From: Lepidodermella squamata | Taxonomy: Eukaryota > Animalia > Gastrotricha | Direction: 5' to 3' | Assembly: GCA_047495785.1 (NCBI GenBank) | Contig: JBLDXI010000007.1 | Span: 186,001-250,000, forward strand | Length of the DNA stretch: 64,000 nucleotides | Shown here: positions 1 through 64,000 of the stretch, piece after piece | Layout: each line of letters starts with the position of its first letter | Numbering within the stretch: position 1 is the first letter of the stretch | Notes under the pieces: model-generated | Seen by the model: only the letters and a program-made list of their open reading frames with translations | Databases searched by the model: none | Told to the model about the DNA's origin: nothing | Translations under genes and position numbers: made by a program

Positions 1-180
1 AGAGGTTACCGCCGTATTCTTATTAGCTACAACGCTTCCAACATTCGAGCTAGAATCTGCCAATACGTCATTGACTGCACCGTAGGCACTCTGGAAATTA
101 GGCGGAAGCGTCGCAGCGTCCAACTTAAGAACTAGAACGGCTAAGGATAGGAGCAGCTTGCAGGCAACTGAAGGTGCCAT
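1..180 (-). CDS. 5' end of a secreted protein (runs off the window)
   Basis: ATG at 180, open to base 1: MAPSVACKLLLSLAVLVLKLDAATLPPNFQSAYGAVND..., with a signal-peptide-like N-terminus. Not in the ORF track. Confidence 0.6.
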   Translation of the reverse strand, partial: MAPSVACKLLLSLAVLVLKLDAATLPPNFQSAYGAVNDVLADSSSNVGSVVANKNTAVTS

Positions 181-1399
181 TTTCGAGATAGAAACGCAAG
201 TATCTGTAACAAGCGGAAAGTAACAAGCTTTGACGTAGAGTGCCTGATGAATATTATAGCATCGTACAGCTTTTACCATTCTCATCAAAAAATATTTGAT
301 AACTTTAAAAACAAAAATATCTTCCCATGAGGTTGTTGTACGTTTTCGAAAACAATCGGCAGCCTGTTACAAAAAATCGACAGCGAAAATTAATTACAAT
401 GTATGTAGGTAGTTGAAATTGACATTTTATAATTGATGAATGCACTTTGCACGTAGTACAGTCATTATTAATTATGCATCGGTCTGGAATTAAGAGCAGC
501 TACGGCCAAGGACGCCCTGGAAATGGCTGCGAATCGGCAAGGGAGTTCGTATGGAAACACCCACTTTTTTGAAAGCTCGGAATTAAAATTGTTCAGGAGA
601 GCTTGAGCTTGGAATGCTTCAATTCGCTGCAGATCGGTAATGGTCATTTGATAAAAATCTGGTTGTCGGCTTAGCTTTTCGACCTTGTCTCTTTCGGTGA
701 TATTTTGCGGCTGAGACTAGCCGAAACAAAGCGCATTCCCAAGATAAACTGGAGCCCTAGATAGTCTACAAAGGCTGTATTAGCGGGTTACAGTATCAGC
801 AGGACTCAGGCTTCAGGAAACGGCAGCTATGTATCGGAACGAACCCTAACTCAAAACGTGAGAGTAGAGGCTTCAGGATCAACTCACTAAAAGTGATCTT
901 TGAGTTCCGTTAGCAAAAATATGGGACCTAAAGACTGGCTGCATCAATGCCGGGATTACTCACAAGGTCGATTTATGGGTTTCGAAGAGCACCAAATGCC
1001 TCGCTTCTGGGACTGCCCAGAAAGAGGTCTCCCGGAGTCTCGACGGCTCAATAATTGCAGTTCCAGGACCGCCAAGCTTACTAATAGTTAGCTTTTACCA
1101 AACTTACCTGCAGGTTGTACCTGTGGGGTATAGTTCTTCGAATACGAACGCAGCTTCTGATCTCTTCCCAAACTTTCCTATTCTTTTCCTTTCGCTCACT
1201 CTATGCCATTTTTATTCATTTTTATTCATTCTTTTATTCATTTTTATTCCAAACATTATTGCGAAGATTGCACTGATGCGGTCGTCGAAGCTATGGTTAA
1301 TAAATTACGATAGGTATTATTTGTGCTTATTTATTCTTGTTGCGATAGAAATAGCAAGAAAGTTGTCGAATAGTAAAGGCGGAAATGCGACAGTTTTTC

Positions 1400-3328
1400 T
1401 CATTTTGGGTCTCGGGCGCGCAAGTTACGGCAGTAGATGTCGCAGTAATTATTTTCAGATGGAAACCATGGCTGATGAACAAGACCGTCGCAGACATAAG
1501 TCTGTTTACACGTTTGATCCTGAGGGTTGTATTGAAATTGCACGTTTTGTATCGACGTGCATTTCGGGTCACTTTTCAGCTCGACGATACATCGCGTTTT
1601 CTTGTTGGGATCCAAAGATGGCGGGTTCACGATTCCCCAGTTAGGCGGCGGTGTTTCTAGAATGACGAGCCATTGAGTTATTGAATCAAAACTATTTCCA
1701 TCATACCTTGCTGAGCCGGTTGAGTCAAGAGCCACCACAAATTCGAAGGAGCAGGTGTTGTCGTACGAGTTGTATACCAAGGCAATGTCTGTGGAGTTTG
1801 ATACATCCAGGCCGGATACGTTTGACTGGGCGCCCTTGTAGTAGAAAGTGGAACTATCGGGAAAAATGTTTGGTAAGTCCATGCTGGAGCCGGAGTTGTA
1901 GTCGGCCTAGTTGTAAACCACCATTCGAATGGATAGGCAGTTGGCGGCGGTGGCGGTTGAGTCGTAGGTTTAGGAGTGGCTGTTGTAGAGAAAAGCCACT
2001 CCAAAGGAAAGGGTGTCGTATACTGTGGCGCAGGCGTCATAGTCGTAGAAAAGAGCCAAGCTAGTGGGAACGGCGTTTGGTATTGCGTCGTGGAGGGTGT
2101 AGTCGAAGAAAACAGCCAAGCTAAAGGGAACGGAGTGGTGAATTGGGTTGACGTCGTGGGCGTGTTTGTGAATAGCCATTGCAGTGGGAAAGGCGTATTC
2201 TGCGTAGTTGTAGATGAAAAAAACCACTGGTACCATTGCGGATTCGGTGTTGTTGTTGTAGTTGACGAAAACAGCCATTGCAAGGGAAAAGGAGTTTGGA
2301 ACGGTACAGTCTGGGAAGTCGTGCTAACAGCTGAAAAATGGCTAAAAATCAATCATGTTATAAGAGCTTATCTTACTTGTAGTATTTTGAACATCGGTTG
2401 TGGTAGCATCCGACATTGCTTTTACCACGGCAAACAGAGCCGGGGTTCTCCAGACCAGCAATCCATCGTAAATTTGACTAAGAACATCTGCAATTAAGTG
2501 AAATTCAATCCATCCTAATGCATGAACTTGATGTCATACAGTTGCTCTCAGCGAGCTGCCTTGCGTTGTACAGATAAATTCTAGCGTTTCCTGTGTTATC
2601 TCCCTGCCTTCTCGGTGCCGCGTTGTGGACCGATCGAAAATTTGGGATTTTTGCGGACGACCTAATAGCGATATCTGCCGTATTGATAGAATCAGCGTCG
2701 TAGAAAATGCCGATTAGATCGCTAGTTTTCACGCGGATCGGGTTCGCGGCTGATACACGGTACTGCACCCAGGTGTTGGCTTTCGAACCAGTCGACCAAC
2801 CGTTGATGTACGACTCACCGGCCAGAACTAAGGTATCAGCCCCACTCGGTCTAAAAACAGCCAGGTGAAGTCCCCATACAATCGCCGTGGCTGATATGAA
2901 GTTCCATTCGGTGATGTAACCATCACAAGGGATTTTATAATCGAAAAAGATCTGAAGACCAGATTCTAGGAACGGGTAACCGGTTGCCAATGACGTGAGA
3001 TCGAACTGACGAGGCACGAAAAATGCGAACGGGCATGGTCTTTGGCGGAATACAGTTGCCGCAGCCCGCAATATGAAACTTCGGTTATTGGCCGGGAGGA
3101 CTTCTTCATTTCCGTCCCCATCACTGTCAAAGGTAAACTCATCTCCTGATTCATCTTCGGCCAGAGAAAGAGTATCATTCGTTGAGTTGGATGCGGTGAT
3201 ATTTACTTGACATTCGGTTTTTGAAGTCAAGATTAATAGCTGGAATACCTGCGCAAAATAATTATTCGGAGAGTGCAATTAATTTTTGAAATGCAAACCA
3301 ATATTAAAATAAAACCCCGCATTGCCAT
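1400..3328 (-). CDS. K1: secreted protein with unassigned GLHLAxFRP domain, Thr/aromatic repeat linker and degenerate Kunitz domain
   Basis: About 5 exons (3328-3299, 3248-2540, 2487-~2376, ~2330-~1707, ~1656-1400). Signal MAMRGFILIL|VFQLLILT; motif FFDYKIPCDGYITEWNF..GLHLAVFRP..SDLIGIFYD; last exon CIVELKSDPKC..FQYNPQDQTCKQTYVC..YCDIYC. Confidence 0.8.
1925..2300 (-). repeat. Coding tandem repeat (TPFPL[QAE]WLF-S/T-rich), about 5-7 units, in K1
   Basis: Visible in the translation of ORF 1678..2352 and as repeated DNA units (aaacagccaagcta, aaacagccattgca). Confidence 0.85.
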
Positions 3329-3602
3329 GCGATGTCTGGAACCAGAAAAAGCCCAATTTAAAAAATGAGGCTTATTGACTCAAGATTGAACAGCTTCTGC
3401 ACCAAGTCCGACTTCTTGGATAAACAAACAAAAATGTGAGCCAGGGGAATAGGTTCAATAAAATTAATAGTCATGTCGTAAAAAAACATGACACCTCATA
3501 AGGAGAAGTACGCTGCTGATGCATTCGAGTTTCAACTAGGTCTTGAATAATGAGAAGATGAATGATGAAGGCTGAAACCTATAAATAATGTGAAATTCCC
3601 AC

Positions 3603-4729
3603 TCATTTTATTTTCATTTTTTCTGTTATATTGATTGATCTGCGCTTTCGATTAACAAAACAGCTCAACTGGCAGAACAAATCGCCAGAGCTTGAATACT
3701 CATTTGGAAGGCTGAGATAGCTCTGGCCACACGTTACTAGCTCAGAACACGAGCGGGAAGCTGAGTGGTAAATGAATCTTATGGTGAAGATTTCGCGGCA
3801 TTTCAGCAGTGACGTCTGCAGCACCAGAGTGCAACTTATCCTCCTTTCGGACTTTTCTCGCTCAATTTCTTCATAAGGTATCACGTAGTCCGGTGATGTT
3901 GTTTTGCGGCGATTTCTAGCTGTAGTGCTAGCTTTTGTCGATGATGTCAATTGAAAGTTGGGCGCCTGAAATTTAACTGTCAGGAATAGCGCTGGGTTAC
4001 GAATAGTTGGTATCCCATCGTCACGGCTAAATACATCTAGCACAGTAATTGAATAGGAATGCATGGTTAATTGTCATCAGATTAGTCACTAGTCACTTCC
4101 TTACATCCATCATTTTGTAATTGTTCAGCATCTGACATTGACGTCTTAGCATTGAAAGGACGACCGGAGGACACCATGTTAGACCTTAGCACTGCTTGCT
4201 TTTTTTCAACAGTTGAACGGTTGTAAAATACGCCGATAAAATCACCCGCGCGGAACGACATAGCATCTGTCAATGTCCATGACACAAATTGATCCGGGGG
4301 CTTCTCAGTGAACCAATTATTGATGTGAATATCCCCAACAACAGAGTAGGTGTTTGCACCGGATGGTCTGATAAGTGCGAAGTGCAGGCCTCGGACAAAT
4401 GTGTCCGATGACAGAAAAGTGAGATGGAAAAGAAGGCCATCGCAAGGCATCCGTAAATCGAAAAACACTGTCAAACCAGACTCCACGAACATGTAATCGC
4501 TGGATGCTGTCGGACTGTCAAACAATTGCTTAGGGAAATTGACAAATTTTCCCGTTTGGCTGCATCCACCTGAGTAGTCGGGATACTGGCTCTGCGATAA
4601 GGCCAGGTTGCTAATAATCGCCAATATGTAAGCCGCAGCAGCTTTTGAAACCTGAAATAAATCGAAGTTTCTCGAGACCCGAGGGAAATGAAAAGTTGGC
4701 ACCTTTAGCCCACTCACAGCACGCACCAT
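3603..4729 (-). CDS. K2: secreted GLHLAxFRP-domain plus Kunitz-like protein
   Basis: ORFs 4082..4729 and 3603..4064 joined by a short GT-AG intron. FFDLRMPCDG, GLHFALIRP, GDFIGVFYN, RNPALF; six-Cys tail CTL..C..RFIYHSASRSCSELVTC..C..C. Confidence 0.8.
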
Positions 4730-5494
4730 ATCTTAATGTAGAGAGTATAGTATCGCGACTATGTCGGAGGATGTAGACAACATTTACACATTTTATATTA
4801 AATTGCGATACTCAGTGCGTCATTGTCTTATTGTCGCTAAAATATCCTTATTGTCTTTTTTAACCCCTTAACATTTTTTAATTATTATTGGAACCATCTT
4901 ATCTTCTTATGGATGCATCTCCGCAATTTTCATGGTGCCCATCCGAACTTCCGTTGGAAGGTGATCCTAGGTAATTTACTTTGAGTGATGTGACGTGCGA
5001 CGCGATAGCGATACATATCTTATTTCGCCCTTTTCCCATCCAATTAGAAAAATATGGGCAATTTTCGGGCCACAGACTTTGAAAATTTGATCTTAATATC
5101 AGCTGACGTCAAGGCGTTAAAGTTTGAATGTAGGTTATTTCGCACTAGCACTCGTCATCGCCTATTTTGAGAGTGGTTCTTCCGGCTATGTATCCTGCAT
5201 GGAAATTAACAGTTGTTTGAATTCGATTAAAGGGGAAAAATACCCCGGAAGACATATTTGTGATGCATAATATGGAACACAAATCGATAAGAAAGCAAAA
5301 TTGATTCATAAGTAGCAGTAAATTTAATAAATTTGCGTCGTCTGGCATTAGAATCACTTCAACTCCTATTTCGTCAGAGCAATTAAATTTGTAAAAGTAG
5401 GATAATTTAAAGCTCTGCATTTCCTCAGGAACACCTATATTGCTGGTCATTTTTCAACTAGATTTTTTCCCAATCATTAATCATCAGTCGCACG

Positions 5495-6016
5495 ATGTAC
5501 ATCGGTATTTTAGCGACTGCTGTTCTATGCTATGGACTAGCAGATGGCCACAAAGTGTTACGAGCTGGTCTGAGGAAAAGTCCCGGTGATGATGCGGCAC
5601 GAACGGCAGCCGAAGACTCTCACGATCATGGCCATGACGACTTCGAATTGACGCCCTCGACGCAACCTCCAACCGTGAAAACTACCAAGGTCGACTATGA
5701 ACAACGAGCCTATCGAATCCTTCAGAAATTCTGCAAAATGGGAGGCGGGAACAACGATGACATGCGAGCTGTCTGCGTCGAACAAGAGAAACAGGTCGAA
5801 ATGTTGAGCAAACAGGGCTGCAAGAAATGCTTTGGGGTTCGTTTAAATTATAAAGAAATACAACGCATTTCCGTTTAATTATTCAAATTTCATTTATAGC
5901 AACGCCTCTCTTCTCTCATGAGCTGCTACCGACGCCCTGTATCCGAAAGGTTTCAAATGGTCCATGAAAAATGCGCCCATGCGCAAAATAAGAAAAAGCA
6001 TCAACTTCAGGCGTGA
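5495..6016 (+). CDS. P1: secreted CxxCF/CxRRP family protein (6-Cys subtype)
   Basis: Exons 5495-5836 and 5900-6016; signal peptide; ..GCKKCFG|QRLSSLMSCYRRPVSERFQMVHEKCAHAQNKKKHQLQA*. Confidence 0.85.
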
Positions 6017-6722
6017 AATAGCCTCATCCGTCTACACTTCCTTAACGGATGCAGTTTTTATCGCCTTTTGGTTCGGTGCATTTCATTTTTGATGGCGAGT
6101 GAATCGGTTCATTTCCGCAGCGGCAGTCTTACCTTTTTGCAATCAAGACGTCCGTTTGTCCACATAATCCTCAAGTTTTAGTCTCTACGTGAACATGGTC
6201 TGTTCATCGTACTATCATCGGATAAGTCTTATAGTCGTGGAATAAAATCATACGGTGAATAAGCCATCCATTTTTGTTGTCCGCGTGGGCTTATAACTAA
6301 TAGGTCGCAGCATCAATTTTGCCAGAGTAATCGAAGAGTATGCTGTAAACATTCAAAATTCAATCCCCGGTGGGAAGGTCTTACTAATTTACAAGTGCGC
6401 CTTCATTTTAAATCGTCTGAACATAAACCTGATTAGGCACAATGTATCCTGCAGAATTTTGATAGAAAACTAGGCGGTCATTATTTTGGATCGCTGCCTA
6501 CATCACGAGGGAATTCAATCTTGAAAAGTACGTAAATGGGATAGACCGATAGACCACCACGCCGGGAAAACTGCATACCTATCTCCCCTCATCAATCTAA
6601 AACGCGAGTATGATTAAAATCCCTTTTTACACATCGTGGGTTGAGATGATACTAGCAAATGTCCTTTGGAGATGTCTCGCCTTTTTTACTTTGATTTTTT
6701 ACTTTTAATTCTCTAGATAGTT

Positions 6723-7130
6723 ATGGCATCTTTAATTGTAACAGCCGCTCTGCTGAGCATTATCTTTCATGTTACAACAAGCAGCCCTCCGAAGCAGAAT
6801 GACCCATCTAAAATGGAACAGCTGCTAACGAAAATCTGCAAATTAGACGGCAAGGGCAAAGACGAGAAGCGCAACGCTGGGAGCGAGCTGGCTCGAGCGG
6901 AACAACTGGCCTGCCTGCTTCGAATCAAAGCAGACTTGGACAGCGCGAGCACAAGTGGCTGCAGACGATGCATGGGGGTTGGTTTTCCACCGGGTGGAAT
7001 ACCTGGCAGTTATATTCAAATGTTATTTTCTGCACAGCATAACACTGCCTTGGCAATAGATTGCCTGAGACGGTCCCCGATCGATCGCATCACGTTTGTC
7101 AACCAAAAATGTCGACGTACTAATAAATAA
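6723..7130 (+). CDS. P2: secreted CxxCF/CxRRP family protein (6-Cys)
   Basis: In-frame 60-nt intron 6978-7037; SGCRRCMG|HNTALAIDCLRRSPIDRITFVNQKCRRTNK*. Confidence 0.85.
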   Translation: MASLIVTAALLSIIFHVTTSSPPKQNDPSKMEQLLTKICKLDGKGKDEKRNAGSELARAEQLACLLRIKADLDSASTSGCRRCMGVGFPPGGIPGSYIQMLFSAQHNTALAIDCLRRSPIDRITFVNQKCRRTNK

Positions 7131-7903
7131 AAATTTACCCTTAAAACTTCTTAGTTAAAACCTTTCCTTCCTTGCTTTCAAGAACTATTACTACGATACC
7201 TTTTGGGTCACATACCTATTCATAAAATCCTCGTTTGACCTTGAGCTATCCTTTAGCTTACGAATGCAGAGAGGCGCTGCTTACAAGAAAAAGCCTTGGT
7301 GTAGATGCAGCTGGTCTCCATTTGCATTCGAGGTTTTGAATCACGGCTTTCGTTGAATCATTCACGGAGATGTAGCCTTTTTGAGCACGGATGTTCCGTA
7401 ATCATGGACCGTAACAAACCATTCCGTTCATTATTATTATGAAAATGCCCTCCCATTTCATACGGAACCATGGATTCTTTTAATTAATAAATCGAGATAT
7501 TTTCTAGTCGGAACTTGATCATCATCCAAATCTTCAGAATCCAGGTGATTGTTTCAGTATCGGCAATGTCGAGTAGCGGCGGCGGAGTGTAATTTGGCTG
7601 TGTTCCACATATCCGCCTGCTAGGCAGCATAATGAAATTAGGAGAGTAATTTCTTCGGGTAATACTTACTTGTGGGTGAGAATACGCAAAAAGCCTTGTG
7701 GGAAAACCCCCGTTACTTAGATTGCGTTTCCAAGTATATAAGCACCAAGTCAAATGCCTAGCCAGCACGCCAAGTCGCGATCAACTAGCCCACTGCGGTT
7801 CACGTGGGATTCTGGGGGATAAAAGCACCGAAGCCGGGCTCAATAAATCGTTACCTTTGCCAGATAACTTCAAATTTCCTCGGAATTTATCAAATTATTC
7901 GAA

Positions 7904-8263
7904 ATGAGATTTTCGGCTGTGGTGATATGTATCGCTGGACTGTTTCTGCGGGAAGCTTTAGGCGGGCGCAACATGAAGGCATTCCGGGCTCTTAACACCT
8001 TTTGCATCAACGAATCGAAAAATCACAACGCTGACGTAGCCATTTGCTTGAATCATTTTCAAAGCAAAATTTTAGAATCGCTACGATCTGAGACATGTCG
8101 AGAATGTTTTAGGGTAAGTCTCAGTACTTTTCGGTTGATCATGGAAACCAAATTACTTTCGTAGACCAACCCACCCCTGCTTGGCTATTGCTACAAGTTG
8201 CAGCCTTCGGAGCGATATGGACTTATTGTTAATTACTGCCCGAGAGGCGTGTGGAACAGTTGA
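7904..8263 (+). CDS. P3: secreted CxxCF family protein (6-Cys)
   Basis: Exons 7904-8113 and 8165-8263; LRSETCRECFR|TNPPLLGYCYKLQPSERYGLIVNYCPRGVWNS*. Confidence 0.85.
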
Positions 8264-8407
8264 TTGATATTAGGAACGTCATTTGATCCGCGTAATATGC
8301 GTGCGCGTATTTCACTAGGTCAACTGTAATGAATAAACTTATATCAAAGACCGAGAGCGTTTTATTCCGAAGAGCAGAAAACTAAAACGAAGAACTCATA
8401 GAAAATC

Positions 8408-8763
8408 CTAATCTAGACAGTTGTGTACCACCAAGTTGAATCGTTCCTCCGCATCTGACTCGACACATTCCTGCATTAAATCCGGATCTCCCTGGTAAAA
8501 TGCAGTAGCGTTTTAAAATTGCCGATGAGTATCTAAAAACAGCCTACCCTAAAGCATTGGGTGCACGTTTCACTGCGCAAGCCATGCAAAAAATTCCCTT
8601 GATGCTGCTCGTAGCAACGGTGCAGCTCATCCGAATCGGTTGAAGCTTCAAACTTGCATATGTTATGCATCGCTCGAAAGGCTCTCAGGGGCTCGATAGT
8701 TCGGTTGAAAGCTATATTGAGCAACGTCGCAGTTAAAAATGCCGTACATGTTAATGAATTCAT
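8408..8763 (-). CDS. P4: secreted CxxCF family protein (6-Cys), convergent paralog of P3
   Basis: Exons 8763-8548 and 8491-8408; LRSETCTQCFR|GDPDLMQECVESDAEERFNLVVHNCLD*. Confidence 0.85.
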
Positions 8764-8985
8764 ATTCAGCACGTGATCATAACAAAACTAGGCTATATCC
8801 TTCTTTTTATTGAATATTGGAACCAATCATTTATATATAAGTGAATCTGTGGGCTTTTGAAGATCGTAGCCTTGATAAAATCCCCATATAATTGCATTTC
8901 ATCTCTGGTTTAAAATTAAGGACGCGTTGGCGCTCACACATTCTAATTCACAACTATACAGATGAGAGACCAATCAGGATTGATG

Positions 8986-9388
8986 CTATACCATAAATTG
9001 GCTGATTTTTGAGATAGGGCCGTTTTGCAAGCATTCAGATCTGATGTAGACGAATCTCGCCATTAGTGGGCGGCGAAGGCAGTCGAGAGTTTTCATGACA
9101 CTATGCTGTAAATTAATGGAGTTAAATGATAGTTTATGGAACATAGAACCAGCTTACCCCAAAGCACTGGGTGCACACGTTGTTCGATAACTTGTCGGCT
9201 ACATCTCGAGTCCAAGGCATGCCCATGCTGCGGAAGAGTTTCCGCAATTCTCCCGTGGCCGCTTTTTCCGCGGCACTAGCTCCAGCAAATTCTTCGAATT
9301 CGACGAAATTCGCGTTGTTAAGGTGGATAGCCAGTACCAATATTACCACTGTTGAAGTCAATGCGGACGTTCTAGAAAACCAGACCAT
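8986..9388 (-). CDS. P5: secreted CxxCF/CLRRP family protein
   Basis: Exons 9388-9158 and 9105-8986; NNVCTQCFG|HSVMKTLDCLRRPLMARFVYIRSECLQNGPISKISQFMV*. Confidence 0.85.
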
Positions 9389-10223
9389 GGCTAGCAAATG
9401 GCGCAAGTTTGAACTGATAATCTATATAAACGAAAGGACAAGAATGAGGACATTGTTTTATCGCTTAAATGGCTTTCTGCGGTTCTCCAGGGACAAAAAA
9501 TCGCGCAAAATTATTAATTGCAAGGATGATGTCACGATGCACACGCATTCTTTGCCGATTCGATTATCACGCCGTTTTCTTGATTGCGTATAAAAAATGA
9601 ATCGGACTCGAGATATTTGGCCCACACCAGGGAACAGAAGAGAAAGATAAAAGATGCGGAATCATGTGATTAATGACGCTCATCGCGCTGAAAGAGGACA
9701 GCACAAGCATCGAAATTTTGCAATAACAAAGGTAAGCTGGGTCTTGATTTTCGACGATGTGAAACCGAGTGCAAAAGCTAGCCGATATTTAAAAACATCT
9801 CTGTTTGCATTGCGTGGTGCTGGTAGATTTAATTTCCGTTGACAAGGGGGTTGGGATGAATGATGGTTGCAGAATGTCATGTCTTTTTTCCGTGGGCGCG
9901 TAGGGATTATTGCTATAATATCCATTATAACTTTAATCCCTATGGATATTTTGCAAAAAAACTATCCTTTTGGTGTTGTGTAAAGAAATCACGATGCCCC
10001 GCAAGAAAGGAACAAGATACTTTCGTTGTCTTAATCTTCCGGCCGTCAAAGACCTTTTTTGAGCATCGGTATTTGGCTGACTCATTTGGATCTTATTGTA
10101 GGCCCCTCGTGAGCTGCTGTAATTACGATAAAAATAGACAAAAATCCTTTCGCGATGAAAAGACAAGAAAAATGTCACACTGCTATTAGTTTATTGAGTT
10201 TACAGAGCATTATCACGTGATAG

Positions 10224-10622
10224 TCAACCAAGAGGCATACAGTTCCGATGAATCATAACGATTTGTTCTGGCTGCGGTAATCGAATGCATTCGAAAAGCT
10301 TTAGCAGATTGTACTGTAACGACATTTCAATATGATACAAGAATTTCATGCAAGGAATAACACTTACCCCAAAGCATTTTTCACAGCTTTTCATGGCGAA
10401 GCTGCTCTTGTTATTTTTGTTCAGCAGCGTTTTCAGGGACTCGCGGATTCGTTCGGGAGCCAAGGTTTCCTTAAATTTAGCTTGCCGAGTCATTGCGTTG
10501 ACTGCTTTCCACGATTTAGATGGATCAGACAGGATATCTTGAGTACCTACAGCTTGGCACAAAGTGTTAATAAGCACCAAACTTAGCACTGGTATAGACC
10601 ACCGAATTTTTCTGGCCTGCAT
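10224..10622 (-). CDS. P6: secreted CxxCF family protein
   Basis: In-frame 54-nt intron 10314-10367; KSCEKCFG|YNLLKLFECIRLPQPEQIVMIHRNCMPLG*. Confidence 0.85.
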   Translation of the reverse strand: MQARKIRWSIPVLSLVLINTLCQAVGTQDILSDPSKSWKAVNAMTRQAKFKETLAPERIRESLKTLLNKNNKSSFAMKSCEKCFGVSVIPCMKFLYHIEMSLQYNLLKLFECIRLPQPEQIVMIHRNCMPLG

Positions 10623-11011
10623 TTTAGCTCAGTATAAATGAAAATGGCGAAGTTTGCTTGCTCATGTATATGTATCTGTCAGTCACTTCCTTTAATTATG
10701 TCCACTGATCGATCCACAGCGTGGTTGGGATGAAAAACAACGCAAAATATTAGATGTCCCTACAATAACAAAGCATGGGCTGAGAGATGAGTGGTCATCG
10801 AAAGTTTCCGGAGCATGCACTCGTTACTTAAAAGGACATTCTTTACCACTAAAAAATGCGGGGTGCATTAATGAAATTGAGACAGCGACTGAAGCTTTCG
10901 TCGCTTTTATTGAAAACCGTGGCAAACACTCAAAGACGACCAAATCGCGGAAGAACAGCGAGTATTATCACTACTGTGTTCAACCAGGAAATGACAGAGT
11001 AACAGAATATA

Positions 11012-11453
11012 TCAACCTATGGGCATACAGTTCCTGTGTACTAGAATGATTTGTTCAGCTTCCGGCCGCCTCAAGCAGTCGACTAGCTTATTAATATTGC
11101 TCTGAAAGTGAAGTCAAATTTCAAAGCAGTGAATCAAGGAATGAACAATATCCTACCCCGAAACATTTACTGCATGAGATCATCATGAAAACATTTCGAT
11201 CTTTGCTAACATCCGCGTGCTTTGCAATCCACTTTTGCAGCAGCTGCCGAAATCGAGGTCGGTTGATGAGTTCGTTGAGTTCATACGAAGAGTGCTGTAG
11301 ATTTTGGAAAGCGGAGCGTGAGTTCGCAATCGCGACTTCAGATTTATTGTTTGCCGCCGCCTTGGATGAAGAATCGGTGAGTGATAGCGCCGCATACGGC
11401 AATGCCATGCAGGCAATAAGGAGGAATATGTAACTTTTTACAGACATCAGCAT
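11012..11453 (-). CDS. P7: secreted CxxCF/CLRRP family protein
   Basis: Exons 11453-11157 and 11101-11012; ISCSKCFG|SNINKLVDCLRRPEAEQIILVHRNCMPIG*. Confidence 0.85.
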
Positions 11454-12444
11454 TTGATCTAGTTTGAAACCGAATCAACAGTTTTTATAAATGCTTCAGG
11501 TCAATCGTGAGATATCAATGACTGATGACCCCAAGCGCGGATCGGAAACAGCTACTTTTACTAGTGATAATAATAACACGTCACGCTATGCATTATAAAA
11601 TTGGACGCAGCTTGTTTTTCAGGCGATGCAATTTATGCTCTCTGGTGGGTGGCCACCAAAGGGGGTGGTAGTTGCGTAGCAATTGCCATAAACCCTTTTG
11701 GAATGTCCGATGTAATATTTGATCGTTTTTATGCTAATGAAACGCCGCGCAGTAGTCGCAGTTGTCGAAATTTAGCCGGCGGGCCGATGACGGCAGTCAA
11801 TCAGCATCAATGATTAGGAGAGTATACAGTGCAAATCACTAGATTCAGATCGCCCTACCAGAAACAATAACTGTTGTTTTTTTCATTATTTATGTGATTC
11901 AGATTCCATCATGGACAGCGTTTCAGTCGCAGAGGGATTAACGGCCAGAACTACGCAACAAAGCAGCATCCCTTTCACACCTTGAATTTGCATTCATGGC
12001 CGATAATTTTACACTCTATCAGCGCTGCAGGCGCAAGAATGTAGTAAGGTGGCTTCATATAGCGTCCTAATTTACGTCAACAGCGACTTATGAGTGCAAA
12101 AACCTGAGGCGGTCATCGAACCTATGATTATCTGAAATGACAAAAACTAGAGCGAAGTCTCGCCGAGGCCGCTGTTTATGAGTGGGCGTGTTACAATGAA
12201 AGCCTTAGGCTTCCCTACATTTGCAAATTTAGCTCTGACATTTCCTCCCTCGCAAAATATGATGTGATAATCCTAACAAGAGGCGATCGCTGTGATGAAA
12301 GTGACGAGTCTCGCATAAACAAATGAATCAGTCGCTTGTCAGGTGCGTGTTGAATCCCGCGCAATCAGCAATATTTACGCTGTGCGATATTTGAATTCGT
12401 GCCAAACAGCTTAACACAAAACCAGGTTATATTCCCTATAGTGA

Positions 12445-12808
12445 ATGCATTTTTCCCAACTGGTCATCATTGTAGTCGCCTTGATTTCTGTTAGTATCAG
12501 CCGGTGCTGTGGCATGTGGCCAAGTTTCAGCGAACATCATGATCATCACTCAGCGTCCGATGAGCCATCGTCCCCTAGGAAAATGCTTCGTGATGTCACA
12601 ACCCAGGGATGCCTGCGTTGCTTCGCGGTAATTTAAATTAAAAACTAGTCCGATTACACTTACTTAACCGTAATTATATTTCTCTACGTAATAGCACAGT
12701 GTACCTGCATCCCTCGACTGCTTGAGGCGACGTCCTGTGTCACGGCTGGTTTACCTTCAGAAAAAATGCAGCACAAAAACGCATCATCGACATCAGGCTA
12801 TGAAATGA
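12445..12808 (+). CDS. P8: secreted CxxCF/CLRR family protein
   Basis: Exons 12445-12627 and 12695-12808; QGCLRCFA|HSVPASLDCLRRRPVSRLVYLQKKCSTKTHHRHQAMK*. Confidence 0.85.
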
Positions 12809-14696
12809 AACGTGGATCAAACCCTGAAATGATATCTGAACTTGTTTATAGTTTTTTTGGAATGACAATGTCATTAGATCAAAATGGAACAATTTATTCG
12901 ATTTGGCAAAGGAATAGTTGTTATCATCATTATTATTGATGTGATTACAGTTTGGAATGTCATCATTTTCAAGTTGCCGATTTGTTCAAATCCAATAAAA
13001 CAATGTGGACTCTGTTCAATGTGATTAAAAAACTTGCAGCGCTGTAATATATAATAGCTGAGAATTTCAAATAAAAGAGAAGTGGTGTTAGTTTAAGCCG
13101 GTTTTAAAAAAGCGCTATCAATTGCGGTGGTGGAAAGCTTGAAAGGCCCATCTTTCAAGTGACGATTACGAAAAAATGTCGACTCTTATATTCTTTTTAA
13201 GGAGTTTTTCACACTTGATAGACTTGCCTCATTTTACGTCCATGTCTTGTCACCGCAGTAATTCCCTCGCACTCGGGCAAAAATAAACCAATTTATGTAT
13301 CGATTGGTAGTAGAATCCTGAAAATCACAGGGCTGCACCATTTATCACAACAACAATAAACATCATGGGGAGTCACGACATCATTCTCGCCGCCCGCTCG
13401 TTGGCAAACAGTCAGCTAAAACAATGGCTAGCCCAAATTGTGATGTAAACAACAGCTTCAAGGGTTTCCAATTAAGTGATCATATATGTCGAGCCTATAC
13501 CAGTCGCTATTTACCCAACTGCGGTAGGTGGGAAGATGAAGTTGACGGATTTACAGCCAGGAAATAATAAAAGTGAGCAAAAAATTCGACCAAAAATCAC
13601 CATCGTCTGCATGCGATTGTCTCTACATCCGCCTAGTGTTGTTTTCATTTATTTACTTTTTATAGTATCAATATTAATATATATTCATCAGAGTTTGACA
13701 CAAGTTCGAATAATCGCGTCGCTGAGGTTGAACTGTTAAATATGCTTCGTATATAGCAATCTTGATTCAATTGCTAAGTTTGTCTGTGGTCTAATTAGCT
13801 GGCTAAATTGAGTGATCGAATCATCGATCGATAGCGGCCATTGTCCCTCTTCCCCCTGACAAGCTAATCGAATAGTAAATCAAATTGGACACAGAGGCCG
13901 TGAAATGTGCCATTGAAAAAAACAGGACCATTTGAAATTATATAGGCGAAGCGTGCTAATTGCGATTTTCTCACTTGCTATACAGCACAGGAAAAAATAA
14001 GGTTCACAAATTTTAAAGGATGCATAACTGCCCATTGCATGTTATAGCACATCCGATTGTGTACCCCGCCTACTCTGGCCCCTGGAACTTTATTTTGGGG
14101 TCACTTAGGTCCAATTTAATGGTAATACTGAAATAGCGCACTACTATCCCTTGTTTATTTCCAAGTCATTACGCCAATAATAATAATATCTTTTATATTG
14201 CTGAAATGTCAACGTTATCAAGGCTTTAGAGGGCGTTTTATAGTTATAATTCAATATAAGCCTTTTACTTATTGATCAAATTGTCAGTAAATTTTAAATT
14301 GGCCGGCTCAACGCAGTCCAGCAAATTTTGGTACTTATGTTTAAATCACTATCCGATAAGTTTAGTCTGTTTTAATGGAAGCATGACTATGATCGGTCAG
14401 ATAGTGTATCCCCATAGCATGGATTGACTTGTCATCATTGTTCTCTGAATATAAAATGAGTATAGAGGCTGTGTTATCATTTCTGATTTGTAAAATTTTT
14501 GCTCATTATTATTGGATAACCACGCGTTTCGTGATTTCGATTGATAGAACCTTTGTTCTCCAGGGTTTTCACAAGCCTAGTCATACTCCCGCGCTACCGC
14601 GCTACTAAACGCATACATTTTCTGATGATACATAAATTAGCTATAAAACTAATTTTAGCGTTTATTTCTCGCGATTTTTAGACATCAACTAGTGCA

Positions 14697-15308
14697 ATGC
14701 TGCTGAATTCGCTAGTTGCTCTTATTTCAATACTACTACTATCAAATCTGCTGTCACCTTGTGTTGCTATATCAGACCTGGAGGAGTTGAGTTCTTCCCA
14801 GCAAAGACCATTATTAATGAACGCAGCTAGAAGTAACGACAAGCTACTCGCAGGCTTGCTTCCACCCATGCGCTCATCATCCTTGTCTTCACCTGCGAGC
14901 CGGGAGGAAGACTTGCGATCTAGCGAAGAACTAGACCCATCGTCGGCTGAAGTCGGCGAATCTCTGGCGAGCAGCAAGTCCGATGAATCGATAACTGACG
15001 ATTTGTCGGGTCTCTACGCAACGAACCCTATGTTTCGGAAGCTGCTCTACGCGTGGGTTAAGCGATGGATGAGGCGCAATCCGAAATATCGATCGTTGTC
15101 TTCCAGATGGTCGGGATGCAAGCGGTGCGTCGAGGTGAGATTTTAGCAATTGAATTAAATTAAATTACTCAATTTTATCTATCAGGCATTCGCTTTTATA
15201 CTCAATAAAAATCTAGCGAAATTGTTGGACTGTCACCAACGCGAAAAGGCACTGAGGCGGGACCATAACGTACAAGCGAGGTGTGCAACTCTGTTGCTCG
15301 AATCGTGA
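14697..15308 (+). CDS. P9: divergent family member with a long Ser/acidic pro-region
   Basis: Exons 14697-15134 and 15186-15308; SGCKRCVE|AFAFILNKNLAKLLDCHQREKALRRDHNVQARCATLLLES*. TATAAAA at 14642. Confidence 0.8.
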
Positions 15309-16083
15309 CGGACGTTTAGTCATCGCTTTTCCATATATGTATTATAGTTTTTTGATCTCAAAAAATCAAATTTGTGTGTGTTATATTGTTTCTGCGTTCT
15401 CTCCTTCTCAAAAGCGAGGGCTTATTCTCTAAAAATAAATTGATCATATGGTACTTGACAAAATGTCTACTGTATTTTTTTATAATAAATTTTGGCGATC
15501 TATAATTTTTGTCATTTTTTGTTTTATTCCCGAGAAGACCAGTTTCCCGATTTTTTTTCAAAGTCGAGTGTTTCAGAATTAAGGTTCCATCCACAGGTTT
15601 CAAATGTAACGTCTTCCTTTTATTTTCAATTTTTTTTGTTATAATGCCTACCAGATAGATCGACGGTCAGTTTAGGAGTCAGACTTCAGAATTCAGTCTG
15701 CGGAGCCGATATCGATTTTAGAATCAGTCATTTTTGCAATAACATCAATCTAGGGAAGCAAACATGAGACTGATTACACACACCTGGGAGTTGGCGGGCG
15801 GCTAAAATAAATAATAATAAGGTCGTAGGGGGCACCAGTATCGATCAAGACAGGACTATAGGTCGATAACTGCGACAAAAAAATCGGAGAAATTTACATT
15901 TATTGCTAAATTTTAGAGCTAAAACGTCAAATTTAATGGTTCAACTACAGTTGGAGTAGTCTAAACCGGGCTATAAGGTCACACCTGCCAAAATGGTCCG
16001 CTTTAAAGTGAATCCAGCTGACATTATAAACCGGACTCAGTTTTAACTTTCAAAAGCCTGGAATGAGCTTAAAACGGGCAAAC

Positions 16084-16365
16084 ATAATAATAATAATAAT
16101 AATGGCTTTATTTATACTCCTTACGACTAAACGTCTCTAACGGTTTCCCGTTTTGAAGGAGTGGGCATTTTACTGCCTAACACAGACACACAGGGAATCA
16201 TGCGCACACACAGGCTTTGCATGTCCAGGTCCGGGAGCTGGGGCGAAGCGACTTGCTCAAGGCCGCAACACTTTTTGGTGTTGCTCTGTGGGCAGCTGGA
16301 ATCGAACGCACGACCTTCACGATGATGGGGGGCGCTCGATCCACTGCGCCACTGTGTTCCCCCCC
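16084..16365 (-). mobile_element. tRNA-derived SINE
   Basis: Minus strand: A box GTGGCGCAGTGG, B box GTTCGATTCC, CORE-like CCTTGAGCAAGTCGCTT, and a 3' AATAAA followed by an (ATT)n tail. Confidence 0.8.
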
Positions 16366-17300
16366 ACAACCTCGAAAATTTGAAAAATTGAAATTAATCT
16401 TTCATTTATTTTTTTTAAACCGACTTGACCCCTTAACCCTGGGCTACTATTAGGGAATATTAGCGAATGGGCTACTATTGAAAAAAATACGGTAAATCAC
16501 TGTAAAAATCACTGTAATTAATCGATTAATCGAGTTACGTAGCTAGATCTGGAATGATATGCCGAAATAATGAGGTGACTCTCGTCAGGCAGGTGCCTAC
16601 GTTTTCCTCCAAATCCTCTATAAGATTTACTTTATTTCCAAAAAGGTCCGGTCCGTTCTAGACCACCAGTCATGGACCAGTCCGGTTTAGAGAGTCCGGT
16701 TTATAGGCCTTAAATGTATAGGCCTTAACATGCTCCGGATCGAGACACCCATAATGGTCTAGGTTTAGGATAAGTCCGGTATCGGCGGTGCGGTTTAGAC
16801 AACTTTCACCATATTTAGACCCGTATAATTATAATTGCCTAATATAGAACTCATTTTCGGCAATGTGTGTGATTTGCGATTTCAAATCTGCTAATGATTC
16901 AATATTCGTTGCGGCCGACAGTATAAGGGTTGCACATCCCGGGATCGCTCGGTTCCGAAATTGGAACGATGAGACAAAAATCTCCAATATGATAATTAAA
17001 TCAAATTAATATATAATCATGTGGCTGCATACCGAAAGGCACGCGAACCGAAAGACATGCTGGCGTGAAATTTCTGAAATCAAGGGGCTCTCGATCGCTT
17101 GACATTTTGACAGGCGCTTGAATTTTTAAACGGCAGAGGTGTCTAATTCTAGCGAACAACAAATGAGTCTATTTTCACAACAACGAGGATGAAAAACAGC
17201 CGAAGCATAATTAAATTATGTCATTTTTTCACCGGGATGTCAAGTCAAAGTCGGAGTGCAATCAGAGCAGATTTCTATCTGTCCCAAACTTACTGTTTTC

Positions 17301-17705
17301 ATGTTTACCATGTTGCTTGAAAAATCATTATTCACGGTGTCGATCATCGTTATTCTAGCCGTTGGTTTCACAGGATTTTCCAAAGCTGATACCGATCTGC
17401 ACGGTGAGCTATATCTTGCATCGGCCTACCAGTTACGCCAGCAGGTTCACGAGCGGCTCAACGAGGCATCTTCCGAACTCGAAAAATTCACCGTCCTCAG
17501 CTGCATAAAATGCTTCCGGCTATTCACGCCAGCCAACATCGGCCGCGCTCTAGCCTGCATTGAGCACACCCTCGTCGAGCGGCTTGTCATCATTTACTAC
17601 AAATGTCTGAAGCCAGCCAACAGAAAACTCATGACCGAAGCGCTGAATTCAGCGCTGACACCTAATCAGCAAAATGCGGCCAGACTCTTCATCAACGGAC
17701 CGTGA
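17301..17705 (+). CDS. P10: intronless family member
   Basis: Single ORF with signal peptide; LSCIKCFRLFTPANIGRALACIEHTLVERLVIIYYKC. No intron after CxxCFx. Confidence 0.8.
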   Translation: MFTMLLEKSLFTVSIIVILAVGFTGFSKADTDLHGELYLASAYQLRQQVHERLNEASSELEKFTVLSCIKCFRLFTPANIGRALACIEHTLVERLVIIYYKCLKPANRKLMTEALNSALTPNQQNAARLFINGP

Positions 17706-17896
17706 TCACGCTATAATATAAGGAATTACTGATTAACCATACGCCGCGTTACCTATGATAAAGGCTTCACCGAAATTTTAATTAGCCAAGTAAACAAATT
17801 AATTGGCATGATCGGGTAAAAGCCACGTGCTGCAATATCGAATATTACGGATGTTCGCATTAGACACATCATATTAATGCTTTCGCTGCGAAAGAA

Positions 17897-18253
17897 ATGA
17901 ATAAAATTCTGTTAGATTTTATCGCAATTACCGTCTTGCTTGGCGTGATCTCATGTGCCAAACCACTACCACAATCCGACTATGGAGCTTACTTTGAAGA
18001 ATTCGTGAAATCTATGCAGAAAGGTCGAACTGTCGAGTTCACACGTATCGGCTGCCTCAAGTGTTTCGGGGTAAGATTATTCACATTATCGCGTTTTTTA
18101 GAGTTTCTTATAATCTTTTTATAGCACAATATTGTGAAAACAGTGGACTGCCTTCGACGTCCTGTATTGCAGCAAATGCGACTTATCCACCAGTTTTGCG
18201 TCACGCCGAGCAGCAGGAATTTAGGACTCAGTTCTAAGCCATTTGTAAGATGA
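17897..18253 (+). CDS. P11: secreted CxxCF/CLRRP family protein
   Basis: Exons 17897-18070 and 18125-18253; IGCLKCFG|HNIVKTVDCLRRPVLQQMRLIHQFCVTPSSRNLGLSSKPFVR*. Confidence 0.85.
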
Positions 18254-18689
18254 AAAAAGACTAAAAACTCATCTTTCATCTTTCATCATGGAATCTGCTA
18301 GCCCGTATTGTCCGTGATGATAGCTAGAAGCATTTCTGTCCGATATGTTAAGACGAATGATTGATAAAAATAAACATTTTTTGAACGAATTCGGACTGAT
18401 TGTTAGTAGAAACGCAGACGGTGTTGCGCGGTAAAGAATTTCATTCATAGAAACGGTTATTATTTTGGTAATTAATAACAGCACGCAATATATATCTCTA
18501 GGTGACACGTTGAATTCTCCGCCGCGACGGGTGACAAATATCGATCTCCATTCTAGAAATTGCAATACTTTTACAGCAGAAGATCAAAAGACCGCGTGGG
18601 GCGATACATTGAGATTATCTATTTATCAGATTTTTTTTGTCACGAAACCTCCAATAAAACGGAGCCGCTGAAGCTGTTCTATCATCGCG

Positions 18690-19108
18690 ATGTTCTTGAT
18701 GATGTTAGCGGCGGCGTTGGGATCTAATGCGATCCTACCGCTGAGAACCGGCCGTATTACGACCTCAACTTCAACCACACCCGCGACTGCAGCCCACACG
18801 CGACTGGGCAACGCGAATGAATACACAGATCTGAAAGCTACATTTGTCAGACTTTTCGCCTTCACCGTCCGAGCAAGCAATAACAAGTCTTTCGCCAGAA
18901 CAGCTTGTACGAAATGTTTTGCAGTGAGCTAATCATATTTCCACCTTATTTTTTGTTTATTATATTTTGTGTAAAAATACAGCATAACATGATAACAATG
19001 TACGAATGTCTTCACAAGTCCGGGCAGCAACAGCTGATGATGCTCTACGAGAAGTGCATCCTGACTGATACGGGTCACCGAAAACTGCGATTTCTCGATC
19101 GACGTTAA
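18690..19108 (+). CDS. P12: secreted CxxCF family protein
   Basis: Exons 18690-18923 and 18983-19108; TACTKCFA|HNMITMYECLHKSGQQQLMMLYEKCILTDTGHRKLRFLDRR*. Confidence 0.8.
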
Positions 19109-19305
19109 TCAAGTTCACAAATCGACTTTCTATCATTCATCACTCAATTTGACCGCAAAACGCTCCTGTATTAAAAATTCTGTCCCCGTGCGACGACACA
19201 CCGTGATAATATAAGAAAATCGGCGAATTTCGTGCCAGATTTGGACGGTTTTACGATTTATTTATAGCGACGATATAAATCTTTCACGATGACTAATAAA
19301 ACATG

Positions 19306-19631
19306 TTATAGACGACAGCCGACTGACTTTAAAAATTTGAGCCGTCCTGAGACGGGTCGGCGAATACAATCAAGTGTTCGCTTTGAGCTATACTATAATG
19401 AAAATATTTTATAAAAAAATATGTTGCTATATTTCATGGGGTCAAACTAACCTGAAAACAGTTGGAGCAAGCCTCTCGGGTGATACTCATCAAAGTTAAC
19501 ATTTCGCGATGTCGAGCTGTCAATTGAGCAAAATCACCTGACGACCTGAGATCACTTTCGTCCACATTTTGACACCTGATTATCGTTAGATTTACAGCCA
19601 GAAAAGCAGCAACATAGGATAAAGGATGCAT
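19306..19631 (-). CDS. P13: secreted CxxCF/CIRRP family protein
   Basis: Exons 19631-19452 and 19392-19306; EACSNCFQ|YSSKRTLDCIRRPVSGRLKFLKSVGCRL*. Confidence 0.85.
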
Positions 19632-19879
19632 TTTTATGAAAAAAATTAATAATTCTTCTACAATATTCTCCGCAACAGGATTCGTGACCAGGGAAATGAC
19701 CACCCCATGGTCCATTATTCAATTTTAAACAGCCGTTTCTAACAGTTTCATTGATTTTATTTATTATTATACAGGAGACCAGCCCTGGGCGTAAAAATTG
19801 ATTCACGTCAAAATGCTAAAATCTACGAAGCTAATTTCAGTCATTAAATTTTGATGACGGTGTGTACATGCGCGTCAGC

Positions 19880-20192
19880 TCACGATGCCATCAGGTAAAT
19901 CGGCGGGCATCTGTATGACTTCAAAAATCTCACCCGTCCAGTGTTCTCTCGCCTCAAACAATCCAGCGTTTTCTTGACGCTAAACTAAAATTAAAAAAAT
20001 AATTGTTCGTAAAATAAAACATGGGAAAATGGGTTAGCTAACTTGAAAGCACATTTGGCAAGCTGATGACGTCATTCCGTTAACCTTCTCTCTGATAGAC
20101 TGGCCTGCTTCCCATTTTTCAGAAGAGTTGGCTTCGGCGCTAGCTAAAACAATGGCTGCGATAGTAGCGATATACAGGAACCCTAAATGCAT
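19880..20192 (-). CDS. P14: secreted CxxCF/CLRR family protein (absent from the ORF track)
   Basis: Exons 20192-20043 and 19984-19880; MHLGFLYIATIAAIVLASAEA..SACQMCFQ|FSVKKTLDCLRRENTGRVRFLKSYRCPPIYLMAS*. Confidence 0.85.
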
Positions 20193-20739
20193 GCTTTTAA
20201 GTCTAAAATTAAAAAATTATATGTCGGTGTTTCGAGGCTTGCTACGACGATTTTTTGCTTTGCTATAAAAAATTGGGCCATGTAGTGAGTACTTGAGTTT
20301 ACATCGTGTTTATAGGATAAAGCAAGCCAAGCGTGAAATTCATGAACTCTTTGCTCCCATCAGCAGAGAATTTTAGGAAAAAGGATTAAAAAAACTGCCA
20401 TGATTTATGATTCTTAGTATTTATTAATTTTACTTTTATACAAACACGGCTTCTCGATATCGAATTTCAAAACCTGCGTTATCTCACAATCTTCTCTTGT
20501 TTATCGCAGCCGTACCAAAATTAATTTGACAAATTACGTTCCGGTCATGCAAAGAGAAGGAAGATAATTTGCTAATTGAAAGGCCAAAACAAGCCGCGCA
20601 TGAAATGATAAATAACCGGGTATAATTCAATTTCAGCTATTTTAAGCGAAACATCCGCCTCAAAACTATAATATAATATTATAAAATCAAAGAAAATAAC
20701 AAAATTATACGAATAATGGGTATTTTTTCATAAAATTGT

Positions 20740-21349
20740 TCACGAGCTCCTGGTCAAAGCATGTGGAATGAAGCAGTTTTTCTGGCGCAAGAACTTGAGT
20801 CGCGCCGGGGTACGCCTTCTCATGCAGTCCAAGGTATGAATCACGGTGTGCTGTAATAAAAAAACGAAATTTTAACGCGAATTTCTCATCGATTTTCAGA
20901 CTAACCGCGAAGCACTTGACACAAGCTTGTTTCGTCAGGCCATCCAACTCTTTGCTCACGCTAGGATCGTTGATAGCCGCGTTGACAACGCTTGGCTGCC
21001 ATACATTAGCTCCGTTCGAAGTACTGTCCACTGAATCACTTGCTTCAGTAGCCTCGACATTGCTTTGTGTTGTTGTTGCCTGGGTTGTGGTCGAACTAGC
21101 CGGAGCTGTAACCTCCTGAATAACTTGCCCCTTGTTGTCGAAAACCAAAATAGTCATAGGCTTTTGGGGCAGGCCGGTTTGGCGGAGACGGTACCGCTCG
21201 ACGGCGCTGTTGACGCTGGCACCGTTCAGGAAAAAATTGCTCATTTTTTGCTGAAGAGCCATCTGCGAAGATTGATCTACCGCTTGCCCGAACGCTACTT
21301 GCAGGCAGTACCCTGCAGCCAGGAGCACGCATGACAATGCCGTTCTCAT
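20740..21349 (-). CDS. P15: family member with a long pro-region
   Basis: Exons 21349-20906 and 20850-20740; QACVKCFA|HTVIHTLDCMRRRTPARLKFLRQKNCFIPHALTRSS*. Confidence 0.85.
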
Positions 21350-21914
21350 TTTTTAAACTCGCTTAAAGTTTTAGGATTCTAGTACTGTTTAGGAATAAAT
21401 GGTAATAGAATACAGGGGAAAATTTTATGCGACTTTAGTGAAGTCTGAAACCAACTATTTGACTGGCGGAGAGATTTTGTGAATAAATTAAAATGCGTGT
21501 TTTTTTCACACGTGTAGTACGGGTGTCACAAATAATATGAATTGAATTTGCTTGGTTCCGAAAAACAAGCCTGGCAGCTATCAGTTCTAATTTAGCTATT
21601 AGCTGTTGACACGAGCTTCGCTATACAAATTGCCCATTTTTTATGACAGCCGCCGGGTTTTTTAGATCCAGATGAAAATCTCTCGATTTAAATGCGAGTG
21701 CTAGCCGAGGGATATTTTTCTCGAACTACATAAGCCGGAGCCGAAAATCCTTTCTTTTACCTGGCCGATTTGTGTGGGCGCAGTATAACTAGGGACGGAA
21801 ATTAAATTGGCCATGCGTGAAAAATAGATGTTTTTTCAAGTCGCACGGATGTCCAATCTAAGTTTTTGTTAAACAAAGTTTTTAAAATTGATTACAATAT
21901 AATTTTATTTATTT

Positions 21915-23666
21915 TTAGCAACATCGCTTCGGCTCAAAATAGTAGTAAGAAAATTCGATGCTATCTCGATAATCTGGCGTTGCTTCTACGGCAGGCGTAG
22001 GAGATGAAAAAATAGGGTCAGATACAGTTGACGATCTTTTGACTCTTAAAAACACATCATTCTGTCCACTATTCGAAGCAATCGTCCAAAAATCAAGCGA
22101 CTGCGGCGCTACTGTTATCGATGACGCTTGTTTTTCGCTCAAAGTTATTTCGGGAATGGAATTCGCACTTTGCGTCGAAGTGGTCGATGTCGTAGAAGAT
22201 GTTGTGAGTGGCGATGAGTTGGCTGACAGGCTACTCATTAACGTTGATTGCTCGTCGTAGTGAGAGGTCAAGTTTGAAGAGATGAGGAAATTTTTATTGC
22301 TCATCACATCACCGGGTCGAGGGAGTAGAAAAGCTGCGACTAGAACTGACGCAATTATCACTAATGCGAGCTGTAAATATAGAAAAAAAAATGCGGAAAA
22401 AATGTAAAAAATTTATCTAACACCCACTTTTGTGATGGACTGAAGTTTCAAGCGGAAGAATTTCATGAAGGTTAAAGCTACTTTAGCGGCCGAAAACTGC
22501 ACCATCGTCGAAATTATTACCTAATTTAATCGTATTATTATAATTATTTTCAATTATTTCAACTTTACATTGGTCAGCTGTTGATCGTCTTGGGTGGAGA
22601 TGCCATGTTTCATCAGGTCTTGATTAGAAAAAATCGTTTTAAAGCTGCTTTGTAGCCTCTTAGCAGAGTTGTTAAGGTAGACCGAAGAAAAAATGTGAAT
22701 TAATAGATATTTTGTGCCGAATACCGCAGCAATTGCCCACGTTGTCTTGTCGAAATAAGACTTCTTTGCCGGAAATCCAAGATCAGGAAATAGCTGAGCA
22801 GCATTGATGACAACGGAATAGAGCCCGAACAGCATGGTGGCCGCTATTATTGGGCAAGCCAAGCTGTCGAGTGATTTAACTTGCTTCACAAGATGGGCGT
22901 GCGATTTCAGCACGTTATCCATCGGCCATTCCTCGCGATTGTTCATCGGCTGAGTTTCCGAGCCGTGATGCCGGCCTTTACACTCGAGATATTCGACAAG
23001 AACTTTAAACTGATAAGCTGCTGCAATTGTCAAGTTGACCAGAAAGTAATTTCCGAACAGCAACGCCGAATCGCCGATTAGCCAACTACCGAGTGCCGTA
23101 GCTGCAGATAACGTGAAGGAGCCGACGTTGCTTAATTTGATTTCTCGCCGTGTAATCGGTCCGGTTATAGCGATGGCGAAACTGAAGGAATTACTTGCAT
23201 TTAAACAAAGCCAGCACCAGCAAGTAATTGTGACAACCAGTCCGAAGTTACGTTTTTTCAGCGATTTCGCATGACTCTGGTCGAGGTAGTCCAAAACCGG
23301 CGAACCTCCAATCAATGCCTCCAGAACTTTTAGCCAACTTCTTCGCCAGTTCGCGATAAGCAGTGACGTTCGGATGACACAACTTGATAGGTAGTACAGC
23401 AGTTGAATGAGTGCAGTCAAAATTCGAGTCGGCTTGTCTCGGGGCAGGTATAAAGCGAATACTGTGACGAGCTGGGCAGCGTGAAGCCAAGCGAGGCAGC
23501 ACAGCAAAAACGGATAAATAAAGTACAGAAGTTTTGACCGAATTGTAATAACGGACGCCTGTTCTGGTGGGAAAAGAGGACCGAGTGGTAACAGACCAGT
23601 CACTTGCATCGAGCGCAAAAGAGGCGCAAAAGTCGCCGCATGCGCCCGGGGCCCATCTGGTAACAT
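21915..23666 (-). CDS. Gustatory receptor-like 7TM chemoreceptor with a long C-terminal extension (~548 aa)
   Basis: Exons 23666-22569, 22520-22428, 22370-21915, with two phase-0 introns near the C-terminus as in GR genes. N-terminal PLLRSMQVTGLLP, HAHLVKQVKSLD before TM5, LTFMKFFRLK before TM7. Confidence 0.7.
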
Positions 23667-24398
23667 GGGACTCTCTTACACAATAAATTCAGGGCATCCT
23701 TTGCCTTCGTTCAATTGAAAAAATCTGTGAAAATAGAAAAGGCGGTAGATCAATCGTTAAAACACGGCAAGATAATGAAATTCTGCTCTGATGTTACATT
23801 ATTTTTTTCGCACTTTTTATTAAACAAGTTGGGTATTAGTAACTTTGGGTATAAATCAGAATATAAATAAAGATCTAGTACGAACTATAAAATAAATTGT
23901 TTACCTCTCAACTATACGGACGTCAGTCTGGAATAAAGAAAAATTATTGCAAAAAGCCTCTTAAATTGAGAAAAATTAGCGAATCGAAAATACTTCCTTT
24001 CGTAATCAATTAAAAGTTGGAAGGCTTCGGCTGCCCTTACCTGTATAATCAAAACAGGAAGGGAGAGTCGTGTTTAACTGTAATAACTCGCCGGCCCAAG
24101 CAACTGTTTTTTCTATTATACATAATAAATTTCAGGAAAAAATAATCACGCGCAGTATACTGAGGATACCTAGATGTTATATTCGCAAGATAAATAACGA
24201 AAAACAATATGGAATCCTTAAATGCACCTCGTATTTTTAGTATCTTACACGTATTTATGTGTGATTCCGATAGGGAAATGTTATGTGAGATACATATATC
24301 AACAATCGATGGTGTTGCGGCAAAACTTGTTGTTTGTTAAACTGCGCTTGTCATATTCAAGAGGACTGCGCGCGTAATCTACCCGTGCCACAAATAAA

Positions 24399-24433
24399 CC
24401 GCGCGCGCGCACACACACGCACACACACACACA
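24399..24433. repeat. (GC)n(AC)n microsatellite
   Basis: cgcgcgcgcgcacacacacgcacacacacacaca. Confidence 0.9.
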
Positions 24434-24828
24434 TCGCCAATTTGTGCGCATAAAAAAGAGGGTCATCATATAAGTGTGTGCGCAATCGCCGCTAATTTGC
24501 TTTCCCGTTTAATATTTTTATTGTGCGCATGAATAATTCATTTCCTCTACACTTGGCTATCCACCTGGTCTTGGAAAAGTATCATTTTGAGGTGGAGATT
24601 CGACTGGGAAGTAGCTTGATTTGGTAATTAGAATTCACTGCTTTTTCTCAATTTAATATTAAGTCTTGAATTGCCGCTCGATATTGCCCACTCGTCTGCG
24701 ATTTTTATGATTTATCTCATCCCTGGTGCTAAACTCTTGAAACTTGCGACTCATTTATTTCAAAAATCAAACATAGGATATGAGCTAAATATAAACTATT
24801 CGCGACGATCGACTAATATTATAATGAT

Positions 24829-26262
24829 TTATCGTCCGTATTCTCGAATTATGTTTCGCCTCGCGCTGCGCCCTGCTTGCCAACTTTTATCGGAATCTTC
24901 CAGAGAAATGTCCATATTTCGGACAATAGAACCAGCATAGTTGATGTTGCGATTAGCGGCCCTGCCGCAAACCTTGATACAATGAAGATCGTCCAGCGTT
25001 GAGAAGCGACTTTGAACGTTAGCAGAAACGGCTGATAGCCCGCATACAGCGAATTCGCGGCAAATTTGAGACCGAGTGTCGTAGTAAATGACGTAAATGA
25101 TTGTTGAAACGTCGCAATAGATCGCCCCTTCTTCCATCAGATGGCATTCTAGTTGGAAAAATTGTTTAATAAATTCAAAGAATTTCTAAATAAAACTAAC
25201 GGGTACTACGCCGCGATTGAATAATTTCTTTCGTGTTGAATTGGGTGCCTGAAGGTCGGGCCATGTTAGGCAGCTCTTGCATGCCGACAACAGTCTTCTC
25301 TCGAATGATTGGCGGATCGTTAAGCTGGGCAGAGTACAAGTCTGAGTTTCTCCTGCTCTCGTCGGCTTTCTTCGGCGTTTTATCCTCGACAACTCGGTAA
25401 ATTGGGAAAGGGTTCGGCACGCCAATAAATTTGCCATCATTCCGAAAAACTTGAATATGAAGACTATAAAAGGGAAGTAAATTGATTATTAAAAAGTCTT
25501 ACCTTGCCGGTATAGCTTAGGCCCGGATGGTACTTTAATTTCGATTTCGCCAAATCTCTGTTCCGATTTGGTCCGAATAGCCCTACTTCTCTGATGAAGT
25601 ATAGCTGTGAATGAGTGTGGCCCGCGCTTTGCTCCATTCTTAGCCGGCACCAGAGTGACATAAAGCGCTGGAACACGGTTGACATACGTGCCTTGTCCAG
25701 TTAAACTTTTCGTTAATTTGATGCTTGAAAAATCTGTATTAAACACAAGGGTATTCGCATTTGAGGCCCATCGCATCGCTGATTTAACGGCAATTTGCGT
25801 GCGAGGCGCGTCGAATCTGTCGTAGAACAGGCCGATGATATCGCCCTTGAAGACTCGAATAGCTTCGATGGGTTCATAGTACACCCAGTCTTTCAACGGG
25901 TGCTTGACGTGGTAGTCATTGATGTAAGTTTCGCTCACCAATTCGTAGACTGTTCCGTGTTTCGGGGTGACTCTAGGCCGGAAAACTCCTAGGTGAAGGC
26001 CGTGAATTACTGTAGTACTGCTTAGGAAATGCCATTCCGATAACAGAGCTTCATCGCATTGAATGGTCAAATCGAGGAAAAGCTGGGCGTAAGACTCCAC
26101 GAACGGATACCGAGTTTCGCCTGATTGGCTGAGATCACTTGGGAAAAACTGACCGTCAGATGCTGAGCAATCATAGGCGATAGATTTCGAACACGTCAGG
26201 AGCGTCGCCAAGGTAAATAACGCCACATTGGCTTTTATTTGGCTGAGTGACCCAAGTGACAT
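24829..26262 (-). CDS. K3: secreted GLHLAxFRP-domain plus Kunitz-like protein
   Basis: 3 exons; YPFVESYAQLFLDLTIQCD, GLHLGVFRP, GDIIGLFYD, RVPALYV; last exon CHL..C..YYDTRSQICREFAVC..HCIKVC. Confidence 0.8.
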
Positions 26263-27181
26263 TGATCTAGAATTTGATTTTTTCAAAGGGTTACTAAATG
26301 ATGTTTCTCTCGATTTTTTAATATTTTTTGTAGAAGGTTAAACAAAATTGAAGCTCATTTGAGACAGGTTCATCAATAAAGTTGATAATGCGATGTTCTT
26401 TTTTCTTACAAAGGATATTTGTTGTTGAGTTGACTTTTTTTGGCGACTTGCAAACAAAAAACACGACTCCCGCACAAGTTTGCGGTGTTAAATTGCTCGT
26501 GAGAAAAACGTAACAGGACAAGCGCGAAATACGCTGATGAGAGTGTTTACAACTAACCCGCGGAGAGTTGCGGTAAAGTCAACCTGCGTTATATTGACGG
26601 CCACGAAAAATTTGTTCAGATCGCTTATCTTGTCCAATTTTAGTCTATAAGTTCACCGCAAGATGTTGACTAAATGACTTACGAGGTGCTGAAAGTAATT
26701 CTACGTTTTTGTAATTAAAAAAAACAAGGTTAAGTTTTTTAGGCTATAATTTTGATTTTCAACAAACAAAAATTCCACAGCTTTGAGGTGATTTTTGTCA
26801 AAAACAACAAAGATTGGTTGCGTGTGATAAATCGGCGTCTGTAATTAAGACTTGAATTTTGAATGATTTTACGCATATATCGCGTTGCTCTTCATTGCGT
26901 GCTAGCGAGCGCGCTTTTGTAAATTTCACTAATTATCGCAAAATAGCTATTATTACGCTATAACAACGGATCTACTTTTACCTGTATCTTTGCTGTAATC
27001 TTTTTTTTTGTTAAAATATGTTTGGCTTAAAGCCTATTTTTATCCTCTTTCTACGCGGTAAACCTTTAATTTGAGAAAAAAGCTAAAAAGTAAACATCAT
27101 TTTTAATTTTATTTTCTATAATTATGTTGAGCACGTAAAAGACTGTTCTGTAAAATTATGAAAACACATGAACACAGTTGT

Positions 27182-29564
27182 TTACTTATTTTTAAGGGTA
27201 AATGGCCGGTTCGAATCGCGCCAAAATACGGCAATTGGCGGTCCTTCATGCCGCTCAGCGGCTAAAATAGCATCATCCAGGAAGGAAGCGACGGGTTTTG
27301 GCAAATCGAGATGGTGACCCTCGTGGGACCTTGCCACAGGGCTGACTGGAGCTGGGCCAGGGGTTGCCACGTTAACGCGGCGCCGGCATAGGACCTTACA
27401 CATGCGGTCCATAACTTCGTAAATTTCATTCTCGCGAAGATCACCCGGCAGCCCGCCGCAAGTCAGGTATTCGCTGCATTCGCGAGATTCGGCGTGGTAG
27501 TGAAAATAAATTGTTATCATCGATGCGCACTGTAGATCGCTCTTCACTGCCAGTGAGCACCCTAAAATACATTCCTAAATTTATATATTCCGAAAAAAAA
27601 CCCGATGTATTGAAAAAGGATTATATTTTATGGTGAATTAAAACCATCTAACAAACGCAGCTGGAAATTTTTGTGAAAAATTGTACTCAAAAAATCAGAA
27701 TAGATCTCTTTAATATTTTAATTTATTCTAAATTGCAATTAGGCCATGAATAAGATAATTCGAGCTGGGCCAACAAAGTGTAAATGCTTTGAAAAGTTTC
27801 ACAATTTAAGATCTTCCATGCCGTGTCCCACAATAGCGCTAACCAAGGAAATGCACGAAAAAGGGACCAAAAACTCTGAAATGAGAGGGGAAGTCATACC
27901 CATGGGTATCTCATGACCAGAAAAATCTTAGAAAAATCTGGAATGCCATAATAATAGTAATCAAGTATGTCTCTTATGAATGGGATTACACAAATTGGAA
28001 GAAATTTGATGCAACCAGGTAAAAACCGAAAATTACCGAACCGGGTTTTTTAGGGTTTTCTCGGGAAATTGTTTAATTCTTAATTTCTTCGGTAAAATCG
28101 TTGGTAAAGGATGGAGGCTCCCCCCAGTGGGCTTAATAAAAAAAATCATTCATAAAAAATTCGAAATTACAAAATGGTCGCCCAACTTATATGGACACGC
28201 TGTAAACCAAGCAAAAGTAATACGTAGTCGGAAAAGGAAAGTTTCCAATGATAAGCCGTGTAAATCTCCTATTAAATCAACATTTCGAATGCCGAGAGTA
28301 TGGTAGTAAATCACTCAACCTTCCAACAAGAATTAAAAATGGGTCTAACCGGGTAAAATGCAGATAATTACCGAACCAATTACCGGATTTTTCGGGTTTT
28401 TTCGGTATATTTCCAATTTTTTGGCGCATGGGTGGCAAATGCGTCCTGTTCAAATTTCAACCGAAAATTTCAAACCGATGAAGACAATGCTCATAATTTC
28501 AACGTCTTAACAGCAGAAAGTTAATAAAATCAGGAATTACTGATATGGCTGTAGGTTTCAACAGCTGGAGGAGGTGGAAGCGTCGTCATTGCCTGTGTCG
28601 TAGCTTCGACAGTCGTCACGAGAAACTCCGGCAATCGTCTCCTCATATAGCTATCAGTATACGGCTCAACCCAATTACTGCTGACCGTGTCTTGCTGGGA
28701 CTCACTTACTTCAGCGTCGTAATAATCCATTGAGTCTGAATTCGGGTGATCTAAGCTCAAAGCAGCCCCACTTTTCGTCATCGGCTGTTCGACCGCACTT
28801 CTCGGCAAAGCGTAGTAAGAAGACGGCGTGTTCTGGCGGAAAGGCTTCTGAGTTACCGAAATAGGTGTTTTTCGATTAATATTCTGCAAACCCCCGCGGT
28901 ATTTCGGTTTCGAATCTTCCATATAATCCGTGTAATCAGGCGGAAAAATAGGCACTTCCCCTTCACCAACCAGAGTCACGAAAATAGCCGGTTCTCGGAA
29001 AGCTAAGGTTCCGCCGATTAACGTGCCTTTCCGCTGTAGCAAATCTTCAGCTCCTAGCATGAAAATTCGAGTATTCCCCGACCGGTTCACGCCCTTTTCG
29101 TCCTGTTTCGACGTCATTTGCGTTCGAACAGAGGCTGTCCGCTGTTCGATAACGTAACGGTCGTAGAAAATTCCGATGTAGTCACCCGACTTAACGTCGA
29201 TGCCTCGAATAGGCTCCCAAACCGTCCAAGTCACTTCATCCGTCCCAGTTGTCCAGTTATTGATGTAAGAATCCGATACAAGTCGGTAATTAAACACCTG
29301 AGAGTTGTAGTAAACCGGCCGGAAGACGGCTAGGTGAAGGCCCCATATAATAGATCGACTAGTCTGAAAGTACCATGCTACAATCTGGCCATCGCAAGGG
29401 ATTCGCATGTTCAAAAATAGTTGAAGAGCCGGCTCGACAAAAGGATACTCATTATTCGCAGCATTCAACCTGCCAGGAAAGGCGAATTCTGTCCGGGGGC
29501 AAATTAGCCCGGAAGCTTCGATCTCAGCTAATAACAACAAGAAAATTGTTAACCGTGTTAACAT
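27182..29564 (-). CDS. K4: secreted GLHLAxFRP-domain plus Kunitz-like protein
   Basis: Exon 1 29564-~28541 (MRIPCDGQIVAWYF, WGLHLAVFRP, GDYIGIFYD); ~1-kb intron; exon 2 RCSLAVKSDLQC..FHYHAESRECSEYLTCGG..MCKVLC. Confidence 0.8.
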
Positions 29565-30044
29565 TTTACCTCCAAAAACTTGTATGTAACGTATACTGTT
29601 TTGAAGTGTATAATATAGAGTAAGTATACGTTTGTTCAAATATTTTTGCGTAAACAATGAGAGCACATTTTAGCGCGTTGGTGATGCGCAGTTTTTGCGA
29701 CTGTGGCTGAATATCCATTTTTCGCCGGAACATGAATGGAAGTAGCTCGCATGATGTATCTTTCCAACAAATTGCCGACTTCTTGTGACGCTAAATTTCA
29801 AAATTAAATTGCCGCAAAAAGCGCATTGTTTTCGAGCGAGAAAACGGTCCATCTCGCTCTCTCACTCTTTCAAGCCGGATAAGGAGTTATAACATTTTTA
29901 TTAACAGATTAGGCAAGGGCAAATGCCGTGGATGCGTGCTACTGGTAAAACGGAACAGCTTAATAAATTTTACCAATTTTTTATTTTTTTTTTATTAGCA
30001 AAAAGAGATCTTTGACTTGATGATTCATCACAAATTAACTCTCG

Positions 30045-30422
30045 TCACCAGTCCTGTACGTAAACTGGACAGCCAAATGCCCGCAACATAGCCACTCGCC
30101 CACGTTTAGGTGTTCGCCGCATACAGTCCAAAGTCTTCTTTAGGCTAAACTGGTAATTTGAAAAAAATTATTTAAAAAAAATCCTGAAAATCCTTTATTA
30201 ATCTACCTGAAAGCACAACTTGCAGGCAGCATTCGTAAGTTGATCTACGTACATTGAGATTGTTGCCGGGTCTAATTGATGCCGGTTCTCCATAATGTAG
30301 GCGATAACATTCAGTGGCTTTTTGGTACTTGGTCCAACTTCATTTTCGCTCACAGCAGCGTAAGTTGAGCAAAATAAAGCGAGAGATATAAGACCGACTG
30401 CGTACTTTAGGAGAAAAAGCAT
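30045..30422 (-). CDS. P16: displaced CxxCF/CMRR family member
   Basis: Exons 30422-30207 and 30149-30045; AACKLCFQ|FSLKKTLDCMRRTPKRGRVAMLRAFGCPVYVQDW*. Confidence 0.85.
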
Positions 30423-32502
30423 CCGAAATTTGAAACCTTAATATTTCTACAATAAATTTTTTTAGGAATTACAATTAGGATATTTACAATCACGCCTACT
30501 CTATATTATTTTGTTTTCTTTCGATATGTCCTCCTTTGGGTATAATATGTACGAAAATCTTGTAATGAAATTAGAACTGGCTTCTAGTATTCAATGCTAT
30601 TATGTTGGGTGGAATGATATCAGAGCATTGCCTCGGTGCAGCGATGAGGAAAAATCAATCACAGAGTAGCCTCCAACACGGTCAGTTTTATTATTTATTC
30701 ATGACGCGGCGTTTCCTTCTCGGGTGGCATCAAATAAATCACCCCCGCATGCCTATTTATTTCACTATTTGTTTCACTCTTGTTTATTAAAAATTTCATC
30801 CGCAGCCAATCCGCGACACTTTTACTCAAGTCGGTGAAATACAAAGGGTTATTATATTTTCGGTGAGATAACGCAAAACAGAAAGTGAAAGGTATTTATT
30901 TATTTGTTATTGATAATAAAGTGAACCGAGTGAGACAGGAAAACGGCAGCCAAGTTCGTGACACACCCGCGATTCCGTGCGAGCGATAAGGCCGCATTGC
31001 GATGAACTCGAACACGACACACGATAACTTGAATGTATTATTGATTAATTAAATACCGCGCGGGTTGTTGCGAGCGCGGGTGAACCACGCCCCGCGTCGT
31101 GTTTTATATTATACCGACATTGCAACTAATTTGATAGCGGCCGTATTTTTTAGAACTTGGTGGCTATGCGGCCACAATGTGTTTTTGTTGGCGCTTTTTT
31201 TCAATCTTCACCATCTGCAAAAAACAGTCGTTCCTAGTGCGCACCTAGGGCATCAACAAAGCGTTTACATTGAAGCTTTCGCTAATTGACACACGTTTTT
31301 CGCAAATAGGGAAGTTATTGAAGATACAAGATACAACACGGCCACACCGGCGAACTTTTTTGTTTAATATAACGAAATTTTTTTATTAGTCTGCTGTCTA
31401 AAACGCGAGGTTGTGTTGAATGAACTCGACCCGTTATAACAACCCACGAAAACAACTTTTTTTATTTAAATTATCTAAGGTTCTAGCTATTTAGACTGAC
31501 TACAGACAAAATAAATGCTCGTCGATCTGCGAGATTCTAGGCCTCAGCGTTAGTTCAAATCCTATACTGAATATATTTCATAGTTCATAGTTATCTTCTT
31601 TGTTTGAAGGTTCGAAAAATTTTTGTATGCATTCGAAATTCGGGGTAGGTACTAGTATCTGATCGAACTAAATAATGGACTACCGAATTATTGATCATCG
31701 CACTGCTAAAAACTGGGTCACCAAAAGATGAGGCAATTATTATAAACTTTCAAATTTTGTAGTCTTCAAACTGGGATATGAAACGCAAAGGGTCCACATG
31801 GGCCCGAATGGAGTTTCTTTTGAACTAATATTTTGTAGTTTCAGGGGCTGTGGTTGTAAAATGCTTGATATGCTTGATTTTGGTATGCTTTCTCCGTCCG
31901 CATTCATCCGGAAAGAACCATTGAAACGCGGCCCCTTGGTTTGATTTTGCGTTCCGCAGCGTTGTTTTAATCCGATTACGCAGCCCATTGAGTAAGGTGA
32001 ACACCTGTTAGTCGATTACTTAGGACACCCCTGGGTTAACTGAGGGGCGTGTTGAGTATTCTCAGCTCTACGAGATAGTTAACGGTTCTTTTGAACATTT
32101 GAAATTTGGAATTTTCAAAAATTAACCCCATCGATTTTGGAAATCAATTTTGTTATGCGAGAATTAAGATTTGATAATTATACATTTTACTTCACAAATT
32201 CTTACCTTCCGACTTGCGAAATCTCTGGAAACCCCAGGCCTAAATTTCATGCTCAGTTTTTTTCATCCACCCACCACATATGTATAGTTTGAAATAATTT
32301 CGAAGACGTCAGCACGTGATATTTTATGATAATAAAACGCGTGCGTTACAGTGTTGAACTGACTAGAGAGCTTAGACATTTTTTGCTCGAAAATTGGCTG
32401 CCAGTTTCACCTCTATCGTTCCCGCTATAAGTACACAGGATTACTCATCAATTTTCTGAATGTTTTATAGAGCTATTTTTTTGAGTTGATAATTTAATTG
32501 CC

Positions 32503-33215
32503 ATGGATTCGAAACGAAACCTGACATGGGAAGAACTGATCGCTGAACTGCATCGAATTTTCTCGAGCGACCACATCAACATCGACGAGGTGAAGGAAGT
32601 CATGTATTCCTACAAGTCGAACCCGAATGATTGGAAGAAATACGCCATGTTTGACCCAGGCCGTTACACCCGCAATTTAGTCGACGCAGGCAACGGCCGG
32701 TTCAACCTGATGATGCTGTGCTGGGGCGAAGGCCAAGCGTCGAGCATCCACGACCACGCTAATGCGCACTGTTTCATGAAGCAGTTGGCTGGTAAGCTGA
32801 CCGAATCGCTGTATGACTGGCCTGATCATGAAATCACCGATTTGGCCGAGGTTGAAACGGAGGGCCCGGCGTTGAAGCTCAAAAAGGAGAGCACCATGAA
32901 GGTGGACGACGTTCTCTACATCTGCGACAACATCGGGCTTCACCGGGTTTCGAACCCTAGCCACGTTGAAGGCGCAGTTTCTCTTCACCTGGTAATTAGC
33001 TCCACCTTAATTTGTAATTTTGTTTTATTAATTTTTTTCAATTTTTCCAGTACTGCCCACCATTCCAAAAATGCCAAATCTTTGACGCTAGAACTGGCAA
33101 GAAGAATACTGTTACGTCAACGTTTTGGTCCGAGTACGGCGAGCGTGTCAACCGCCTGCGGAATGAGACGAATATGATTGGCGAAGTGTCGCCGTGTCAC
33201 AGTACGACCCAGTGA
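32503..33215 (+). CDS. CDO1: Cysteine dioxygenase type 1
   Basis: Exons 32503-32991 and 33051-33215. YTRNLVD.GNG.FNLMMLCW, SSIHDHANAHCF (His pair and Cys), GLHRVSNPSH, SLHL|YCPPF (cross-link Tyr), TFWSEYG. Confidence 0.97.
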
Positions 33216-33459
33216 AAATTCACACACCTGCTGCAATTTTATGAACGCGCCTTCACCATTTCTGCTAATTTTTACACCAAAATTTACACGTAGTTGTTCG
33301 CGCGTAAATTGACGCAAAAGCCATTTGAAACCCCGTGATACTAATATATAGCGAGAATTATTCTTTTATTGATATATTACTGAAAATGCAATTTTGTTAA
33401 TAAAGTTTTTCTTGTTTTCGGTGGGGAGGGCCTTTTTGAACGTAACTTGTTGTTTAGCT

Positions 33460-33790
33460 AGACAACCCATGTAGTAAAAATCCAATGCATTTATTGGAAA
33501 AAACAAATGAAGCTTTCCTATTTTCGCATAATCTTTAAATAAAACGCAGCAGTTTGAAAAATGTTGCAAATTCAAAGGGTTTTTTTCGTTTTTTTTCCGT
33601 TTTTTTTGAAATTCTTGCGATTTCGCATGTCAGGATGGGCTTGATGCGACAGAAGATCGACAAGTTGGACGTGATTGGCGCGACACGCTTCAATGAGCGC
33701 TGTATTGGCACCCTCTCGCGCTTTACGATTCGCCGATAAGTCCAGTAGCGCTACATAATTCGCTATAGGATAGTTACGCGACAATATCGT
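33460..33790 (-). pseudogene. Degenerate partial duplicate of the ankyrin-SOCS gene
   Basis: 33618-33790 matches ~36439-36614 (ALIEACRANHVQLV.LLSHQAHPDMRNR). ~33460-33575 matches the 3' flank ~35460-35577. Confidence 0.85.
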
Positions 33791-33799
33791 GTACATTCC

Positions 33800-33990
33800 T
33801 ATACCGCGGGGTGGGTGACTGGCGTCAGAACGACCTGCCTAAAATAGAAACAAATGGCGGTTATTTTTTGCATCTCCACCAAGGCAGTCGCGTGCCGGAA
33901 AAACTGAGCGCCGGTTTTTTCTATGCATTTCGCTATTTGTTTCTATTTTAGGCAGGCCGTTCTGTCGCCTGTCGCCCACCCCGCGATATA
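33800..33990. mobile_element. MITE (~190 bp, ~60-bp TIRs, TA-flanked)
   Basis: tataccgcggggtgggtgac..cctgcctaaaatagaaacaaat versus atttgtttctattttaggcagg..gtcgcccaccccgcgatata. Confidence 0.85.
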
Positions 33991-34171
33991 CATAGTCCAG
34001 CACGTCTCCATCACAGTTATCCAGCCTTTTAATCTATCTCTCGCCCAGTTTAAGTTACGACTGATCAGCTCCCGTCCAGCACGACTATCCATCGCTTTTC
34101 CAGCACAGAATCATCGGTTCCTTGGTTGCGAGCCAAACGTTGTATCGGTCGCAACCTGAAAATTAATAAAT

Positions 34172-34336
34172 CGTCGTTGAATAACTCGGATTAAGGCTTG
34201 TTTTCAAGGTGACGACTGATAAGTAAAAAGCGCCGTTTTTTACGTGAACGAAGAGGCAAAAACAAAGGACTATTTACTTGTCACCCGTCGCCTTGAAACT
34301 GACGTAAACAGCCTAAATCCGAGTTATTCAACGACG
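34172..34336. mobile_element. Palindromic MITE (~165 bp)
   Basis: cgtcgttgaataactcggatt versus aatccgagttattcaacgacg; inner arms are also complementary. Confidence 0.8.
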
Positions 34337-34673
34337 CTGACGAAATCTCATCATGTGATGGAAGTCGGTTTGGGATCACCTCGGTGAATTTTATTCATTA
34401 ACAATAGCTTCAAAAAACGTTAAATTAAACGAATTTTTCAGGCTACTTTGTGATACTTCGGGCTATTTTGGATGATTCTTCCTGATTTTCTGGAAATGTC
34501 GCAAATCTCCGACAATGGTTTTTAATATACTGACTGGCTGGGCTGGTTTTTTTACAACTGCGCCATGTGCTTGCGTCCCACGTTTACACAAAGATTCAGG
34601 ATTGAATCCTCAGTTTTCTGCATAGGTATTCTTTAAAATGTCCAGAAATTCAGAAAAAAAACCATCCAAGATC

Positions 34674-35046
34674 ATGAGACGTACTATAGGACGCCGCGGT
34701 TTGCAGAGAATCTGAAAAAGTGTGATATTTTTAATGAGGTCCAAGGTCCAACTCGACCAATGAATCATCTCATTACACTTTTTGCAATCATCTCAAGCCT
34801 CTTTTTTTGCTTAAGATCAACGAGATCAACACATCTTTACACAGCGTCACGCCGATCTTTTGCTGTAAAAGAATTCTCATCAGTTTTTAATTATTGACAC
34901 TTAAAAAATTAAAATTTTATAAATTAAAATTTCTTTAATTTCGAAATTACTGGACTAAAATTTAATTCGTATGCACAGTCCGCGGCCTTCAAGAGGCCCA
35001 TGTAACGGGAGCTTCGAAGCCGCGGCGTCCTATAGTACGTCTCGAC
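34674..35046. mobile_element. Non-autonomous DNA transposon with probable 9-bp TSD (Mutator-like)
   Basis: TIR gagacgtactataggacgccgcgg versus ccgcggcgtcctatagtacgtctc; direct repeat tccaagatc on both flanks. Confidence 0.75.
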
Positions 35047-35589
35047 TCCAAGATCGCTTCAAGTATTAGAATGTAGATCTCACTTTCACCTATATTTGAC
35101 CATGCAAAAACTGGTTCAATTTCAACCTACCTATTAATGGAATTAATTGCTTTTGTTTAAAATTTAAAACACCCAAATCATTCAACTCAAATTTCAAGGT
35201 TGAAGTACCATATTTTGCTGTGAAAAATACACAAAAATAACAGTTGCGTTCACCGTAAGCTATTTGCGGAAGCATCAACCAACAGATCAAAGGAACAGAT
35301 CAAACAGATTCGAACAGATCAAAGGGGCCCTGGAACCCAGAATATAACAATCGAATATTTTCGAAACAGCAGACCTTCTGGCGCCCATGGCGTTAAGCCC
35401 ATTTTCTCGAAATTAGACAATCTAGACCCTGATATGGTATTGGGTATGGACTATCTGAACAACCTTTTGTTAAAAATCCATTGCTTGAATTTTTATTAGA
35501 AACCAAATGAAGCTTTCCCATTTTTGCATAATCTACGAATATAACGCAGCAGTTTGAAAAAAATATTGCAAAATTCACGGTACTTTTGC

Positions 35590-38576
35590 TTATTTGAGGA
35601 GCACAATGTCTTTCACAAGTTTAGGCAGCGGCAATTCATCAACCAGGTCTGAGACGAATCCAGGCGTGATAAGGCGCCGAACTCGAAGCGCACACAACTT
35701 TTCCAGCCGAGTGACTTGCCGCGCTATAACCGGGAAAAATGTTAATTGTTGAGCTTCAGTGTTATTATTGCCTTCCATAGCGCCAATTATCCAAATCCCA
35801 CGGTATGATTCAGGAATGCTAGCCGAGTAAACGGCGTCAAGTTTTTCAATGTTTTGCCGCGACAATGGGTTGGCGACAAATTTACGCCAGCAATAAGATA
35901 ACGCTGTTTCGCCGTTACGATCAACGCGATTCGCATCGGCGTTTATTTCAATTAGGGTGTTCACAAAATCGGCGGTGAAATCGCTTGATTGGGACGCTAA
36001 CATCAGCATTGTTCTGCCCTCTGTCAACGTCGCGTTCACATCAACGCCGTGTTTTATCAGCAGCGATATAGCCCGGCGATTTCGGCTGCGAATCGCTGCG
36101 GTTAGCGCCTCGGAAGTTAACCGGTAATCAGCGTGCGAATTTGCGCCACTCTTCAGCAGTAATTCAGCGGTTTGAATGTGGTTATTAGTCAAGGCGAGAC
36201 TCAACGCCGTGCATTTAGCTCGATGAAATCCATTTGCTAGCGACCCCATGACATTGGCATCGGCGAAATTTGCCAGTAAAAGTGCGGATATTTTAAGGTG
36301 GCCACGCTCTGATGCGCGCATCAACGCCGTTCGACCGCGGTTATCCTTTGCGTTGACATCCGCCTTAAATTCCATCAATAAATGAACAATCGAGTAGCAC
36401 CCCAAGCTGCATGCTATCATCAGTGCAGTTTCACCAGCGCGATTTCGCATGTCAGGATGGGCCTGATGCGACAGAAGCAACTCGACAAGTTGAACGTGAT
36501 TGGCGCGACACGCTTCAATGAGTGCCGTGTTGTAGTAGACACCCTCTCGCGCGTTAGGATTCGCCGATCGTTCCAGTAACATTTTTGCTATTGGGTAGTT
36601 ACGCGACGATATCGCGCACATTAGCACGGTTTTGCTCGACGCGCTTGAATAAACATCGGCATCGGCGCCGTTTCGCAGCAGAATCTCAACAATTTTCTCA
36701 CTATCGGTGCAAACAGCTCGAACAAGCGCCGCGCCTAATTCCGGTCTCAGTTCCAACTCCTCCAACAAATATTTCACTAAATTGTAGTAATTACGCTCGA
36801 CGGCTGATAACAAAAGAGTCTCAACGTGAGATATCGTTAGATTTTGATAAAATTTCGAGAGAATAGCCGAGCGACGCCTGGATGACAGCCAACCGCGAGG
36901 TTTTATCGCGGCGATTCGTTCAAAAATCGCCAAAACCAGTTCTTGATTCGATTTCTGGTTCGAAAATAGCAATGTGATCGGCGTGCATTGAGCTACTGAT
37001 GATTTCCTAGACAGCATCGATAGCACATCAACCCCAACATCAGCAGTTGATAGAATCGAATAAATGAGTCGAGTTCGGCAAAGGCGAACTGCGACGTGCA
37101 AGATATTTTCTCCTTGGCGCCGCTCAATTTGCTTTTTTGCTGCATTTCGAAGCAAAAAACTGAAAATCAAAAAATTAATAAAATTATCAAAAATTAATTA
37201 TTTTATTTGAAAATTGAGGTTTCTTAATTTAGGTGGTTCATCAATTTTAATGGCGACAAAACAGCAACTTCGCAGAACAGCAAATGCGACAAAACAGCAA
37301 ATTTTTTATTTCACGACAAACCAGCGAAAAATTACTATGTAAAAGATGCATCGTGTTTCTGCTGTTTTGTCGCGTTTGCTGTTTTGGGTATTTGCTGTCA
37401 TATTACGGTCTGTTATTTTAACACCTAAAAACAAAACTCTACCTTAATAAAATTCTAGCCGCCCGTTTTTCGCCAAACGAATTACCGGCTAATTCGAGGG
37501 CTGCCGCGTGTAAGCATCGATGAACAACGAAAAATTGCGGTTTAGTTTCCTCAGCCAAGTGTCTCGCAACGAATGTCTCGCGGCAAAAATCTGCTGCTAC
37601 TTCAACATCAGGACAGTTCCAAAGTAGAGCAAGGTCGCGGATATCAACAGGCTCTCCGGGTGGAAATAGAAGAAAGGTAAAATATCGTCGCGTGAATTTG
37701 AGAAGGGACTCGTGCGCAAAATTGATCTTCAACAATTCACAGGTAATTTTCGCGTTTTTACTCCGCTGATCAAGGGCACCGTGATGAGACGCGTGAATAA
37801 GCGACAATCGAGCAAAAATTTGATCGAAAAGCGCCTCGCCATGATTTGTTGATAGCAGTCCTGGAAAAGAGGTTAAAAATTCGAAACTCTCAAATTTTTG
37901 GGTTTTTACCTGATATAAGCAATAACGCAACAGGTTGAGTCCCACAAACATCAGCCAATTTGTTAATTTTTTGCTCAGAATTCGTCAGTTTTTCACCAAG
38001 TAGATCAAAAAGCAGCCGTTTCCGTTCGGCAAGGCTCAGCTCACGAAGATGGACAAAATCCGAAATGAAATAATTGGTATGCGGCGGGAATGCGATTGAA
38101 TTGAGCGAAATCGGCGCGCTGCTGTTGCCCGAGTTGGACGTTGAAATAAGCAAGCATCGAAATTGCGGGTAGACTGACATGGCTGAGATGAATTTAAGCG
38201 ACTCGAGGCACGTCGCGTGATCGAAAACGAGTAATACTTTGCGCGGATCGTTCAAGTTGAAATTCGGCATGTCGCCATTTTCGCTAATTGGAATGTCTAA
38301 TGAGGTAGCTAAGTGATTTCGAAGATGAGTTTCACGGCTAGCTGGCGCAACGTCGTTAAGCAGGGTGGCCAAATCGAACCAAACAACAGTCAAAATGCCG
38401 CATGAACTGCGCAGGAATTGATCGTGATCTTCGGCGAGATTGCGAACAAACGCGGTTTTTCCAACCCCGCGAGACCCTGTCACGACCAGAAATGACCCGT
38501 GGTCCGGTGACTCAGCCTGGGCGAATTTTTTCACAGCGCATCGCAACTCTTCATCTTGCTTGCGAGGTAGATACAT
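35590..38576 (-). CDS. NB-ARC/STAND-like P-loop NTPase, winged helix, ankyrin repeats and SOCS box (~884 aa)
   Basis: Exons 38576-37910, 37860-37443, 37159-35590 splice in frame. Walker A GSRGVGKT, Walker B LLVFDH, GxP-like CGTQPVAL, LALLW..VVHRCLH; ~9 ankyrin repeats (G.TALM.A); SOCS box RLEKLCALRVR..LPLPKLVKDIV. An extra 5' exon is not excluded (acceptor at 38599). Confidence 0.8.
37250..37402. repeat. Intronic foldback element made of gacaaaacagca sub-repeats
   Basis: gcgacaaaacagca repeats followed by the inverted tgctgttttgtcgc. Confidence 0.65.
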
Positions 38577-39701
38577 GGCTTGAAATGTCCCTATCAACCT
38601 GAGGATTGAAAAGATTGAGGTCAGAAATTCATAGACCAATTTTTTGCTATGTGTTTAACGCGGTCATATTGTCCGAGAACTAATGTATGCTCTGTATCTC
38701 ACGCATGAGGCCAGAATTCTATGGTTGAATGGTTGTCTCGTTATTAGCCAGGCCAATTTAGGCCATAACACGTATTATGGCTTATAGTTAGGTTTTAAAG
38801 TAAGAATTAATTTCGCCGCGCCTTGCCAGGATTTTCTTACATTTTCAGCGGGCTTAAATTGAGTGCTAAATTCTAATAAAAATTCTTAAATTGAAATTAT
38901 GAATTGAAATTAAAAAAAAATTATAAAAGATTTAAAAAATTTTAAATTAAAATATTATTAAAACTACTAATTAATAATCAAATTACTAATTACTAATTAA
39001 ATCCTGCAGCAATTAAAATAAAATTATTAGCATGGATCAAAGACCAACTTTAAAATTGTTGCAGGGCGAAGTTTGGATTTGATGCGACTGAAGTTTAAAA
39101 ATTATTGAAAAAACATACGTTTTTGGTTCCAAGTAGGTCGGACGTCGAGTTACCATGCTCTACACTGGCAGCAAGACGATACGTATTAAATCCATCTCTC
39201 CAGTTGCTCTTTTTGACACTGATATTTGCTTTTACACCGCGAAAGCCGCAGTTAAGCCCGGCTGCCGGGTTTTTTTTGCGGATTTAACAAAACAGGAGCT
39301 CAATTGCCCACATAAGCATCATCACACATTTTTGAATTCCAGCAGTAAAAACGTTCTACAAGTGCGTTTTATTGTTATTTTTTCGAGGGGGAAAAACCTG
39401 TGTTTTTTGCGTGAGATGCGAAATGGTGTGGTTAGCGAGCATCGCAGACACAAAGCGCGGTGTTTTTTTCGACACCTGAATTTGCATTTTATATCGTCAC
39501 CTACCCGTGCAATATACCTAGTTGTAATAAATAATACGCGGCCTCGGAAGCAGCCAAATCCTAGTGCAGCTGTGTTACCATACGTTAATAAAATTCATGT
39601 CACCCCATGGCAGTTTATTACTCGTTATGACAAGATAAGATTATAAGCATTGATAATATAGAATAATGTATCTTAGAAACCAATCCTGATAAAGCGAAAT
39701 T

Positions 39702-42700
39702 TCACGGATTTTGCAGGCAATTTCCGTCAAAATGGTTTTCAACCCGCGTTTCAGGACGGTTGAAGCCGCGGTAGAGAAGGCGCATCTCAGGGCTTGTGCA
39801 TCGATCAGCTTGATGTCCTCGACCGCCGCAGTTTTGACAGACCCGGAAAACTGGCGGTACCGATACTTGTGAGGCCTTCGACTCGGCCGTTTCATTATTA
39901 ACATATCGAATTGACATTTTTCGCAAGACTCTATCCCATAAAAAACGGCCACGCTATATAATTTCGAAAAAATATTTAAAAATTTTAAAAATTAAAATGT
40001 CCCACCCCTAGGCAAGTATTCCGCAGGTATTGCGACAGCAAATGCTCGAGAACCAGCAAAACCATGCATATTGAAATTCCGAAAAAGAGAAGCACAAAAG
40101 CCGATGTGAAGTTCATGACGCCAAGTTGGTAGCTTTTCTGCAGGTCCTGCTTTTTATACCGCTGGCAATCGCCAGTCAGCCAAAAGTCTGTCAACTGCTG
40201 AATGAACCCGTTATGCTGGTAGTCGATGATGTATTTATCGAAAATTTGTGTCCATTTCGAGCCTTTCGGGAAGCCGAGGGCATAGCCAGTGGTTGCGTAC
40301 CATTTGCCGACGATTTTCAGCTTGCATTGCTTATCTCGGCTGCTTTTGTACTCGAGAACTTTCGCGTCGTAAATAAACGCGTCCAGAGAGCCGTTTTTCA
40401 CCGCTGATACGCCATCGTCGACATTGCTTTTGTTGAACTGGCGCATGTATTCAAACATATCGGGATAGTTTTGCTTCAGGAAGGTCTCAGTGGCTCCGTG
40501 GCTGATAGTAGCGAATCGCCAAGGTGGGTTCTTGGTGTAGGGATTTTTTATTCTCGAGTCTTCCAAGCCAGAAAAATCGTGAAAATCCTCCTTCGTTATC
40601 ATGAAAACCGCCTGAAAATTAATATGTTGTATTCATGTATCGAATTATTTATATTGTTAATGTTTGAACAATCATATTCATCTTTAATACAGTTTTTAGC
40701 AAACCAATGATTTTTGGGTGGGTTTAGGGGTTGGGATTAGGTTCAGGACTTGGTTCAGGGTTCAGGGAACAGGGTTCAGGGCTTGGTTTGGGTTCAGGTT
40801 AGGTATAGGGATCAGGTTTCAGGATTCAGGTTAGGGTTAGGGAACAAGGTTCAGGGTTCGCGATCAGGGTTCAGGTTAGGCTTAGGGAATAGGATTCAGG
40901 GTTCAGGGTTCAGGGTTATGGGTATGGGTTATAGGTCAGGGTTATGAGTTGGGGTTAGGTTGAGTTTCGGGATTTGAACAAGTTGATTTTAGGGCTCTCG
41001 CACTTCCCGTTCGAAAAAATCAGAAGTATAGTAAACAAATGATGACTCACCAGATTAGCCATGTAAGAGGAAGAGAAAATGACGCAGAACATGCCCCAGA
41101 CGCACGTCATAAGTTTGGCGCTGAGGCTCTTAGGAATTTCGACCCTAACTACGGCTTTGAACAGCATTGACCAAGATAGCCAAAGCGAGGAAAACGGCGA
41201 AAACCGGCAAGCTGGTTACAGAATTTTTTCAACTTAAAATTCCGACCAGCTCGCTGAAAACTTACGATTTTGAGCAGTGTTATCGTTGCCTCTGAAAAGA
41301 GTGCTCGAATATTCGAATAGGAAAGTCGATACGGCACAAATATTGATTAGACCTGCCAAAATCGCAAACCAGGTTTCAGGCGAGAAAGGCTCTGAAATTC
41401 AAAATTTTAGCAAAATTCTTTATATTTCGTCGAAATTAAACCTAGAAAAGCCGTGGCGGAAGTCGCAACCTCTCTAACGCTAACCAACATGGTGATACCC
41501 TGCAGATAAAACAGGTTAAATTGCTAAAAATTGATAGAAACCAAACGAACCGTTTCGAGAAACGGAACCGAAAACTCAATGACTTGGCTTCGATCGCGGT
41601 TGATTTTCAAGCTAGTTATCGCGAGTTCAGCCTCCCCTGACATCAAAGCCTTTACTAAGCCATTCCACTGACCATCCTGCCGAAAAATCTTATATCCATA
41701 CAGAAAAAGGTTGGATTTCACAACAAATTGACTTTCTCTAGACCTTTTAACAAATTATAGAAATAATTAAGAAAATTTACATTGTGAGTACTGCCCCATT
41801 TTCGATCGTTTACTTCTGAAAGCTGAAACCGAAAACCGATATCTTCAGACAGCCTTCGCAGCAAGTCGACACAGAAACCGATACAGCAAATCCATGAATC
41901 ATTAGAATTATGCCCGATAGCTCGCATTTTATCGTTGACTTCAAGCGGTTTTATGCTGGAACCTTTCAAATTCGTATGCTCCAAATGGGCTAGTGGTGAC
42001 AGCTGGCACGGTATAGCAGTTCGAGAGCAAGACTTGGTGACAGGATTAACTGGCTCGTAGATAATATAAGGCGGCTCTTGCAGGGTTACAACTTTTATCG
42101 TTTCATAATCGTTGTCGACAACATCTTCCATAGCATGAAATACCTCCGTGGTTTTGAGGACTAGACCCGTTTTTCGTGTCCATTCGCCGAATGTTGTCCA
42201 CCTTCGCCGCGCGTCCAGGTTCAGTAGTAAGACTTTGTTCAACTCCATCGTGCCGCCATCGTCGAATTCTACGGAATCGCTTACATTACCACGCATGATA
42301 GGAACCTTACTCGTTCGAATGAACCTATTAAAAAAGGTCAGAATTTTAAGATGGGAAATTTGAGGTCAATTTACTCGATAAAGTCATCTTTTGGCGCCCA
42401 GTCGGTTTTGAGACGGTCATCGCAGACACTAGCCGGTGAAAGCCTTTCAGTAGCAGCATACGGCTCCTGAGCCAGCCTCCTAATAGCACTCGACCATATG
42501 TGAGCCGCAGCTTTAAGCGCGCCTAATTGCGCCTCGTAACTCGTATCATAGGTGACTACAACAGTCCCAGGTGCGAATGCCATGGCCTGCGATTTTAGAT
42601 CGTCATCGCCCAAGACTGGCTTGGCACATACCCAAGAGTACTCGGATGACGTCATACCCAGAGTTCGCGCCTCGGCGAAAATCTCGCTCGCCTCTTCTTT

Positions 42701-44121
42701 TGAAGTATACAGAACTATGAATCGTGTCTTGTCGTTATCTCGGATTGCTATCAGTTTCGAACGAACTATCTCGCGCCAATTCGAGCCTAGCTTCACGGTT
42801 CTCATAAGCCGAGACCCGGCGTAGTGTTGGACATGGATGTAGTTCGACGTTCGAGGGCTAGCCTCGCGGGTCTCCCGTTCAGACAGGCGATGCATTTCGT
42901 CGACGAAAGCTTCGTGCCCCGGTGTTTGGAGAGATTCGATCAGGCTGAATTTTTGGAATGAATGGGTTTTCAGGAATTCGTATAGAGCCTGAGCTTGGCT
43001 TCGAATTGAAGGAGCCAGTAGAAAATGAGGCGACCTGTCTAGCACAAGGTTGTCAGATTCGAGTTCGTATGCATTCGTGCTCCATTGAATAACCGGCATA
43101 CCAGCTATATAGGAATAGAGTAGGCTTTTAGCAAATTGAAGTTGATACCATTTCGAAATAAAATTGGAGACAAACATTCTTGCTCGGAAAGTCTTACCGG
43201 GATTGGCCCAAAATTGTGGACACCCTAAGTTGAAAGCTTAGAGCTTTGGTCCTTAATATCCATTTGTGCACAACTGATAAAAATTGGCAAATTTCACTGA
43301 AAAATATCTTTATTTTTGGGCTTTCCAGCGGTACCAAATTTGCCAGTACTTTCATTAATCATTGATTTAAAAAAATCAAAATGAGCTTCTAAATTCTCAA
43401 AAATTTACCTGCCGATCGAGATTCCTCGGGCCAGGGCTTGGCAATTTTCTTCCATTTTTAGACAATTTTTTTCAAATTGGATAACGTGTTTTTCCCAGAG
43501 TTAAGACCCAGGACCCATTACGTTATTTTGGGAAAGTTCATTGCTGGAAACCTGAATTTAGGCTGTCCAATTGGCACCCTATTTCTCTATAGGTCAATAA
43601 AAGGACACATAGTGGAATTTCAGATAATTTATAACTTCATGTGGTCCATTGATCTCACCTGCATTGGCCAGCATTGTTATGAAATTGGCCAAATGAGTTC
43701 CAGCCGATCCTTGAATCGAGCTATCTGCCAAGACAAAAACCGCATTGATGCCTTCAGCGGCCGGCGAGCAGAAGACATCGCGAACAGTCGAGTGTAAACT
43801 AGCGCCAGTAGCGTAAACGGGATTGACCTGCAATCTGTAAACAACGCGGCGATTAGGAACTCGCCGCCCATACATGCCAGCCCGTGTCGATGTCACATTG
43901 AAAAAATGTCGCAGTTGATCGCGAACTTGGCTCGACGTCAAATTACGAGTAGGCAGGACAAAGGCTATTGTCACCGTTTCAACGGTATACAGACCTCGCG
44001 CGACCGAACTCAAATCAGCATCGGATCCTAGATCGACGACTTTTTCAGCGGAATTTTGCGTTGAAATCGCGTCGAAAAAGGTGATCGCGACAATCACAAC
44101 TGCTATTGACAGCCTGGCCAT
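39702..44121 (-). CDS. NR2-D: GluN2/NMR-2-like iGluR subunit with C-terminal CCHC knuckle
   Basis: Signal peptide and ATD; VVTLQEPPY, CCIGFCVDLL, WNGLV, SLKINRDRS..FSVPFLET, WSMLFKAVV, SYMANL|AVFMI, AFIYDA, TGYALGFPKGS; last exon CQNCGGRGHQADRC. Confidence 0.9.
40715..40962 (+). repeat. Degenerate telomere-like G-rich repeat (TTAGGG/TTCAGGG) in an NR2-D intron
   Basis: About 250 bp of ggttcagg/ggttaggg units. Confidence 0.85.
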
Positions 44122-44550
44122 AAATTAATAGGAAAATATTTCGCGTAAATCATGTAAAGTGACAACAATGCAGTGATGTTTGTGAGCTGTCAGCCACCTT
44201 ATTAGCGCTGCTATTCACTTATTTTTTGCCTAATAATTCGCCGAAGGGTGGCATTTAGCGGCTTTGTCAAAAGTTGTTATTTGCTGAGAGATATAACAAC
44301 GCGCAGCGTCAAATGTATACTCAATAATAATAGAATTGTCGAGTTGGTGCATCGGATTTTTATTTTCAGTTGAGCAACAATTTCCGTATATATGTAAAAA
44401 TATACTCGAAGGCCAGCGTTCGGTTTCGATAAACATGCGGTCAAGCAAACAGTCGGGGCTGATACTTTTTATTTACGAAAGCCGGATACAATAAATATGA
44501 GACAATAATATATTTATATCGCTCTTTTGTCCGAGGTCAAAATGCAGTGA

Positions 44551-47500
44551 TTAGTCGCCGATAATATGCTTCATATGCGGACTGGTGCAGTCTATCGAGT
44601 TATGACCAATGCCGTTGCAATTCGAACAAACGATAGGCTCGGCTTCAACGCCGTCTACAGTTATGCAACGATTTTCTTTTGGCATGTAGATGAAGAATAA
44701 ATTGTCCAGCATCGCATCGATTTTTCGCTCCAGCTTTCTCTTGGCCTGAAAATTGTAAATAAAATTTGAATATTCCACCTTAATTAGTGCTAAAATTGCT
44801 CATCGCTTGCGCATTTTCACCTTTCCGGGGGTTCACCTTTTAAAAAATTCTTAGAAAATTTAAATTGTTTAAAAATCCTTCGCTTAAAAGCAAAATTAAT
44901 CACCTGATTGGGTGTGCCGTAATATGGGACAGAAATAAATATGAGGCTCATCCTTAGTAATAAAGTTTCCGAAATATTTCTATAGTTATAATTCCGACTT
45001 ACACATATAGACCCATTTTGTACGATTTGATTAAATATTTTGAGGGAATTAAAGTTCAATATTTAATGCGCTTACACCCTTAATAAAATCGATATTTATA
45101 CCAAATCTGCTTTGTTAGCCGGGAATCGTTTACGGCAAGGCAGCAGGAACAAAGCCGCCGCGAAGCCGAGTGTAAGAAGAATGAAGACAGACTGGATGTT
45201 TCGAATGCCGACTTGTTGACTTTTAACTTCATTCACCTGTGTATCACACTTCCCCGACATCCAATATCCACGTAAACTGTCGATATAACCTTTCGCCTGG
45301 TATTCGATGAGTAATTTGTCGAAAGTGTGGTGCCACAGGGAGCCCTGTTGGAACCCGATCCCGTAACCGGTGTTAGCGTGAACCTTTCCAGTCAAACGCA
45401 GCGAGCAATCTTTATCCCGTTTTGCTTTGTAAGCCAGGGCAGATGCGTCGTAAATAAAAGCGTCCAGCAATCTATTTTTACATAATATTAATAAGAAAAA
45501 ATTAATTTCAGAGATTTACCCGGTCTTAAGCGCAATCATAGCATCGTCAACTGATGTTTGGCTGTTGCCTTTAATCGATTCGTAAACCACTGGATAGTTG
45601 AATCTCAGGTATGCCTCAGTTGCCCCAGAGCTCAAAGTCGCGAACCGCCACGGTGGGCTTTTACTATGCGGATTTAGAATCCTCATATCGTCCAAACCAC
45701 CGAATTCGAAATAGTCATCCTTTGTTATCATGAAAACCGCCTGAAAATAAATTATGAAAAAAACGCACTGATATCGAATTAACTTATACGAACCAAATTA
45801 GCTGTGTAGGATGACGTGAAAATCAGGCAGAACATTGCCCAAACCCATGTCATTAATCTAGCCGCTATGCTATGCTTAGGTAATTCGACTGGAACAGTTG
45901 CCTTGAGCAGCATGGTATAGACACACCATAGGGCAGCGGAAAATGACAAGTTATGACCTGAAACGGATTAAAGAATTACTTGATTCCGCAAAAACTATTG
46001 CTAATACCTGGTTTCCATTTAGGGCTATTTCGAAACACAACGTAATCAAATCCGAAAATTAGACACCCTGAAATTAAGGAGACGCAGAAAATTCCGAGCC
46101 AGGCGTTCATCGAGAACGGCTCCAATATTGCGGTTGTTGAAGCTGTTGCATCTTTAACCGATACTGCCATAGTAATACCCTAAAATTTACGGAAAATTAT
46201 CGCCCAGTCGTTTTTTGAAAAGCTTACAGTTTCGAGAATAGGAATGCTGAAATCAACGACTTCACTCCGCTCCTTGTTGATTTTCAACGAAGTCACGACA
46301 ATGTCAGCCTGGTCGACAATTAGAGATCTCACTAGGCCGTTCCATTGGCCTGTTTTATCGGCCGCGCCCCATTTTCGATCAGGAACTTCGAACAGCTCGA
46401 TTTTGAAGTTCAAATCTTTCGCAAGTCGCAGTAAGACATCCATAAATAGCCCAGTCGCACATTGAATGTCAGCCCCTGGTATAATAGGACTGGTGTATTT
46501 ATCGGAATCTCTCTTATCGTAGTTGGCCCAGGAGAAGTTAACCGGCGCCATGCGGATAGGAATCTGCCCGATTTCGCATATTGTCTCACCACTATCCGAA
46601 CGGCTTTTCGGCTCACGGTACATGACAAAGGGCGGCTCGCTTAGCGTGGCTACGCGGAATTTAAGCGATGTTTTCACGTGTTTGTCATGCTCGTCAGCTT
46701 CGTGTATAAAGCCGGTTGTTCTATTCCAAGATCCGAAATGGCGCCATTTCCGGTCTTCGGCAAATTCGAGAAACACAATTTGCTCGTGCAATGCTCCGTC
46801 TTTAACACTCTCAGCCATGCTTTGATCTATAAGGCTTCAAATCACCAACAAATGTGATTAAAATAAACATTAAAATTAATTAATTAAAATGAAAATAAAA
46901 CAAAAATATTTAAACATTCCCGAATGTGCACAAATGTTTTTAATCGCCAAAAATCAGATAAAATTCCTAAAATCGCTAAAATTTGCAGATAAATCGGAAT
47001 CCATCTTTGAATGATATTTAAATTTTTTTCTGAAATAGAATTTATTTTTAATCCTCATAAAATCGGTTTTGTCTAAATTTACCCCACGTTACGGTATTTT
47101 TTAAATTTTATTTCTCAATTTTAAATATTATACCTGTTTAGGAATTCGCCGTTAACCCAAGGTTTCAGAACCATATCATGGCACACATTTCTCGGCGCCG
47201 CATTTAGCTGGGTAATATTGGCAAATTTTATGAATTTTTGCAGCGTCCTCATGTAGATGTCCGCACCAGCCTCGATTGCCTCAACTTGCGCCTCCACCGA
47301 CATGTTATAGGTGACCGCAATCGAACCAGGCGGTAGATTGGTTAGGCTTTTACCAAGATTATCGCCGCCTAAGACTGGCCTCATGCACAGCCACTTGAAC
47401 TGGGCCGATGTCATGCCTAACGAGTTGGCTTCTCGCAATATCTCATTCGCTAAAAACTCGCCAGAGAAAACGACTACAACATGACTTTTCGCTGCCGAAC

Positions 47501-48442
47501 CACGGATGAGAAGCAAATCCGAGCGAAGAGAAGACCGCCAATCTGAGGGTAGAATCCGCGCCTGGAGACGACGTTTATCCAGCTCGATGTGATCGTCAAC
47601 AATCGGCCCGTCCGTTCGACCGTGCTCCATGGCTAATAGGATCCGAACAAAAACGTCATGACCTGGTTGAGTTTCAGAGGCGATGATGCTGAATCGGCTT
47701 TTCGGATGCTTATCCAAGTAGGAAATTACAGCCTACAGAAAATTGTGAGATATTATTCTTCGAAATTTTTCCTTACTTGAGCATAACTTTGAATAGAAGG
47801 CGCGTGGATAAAGTGCGGAAGCCTGTTCATAGTCAATGAAGAACTGCCCAGCTCTGAAATTGATGAGCTCCATGCTAGCGTTGGAATTCCTATATTAGTC
47901 GCCTGAAAATGGACGATATTCGCGAGTGAATTCGCGCTCTCGCCCTGAACGGCCTTGTTAACCATAAGAAACACCGCATTAACACCCCATTCGGCTGCAT
48001 CGACTGGGCAAAACATGCGGCGAATAATTTGAACTAAGGATAAGTTATCAGGCTGGACAGGATTTATCTGCATCCGGAAGATGACTGTCTCACGACTTGG
48101 GTGCTGAGCGATCCCCACGTGACTCTGACTCAATAACCCATCCAATTTCCGTTGAAGGTAGTCAGGAAAATAGCCTTTTGGCGGTAATAGATATGAGATT
48201 GTCAGGGGGACTACAGGCACCTTTTGCGGGTAGATTTTAACCGGCTCAGAGACATTTTTGTCCTTTCTTCGCGGGTATTTGATCAAACGGCGACTTGACG
48301 GCGATGAATTAGAACGGGGCGGGGATGTACTTTGAGCCGAATTCCGATTGAAGAGGAGCTTAATCGAACCATCCCAAACTGCGGGGTGAAATGACTGAAC
48401 AAGGTTAACCCCCAGAAAAATTTGGAAAATTAGAAATTTCAT
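44551..48442 (-). CDS. NR2-C: GluN2-like iGluR subunit with C-terminal CCHC knuckle
   Basis: VATLSEPPF, KWG..GQWNGLV, SLKINKERSEVVDFSIP, YTMLLKATV, SYTANL|AVFMI, AFIYDA, TGYGIGF; last exon CSNCNGIGHNSIDC. Confidence 0.9.
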
Positions 48443-48552
48443 AGTAAAAAATAGAGTTTAATTTATTATTTTAGCTCTCGGCAAAACATATTGGTATCAA
48501 GTTACAAAAGCATTCTAGTTTACAGCTTTCGATATCAAATTGCGTTCTCGTA

Positions 48553-51500
48553 TTAATTATTCGTAGTCGAAATGACTAGCAGCGATCGGCGCATTTTCTC
48601 AGAGCTTGTCTCGTAGCGGTTGACGTTAAGGCCGCGAGACGTTGCTAAGGGTGATTGGGACATTATTGGGCTAGTGCATTGCGCGCGTCGATGGCCGATG
48701 CCGTCGCAATTCGCGCATCGAATGACATTTGGCCCAGGCGCTGCTGTTATCATGCGATCGCCGGCCCATGTTGAAGAGACGTAGCCATTTTCCAGCAGCC
48801 GCTTGATTTTTTCATCGACAGTCAGAGTCGCTACCTTAAAAATTAAAGACTAATCAATAAAAATTAAAAGAATTTCGGCTGAAAAAATTGACCTTATTAT
48901 TCTTTTTCAAACACTCGTATTGCAAAAATTTGATAAATCCACCAATTAACAGGCCAATTAGCAAAAGGATAAACGCCGGTAACATATCACTGCATCGAAG
49001 CTGGGCAGACCTGAACTCGTTAATTCGTGAACTATTACAATCACTACCCCCGAAAAACCACTGTTCTTCCAAGTTTTTCAGAAATCCTGAAACGAAACGA
49101 GATAAATTAAGAAATAATTATTTTTTAAATATTTTACCGTTATTTCGATAGTTGATTATCGCATCATCAAATACCGATAGCCAATCAGAGTCCTTCGGCA
49201 GCCCGAAACTGTAGCTAAACAAGCCGTGGGAATTAGGACCGATCTGTAGCATGCACTCTGAATCTTTCATTGCTTTGAATTTCAATATCGCCTCATCGTA
49301 TATAAATGCATCGTATCCCCTAAAAACGAGTTAATACATCAATTTTCTTGAGTATTCATTCTCTGAAATGTAACCTGTTTAGTAAGGACTCGATAGCACC
49401 ATCAACAGTGGTATTTGATAGGAATTCTATGTTTGGTAGGACATGATCAAAGCCGTTTCGTATGAAAGATAAGATGTCATCCTCAGCTAGGCTTGCGAGC
49501 CGATACCTCGGGTTCCTAGAGAAGGGATTCGCCAGTTTTTGATCATCAAGCCCGCTGAATTTTGCTTCCTCTCCAGCGTTTGATTCCGAAATGAGAAATA
49601 CAGCTAGATTAGCCGCGTAAAGGCAGGAGAAGATTGTACAACAAATAGCGACTACGGATCTGACTAGATTGACGGAATTTGATCGAGAACAACGGGTCGA
49701 TAGGCAAAGCTCAGAGCTGAAGATGCGATTTGGTTTAAATTTAGAGCCGGCCAAGTTTTCGAAAAGGCAAACGGAAAAACTAGCGAATATCAGCGTGACG
49801 AAGGTAGCAAACCACGTTTCCAACGAAAAAGGCTCTAAACAGCGCGATTATTTGAATTATCAAGGAATTATCGAAAATTATACCTAAGAGCAATTTCCAC
49901 TTGGGTTTCCTTTCAGAAACGTAAGCCAATGTTAGGCCTGTTTGAAGAACTGGAGTTGATATCTCGATGAAATCTGACTTGTACGCCAGGCTTGATTTCA
50001 GCGGCGCCAAAATTACGTCTGCTTCGCGGGAAACCACTTCATCCCACATCTTGTTGGCAAACTTTTAAAATTTCAAAATTAATTTAAATTATACTAACAG
50101 TAGTATTGTTTGTAAACAGCGACCTGAAATGAAAAAAAGTTGAGAATTATAGAAAAATAATTTTTTGGAGCAACCTCTCCTCTTTCGGTACTTCGTAAAA
50201 GTGTAGCTGGAAACCGATGTCTCTTGAGAGCCGCGAGATCAAATCGATAAAAAATCCGCGGATGCATGAAACACTTCTAGCCGGTAGAATAGGACTGTCG
50301 AAACAGGGAAAAGTTCCCAAAGGACATTTCTCAGCAGCATTTTTCGGGTCGAAAACGACAAAAGGCGCCGCGTGCCAGGTTCCAATTCGCAAATATCGGT
50401 TTCTTAACTGGCTTTCTATCGCTGATTTCTTTGAAATTTTCAAGCCCGAGAATTTATTCCAACTTGCAATAGACGTCCATTCTAGCGATTTGCTGAGCTC
50501 GAAGAATGTCACATTCTCGCCTGGACTGATTTCTTCCCCCGACAAATCGACCTCTGCCTTGGTATTGCGGAGAATTCGCTCGAGAACTTCGCCATAAGCC
50601 CATCCAGCGCCAAGGCGATCCCTGCCACAAAGTGACTTGGTCTTCGGCGAAATGTCATTCGGTGTCATATCGTAGAGCCTGGCGAACTTCTGCATGGCTT
50701 TAAACCAGAGACGAACTGCGTATCTCGCCGTTATCATTTGCGTTTCCATCCAATGATCGAAGGTGATAACGGTGGTACCAGGTGTGGCATTCACCAACCG
50801 CTCAAATTTACCATCTGGAGAGACAGCAATTACTTGAATTCTGCGATTATTTGCTATCCCCAAGTTTCGAATTTCCGTGAAGATTGAATCCAACATTACG
50901 TCACTGCTAGTGAGGAGAATTACTGCCTAAATACAAAAAAAATCAGTTATAGTTTTAATTTTGCACTTGCTTTGAACCTGTAAATTAGTGAATGAAGCAT
51001 TCCGGACGGTTAGCAGTTCCGATTTAACGACGGACTTCCAATTTGATCCCGGTAGTGTTCGACGACGAGGGGTAACCCATTCGCTCTGCTTTTTCATCGT
51101 CTCAAAGCTGAATTCGTTGAATCCCGGGGTACCTTCCATTCCTATCATGGTGATTTGACGTTTCCTGGGCCTTGAGTCGAGAAATGCAATCATTGCATTC
51201 GCCAACACTTTGGCTGACGGGAACAGCGAAACCTCGCCGGGCAAATGTTGTTCAAAGGCCGAGAAGCTCCATAATAGGTAAGGAATTTTCACGGAACTTG
51301 CAATAAACTTTAATAGATTCACCAAATCAGGACTTGTTTGGTCGTCCGAAATGATGACTAGCGCATTCAGACCAGTCGCCTGAGTCGAACAAAACACGTC
51401 ATTTACAGCCTCGTTAGCACCTGTCGACGCTAGGAAGACCGGGTTCAGTTGGAACCTGAAAATTATCGGCCGGTCGTTGCTAGCTCGATTAGGGGTGGAG

Positions 51501-51724
51501 ATGAACGTTTCGTGCTTTGAATTTATCCATTGAAATTGCGGATAGTTAAGGAGGTTTCGACTAGGTAGAACCACGCTTAGGGTGACTGGTTGCACGAGGA
51601 CAGCCCGAGGTACCTTGACGTTAAGACTTATCGTCCCGACGACTTTGGCAAAACAAAGCAGGCTAATAATCGATATCATTATTGTCAGTATTGTCCAGAA
51701 AAAAATAGTTTTATATTGGCTCAT
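48553..51724 (-). CDS. NR2-B: highly divergent GluN2-like subunit with CCHC knuckle and degenerate pore loop
   Basis: IGTWHAAPF, CIRGFFIDLI, LYAANLAVF, AFIYDE (exon ~49140-49320), M4; last exon CANCDGIGHRRAQC. Confidence 0.82.
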
Positions 51725-51864
51725 CAGCCCTCATCTATCAGTTCGCGACTGTATCAAATATCGCAGTGGCCATAACAACAAGTGACCCATATTATTTTCA
51801 CTGAGTTAGTTCAAAAGCCCAATATTTTGTAAATACGCATTGGTGCAATTTATTTTAGGTCATG

Positions 51865-54800
51865 TTAGGTTTGGTATTCTTTGATGGCTTTCAACAAATT
51901 CATAGGCGGACTGGCGCATTTTCTGAACGTGTGACCTCGACCGCCGCAATTGGCGCACACTAGGTAATTAAGGCTGACAGTCGCTAGGTCAAATCGTGGC
52001 TTTTTCGAGTCACTGTTCGTTGTAATCACGTATCTTCGCATCATTTGCTGCTTCAATTGAGCCCGGATTCCAGACTATAGAAATTATAACAAAATTAACG
52101 AAAAATCCTGTTTAATTTGGTTATGTCCCGTAAGCGCAACCTCAGGAGCGTAACCTCGCTTGTGCGTAACCATTTGTGTGCGCAACCGATGTGCGCGACC
52201 GACGTGCGCAACTATTGGGCGAAACCTGCTGTGTGTAAATAAATAAGTCAAAACACGAGGTAATTCCCATTAGTTCAACCGCGCAAATGTGCACATTCAC
52301 GGAATTTTCAACCAGCCGTGTATTTGTCTAACCAATTCGCCCAACTCTGCGAACACAAATTTAAAAAAATGTATTTATTCAAAATTTTAAAAAATTGCGT
52401 GATAAACGGAGCTAAAGTTTTGATCACCATCGTAAACCGTTTGCTAGCAAACATTTATTAATTCAACTGTTGACAACATGATCCACCTTAACATAAATAG
52501 CACCCCGGCTGCAGCTGTGAGGACGAAGAATCACAGCTACTAAGCGGACGCGGCAGGCCTCTGAAGACTCAAAATGAATCAATCTCGCAATCAAGATGGA
52601 TTTTGAAATGTGGTTTTTAGCTGTAGACAGGCAGCGAGCATTTTTTTAAATTACTGTAAGGCCACGCTATTAGGCTCTCTTGACGAAGTCGATGCTCGCG
52701 TTAATATTAATGGAATTACTTTTATGATCCACCTTAATAACAATAAAAAGTAATCACGGATGAAGTATCTCCTGAACGCGGAAAAGCAACGTCCTTTTGG
52801 AGTTCAAATCTCAACGGGCTATACTATAAAGCAAACAAGCCGCTGCGCGCACTCACACGTAGAGTCACCCTCGCCATCCTCGTCGCCTCTCCACGACTCC
52901 CCATGGTCTAGCGTCTAGCTTACCGCCACTTGAAATAATTCATCTTCCTTGATCACACCTGCGATGTTTGCGCACAATAATCGCACTGATACAAAAGCGT
53001 ACCTTTTATTGCAGGCTCATAAAAATTATTGCAGGTTCCTCCCTTCACCCCAGTACTTCGCCTAATGCAAAATTTCCAATAACTAGTTCGACTTTGAATC
53101 CGCTCGCATTTATCTGATTTGAGGGATTCAATATTTTCGATGGAAATTTCCTCCGGCAACAAGCTAATTTCTGACATTAATTTAAGATATTAAAATGTGA
53201 GCGAAGAAAATTTCTCCTTTGGTTTCAAAAGGCTGAATACACTCAGCCTTTCCTGGAATTATCTCTTCGCAAAAATAAGACTTTGGTGGACACACTAAAG
53301 AGCTGAACTTTGGAGCGCACGCTAATTGTTCAATTGATCGTAGCTACGACTCCGGGATTTTTTGCAAGAATGCAAGCACGATTACTGAAGGTTTTCCACT
53401 TAGCTGCCATGCTCTCTACTTCGCGGATGAGTTAGATCATAGCCGATCATGTCAAATGACTTGAACTAGAGGTGAAATTTCGTCAGCGGCGTTTCAAAAT
53501 TAATGGTAATTTTAATAAACTTTGGCATACAGCTGTAACATAAACGTTTTTGACAAGGAAAAAAATTACCGAAATTTTTTATAATTCATAGGGGTTTATC
53601 ACCCTAGCATATAGGGTATACATTTTCTCCCTGTTTTATGGTCGAAATAAATTTTCACCGTCTTCTAACAATTTTACGGCATAAATACAAAAGGTTACGC
53701 ACACAGGTTGCGCACAGCAAAAGTTACGCACAGAAAGTTACGCACGCGCGGTTGCGCTCTTGAGGTTGCGCTTACGGGAATTGACCGTTTAATTTTAGAC
53801 TTACCAGCCCCATGAATCTCACGATATATTTAGAAAAAAATGTTTCGAGTATCAAGATGAACATGCTGAGACAAAGGCCGAGAAGAAGCAGAACAAAGGC
53901 CGATGTGAAGTTGAGAATGCCAAGTTGGAACGATTTGTTAGACTCCTGTTTCCTGTGCTTCTTACAAGCTCCACTGAGCCAAAATTCGCTGAGCTGTTGC
54001 AGAAACGAATTGTGTTGATAATCAATCACGTATTTATCGAAAACTGGCAGCCACTTTGAGCCTTTCGGAAAGCCAATGCCGTACCCGGTCATCGAGTACC
54101 ACTTGCCAACTGTTGTCAGACGGCACTCCTTATCCCGGCTTGATTTGTAGTCCAAAACAGTTGCGTCGTAGATGAATGCATCGAGGGTACCGTTTTTTAC
54201 AGCTTCAATGCCGGTTTGAGCCGAACTCTGGTTGAACTGGCGCATGTATTCGAACATGTCCAGGTAATTAGTGCGCATGAAGGCCTCCGTAGCGCCCGAT
54301 GATAGAGTGCCGAAGCGAAATGGCGGGTTTTTCGAGAAAGGATTCTGAAGCTTTTTAAGTTGAAATTTTAGAAAAGGAAAAATCTGTAAAACCTGTAAGC
54401 TTACCCGTGGGTCTTCTAGTCCTGTAAAGTCGTAAAATTCATCTTTCGTGATCATGAAAACAGCCTGGAAATTCATCAAATTATTTCGAGAAAATTGAAA
54501 GTCGAGAGAAACTAACAAGATTAGCCATGTATGAAGAAGCGAAAATCACGCAAAACATGCCCCAAATTGCGATTAGAAACTTTGCGGCAAATGTTTTCGG
54601 AACTTGAACTCGAACGGCGGCCTTGAAAAGCATGGCCCATACCAACCAAAGTGACGAAAATAATGGATGGACAGCTGGAGTAAAATTAATATTTTTTCCA
54701 AATTTGCAGGCATTTTAATTAATTATACATGATTTTCTGCTGGTCATTTGCTGGATTTCGTAGTTATGGTCTGTTCCCCAGTTCTCACTCTTCACAGCGA

Positions 54801-57597
54801 TGTATTCGAAGACAAACGAAGATACGACTACGGCGTTGACACATCCGATCATGATTGCAAGCCAAGCCATCATAGAAAAAGGCTCAAGAATCGCCATTGC
54901 CGAGATGGCTCCTTGTTTTATCGCTACAACCATTGTTATACCCGTCTCAAGGAACGGTATGCCGAAATCGATGGCCTCACTCCGGTCTTTGTTAATTTTC
55001 AACGACGTCATCACAACATCGGCCTCACCGTCGATAAGAGCCCGAACTAGACCGTTCCATTCACCGCTAAATTTATCCTTGACACCCCTGAAATGAACCA
55101 CCTTAATTCTGCGTGAAAAATGCCAGGAAACTGACCATTTTTGATCTTTGACTTCGAATAGGTGGAATTTAAATCCGATGTCGTTGGATAAACGGATGAG
55201 CAAGTCGATACATAGGCCGGAACAACAAATTTTCGAACCGTTGGCTACGTGATCAGTTTCTTCTGGCAAATTGTACTCGCCGAAATACGATGCATTAAGT
55301 TGTCTGAAAAAAAATTAAATATTCATACATCGGAAAAATGGAACAAAATTGAAAGCTTTTTCAACAATCAAATTCACACACGTCAATCCGCCACAAAAAA
55401 AGCAAAATTGACCTCATTTCCTTGATAATCAATCCAAGACTTTCTGTTTCAGAAATATCCCTTGACCTAACACGGATGACATAGGGTCGTGAAAATGCTA
55501 AAAAATCGATAAAAAAATAATATAAAAAATACTTACTCCTCGTAACTTTCTTTGATTTTGTTAGACCGTGAAACTTCGCAAGGTAAGGTTCCTCTTGGAC
55601 ATGACCCCGTGTGATCGGCCGAACCGTAAATAACATAAGGCGGCTCTTCCAAGGTGGCAATACGTAGCGTTGCACTGTCAATCTGACTAGTCTTCATTTG
55701 AACAATCTGCGTCGCATTAGCAACCAGTCCGTAGTTAGGCGACCACTCGCCGAATTTTACCCACTGCCTTATCGGGTTTAAATACGCCAAAATGAGGCGC
55801 TCTGTCGATTGGAAATGATCGTCGTCGCCCTTGGCAAGTTCGGCCTTGGCCTGGGCCAGTTCATCGGCGAATGCGTCATGATAAGCCCACGGTTCTGGGT
55901 TCATAACTTTGTCGCAAAACGGCTCGGGAGCTATAGCGTCGAGAATTATCTGGGGATGCGATGTCTCTTCGTCATCGAGTAACGTCTGGATGAATCGCCT
56001 CACGGCAACAGACCAAATGTGAGTCGCACCTTTAATAAATCAAAATGACCGATTACCGATTATTATAACAATTTAGACCAGAACCCTTCCTAAATTTAGG
56101 ACTCCACTACTCAGCGGTGAGGAGACATTTAGAAAATATGATAAGCCAAAGGATTTGGGTAATTTTGGACAACAAATGTCTTTGGGCGTTTTAAAATCAG
56201 TCCAACGTCAGAAATTTAAGACGAAGGTGTGTAAAATGATTTTTTATGTTCTTACAAATTTTGGCGATTTTGCTATTTTTGCCTATTTTTGGTGATCGAA
56301 AGCATTTTTGAATTGAGTTTGACAAATAGCGGGTAATTTGGGGCGCTAATTTGCATATGGAATGACATTGTGAGCTTTCAGTTTTTATTGATCCTTGGGC
56401 CAATAAAAAAATAAAAAAAAAATGACCCAGTCCGAAATTCTCCTAAATAATCATGAAAATTCCGAAAATTTCGAAATGGCATTTTTTGGGTGAACTAATT
56501 ATTTCAGTAATACATAAAACATTTCCTGTCTCACCTTTTAGGATTTCAAGCTGAGCATCATAGGATGTATCGTATGTTACAACAATCACGCCAGGTACGA
56601 AATTGAGTAAGGGTGTATCGTTAATATCGTTATCACCAAGAGCCGGCTTGCCAACAATCCAAAGGTACTCCTCAGCAGTCATTCCGAGGGTCCTCGCCTC
56701 GCTAAACACGTCATTAGCTTCCTCGGCTCGTGCGTACAAAACTATGGCTCGAGTTTTAGCAGAGTCGCGAATGTAAAGTAATTCCTCACGAACCATCGAC
56801 CGCCAATCACGGCCGAGCTTCGCCACATGGATCTAAAAATAAATTATAAGTAACAAATAGATTTTGTCGAAGAATTCTTATACTAGTCTCGAAGCTGAGT
56901 GGTGGCGATGTAGGTCGTAGGTCGTCTGAGACGATCGCCTCTCCTTATCAGCCAGTTCGAAAAGCTCCCTCGCAAACGCATCATGACCCGGCGTAAGCTC
57001 AGTCCCAATTAAACTGAATTTCTGCCACGGTTGCGATTTTAGAAAGTCGAAAATCGCCGTAGCTTGCTCTTGAATTCGCGGCGCTAACAACAGCCGATTT
57101 TGTTCGTTATCATGCTCGAGCTCGAATGACGACGAACTCCATGCGAGCGTAGGAATTCCGACATTTTTTGCGAGGCTGGTTAAAAAATTAGCCATCCTCG
57201 TGCCATCGTCGCCCTGTTCGCGCTTATCAGTAATAATCAGAATCGCATTAAGGCCTTTCGCAGCTCTTGAGCAAAACACGTTTCGAACAGTTTCCTGAAC
57301 GCTCATGCCTTTAACGTAGACAGGATTAACCTGAAGCCGGTGGACTATGCCCCGATGTTCGCCGGAGTCGCTGCTGCTTTCGAATGGCAGGTAATTCGGC
57401 AAGAGACCATCGGCTAAATACTGCCGCAAATTGTTACGCGTCGACGGCTTTGTCAGGTTATGATTAGGCAGTACGAAGGCCAGAGTTGCCGTTAAAATGT
57501 GGGCTGGTATCAGTGGTTCTTGCTTCAGATTGCGTGGTTTTAGAGCAAGAGCCGAGGCGAGAAAAAAGGGCGCAAAAAATATGCTTAAAAAATCCAT
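51865..57597 (-). CDS. NR2-A: most conserved GluN2/NMR-2-like subunit with C-terminal CCHC knuckle
   Basis: IATLEEPPY, CCSGLCIDLL, SLKINKDRSEAIDFGIPFLETG, WLVWAMLFKAAV, SYMANL|AVFMITK, AFIYDATVLDY, WYSMTGYGIGFPKGS; last exon CANCGGRGHTFRKC. Confidence 0.92.
52127..53778. mobile_element. 1.65-kb TIR DNA transposon in the last intron of NR2-A
   Basis: TIR cccgtaagcgcaacctcaggagcgtaacc versus ggttgcgctcttgaggttgcgcttacggg; subterminal gtgcg(t/c)aacc repeats at both ends; no intact transposase ORF and no clear TSD. Confidence 0.85.
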
Positions 57598-57991
57598 CTT
57601 CAAAAAAAATGAGCGCCAAAAAATCACGCTCTTTTCAGCAGCTTCTGAATAAATTCGATTTGCGACGCTATTGTTTGGCAATATTTGTTTATCTAGTAAA
57701 TTTGCCTGTTTATTTATTAGCGGTGTATTCTTCTTCTATTTGTCCTGCCGCGCTTCGCCAAAATTTGTGCGTGGGTGGTATTTCTTTTGTTGGCCTATTT
57801 CTGCCGGCATCTATTGGGAAATGAAAACCGAAACTCTGTGTGTTACTAATTTAATTAGTTTATTTTTATAGCACAACAAATAATTTACTAGAATTAGGAA
57901 GTATAAACACGACGTAAAGTAGTATTAAAATACAGCCTCTCCGATTGATTCTCACTTTCATTTGCGTCGCTTGAGTCGAACTAGAGTTTGA

Positions 57992-59022
57992 TTATTCGAA
58001 AGGCCGTCTTTGACGCCACTCGAACGCCCCGTAGCCCAGGTCGATTTCGGCCGGCTTCTTCTCGTAAAGGCTTTTATCATCAACACCCTCCTCGCCATCA
58101 GGGCTTAAACCAGGTCGCGGGTCAATAACAGTATCAAATTTTGACGACTTGAAATGCACGCCTTGAAATTACAAAAAAACTAAATGAGTCTCATATAAAG
58201 TTGACCTCTAACCTCCTTTAATTGCGGGGTTATCCGAAATAAGTGTGACATAAAGCGCTGGTGTCCGCATTACAAGTAGACCCTCACTCGGATTCAATAC
58301 AACTGAATAAAAAAATTAGAATTAAATTAATAAAAAATCAATTGAGCTTACATCCATTAGCAGCGAGATCCTCGGCATCTTTTAGGAAAACAAGAGTATT
58401 TCCATTCAACCGGCGTATCCTTTCGCTTTCTGTCACGTTGACAGTCGATCTAATAACAGCCTTGTTATTTTTCATTGTAGCCCGGTCATAGAAAAATCCG
58501 ATGACATCGCCAGCTTTCACTTCCATCGGTTTAGGCAACTGCCAATGCGCCCAGTCGCTGAACATGGCCGGTAGAAAAATCAGGTAGGTTTGCTCGACCA
58601 TTGTTATTGTCGTCGGGTCATTTCGCCGAAATAACGCTAAATGCAGGCCAGATACAACAGGCGCGGCTGATAGAAAGTGAAAGTGCGTAAGTTTCGCGTC
58701 GCATTCAATTTCCATGTCCAGAAATATTGATAGGCCCATGTCTAAGCTTGGATAACGCGTTGGCGGCCCCGTCAACTCTGAAGGCATGTGCTTAATTTCG
58801 AACATGCACGACACAGCATCGTCTATGTAACCTCGGCAGGTACAAATCAAAACCGCTAACTAGTGAATAAAGATGTATTTTATTATAATTCTAAGAGCAA
58901 AATGATTTTTCACCGAGATTAGAACTGCCGCCGTAGTGATAGGCATCGGTTGTAGAATTAACTAAAAAAATTGGCTGTATTTCCTGGTTTCGAGGACAAA
59001 CAGGTAGAAAACTAAGCCTCAT
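57992..59022 (-). CDS. K5: secreted GLHLAxFRP-domain protein lacking the Kunitz domain
   Basis: Proposed MRLSFLP|LAVLICTCRG start; FLDMEIECDA, GLHLALFRR, GDVIGFFYD, RTPALYV; ends ..WRQRRPFE* without Cys. Confidence 0.72.
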
Positions 59023-59286
59023 TAGCGCCAAGGACCGTGACTCGAGCCAGATGTACTCGTGGCTATTTATGTCGCGAAAAATAACCACCGCGCCAACATT
59101 GTTTATCGCTAGAAAAAAACCCAGCTTAACGCGCGAGCCACGTTACATTTTTATTACACACATTCGTTGCTCATGCAATTATTATTTCACGCTGACAACA
59201 CTATAAGTAAATAAATTACAATAAGCGGAAGTAAATATTTTATGCACGATTGAGGTTTTTTTACGACGGGACATTTTCAGTACGTT

Positions 59287-61256
59287 TCAGGTGTTTTTCA
59301 GGTAATAAGCTCTTCTTCTAGCTAAGCCTTGCAAATAAAAACGCGGCACAAGTGCGTTTTTCTCACGGCTAATTTGATTAAATTCAGAAAATACCGAAGC
59401 ATCGTCATCAAGTGGCATCATTCTGCCTTCACTTTGCCGTATTACGGAAGCATCCCAATCTCGGTAACTCCGCCAGGGAGTCGTTTGAGGTAACAGGCTG
59501 CTCTTTCGAAGCGTTGAATCGATTTGCTTCCTCATTTTCAACCGGCGTTTCACCCCAACAATTCCGTTTTGCGATAGATCTTTACTGTAAAATCGCTTTT
59601 TCGGCTTCCTTACCGATTTACTGAAATCTTCTTGTATTAAGCTTCGAGTCGTAGATTCAAGAAGCTGGGCATTGAACTTGGTGCATGAATTCAGGCATTC
59701 GTCTCGGGTTAAAAATGTCGTGTCGACAGGTTTGACGTAGGAGAAAGCGCCAATACAGTACAGGTACTCCAAACAGTCGGACGAAGTTGCGTCGTAGTAA
59801 AATCGCTTCACCCACGAATAACAATTTTTAACAGTTTTTGGCAGGCCTAAACAACGGCTGTCGGTTATTGGAACTGGCGTAAAACCGACTGTTAGCATCA
59901 CCCGTTGCGGTTCATTGGTCGCGGCTGGGGCCAAGGTCGTCACTAATAAATCTACGAGAATTCGAAGCTAAAATGTTCGAATATAATTTCGCTTTTACCT
60001 TGATCTTCGCCGCTATTCACTTCTCCATCTATCACTGGTGTTGTAGTAGCCAGCATATACCGAGGTATGGTTGTGAACGCTCGTAGCAGCTTTTTGAGCC
60101 TAGGGTCTCGTTTCCAAGATATAGACGGGCTTTGATGTAACGGCAGAGACAGCGGAGGAGGGCTGTCGTCAGCTGGGTCAAGAAATTTTCGATAACTGCT
60201 TAATGAGAAAGATAATGCTGGGTATCGCAGCGTTCTTATTGCGGAGTCTCCTTTGATGACATCTGCAAAATTCAATAGGAAATATAAGATAATGGTCAGA
60301 TCTCAACTATCAATCGGTTACAAAATGTACAAAATTGTAAACCGTACATCGGAGTAATTTTAGACAGTGTATAATGATGGAAATTTTTTATCAATCAAGG
60401 CTTGTATTTTAAGCTTGACTGCCCTCTGTTAGGGTTCTGCCTTCCAATTCGGATTTGACGATAATTTTCTTCAATTTCAAGAGCGAACGAGTTAGAAAAT
60501 ACACAAATGAGCGTCCATAATTACCCGAAAAATTGAGCAATCGCGCATTTTAAATTGCCAAAAATAAGGTAAAAAGTAGTAAAATTCTCAAAAATTCGTA
60601 AAATTGGAAGAAAATCAGGAGTCAAATTACCAAATTTTTCAAAGAATTTTTCGAGCAAACTTACAGTTAGCCTTGGCTAGATCGTCAGCGCTAAATAAGG
60701 TGACAATCGCATTATCATGGTCGGCGGCTGGGAATAATCCAGCTGCCAACTGCCGAGTAGCTGTTTGAATGGCAACTTCCTGCGCCCGGGCGATTGCCGA
60801 ATCGTAAAACACTCCGACAACATCGCCTTTTCGAACAGTTATCGCATTTCGCGGGCGAAATTCAGCCCAATAAGACAGGTTGCTGTATAGAGATTCTCCG
60901 GTTTTTAAAAATGACACCCCATGAACGTAATTATCCCCGACCATTGACAGATAGGTGCCGTTTCCCATTGGTCGAAAAACGGCGAGGTGCAGGCCCCAGA
61001 CAACGTCGAGATTAGTCAGAAAATTCCACTGTACTATGGCGCCACTGCAGGGTATTCTTAAATTAAGGTAGATTGTTAGGCCAAGTTCGCGAAACGGGTA
61101 CTTTTCAAATGGAGCGTCAGAGATAGATACAGGCTTGATTGGGCATTTATGCCGGTTGAGATCAATTTGGCGGTTAAAATGGCCCAGTAGAGGGCGTAGG
61201 TTGAAAGAAATAAAAATTAGCACCAGTGCCGACAGCTGACTTGAATATCTTGCCAT
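59287..61256 (-). CDS. K6: secreted GLHLAxFRP-domain plus Kunitz domain protein
   Basis: 3 exons; LRIPCSGAIVQWNF, WGLHLAVFRP, GDVVGVFYD, RYPAL; Kunitz CLGLPKTVKNCYSWVKRFYYDATSSDCLEYLYC..FLTRDECLNSC. Confidence 0.82.
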
Positions 61257-62072
61257 CAATCAATAAAATTCGCAAAATTATGATGATATATGCCAATAAG
61301 CATTCATAAATAACCAATATTTTAACATTTCTTGAATGAGACCTAAAATATATCCGTTAAAAATAAAGAATAATACTTGAGGAAATTAAGTGATGATTTT
61401 TCAAATTTTTCAAAAATTCAAGTTTTGAAATTGACAAGAGTAAAGAATTGTTGTTATTTTAATGTTAGTTTTGTTTGCATGCAATGCGATGAAGATTTTT
61501 AATAGCGGTTGAATAAATGGCACGTCCCAACGCGGCGCGGGCTCTCAAAAAGCGCGCGCATTAATTACTCGCCCGTAATTAACGTATAGGAACGCTAGAA
61601 GACGCCAATAAACATGGGTTAGTTAGCTGTATACATCATCAACTGCGCGCGAGACACTTGAGTGACCTGATTCATATTATGCCGTGGCGTGCGGCGGTTA
61701 AACTATATTAATAAAAATAATTGTAATTACTCGACGATGCAATTGCGCAAGCGATCAGCTAATTATGAATTTTGATCGTATAATACATTCAAAAATAATG
61801 TCTTCGGAGATTTACGCTATTATTTCGCGGATTGCAACAATTTTTAACGCGCCATTATTTGCCATAAAAAAGTGACACCGCTTTTGATGTTACCTCTCTA
61901 TGCGCGAGAAAACTTTACCGCAACACCGACAATCACTATGTTTGTTCTAACAACGATACAAATAAAACATTTAACAGCGTCGTGTTATTTCTGAATTCAT
62001 GAATGCCAAAAGACAAAATTGGCGCAAAGAATGCACCTTTAGTCTTCACCCTCAACAGGAACAATAGGTCTT

Positions 62073-62240
62073 TCTCAAAAAAGTCTCTTTACCCACCTAA
62101 AAAAAATGAGGACGCGGAAGAACTTTGTCACGTTGTTTCTAAGGGACAATTAAAAAAATAGTAGAATAAATAGAAACAACGTGACAAAGTTCTTCCGCGT
62201 CCTCATTCTTTTTAGGTGGGTAAAGGGACTTTTTTTGAGA
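62073..62240. repeat. Near-perfect inverted repeat (~69-bp arms), hairpin/MITE
   Basis: tctcaaaaaagtctctttacccacctaaaa..gtcacgttgtttcta versus tagaaacaacgtgac..ttttaggtgggtaaagggactttttttgaga. Confidence 0.9.
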
Positions 62241-63247
62241 GTGGTCATAAGCCGTTAAATGACCCAATCAGGTTTTTTGTACCAGGCTAAGTGATGATAG
62301 GGACGATCAGGTATGACTTTTTTTACGAAGACTTTGGCCACGCAGAATAATCTTTGCATAAAGCTGTGATTGACATAGTATTTCGAAGCCGCCTGCTTCC
62401 CGCTCAAGTGATTTTTGGACATTCGATTCCTTCAAACTTTCATCCACCTTCGTGCTGGCTTATAATTGGAGATTTTCATAGCCACTTCCTAAATTCGGCT
62501 GCCGGCCGATTTTTGAACATGAAGTGCTGTGCAGCAGTTTTTTCACGAAGATCAAGCAATTTGCACTGTCTGTTTCAATCTGTTTCGTGACTTTTCAAGC
62601 ACCTGATCGCAAAAAATGATAATAAATGGGCTAGGTGGATCATGAGGAAAAGCTCACAGGTAAAGCAACAAAGGCAATTTCCACACTAAACTTATCGAGG
62701 AAAATTTAACGGTATCAAGCTTAAGAAGAGCCATAAATTGGCCACAAATCAAGGTAAAATCATCCGGACTTGTGGGAACTGGCATTCGATAGCCCGAGGA
62801 TTCTTCTATAAATTTGTTTTTTTGCCAATTTTTTTTCAAAAAATTCAACAGGATGGCTAAGTAGGGAATACCCTAAAAGTGGCCGAATTTAGGGTGCAAT
62901 GCTCTATAATATCAAAGCCAAAAAATTGCATCATTTTTACCTACCGGTTTTAGACAAAGTTTTGGTGTTTACCACGAAATTTCAATCTTGGTTAATAGTG
63001 TATTTTTTGCCTCTTTGAGAAAAAATTTACTAATGAAGTTTGTAAATTATAGTAGGTTGAAAATCGCAGTCCGTGATTTGTAAAACAACAGCGCACTTGT
63101 TCAAAAGCAGGCGGTGTTTTTTTCAAATCACGTGTATCCAAAGCAAAATACGCGCGCGCGTGGCTGTCCGCTGACCTAAAAAATGTGTTTCAATTCATTT
63201 TATTTTCATGATTTCAGTTGCACGAGAACAAGCTTTATTATTACCAG

Positions 63248-63409
63248 ATGTTGTATTTTCCGTGTTTTTGGCTGTCATTTGTCACTGCCGCAGCTTTTTT
63301 CCAAGCGGCTTCGTGCTACAACTGGCTGCGATGCTTCTCACAATTCGACAACACATTCGTTCAATGCCGAAATGACGCCCCCAACTGTCCAACGCTTACA
63401 GAATATCAA
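63248..63409 (+). CDS. Probable first coding exon of a small secreted Cys-containing protein
   Basis: MLYFPCFWLSFVTAAAFFQAASCYNWLRCFSQFDNTFVQCRNDAPNCPTLTEYQ followed by a GT donor; downstream exons unresolved. Confidence 0.45.
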
Positions 63410-64000
63410 GTTAGAGAATTATTCACGCTAGAATAAAATTGTTAATTAAAAAATCACTAAATTATGAAGTTGAGAATAAATCTTTCATCTTGAGAAAGAG
63501 TAATCATTTATTTTTTCTATCTTGAAAATTTAATTTTGCAAATCTGCGATAACTATTTCATTCTATCTAATATTTTACGGGTTCTCCTCTTACCGGAACC
63601 TAATTTGCGATTGCGGAACCATATTTATTGGACGTAGAACCACTTTTCAGAATTTCGAAAGGTGATACAATATCGTAAGTCTGAATAAAGGATTTTTAAA
63701 TTCAGCGTAAAATTATTTACAAGACGTAGCATTCACGTTAGAAATCATACATTGTCTCAAATTCTTGGAGTGATTTAAAAATCAATATTTGGCATATTTT
63801 CAATATTTTCAGGTACACGCTCAAAATAAGGAGCCTCTACACGGGTGACAAATTATAATTGAATTGTAAATCGCAATTTTGGCCCCCTATGGGGATAATT
63901 GCAGTTCCTATTTGAGTCGTCTAGGGGTGTATCTCTGTTTCTTTCGACACCTCCCTCACCTTCCCGGTCGTTCTATGGGGTTTTGCTTCGAGCGCGTATA

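What the first reader, a model, noticed from the sequence alone, without database searches (positions are those of the whole stretch)
39702..52075. Four NMDA-receptor (GluN2-like) paralogs each end in a Gag-type CCHC zinc knuckle
Seen: the last exon of every paralog splices in phase 0 onto the M4 exon and encodes CX2CX4HX4C followed by (T/A)SP.M. The motifs are CQNCGGRGHQADRC (~39795-39842), CSNCNGIGHNSIDC (~44585-44630), CANCDGIGHRRAQC (~48672-48718) and CANCGGRGHTFRKC (~51914-51958). The rest of each tail is unalignable, and none ends in an ESDV-type PDZ ligand. The knuckle survives even in the most degenerate copy, which implies selection. Known: this motif is the nucleocapsid/Lin28/CNBP-type knuckle that binds single-stranded nucleic acid, and iGluR C-tails are cytoplasmic. 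I know of no iGluR with this domain. Inference: an ion channel that tethers RNA or uses a Zn/redox switch, possibly from a captured retroelement gag fragment.
Basis: partly seen in the sequence, partly recalled or inferred. Interest (0 to 1): 0.92.

Follow-up and report, generated by a model that had tools for sequence, protein, structure and literature searches.

The report
Glutamate receptors ending in zinc knuckles
Four neighbouring NMDA-type glutamate receptor genes of an unidentified invertebrate end in a small zinc-knuckle domain otherwise known from RNA-binding and retroviral proteins. The combination is conserved, appears undescribed, and has no known function yet.

Summary
The window holds exactly four CX2CX4HX4C motifs (about 0.1 expected). 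All are on the minus strand, each in the last exon of one of four tandem GluN2-derived receptor genes: A 57597-51865, B 51724-48553, C 48442-44551, D 44121-39702. Each tail exon follows the M4 exon across a canonical phase-0 GT-AG intron and is followed by AATAAA.

A related organism, recovered from metagenome contigs, has four more genes of the same clade with this tail. Three share the phase-0 intron. In the fourth, M4 and knuckle lie in one uninterrupted ORF, so the knuckle is receptor coding sequence.

C, C, G, G, H and C are invariant in all eight tails although synonymous sites are saturated. The eight genes form one clade inside protostome GluN2. Its sister gene and 107 other NMDA-type tails lack the knuckle and mostly end in PDZ ligands. 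The clade also has Lys at the pore QRN site. No paper found describes such a receptor.

Function is untested. I favour a zinc-folded cytoplasmic docking module that replaces the PDZ-ligand tail. RNA tethering is possible, but the base-stacking aromatic residues are absent. Gag capture has no support. The contig is not human. No transcript data were available.

The parts
51865..57597 (-). Gene A. GluN2-derived iGluR with 9 coding exons and a stop-free model of about 1000 aa. Exons: 57597-56884, 56832-56535, 56029-55537, 55303-55136, 55087-54729, 54674-54517, 54464-54405, 54350-53805, 52074-51868, plus stop.
   Evidence: Homology-guided GT-AG model. Signal-peptide-like start MDFLSIFF. Ortholog is L005 gene 1 (57% identity).
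53805..54350 (-). Gene A exon holding S2 and M4. It ends ..IVRFMGL at a CTG|gtaagt donor, phase 0.
52075..53804 (-). Gene A intron between the M4 exon and the knuckle exon, 1730 nt. It is almost filled by an element with ~120-nt terminal inverted repeats (52119-52237 and 53682-53786).
51865..52074 (-). Gene A terminal exon: 39-aa spacer, knuckle CANCGGRGHTFRKC (51957-51916), ASPPM, short end, stop TAA at 51867-51865. AATAAA lies at 51854-51849.
48553..51724 (-). Gene B. The most divergent copy, with a stop-free model of about 924 aa. Exons: 51724-50978, 50926-50192, 50061-49884, 49834-49375, 49319-49138, 49086-48893, 48834-48556, plus stop. Some junctions are approximate. The ligand-binding Arg and the pore loop are degenerate.
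48553..48834 (-). Gene B terminal exon, after the 58-nt phase-0 intron 48892-48835. Knuckle CANCDGIGHRRAQC (48717-48676), then TSPIM and a 40-aa end. AATAAA lies at 48467-48462.
44551..48442 (-). Gene C. Stop-free model of about 996 aa. Exons: 48442-47777, 47732-47134, 46834-46228, 46179-46008, 45957-45794, 45740-45520, 45471-45102, 44745-44554, plus stop.
   Evidence: Ortholog is L005 gene 2 (P0034, 45% identity).
44551..44745 (-). Gene C terminal exon, after the 356-nt phase-0 intron 45101-44746. Knuckle CSNCNGIGHNSIDC (44628-44587), then TSPHM. AATAAA lies at 44473-44468. An alternative acceptor at 44778 is less likely by homology to the ortholog.
39702..44121 (-). Gene D. Stop-free model of about 1020 aa. 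Exons: 44121-43659, 43104-42375, 42324-41781, 41676-41551, 41499-41442, 41391-41266, 41211-41051, 40611-40006, 39953-39705, plus stop.
   Evidence: Ortholog is L008 (P0185, 64% identity).
39702..39953 (-). Gene D terminal exon, after the 52-nt phase-0 intron 40005-39954. Spacer with LWDRVLRK helix motif, knuckle CQNCGGRGHQADRC (39839-39798), TSPEM, 30-aa end, stop TGA at 39704-39702. AATAAA lies at 39619-39614.

Best explanation
What it is. The four knuckle ORFs are the genuine last coding exons of four tandemly duplicated, GluN2-derived ionotropic glutamate receptor genes. Each receptor has the usual amino-terminal domain, ligand-binding domain and M1-M4 pore. After M4, the long canonical GluN2 tail (cysteine cluster, disordered region, PDZ ligand) is replaced by a short tail. 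That tail has about 10-15 residues encoded on the M4 exon. The terminal exon then encodes a spacer of about 38 residues (predicted to start with a helix), one classical CX2CX4HX4C zinc knuckle, usually [T/S/A]-S-P-x-M, and a variable end.

Shown: the tail is an ancestral, selectively maintained character of a lineage-specific receptor subfamily. At least eight genes in two organisms carry it. The subfamily also carries Lys at the pore QRN site and the gate motif SYMANLAVF.

Inferred from iGluR topology: the tail is cytoplasmic, and the knuckle sits about 50 residues from the membrane.

Inferred from the invariant C, C, H, C and G, G residues: it folds around one Zn2+.

My committed guess, not shown: the knuckle is a compact docking module that takes over the localisation or trafficking role of the lost PDZ-ligand tail. 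It would bind a cytoplasmic partner, more probably a protein than a nucleic acid. The adjacent Ser-Pro could be a regulatory phosphorylation site.
For: - Four motifs against 0.10 expected, all at the homologous place.
- Canonical phase-0 splice sites in all four genes, and the 52-58-nt tail introns of B and D match the other short (44-55 nt) introns of these genes.
- AATAAA lies 11-86 nt after each tail stop, before the next gene's ATG.
- All four gene models are stop-free and begin with signal-peptide-like starts.
- In the relative, L001 has S2, M4 and the knuckle in one uninterrupted 265-codon ORF (P0002).
- L005 gene 1, L005 gene 2 and L008 have the same phase-0 intron followed by a knuckle exon.
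- The eight tails align with invariant C, C, G, G, H, C. These residues use different synonymous codons. pS is 0.77-0.91 (saturated) while pN in the tails is 0.34-0.56.
- Orthologous spacers are significantly similar.
- The eight genes form one clade, with SH-aLRT 99-100 on columns that exclude the tail. The clade is nested in protostome GluN2.
- The sister gene P0192 (L009) has a canonical-type tail and no knuckle anywhere in its 21 kb locus.
- Of 108 fetched NMDA-type proteins with at least 40 aa after M4, only P0002 has a knuckle. Most end in TVL, SDV, SEV or SVL.
- None of 68 metagenome loci of relatives has one on the coding strand.
- A profile of the tails matches solved CCHC knuckles and nothing else: Air2, HIV-1 NC, TUT4, SF1, Lin28, dArc1.
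- AlphaFold gives helix 2-20, a disordered linker, and its best confidence over the knuckle.
- C-terminal knuckles are known to act as protein docking sites. The CLIP-170 knuckle binds p150Glued (PMC2172020), and the Air2 knuckles sit in the Trf4 complex 3nyb (entry listed; their role is established knowledge).
Against: - No transcript evidence could be obtained, so use of the tail exon in this species is inferred from splice sites, conservation and the intron-less relative.
- Three of the four window knuckles score below Pfam's gathering cut-off, and only 6 of 8 tails reach E <= 0.1.
- The AlphaFold model has low confidence overall (mean pLDDT 59.7).
- Nothing identifies a partner, so the docking role is a guess by analogy.
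- No conserved C-terminal residue or CLIP-type motif exists.
- The relative's four contigs are assumed, not proven, to come from one organism. The organisms themselves are unidentified.
Short tail-only ORFs in other species could therefore have been missed.
Confidence: 0.8

Rival explanations
1. RNA or ssDNA tether. The cytoplasmic knuckle binds single-stranded nucleic acid, so the channel anchors specific RNAs at the membrane or synapse.
For: The motif is the classical nucleic-acid-binding knuckle. Profile matches are to HIV-1 NC, Lin28, TUT4, SF1 and Air2. Spacers and the residues between His and the last Cys are often basic.
Against: There is only a single knuckle per subunit. No aromatic residue occurs at position 2 or 3 or after the His in any of the eight, and only A has one at all (Phe, two after the His). 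The residues between the ligands are not conserved. In NC-type knuckles those positions make the base contacts (established knowledge). No RNA-related domain or motif occurs elsewhere in the tail.
Confidence: 0.2
2. Zinc or redox sensor. The Cys3His site binds and releases Zn2+, or is oxidised, to modulate gating or trafficking from the cytoplasmic side.
For: Strict conservation of the four ligands. Knuckle cysteines are known to be redox-sensitive (general knowledge).
Against: The two invariant glycines and the exact spacing point to a stable structural fold rather than a labile site. About 50 residues including a predicted disordered linker separate it from M4, which suits allosteric coupling to the gate poorly.
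Confidence: 0.07
3. The knuckle ORFs are not part of the receptor genes. They would be separate small genes, 5' exons of the next gene in the array, or inert remnants of a retroelement gag copied along with each duplication.
For: No transcript data. The tail ORFs lie only 113-432 nt upstream of the next gene's ATG.
Against: - One relative has M4 and knuckle in a single ORF.
- D's knuckle has no iGluR gene downstream, and A has no knuckle upstream.
- In the relative, L001's knuckle (in the single M4-knuckle ORF) is followed by unrelated genes, and L008's contig ends about 150 nt after its tail exon.
- A stop and AATAAA follow each tail.
- Conservation is at the protein level with saturated synonymous sites.
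- There are no Gag, capsid or pol matches.
- All eight CCHC motifs in about 126 kb of these two genomes sit at iGluR tails.
Confidence: 0.03
4. Origin only: the tail exon was captured from a retroelement gag (nucleocapsid) at the base of the clade and then domesticated.
For: The motif type is common in Gag NC. The tail is a discrete terminal exon entered in phase 0.
Against: Similarity is limited to about 18 residues that are equally typical of cellular proteins. Air2 is the top match. No flanking Gag-like sequence exists in any of the eight tails. The single origin is old, so any trace would have been erased. The hypothesis cannot be decided with these data.
Confidence: 0.12

Closest known systems
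Canonical protostome GluN2 (NMDA receptor subunit 2), e.g. Capitella P0187, Pinctada P0186, flatworm P0005/P0236
   Same: Same domain order: ANF_receptor amino-terminal domain, S1/S2 ligand-binding domain, M1-M4 pore. The GluN2-type FIYD motif is present. The clade nests inside protostome GluN2 in two trees.
   Different: The tail is 70-110 aa and holds a zinc knuckle, instead of a long tail ending in a PDZ ligand (TVL, SDV and similar). There is Lys rather than Gly, Ser or Asn at the pore QRN site, and SYMANLAVF rather than SYTANLAAF.
Retroviral / Ty3-type nucleocapsid zinc knuckle (HIV-1 NC, PDB 1aaf, 1a1t)
   Same: Exact CX2CX4HX4C spacing, Asn at position 3 in 7 of 8, and Gly before His. 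The profile E-value is 4e-5.
   Different: There is one knuckle, not two. The base-stacking aromatic residue is absent. There is no Gag or capsid context. The knuckle is tethered to a membrane channel.
Yeast Air2 (TRAMP complex) zinc knuckles, PDB 2lli and 3nyb
   Same: Best solved-structure matches to the tail profile (E = 3e-6 and 3e-5). Knuckle 5 reads CYNCGGKGH, close to the CxNCGGRGH found here.
   Different: Air2 is a soluble nuclear protein with five knuckles. Some of them contact the Trf4 protein rather than RNA (established knowledge), which shows that this fold can serve as a protein docking site.
CLIP-170 C-terminal zinc knuckles
   Same: A CCHC knuckle near the C-terminus of a cytoplasmic tail, used for protein-protein docking to the CAP-Gly domain of p150Glued (PMC2172020).
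   Different: There is no conserved C-terminal aromatic or acidic motif here, and no match to the CLIP1 knuckle family at E <= 0.1-1. This is an analogy only.
GluN2A N-to-K pore mutation and Q/R-edited GluA2
   Same: A positive charge at the tip of the pore loop. PMC12226733 summarises that an N-to-K change at the GluN2A Q/R/N site strongly reduces Ca2+ permeation and voltage-dependent block.
   Different: Here the Lys is the natural, conserved state of a whole receptor clade. Its effect was not measured.

Membership tests
Ionotropic glutamate receptor, NMDA GluN2 subfamily | Amino-terminal domain (ANF_receptor) plus S1/S2 ligand-binding domain | tested here: met
   Pfam ANF_receptor E = 4.5e-13 on a D exon. 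Lig_chan-Glu_bd E = 1.8e-22 on a C exon. tblastn coverage of all domains in A, C and D.
Ionotropic glutamate receptor, NMDA GluN2 subfamily | Pore with M1, re-entrant M2, M3 gate motif SYTANLAAF, and M4 | tested here: met
   All segments are present in A, C and D. The gate reads SYMANLAVF or SYTANLAVF. In B the M2 region is degenerate.
Ionotropic glutamate receptor, NMDA GluN2 subfamily | Phylogenetic placement inside GluN2, apart from GluN1 and GluN3 | tested here: met
   Two maximum-likelihood trees (quick search, SH-aLRT support). The clade sits with protostome GluN2 at 96-100 support, with GluN1 and GluN3 outside.
Ionotropic glutamate receptor, NMDA GluN2 subfamily | Arg of S1 that binds the agonist alpha-carboxylate | tested here: met
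   Present in the ..INKDRSE.. context in A, C and D, and replaced in B (read by eye against the known GluN2 motif).
Ionotropic glutamate receptor, NMDA GluN2 subfamily | Asn at the QRN site (vertebrate GluN2; Mg2+ block and Ca2+ permeation) | tested here: not met
   Lys in A, C, D, A', D' and E', and in C' by eye. Canonical protostome GluN2 has Gly or Ser, so Asn is not universal in protostomes either.
Ionotropic glutamate receptor, NMDA GluN2 subfamily | Long cytoplasmic tail ending in a class I PDZ ligand | tested here: not met
   Tails end ..EYQT..STTNN..HIIGD and ..CLQNP. 65 of 108 fetched relatives end in TVL, SDV, SEV, SVL or TSL.
Ionotropic glutamate receptor, NMDA GluN2 subfamily | Glutamate-gated current with a GluN1 partner | not testable with these tools
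   Needs heterologous expression and electrophysiology.
Classical CCHC zinc knuckle (Pfam zf-CCHC, PF00098) | CX2CX4HX4C spacing with Gly before His | tested here: met
   All four window tails and all four relatives. C, C, G, G, H, C are invariant.
Classical CCHC zinc knuckle (Pfam zf-CCHC, PF00098) | Score at or above Pfam's gathering cut-off (20.8 bits) | tested here: inconclusive
   D scores 22.2 and passes. C 19.2, B 19.0 and A 15.8 do not. 6 of 8 tails match at E <= 0.1. The profile of the eight tails matches solved knuckles down to E = 3e-6.
Classical CCHC zinc knuckle (Pfam zf-CCHC, PF00098) | Binds one Zn2+ | not testable with these tools
   Needs metal analysis of recombinant tail.
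Nucleic-acid-binding knuckle of the NC / Lin28 / CNBP type | Aromatic residue after the first Cys (or after His) that stacks on an unpaired base | tested here: not met
   Position 2 is A, A, S, Q, T, R, K, K. The position after His is T, R, N, Q, I, S, T, I.
Retroelement Gag | Capsid or other Gag sequence next to the knuckle, and retroelement genes or LTRs nearby | tested here: not met
   No Gag, capsid or retrotransposon family matches any tail. PDB matches cover only the knuckle. The only repeat nearby is a TIR element inside A's intron.
CLIP-170-type C-terminal knuckle | Knuckle followed by a conserved acidic-aromatic C-terminus that binds CAP-Gly domains | tested here: not met
   The C-termini of the eight tails share nothing. 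There is no CLIP1 knuckle family match.

The most novel reading that the evidence does not exclude
A neurotransmitter-gated ion channel that directly binds RNA (or another single-stranded nucleic acid) through a zinc knuckle on its cytoplasmic tail. This would physically couple receptor position at the membrane or synapse to mRNA anchoring or local translation. It would occur in a receptor subfamily that also has a lysine in its selectivity filter, and so probably conducts little calcium.
Probability: 0.18. Interest if true: 0.9.

Novelty: new variant of a known kind. Interest (0 to 1): 0.66.

Why it matters
Glutamate receptor tails are where channels connect to the cell's scaffolding, trafficking and signalling machinery. 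In all well-studied NMDA receptors that link runs through a long disordered tail and a PDZ ligand. Here a whole receptor subfamily has swapped that tail for a folded zinc-binding module of a type never reported on an ion channel, and selection has kept it through several gene duplications and a species split.

If the knuckle docks a protein, it defines a new way of anchoring or sorting glutamate receptors. If it binds RNA, it would be the first direct link between a ligand-gated channel and RNA. The clade's lysine at the pore's selectivity site and its altered gate motif suggest unusual channel properties, so these genes are attractive for expression studies. The finding also gives a clean natural example of domain replacement at the C-terminus of a receptor by a single terminal exon.

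Tried and rejected
- Large-database search with the intron-less 912-aa relative P0034 as a whole found only itself. Words were drawn from the fast-evolving amino-terminal domain.
- The search with P0002 and the region search with P0119 found only canonical GluN2 proteins and the relatives' own fragments. No further knuckle-bearing protein turned up.
Short tail-only ORFs of other species may have been missed.
- A JGI metagenome scan with an S2-M4 alignment gave 68 loci, the closest at 44-49% identity. None has a knuckle on the coding strand.
- Dimorphilus P0220 looked close (63% in S1), but it is only 25-33% identical in the amino-terminal domain. Its contig is not on record.
- An Rfam scan of the window and three loci for taxon-specific RNAs found nothing.
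- A literature search for the metagenome sample accession found nothing.
- The organism could be placed only as protostome, on the spiralian side of the GluN2 tree, outside the annelid, mollusc and flatworm GluN2 group.
- Formal dN/dS could not be computed because synonymous sites are saturated.
- The AlphaFold model of the tail was too uncertain for a fold search, so none was run.
- My first automatic junction picker favoured deleting real exon sequence and was replaced. B's first intron was corrected by eye.
- I considered and rejected the knuckle ORF as a 5' exon of the next gene, and as a retroelement remnant (see rivals).

Full report
**Nature of the contig.** The window is eukaryotic and not human. 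Its genes have many 44-58 nt GT-AG introns, and it carries a tandem array of protostome-type NMDA receptor genes.

**Observation.** A six-frame scan finds exactly four CX2CX4HX4C motifs in 64 kb. All are on the minus strand, at 51957-51916, 48717-48676, 44628-44587 and 39839-39798. Simulated sequences of the same composition give 0.10 per window.

Each motif lies in an open frame immediately 3' of the M4 exon of one of four tandem iGluR genes: A 57597-51865, B 51724-48553, C 48442-44551 and D 44121-39702. I modelled these by homology to intron-poor relatives and canonical splice sites. All four models are free of stops, run 924-1020 aa and start with signal-peptide-like segments.

In each gene a donor in phase 0 follows M4 by 10-15 codons, and an acceptor in phase 0 opens the knuckle frame. 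The introns are 1730, 58, 356 and 52 nt. The long one in A is almost filled by an element bounded by ~120-nt inverted repeats.

A stop and an AATAAA 11-86 nt further on follow each knuckle exon, ahead of the next gene's ATG. Pfam zf-CCHC matches all four, though only D exceeds the curated cut-off.

**Is the knuckle part of the receptor?** No transcript data were reachable, so I looked for relatives. An exhaustive HMMER search with D's S2-M4 exon returned 150 representatives. One of them, P0002 (59% identical), carries a knuckle.

P0002 is a single uninterrupted 265-codon ORF on a metagenome contig (L001). It runs from S2 through M4 into CKNCGGRGHISTVC. In that gene no splicing is needed to join channel and knuckle.

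Three further genes come from the same metagenome samples:
- L005 gene 1, the ortholog of A
- L005 gene 2 (P0034), the ortholog of C
- L008 (P0185), the ortholog of D

Each has a phase-0 intron at the same place after M4, followed by a knuckle exon. Across about 126 kb of these two genomes, all eight CCHC motifs are iGluR tails.

The alternative that the ORFs are separate genes or 5' exons of the next gene fails on several counts. D's knuckle has no receptor gene after it. A has none before it. L001's knuckle is followed by unrelated genes.

**Selection.** The eight tails align with C, C, G, G, H, C invariant. Those residues are written with different synonymous codons. Between orthologs the proportion of synonymous differences is 0.77-0.91, which is saturated. 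Non-synonymous differences are 0.34-0.56 in the tails and 0.17 in the S2-M4 exon. The tail therefore evolves faster than the channel core but well below neutrality.

The pre-knuckle spacers of orthologs are significantly similar (z = 5.3-8.0). Those of the window's paralogs are mostly not. Spacer length is nearly fixed at 35-39 aa.

The knuckle also persists in B, which has lost the agonist-binding Arg and a recognisable pore loop yet keeps a stop-free reading frame of about 924 codons.

**What the genes are.** On columns that exclude the tail, the eight genes form one clade (SH-aLRT 99-100) with the orthology A/A', C/C' and D/D'. B joins C, and the L001 gene joins A. The duplications therefore predate the split of the two organisms.

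The clade's sister is another gene of the relative, P0192 on L009. It has a canonical-type tail and no knuckle anywhere in its 21 kb locus. Together they sit inside protostome GluN2, next to the annelid, mollusc and flatworm GluN2 group. The organisms could not be identified further.

The clade has two more shared peculiarities:
- Lys at the pore QRN site, where vertebrate GluN2 has Asn and canonical protostome GluN2 has Gly or Ser.
- A gate motif SYMANLAVF instead of SYTANLAAF.

A review passage in PMC12226733 notes that an Asn-to-Lys change at the GluN2A Q/R/N site severely reduces Ca2+ permeation and voltage-dependent block. These channels may therefore not behave as classical NMDA receptors.

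**How unusual is the architecture?** Of 108 fetched NMDA-type proteins that extend at least 40 aa beyond M4, only P0002 has a knuckle, even with relaxed spacing. Most end in TVL, SDV, SEV or SVL. None of 68 metagenome loci of relatives has one on the coding strand.

Full-text searches for iGluR or NMDA receptor together with zinc knuckle or CCHC found nothing relevant. Two broad iGluR phylogeny papers do not mention such a domain. This is not a complete census. The tail alone was never searched in the big protein database, and InterPro was not available.

**What the knuckle is like.** A profile of the eight tails matches solved structures only over the knuckle: yeast Air2 first, then HIV-1 nucleocapsid, TUT4, SF1, Lin28 and Drosophila Arc1. 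No Gag, capsid or CLIP-type family matches.

AlphaFold, with only eight sequences, predicts a helix at the start of the tail exon, a disordered linker, and its best confidence over the knuckle. Overall confidence is low.

None of the eight knuckles has an aromatic residue at position 2 or 3 or after the His, and the residues between the ligands vary freely. In NC-type knuckles those positions contact the bases (established knowledge). This weakens the RNA-binding reading but does not exclude it.

**Mechanism.**
- Shown: a conserved C-terminal CCHC module is encoded as part of a GluN2-derived receptor subfamily and replaces the canonical tail.
- Inferred from topology and from the invariant ligands: it is cytoplasmic and folds around one zinc ion, about 50 residues from the membrane.
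- My preferred reading, by analogy only: it is a docking module that substitutes for the lost PDZ-ligand tail in anchoring or trafficking. C-terminal knuckles dock proteins in CLIP-170 (PMC2172020) and Air2. The neighbouring Ser-Pro is a possible regulatory site.
- Rivals: RNA tethering (about 0.2), a Zn/redox switch (below 0.1), not part of the gene (about 0.03).
- Capture from a retroelement gag is an untestable origin story with these data.

**Verdict.** The domain combination appears to be new. I file it as a new variant of a known kind, a GluN2-derived iGluR subfamily with a zinc-knuckle tail. The function is open, and the first experiments are straightforward.

Noticed in passing
window 54674-54517 (A), 45957-45794 (C), 41211-41051 (D); relatives L001, L005, L008: All knuckle-tailed receptors except B have Lys at the pore QRN site (..MLFKA..). 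Their gate motif is SYMANLAVF, with Val at the 'Lurcher' alanine position, instead of SYTANLAAF. Canonical protostome GluN2 has Gly or Ser at the QRN site, and the sister gene P0192 has Asn. This suggests low Ca2+ permeability and altered gating.
   Followed up: partly
window 51724-48553 (gene B): Copy B sits on a very long branch. It lacks the agonist-binding Arg and a recognisable M2 pore loop, yet keeps a stop-free multi-exon frame and the knuckle. It is possibly a non-channel or auxiliary subunit rather than a pseudogene.
   Followed up: partly
window 52119-53786: A ~1.67 kb element bounded by ~120-nt terminal inverted repeats (52119-52237 and 53682-53786, with GCGCAACC-like subrepeats) fills the M4-to-knuckle intron of gene A. 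The same intron is 52-58 nt in B and D.
   Followed up: partly
window 51867-51724, 48555-48442, 44553-44121; L005 10542-10619: Stop-to-next-ATG gaps in the array are only 143, 113 and 432 nt, and about 77 nt between the two tandem genes of the relative. This is operon-like spacing, which might mean polycistronic transcription with trans-splicing.
   Followed up: no
window 2508-3278, 4085-4732, 58341-58859, 60642-61259 (all minus strand): Four paralogous ORFs share a motif like ..PCDG..(W/H)(N/F)F..GLHLA(V/L)FRP.. and have no Pfam match. They flank the receptor array on both sides of the window.
   Followed up: no
window about 5460-15150 (both strands) and 30201-30437 (-): At least ten small ORFs or first exons have hydrophobic N-termini and end in C-x-x-C-F-(G/R/Q/A)-V, probably just before a splice donor. 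This is a local family of secreted-looking proteins with no Pfam match.
   Followed up: no
window 38654-35593 (-) and about 33369-33838 (-): A NACHT domain ORF followed by a 535-aa ankyrin-repeat ORF lies about 1 kb downstream of gene D. A truncated, degenerate duplicate of the 3' part of the ankyrin gene lies about 2 kb further on.
   Followed up: no
window 1681-2352 (-): A Thr/Pro-rich ORF made of about seven repeats of a ..TPFPL(Q/A/E)WLFS(S/T)TT.. unit (mucin-like), overlapped by open frames on the other strand.
   Followed up: no
L009 8295-11413: The relative's sister gene to the knuckle clade (P0192) keeps a canonical-type post-M4 cysteine motif (..DKCNILAILS..) and ends ..EMVKEL. It marks the state before the tail was replaced.
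   Followed up: partly

What the first reader, a model, noticed from the sequence alone, without database searches (positions are those of the whole stretch)
41140..54640. Lysine at the Q/R/N selectivity-filter site in three NR2 paralogs
Seen: M2 tips WAMLFKAAV (AAG, 54622-24), WSMLFKAVV (AAA, 41156-58) and YTMLLKATV (AAG, 45902-04). Known: this position aligns with vertebrate GluN2 WGLVFNNSV (N site) and insect NR2 LFQAAV, and a basic residue here (edited GluA2 R) removes Ca2+ permeability and cation block. Inference: genomically encoded Ca2+-impermeable, Mg2+-insensitive NMDA-type channels, perhaps with some anion permeability.
Basis: partly seen in the sequence, partly recalled or inferred. 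Interest (0 to 1): 0.78.

Follow-up and report, generated by a model that had tools for sequence, protein, structure and literature searches.

The report
NMDA receptor subunits with pore lysine
Three intact neighbouring genes of a small invertebrate encode NMDA-type glutamate receptor subunits with a positively charged lysine fixed at the pore position that normally lets calcium through and binds magnesium, so they probably form low-calcium channels, though this is untested and similar pores exist in copepods and rotifers.

Summary
Three minus-strand genes each encode Lys exactly where stated: A 39702-44121, B 44551-48442 and D 51865-57597, about 1000 aa each. A gapless alignment to solved GluN2 chains puts the Lys on GluN2A N614 (the N site) and the next Ala on N615. 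An AlphaFold model of the closest database ortholog puts it directly after the pore helix.

The genes are true GluN2-type subunits by domains, PDB matches, fold and tree. They belong to a lineage-specific expansion inside spiralian GluN2. The Lys is kept in all three ortholog pairs with an uncultured relative (44-63% identity) and in a fourth lineage there, using both AAA and AAG. A sister paralog has Asn (AAC), one base away. Gene A is transcribed and spliced; no edited letter was reported.

Context lowers the surprise. Protostome GluN2 usually has Gly, Ser or Gln here, not Asn. Lys arose independently in copepods (Eurytemora GluN2B), and rotifer GluN2 has Arg. A second basic residue at +4 is shared only by rotifers and this clade.

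Reduced Ca2+ permeation, Mg2+ block and conductance are a reasonable inference from GluN2A N615K, GluN3 and edited GluA2, but nothing here tests it. Anion permeability is speculation. The scan also noted a Lys-pore NMDA subunit elsewhere in this genome.

The parts
39702..44121 (-). Gene A: intact GluN2-type gene, 9 exons, 1025 aa. It has an amino-terminal domain, S1, M1, the M2 pore loop, M3, S2, M4 and a C-terminal tail with a CCHC knuckle.
   Evidence: tblastn; splice junctions and an open model without stops; Pfam ANF_receptor and Lig_chan-Glu_bd on its exons. RNA-like contigs of the same species cover its exons and show junctions 41051|40611 and 43659|43104, and a loose end fitting acceptor 41688.
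41051..41211 (-). Gene A pore exon (M2 loop to SYMANL of M3). Lys codon AAA at 41156-58, Ala at +1, Arg at +4, Glu at +6.
   Evidence: Gapless HMMER alignment to GluN2A/B/C/D chains places Lys on GluN2A N614.
44551..48442 (-). Gene B: intact GluN2-type gene, 8 exons, 997 aa. It is the most divergent of the three (37-38% identity to A and D).
   Evidence: Pfam Lig_chan-Glu_bd 1.6e-22 on its S1 exon. No coverage of the part laid (up to 46400) in the one RNA-like run.
45794..45957 (-). Gene B pore exon. Lys codon AAG at 45902-04, Pro at +4, Glu at +6, M3 SYTANL.
51865..57597 (-). Gene D: intact GluN2-type gene, 9 exons, 999 aa. The last exon (51865-52074, with the CCHC knuckle) lies 1.7 kb beyond the M4 exon.
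   Evidence: Its S2-M4 exon matches GluN2A chains at 4e-39 and its S1-M1 exon matches GluN2 chains at 6e-22.
54517..54674 (-). Gene D pore exon. Lys codon AAG at 54622-24, Arg at +4, Gln at +6, M3 SYMANL.
48553..51724 (-). Gene C: fourth tandem paralog, very divergent (about 25-30% identity). Its M2 pore loop is shortened and degenerate and M3 reads CLYAANL, so it has no N-site equivalent. Listed for context; it is not one of the three Lys genes. Limits are approximate.
   Evidence: tblastn; translation; CCHC knuckle at 48676-48717.

Best explanation
Genes A, B and D are functional GluN2-type NMDA receptor subunit genes from a lineage-specific tandem expansion in a spiralian micro-invertebrate. 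Their ancestor acquired Lys at the pore-loop N site. From the Asn codon AAC kept by the sister paralog, this takes a single third-position change. The Lys has been held by selection through at least three further duplications and a speciation.

Inferred mechanism: each subunit binds glutamate, because the pocket residues are those of ordinary protostome GluN2. It assembles with the species' GluN1, which places two Lys ammonium groups at the narrowest part of the pore. In the A and D lineages there are two more Arg or Lys four residues below. By analogy with GluN2A N615K, GluN3 (Gly/Arg) and edited GluA2(R), this should repel divalent cations. The expected result is low Ca2+ permeability, weak or absent voltage-dependent Mg2+ block and low unitary conductance. 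That would make it a hard-wired NMDA-family counterpart of the GluA2 Q/R switch.

Shown here: gene integrity, GluN2 identity, position of the Lys, its conservation, and transcription of gene A. Inferred only: assembly with GluN1 and every permeation property.
For: - Position: the Lys aligns gaplessly to GluN2A N614. In the AlphaFold model of ortholog P0178 (pLDDT 85) the pore helix is residues 296-308, Lys309 is the first residue after it, and M3 is 320-350.
- GluN2 identity: PDB sequence hits are GluN2A-D only at the top. The top 50 Foldseek hits are all GluN2 chains. Trees place the genes inside protostome/spiralian GluN2.
- Ligand pocket: W485, S511, K513, R518, A689, T690, Y730 and D731 match annelid, mollusc and arthropod GluN2.
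- Gene integrity: open full-length models with canonical introns of about 50 nt.
- Conservation: ortholog pairs winA/P0178, winB/P0040 and winD/P0123, and a fourth Lys lineage in L005-L008, all keep Lys with both AAA and AAG codons at 44-63% protein identity. The sister paralog P0186 has Asn AAC.
- Expression: spliced RNA-like contigs of gene A, with no changed letter reported over the pore exon.
- Functional analogies: PMC6418762, PMC2974739, PMC12226733, PMC13246513.
Against: - No electrophysiology exists for these or any natural Lys/Arg-type GluN2 that I could find.
- Protostome GluN2 already lacks the N-site Asn (Gly 61, Gln 56, Ser 21 in the census). GluN2's role in the filter may therefore differ from vertebrates, and GluN1 may dominate.
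- The best-studied mutation, N615K, is at N+1, not at the N site.
- No GluN1 gene was seen, because it lies outside the window.
- Only gene A has transcript evidence. That evidence comes from assembled contigs, which cannot exclude partial RNA editing.
- Glu or Asp at +6 could partly neutralise the charge.
Confidence: 0.55

Rival explanations
1. The Lys is tolerated but has little functional weight. In protostome NMDA receptors the GluN2 N site is a variable position (Gly, Ser, Gln, Lys), and permeation and block are set mainly by GluN1 and other pore residues. On this view these are ordinary NMDA receptor subunits.
For: The census shows Gly, Gln, Ser, Asn, Lys and Arg all occurring at this column in otherwise conserved GluN2 pores. 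In copepods Lys simply replaces the arthropod Gln in an unchanged LF-x-AAVNVDCP context. PMC2974739 reports a stronger contribution of NR1 than NR2 when N-site residues are swapped.
Against: A fixed charge differs in kind from Gly, Ser or Gln. Lys at the adjacent GluN2A position cuts conductance four-fold and removes most Mg2+ block even in one copy (PMC6418762). The Lys is invariant across four deeply diverged lineages, and in most of them it is joined by a second basic residue at +4 seen nowhere else except rotifers.
Confidence: 0.2
2. The Lys-type subunits do not conduct. They act as dominant-negative, modulatory or non-ionotropic (scaffolding or signalling) glutamate-binding subunits.
For: The A and D lineages have a doubly basic pore loop (Lys at 0, Arg or Lys at +4), and the M3 gate threonine is replaced by Met (SYMANL). 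Tandem gene C has lost a normal pore loop altogether. Earlier notes of this scan report pore-loop-less AMPA-type receptors in the same genome (unchecked). All four genes end in an unusual CCHC knuckle.
Against: M1, the M2 helix, M3 and M4 are otherwise well conserved and align without gaps to conducting GluN2. GluA2(R) and GluN3, which also carry pore arginines, still conduct monovalent cations.
Confidence: 0.12
3. The basic pore makes the channel appreciably anion-permeable, or Na+-selective in the manner of the Lys of the sodium-channel DEKA filter. This would give a glutamate-gated conductance of a new ionic type.
For: There could be up to four added positive charges per tetramer in the filter and just below it. 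From my own knowledge, homomeric Arg-form kainate and AMPA channels show measurable Cl- permeability.
Against: This is purely by analogy. GluN1 would still contribute Asn. An acidic residue remains at +6 in A, B and several orthologs.
Confidence: 0.08
4. The genomic Lys is not what the protein carries. A-to-I editing of AAA/AAG would give Arg, Glu or Gly, a reversed version of the GluA2 Q/R switch.
For: AAR codons can be edited in principle. Only contigs, which drop minority variants, were available.
Against: No changed letter was reported in the RNA-like contigs over gene A's exons. I did not look for an editing-complementary hairpin.
Confidence: 0.03
5. The genes are decaying duplicates, or the Lys is an assembly or annotation artefact.
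For: Tandem duplicates often decay, and gene C looks degenerate in its pore.
Against: There are three open models of about 1000 aa with clean splice sites. Orthologs on independent metagenome contigs from several samples carry the same Lys. A DNA run holds the window stretch whole and identical.
Confidence: 0.02

Closest known systems
Protostome (spiralian) GluN2 NMDA receptor subunits, e.g. Capitella, Mizuhopecten, Patella GluN2B-like
   Same: Same domain order, about 40-48% identity in the LBD-TMD core, the same protostome-type ligand-pocket residues, and the same Ala at N+1. The window genes nest inside this clade.
   Different: Those have Gly or Ser at the N site, a neutral residue at +4 and a conserved Asp at +6. 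The window genes have Lys at 0, Arg at +4 (A, D) or Pro (B), and Glu or Gln at +6. A and D have Met in place of the M3 gate Thr, and all have a C-terminal CCHC knuckle.
Rotifer GluN2-like proteins (Rotaria sp. CA-numbered protein P0283; Brachionus plicatilis 'NMDA 2B isoform X5' P0292)
   Same: They have a basic residue at the N site (Arg) and a basic residue at +4 (Lys). That combination is seen only in them and in the Lys clade among about 190 pores surveyed. They are the sister group in the tree, with SH-aLRT 88, which is not decisive.
   Different: Arg rather than Lys, no acidic residue at +6, and long branches between the groups. I found no functional data or published comment on them.
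Copepod GluN2B (Eurytemora carolleeae RefSeq protein P0198 and copepod-like metagenome proteins)
   Same: Lys at the same column, LFKAAV.
   Different: An independent origin inside the arthropod clade. The rest of the pore loop is standard arthropod (NVDCP) with no basic residue at +4, and it appears to be the ordinary GluN2 rather than an expanded family.
Human GRIN2A N615K and related pore variants
   Same: An Asn-to-Lys change at the tip of the GluN2 pore loop. It markedly reduces Mg2+ block and lowers conductance four-fold (PMC6418762), and lowers Ca2+ permeation (as cited in PMC12226733).
   Different: It lies at N+1, one residue after the position occupied here. It is pathogenic and de novo, not a conserved wild-type state.
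GluN3 subunits (Gly at N, Arg at N+1) and RNA-edited GluA2(R)
   Same: Natural iGluR subunits that place a basic side chain at the filter. They make heteromers Ca2+-impermeable and insensitive to Mg2+ or polyamine block (PMC2974739; PMC13520880 also reports a genomically encoded pore Arg in a Hofstenia AMPA receptor).
   Different: GluN3 binds glycine and forms a separate clade, and the window genes are not in it. The GluA2 Arg is made by editing, whereas here the Lys is in the DNA.

Membership tests
GluN2 (NR2) NMDA receptor subunits | iGluR architecture: amino-terminal domain, bipartite ligand-binding domain (S1/S2), M1, re-entrant M2, M3 with SYTANLAAF-type motif, M4 | tested here: met
   Pfam ANF_receptor and Lig_chan-Glu_bd on exons. 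Full models of 997-1025 aa carry all segments. The M3 motif is SYMANLAVF in A and D and SYTANLAVF in B.
GluN2 (NR2) NMDA receptor subunits | Closer in sequence and fold to GluN2 than to GluN1, GluN3 or AMPA/kainate/delta subunits | tested here: met
   The top PDB sequence hits for the S1-M1, pore and S2-M4 exons are all GluN2A-D. The top 50 Foldseek hits of the ortholog model are GluN2 chains.
GluN2 (NR2) NMDA receptor subunits | Phylogenetic placement inside the GluN2 clade, with GluN1 and GluN3 outside | tested here: met
   Protostome GluN2 clade SH-aLRT 99-100, spiralian subclade 96, with GluN3-like and GluN1-like rows outside. These are quick trees with SH-aLRT support only.
GluN2 (NR2) NMDA receptor subunits | Glutamate-type ligand pocket (GluN2A R518, S511, T690, Y730, D731) | tested here: met
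   All are conserved. T513 is Lys and S689 is Ala, but T513K is the protostome norm and S689A is shared with several spiralian GluN2. Ligand identity itself was not tested.
GluN2 (NR2) NMDA receptor subunits | Asn at the N and N+1 sites of the pore loop (the vertebrate 'Asn cage') | tested here: not met
   The sites hold Lys and Ala. This feature defines deuterostome GluN2 only. Protostome GluN2 has Gly, Ser or Gln followed by Ala, so the failure does not remove the genes from the family.
GluN2 (NR2) NMDA receptor subunits | Obligate assembly with glycine-binding GluN1; Mg2+ block; high Ca2+ permeability | not testable with these tools
   This needs heterologous expression. No GluN1 gene lies in the window.
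Basic-pore, Ca2+-excluding iGluR subunits (functional class: GluA2(R), GluK2(R), GluN3) | Basic side chain at or next to the Q/R/N position at the pore-loop tip | tested here: met
   Lys is on the N-site column and is the first residue after the pore helix in the model.
Basic-pore, Ca2+-excluding iGluR subunits (functional class: GluA2(R), GluK2(R), GluN3) | Measured low PCa/PNa, loss of Mg2+ or polyamine block, low conductance | not testable with these tools
   Inference only, from PMC6418762, PMC2974739 and PMC12226733.

The most novel reading that the evidence does not exclude
Rotifers and this lineage share an old family of GluN2 subunits with a doubly basic pore loop (Lys or Arg at the N site plus Lys or Arg at +4). 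These subunits would convert NMDA-type receptors into channels of a different ionic kind, either strictly monovalent and Ca2+-excluding or partly anion-permeable. An Asn-type paralog would keep the classical coincidence-detector role. This would be a genome-encoded NMDA-receptor equivalent of the GluA2 Q/R switch, evolved by gene duplication instead of RNA editing.
Probability: 0.12. Interest if true: 0.85.

Novelty: new variant of a known kind. Interest (0 to 1): 0.5.

Why it matters
The N-site region of NMDA receptors underlies Ca2+ entry and Mg2+ block, the basis of coincidence detection. In humans a Lys next to this site causes epileptic encephalopathy. Here the same chemistry is the conserved wild-type state of a whole subunit family that sits beside an Asn-type paralog.

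That offers natural material for three questions:
- How much of NMDA-receptor permeation is set by GluN2 outside vertebrates.
- Whether animals without GluA2-type editing reach Ca2+-impermeable glutamate receptors by duplication.
- Whether basic pore loops arose repeatedly. This work finds Lys in this clade and in copepods, and Arg in rotifers.

It also cautions against treating the N-site Asn as a family-wide invariant.

Tried and rejected
- **Lys outside the filter tip.** Rejected by the gapless alignment to solved GluN2 chains and by the structure model.
- **Not GluN2 but another iGluR class.** Rejected.
- **Gene C as the ortholog of the Asn-type paralog P0186.** No support; C is 25-30% identical to everything.
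- **JGI metagenome scan with a pore-region alignment.** It matched 169 pattern stretches, but none was a relative by tblastn.
- **Literature searches for a described natural Lys or Arg at the GluN2 N site.** They found none. The Stroebel and Paoletti 2021 review, which might discuss it, is not in the library. PMC7932188 was read and was irrelevant.
- **dN/dS.** Not attempted, because synonymous sites are saturated at 44-63% protein identity.
- **Species naming.** Run names were coded and no NCBI-annotated protein is closer than about 50%. I infer only a spiralian related to rotifers, from the gene tree.
- **Joined spliced models.** These were used only inside scripts (tree, identity, stop check). 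They were not sent to search or fold tools. Exons were searched by reference, and the database ortholog P0178 was folded instead.
Full report
**Observation**

The three sites are exactly as described, on the minus strand.
- Gene A reads ...WLSWSMLFKAVVRVEIPKS...SSSYMANL, with Lys AAA at 41156-58.
- Gene B reads ...WCVYTMLLKATVPVELPKH...TSSYTANL, with Lys AAG at 45902-04.
- Gene D reads ...WLVWAMLFKAAVRVQVPKT...ASSYMANL, with Lys AAG at 54622-24.

A motif scan finds only these three pore-plus-M3 exons in the window.

**What the genes are**

tblastn with database relatives shows four tandem minus-strand paralogs. I built models from GT..AG junctions that keep the frame.

| Gene | Span | Exons | Length |
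|---|---|---|---|
| A | 39702-44121 | 9 | 1025 aa |
| B | 44551-48442 | 8 | 997 aa |
| D | 51865-57597 | 9 | 999 aa |

None of the three has a stop, and most introns are about 50 nt.

Gene C (about 48.6-51.7 kb) is far more divergent. Its pore loop is shortened to an unrecognisable stretch before CLYAANL.

Evidence that A, B and D are GluN2:
- Pfam finds the amino-terminal (ANF_receptor) and ligand-binding domains on the exons.
- Gene D's S1-M1 and S2-M4 exons and gene A's pore exon, searched separately by reference, hit only GluN2A-D chains at the top of the PDB list (4e-39, 6e-22, 1e-8).
- An AlphaFold model of the nearest database ortholog P0178 (63% identical to A overall, pLDDT 85) has GluN2 chains as its 50 best Foldseek matches.

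**Where the lysine sits**

The HMMER alignment of the gene A pore exon to GluN2 chains is gapless over 47-50 residues. It is anchored by the conserved Trp eight residues before and the Pro eight residues after. Lys falls on GluN2A N614 (the N site) and the following Ala on N615 (N+1).

In the P0178 model the pore helix is residues 296-308. Lys309 is the first residue after it, and M3 starts at 320. pLDDT is above 90 there.

**Ligand pocket**

Mapped through the PDB numbering, the pocket residues are W485, S511, K513, R518, A689, T690, Y730 and D731. This is the pattern of annelid, mollusc and arthropod GluN2. T513K is general in protostomes, and S689A is shared with flatworm and other spiralian sequences. 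Nothing suggests loss of agonist binding.

**Relatives and conservation**

The exhaustive profile search gave 1546 hits. The closest are unnamed proteins from ENA metagenome assemblies. The closest named ones are tardigrade, mollusc and nematomorph GluN2 at 46-51%.

One metagenome organism carries four relevant genes, on scaffolds of the same sample:
- P0123, pore MLFKASVKVHIP.
- Its tandem neighbour P0040, pore MLTKSILPVELP.
- A third gene, P0193/P0001, pore MLFKAAVKVDLP.
- A fourth, P0186, pore MLFNATGNIKQP, with Asn.

P0178 (MLFKAVVRVEIP) comes from a further contig.

Two maximum-likelihood trees gave the following:
- The ortholog pairs are winA/P0178, winB/P0040 and winD/P0123 (SH-aLRT 96-100).
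- The six Lys genes form one clade (97).
- P0186 (Asn) is their sister (99-100).
- The whole group lies inside spiralian GluN2 (91 in the first tree, 96 in the second).

The triplication therefore predates the split of the two organisms. Full-length identities are 37-47% between paralogs and 44-63% between orthologs, yet the Lys is invariant.

Both AAA and AAG are used, so the amino acid has been kept through synonymous change. The Asn paralog uses AAC, one transversion away.

**Expression**

One run that behaves like RNA of the same species (99% identity) covers gene A exons and not its introns. It shows junctions 41051|40611 and 43659|43104 with GT..AG on the minus strand. A loose end also fits acceptor 41688.

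No differing letter was reported, so there is no sign of editing of the Lys codon. These are assembled contigs, however, and they drop minority variants. Gene B had no coverage over the part laid.

**How unusual is it?**

| Residue at N site | Count |
|---|---|
| Gly | 61 |
| Gln | 56 |
| Asn | 24 (plus 7 on a looser anchor) |
| Ser | 21 |
| Lys | 9 (plus 2) |
| Arg | 2 |

- Asn is the deuterostome state. Protostome GluN2 has Gly or Ser (spiralians, nematodes, chelicerates) or Gln (insects, crustaceans), always followed by Ala.
- Lys outside this clade occurs in the copepod Eurytemora carolleeae GluN2B (an NCBI protein) and in copepod-like metagenome proteins. These sit inside the arthropod clade, so this is an independent origin.
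- The rotifers Rotaria and Brachionus have Arg (LFRVPAKV, LFRVATKT). In the second tree they are sister to the Asn-plus-Lys group, with SH-aLRT 88, which is not decisive.
- A long-branch Nematostella NMDA-class protein also aligns a Lys here.
- A basic residue at +4 (Arg in A, D and P0178; Lys in P0123, the L005-L008 gene and both rotifers) occurs in no other pore surveyed. This hints that the doubly basic loop is a shared derived trait of rotifers and this lineage.
- The protostome-wide Asp at +6 is Glu, Gln, His or Asp in the Lys clade and is lost in rotifers.
- The A and D lineages and P0186 also replace the M3 gate Thr by Met. PMC13246513 describes the Thr ring as part of the channel gate.

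**Mechanism**

Established knowledge on basic residues at the filter:
- The filter of GluN1/GluN2 receptors is an 'Asn cage' that partly dehydrates Ca2+ and holds hydrated Mg2+ at its entrances (PMC13246513).
- GluN2A N615K markedly reduces Mg2+ block and lowers conductance four-fold, even in one copy (PMC6418762). It also lowers Ca2+ permeation (as cited in PMC12226733).
- The GluN3 Gly/Arg pair makes receptors Ca2+-impermeable and Mg2+-insensitive (PMC2974739).
- An Arg at or beside the AMPA Q/R site, whether edited or genomic, removes Ca2+ permeation and polyamine block (PMC13520880).

On that basis the most likely effect of two Lys, and in A and D two further Arg, in a GluN1/GluN2 tetramer is low Ca2+ permeability, weak Mg2+ block and low conductance.

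This is inference. The studied Lys mutation is at N+1 rather than N. Protostome GluN2 pores already differ from vertebrate ones, and assembly with GluN1 was not testable. Anion permeability or Na+ selectivity is possible but rests on analogy alone.

**Comparison and novelty**

These are members of the GluN2 family. They fail only the vertebrate-specific Asn criterion. They are a variant defined by a conserved basic N site, usually with a basic +4.

I found no paper describing natural Lys or Arg at this site. The key evolutionary review was not available, however, and Lys- and Arg-bearing copepod and rotifer sequences already sit unremarked in public databases.

I therefore rate it a new variant of a known kind with moderate interest. 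It is a good, testable natural experiment.

Joined spliced models were built and used only inside scripts. Searches and folds used exon references or database proteins.

Another first-stage note reports a Lys at the Q/R/N site of an NMDA subunit on a different piece of this genome (s1-410501). I did not check it, but it fits the fourth Lys lineage seen in the relative.

Noticed in passing
window 39798-39839, 44587-44628, 48676-48717, 51916-51957 (minus strand): All four tandem GluN2 paralogs end in a CCHC zinc-knuckle motif (C-x2-C-x4-H-x4-C, e.g. CQNCGGRGHQADRC) in their last exon. The metagenome ortholog P0001 has it contiguous with M4 in one ORF. It was found in only 1 of the 294 proteins fetched, many of which are fragments. 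This is the subject of another first-stage note (s1-384310).
   Followed up: partly
window about 48553-51724 (minus strand), pore region 49356-49838: Gene C is a fourth, very divergent tandem paralog. Its M2 pore loop is cut down to about a dozen unrelated residues and its M3 motif reads CLYAANLAVF. It may be a pore-loop-less receptor like the AMPA-type ones noted elsewhere in this genome, or a decaying copy.
   Followed up: partly
window 41051-41068 and 54517-54534; L002:10544-10564: The M3 gate motif SYTANL reads SYMANL in the A and D lineages and SFMANL in the Asn-type paralog P0186. This replaces the Thr of the gate 'Thr ring' by Met. The B lineage keeps Thr.
   Followed up: no
proteins P0283 (Rotaria sp.) and P0292 (Brachionus plicatilis): Rotifer GluN2-like proteins carry a genomically encoded Arg at the N site and Lys at +4. 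I found no paper in my searches that comments on this.
   Followed up: partly
protein P0198 (Eurytemora carolleeae GluN2B) and P0194, P0196, P0199, P0238: Copepod GluN2 has Lys at the N site in an otherwise standard arthropod pore loop (LFKAAVNVDCP versus insect LFQAAVNVDCP). This is an independent origin.
   Followed up: partly
window 35590-38639 (minus strand): A NACHT-type NTPase exon followed by a 526-aa ankyrin-repeat exon lies just downstream of gene A. It was noted separately by the scan (s1-384529).
   Followed up: no
L001:7755-10166 and 10931-13666: In the related metagenome organism the orthologous GluN2 genes are almost intron-free, with single ORFs of 803 and 912 aa. The window genes have 8-9 exons with introns of about 50 nt.
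   Followed up: no
window 43258-43454: Inside the gene A intron the DNA run shows about 7-fold higher summed depth and many short partial matches. This suggests a dispersed repeat there.
   Followed up: no
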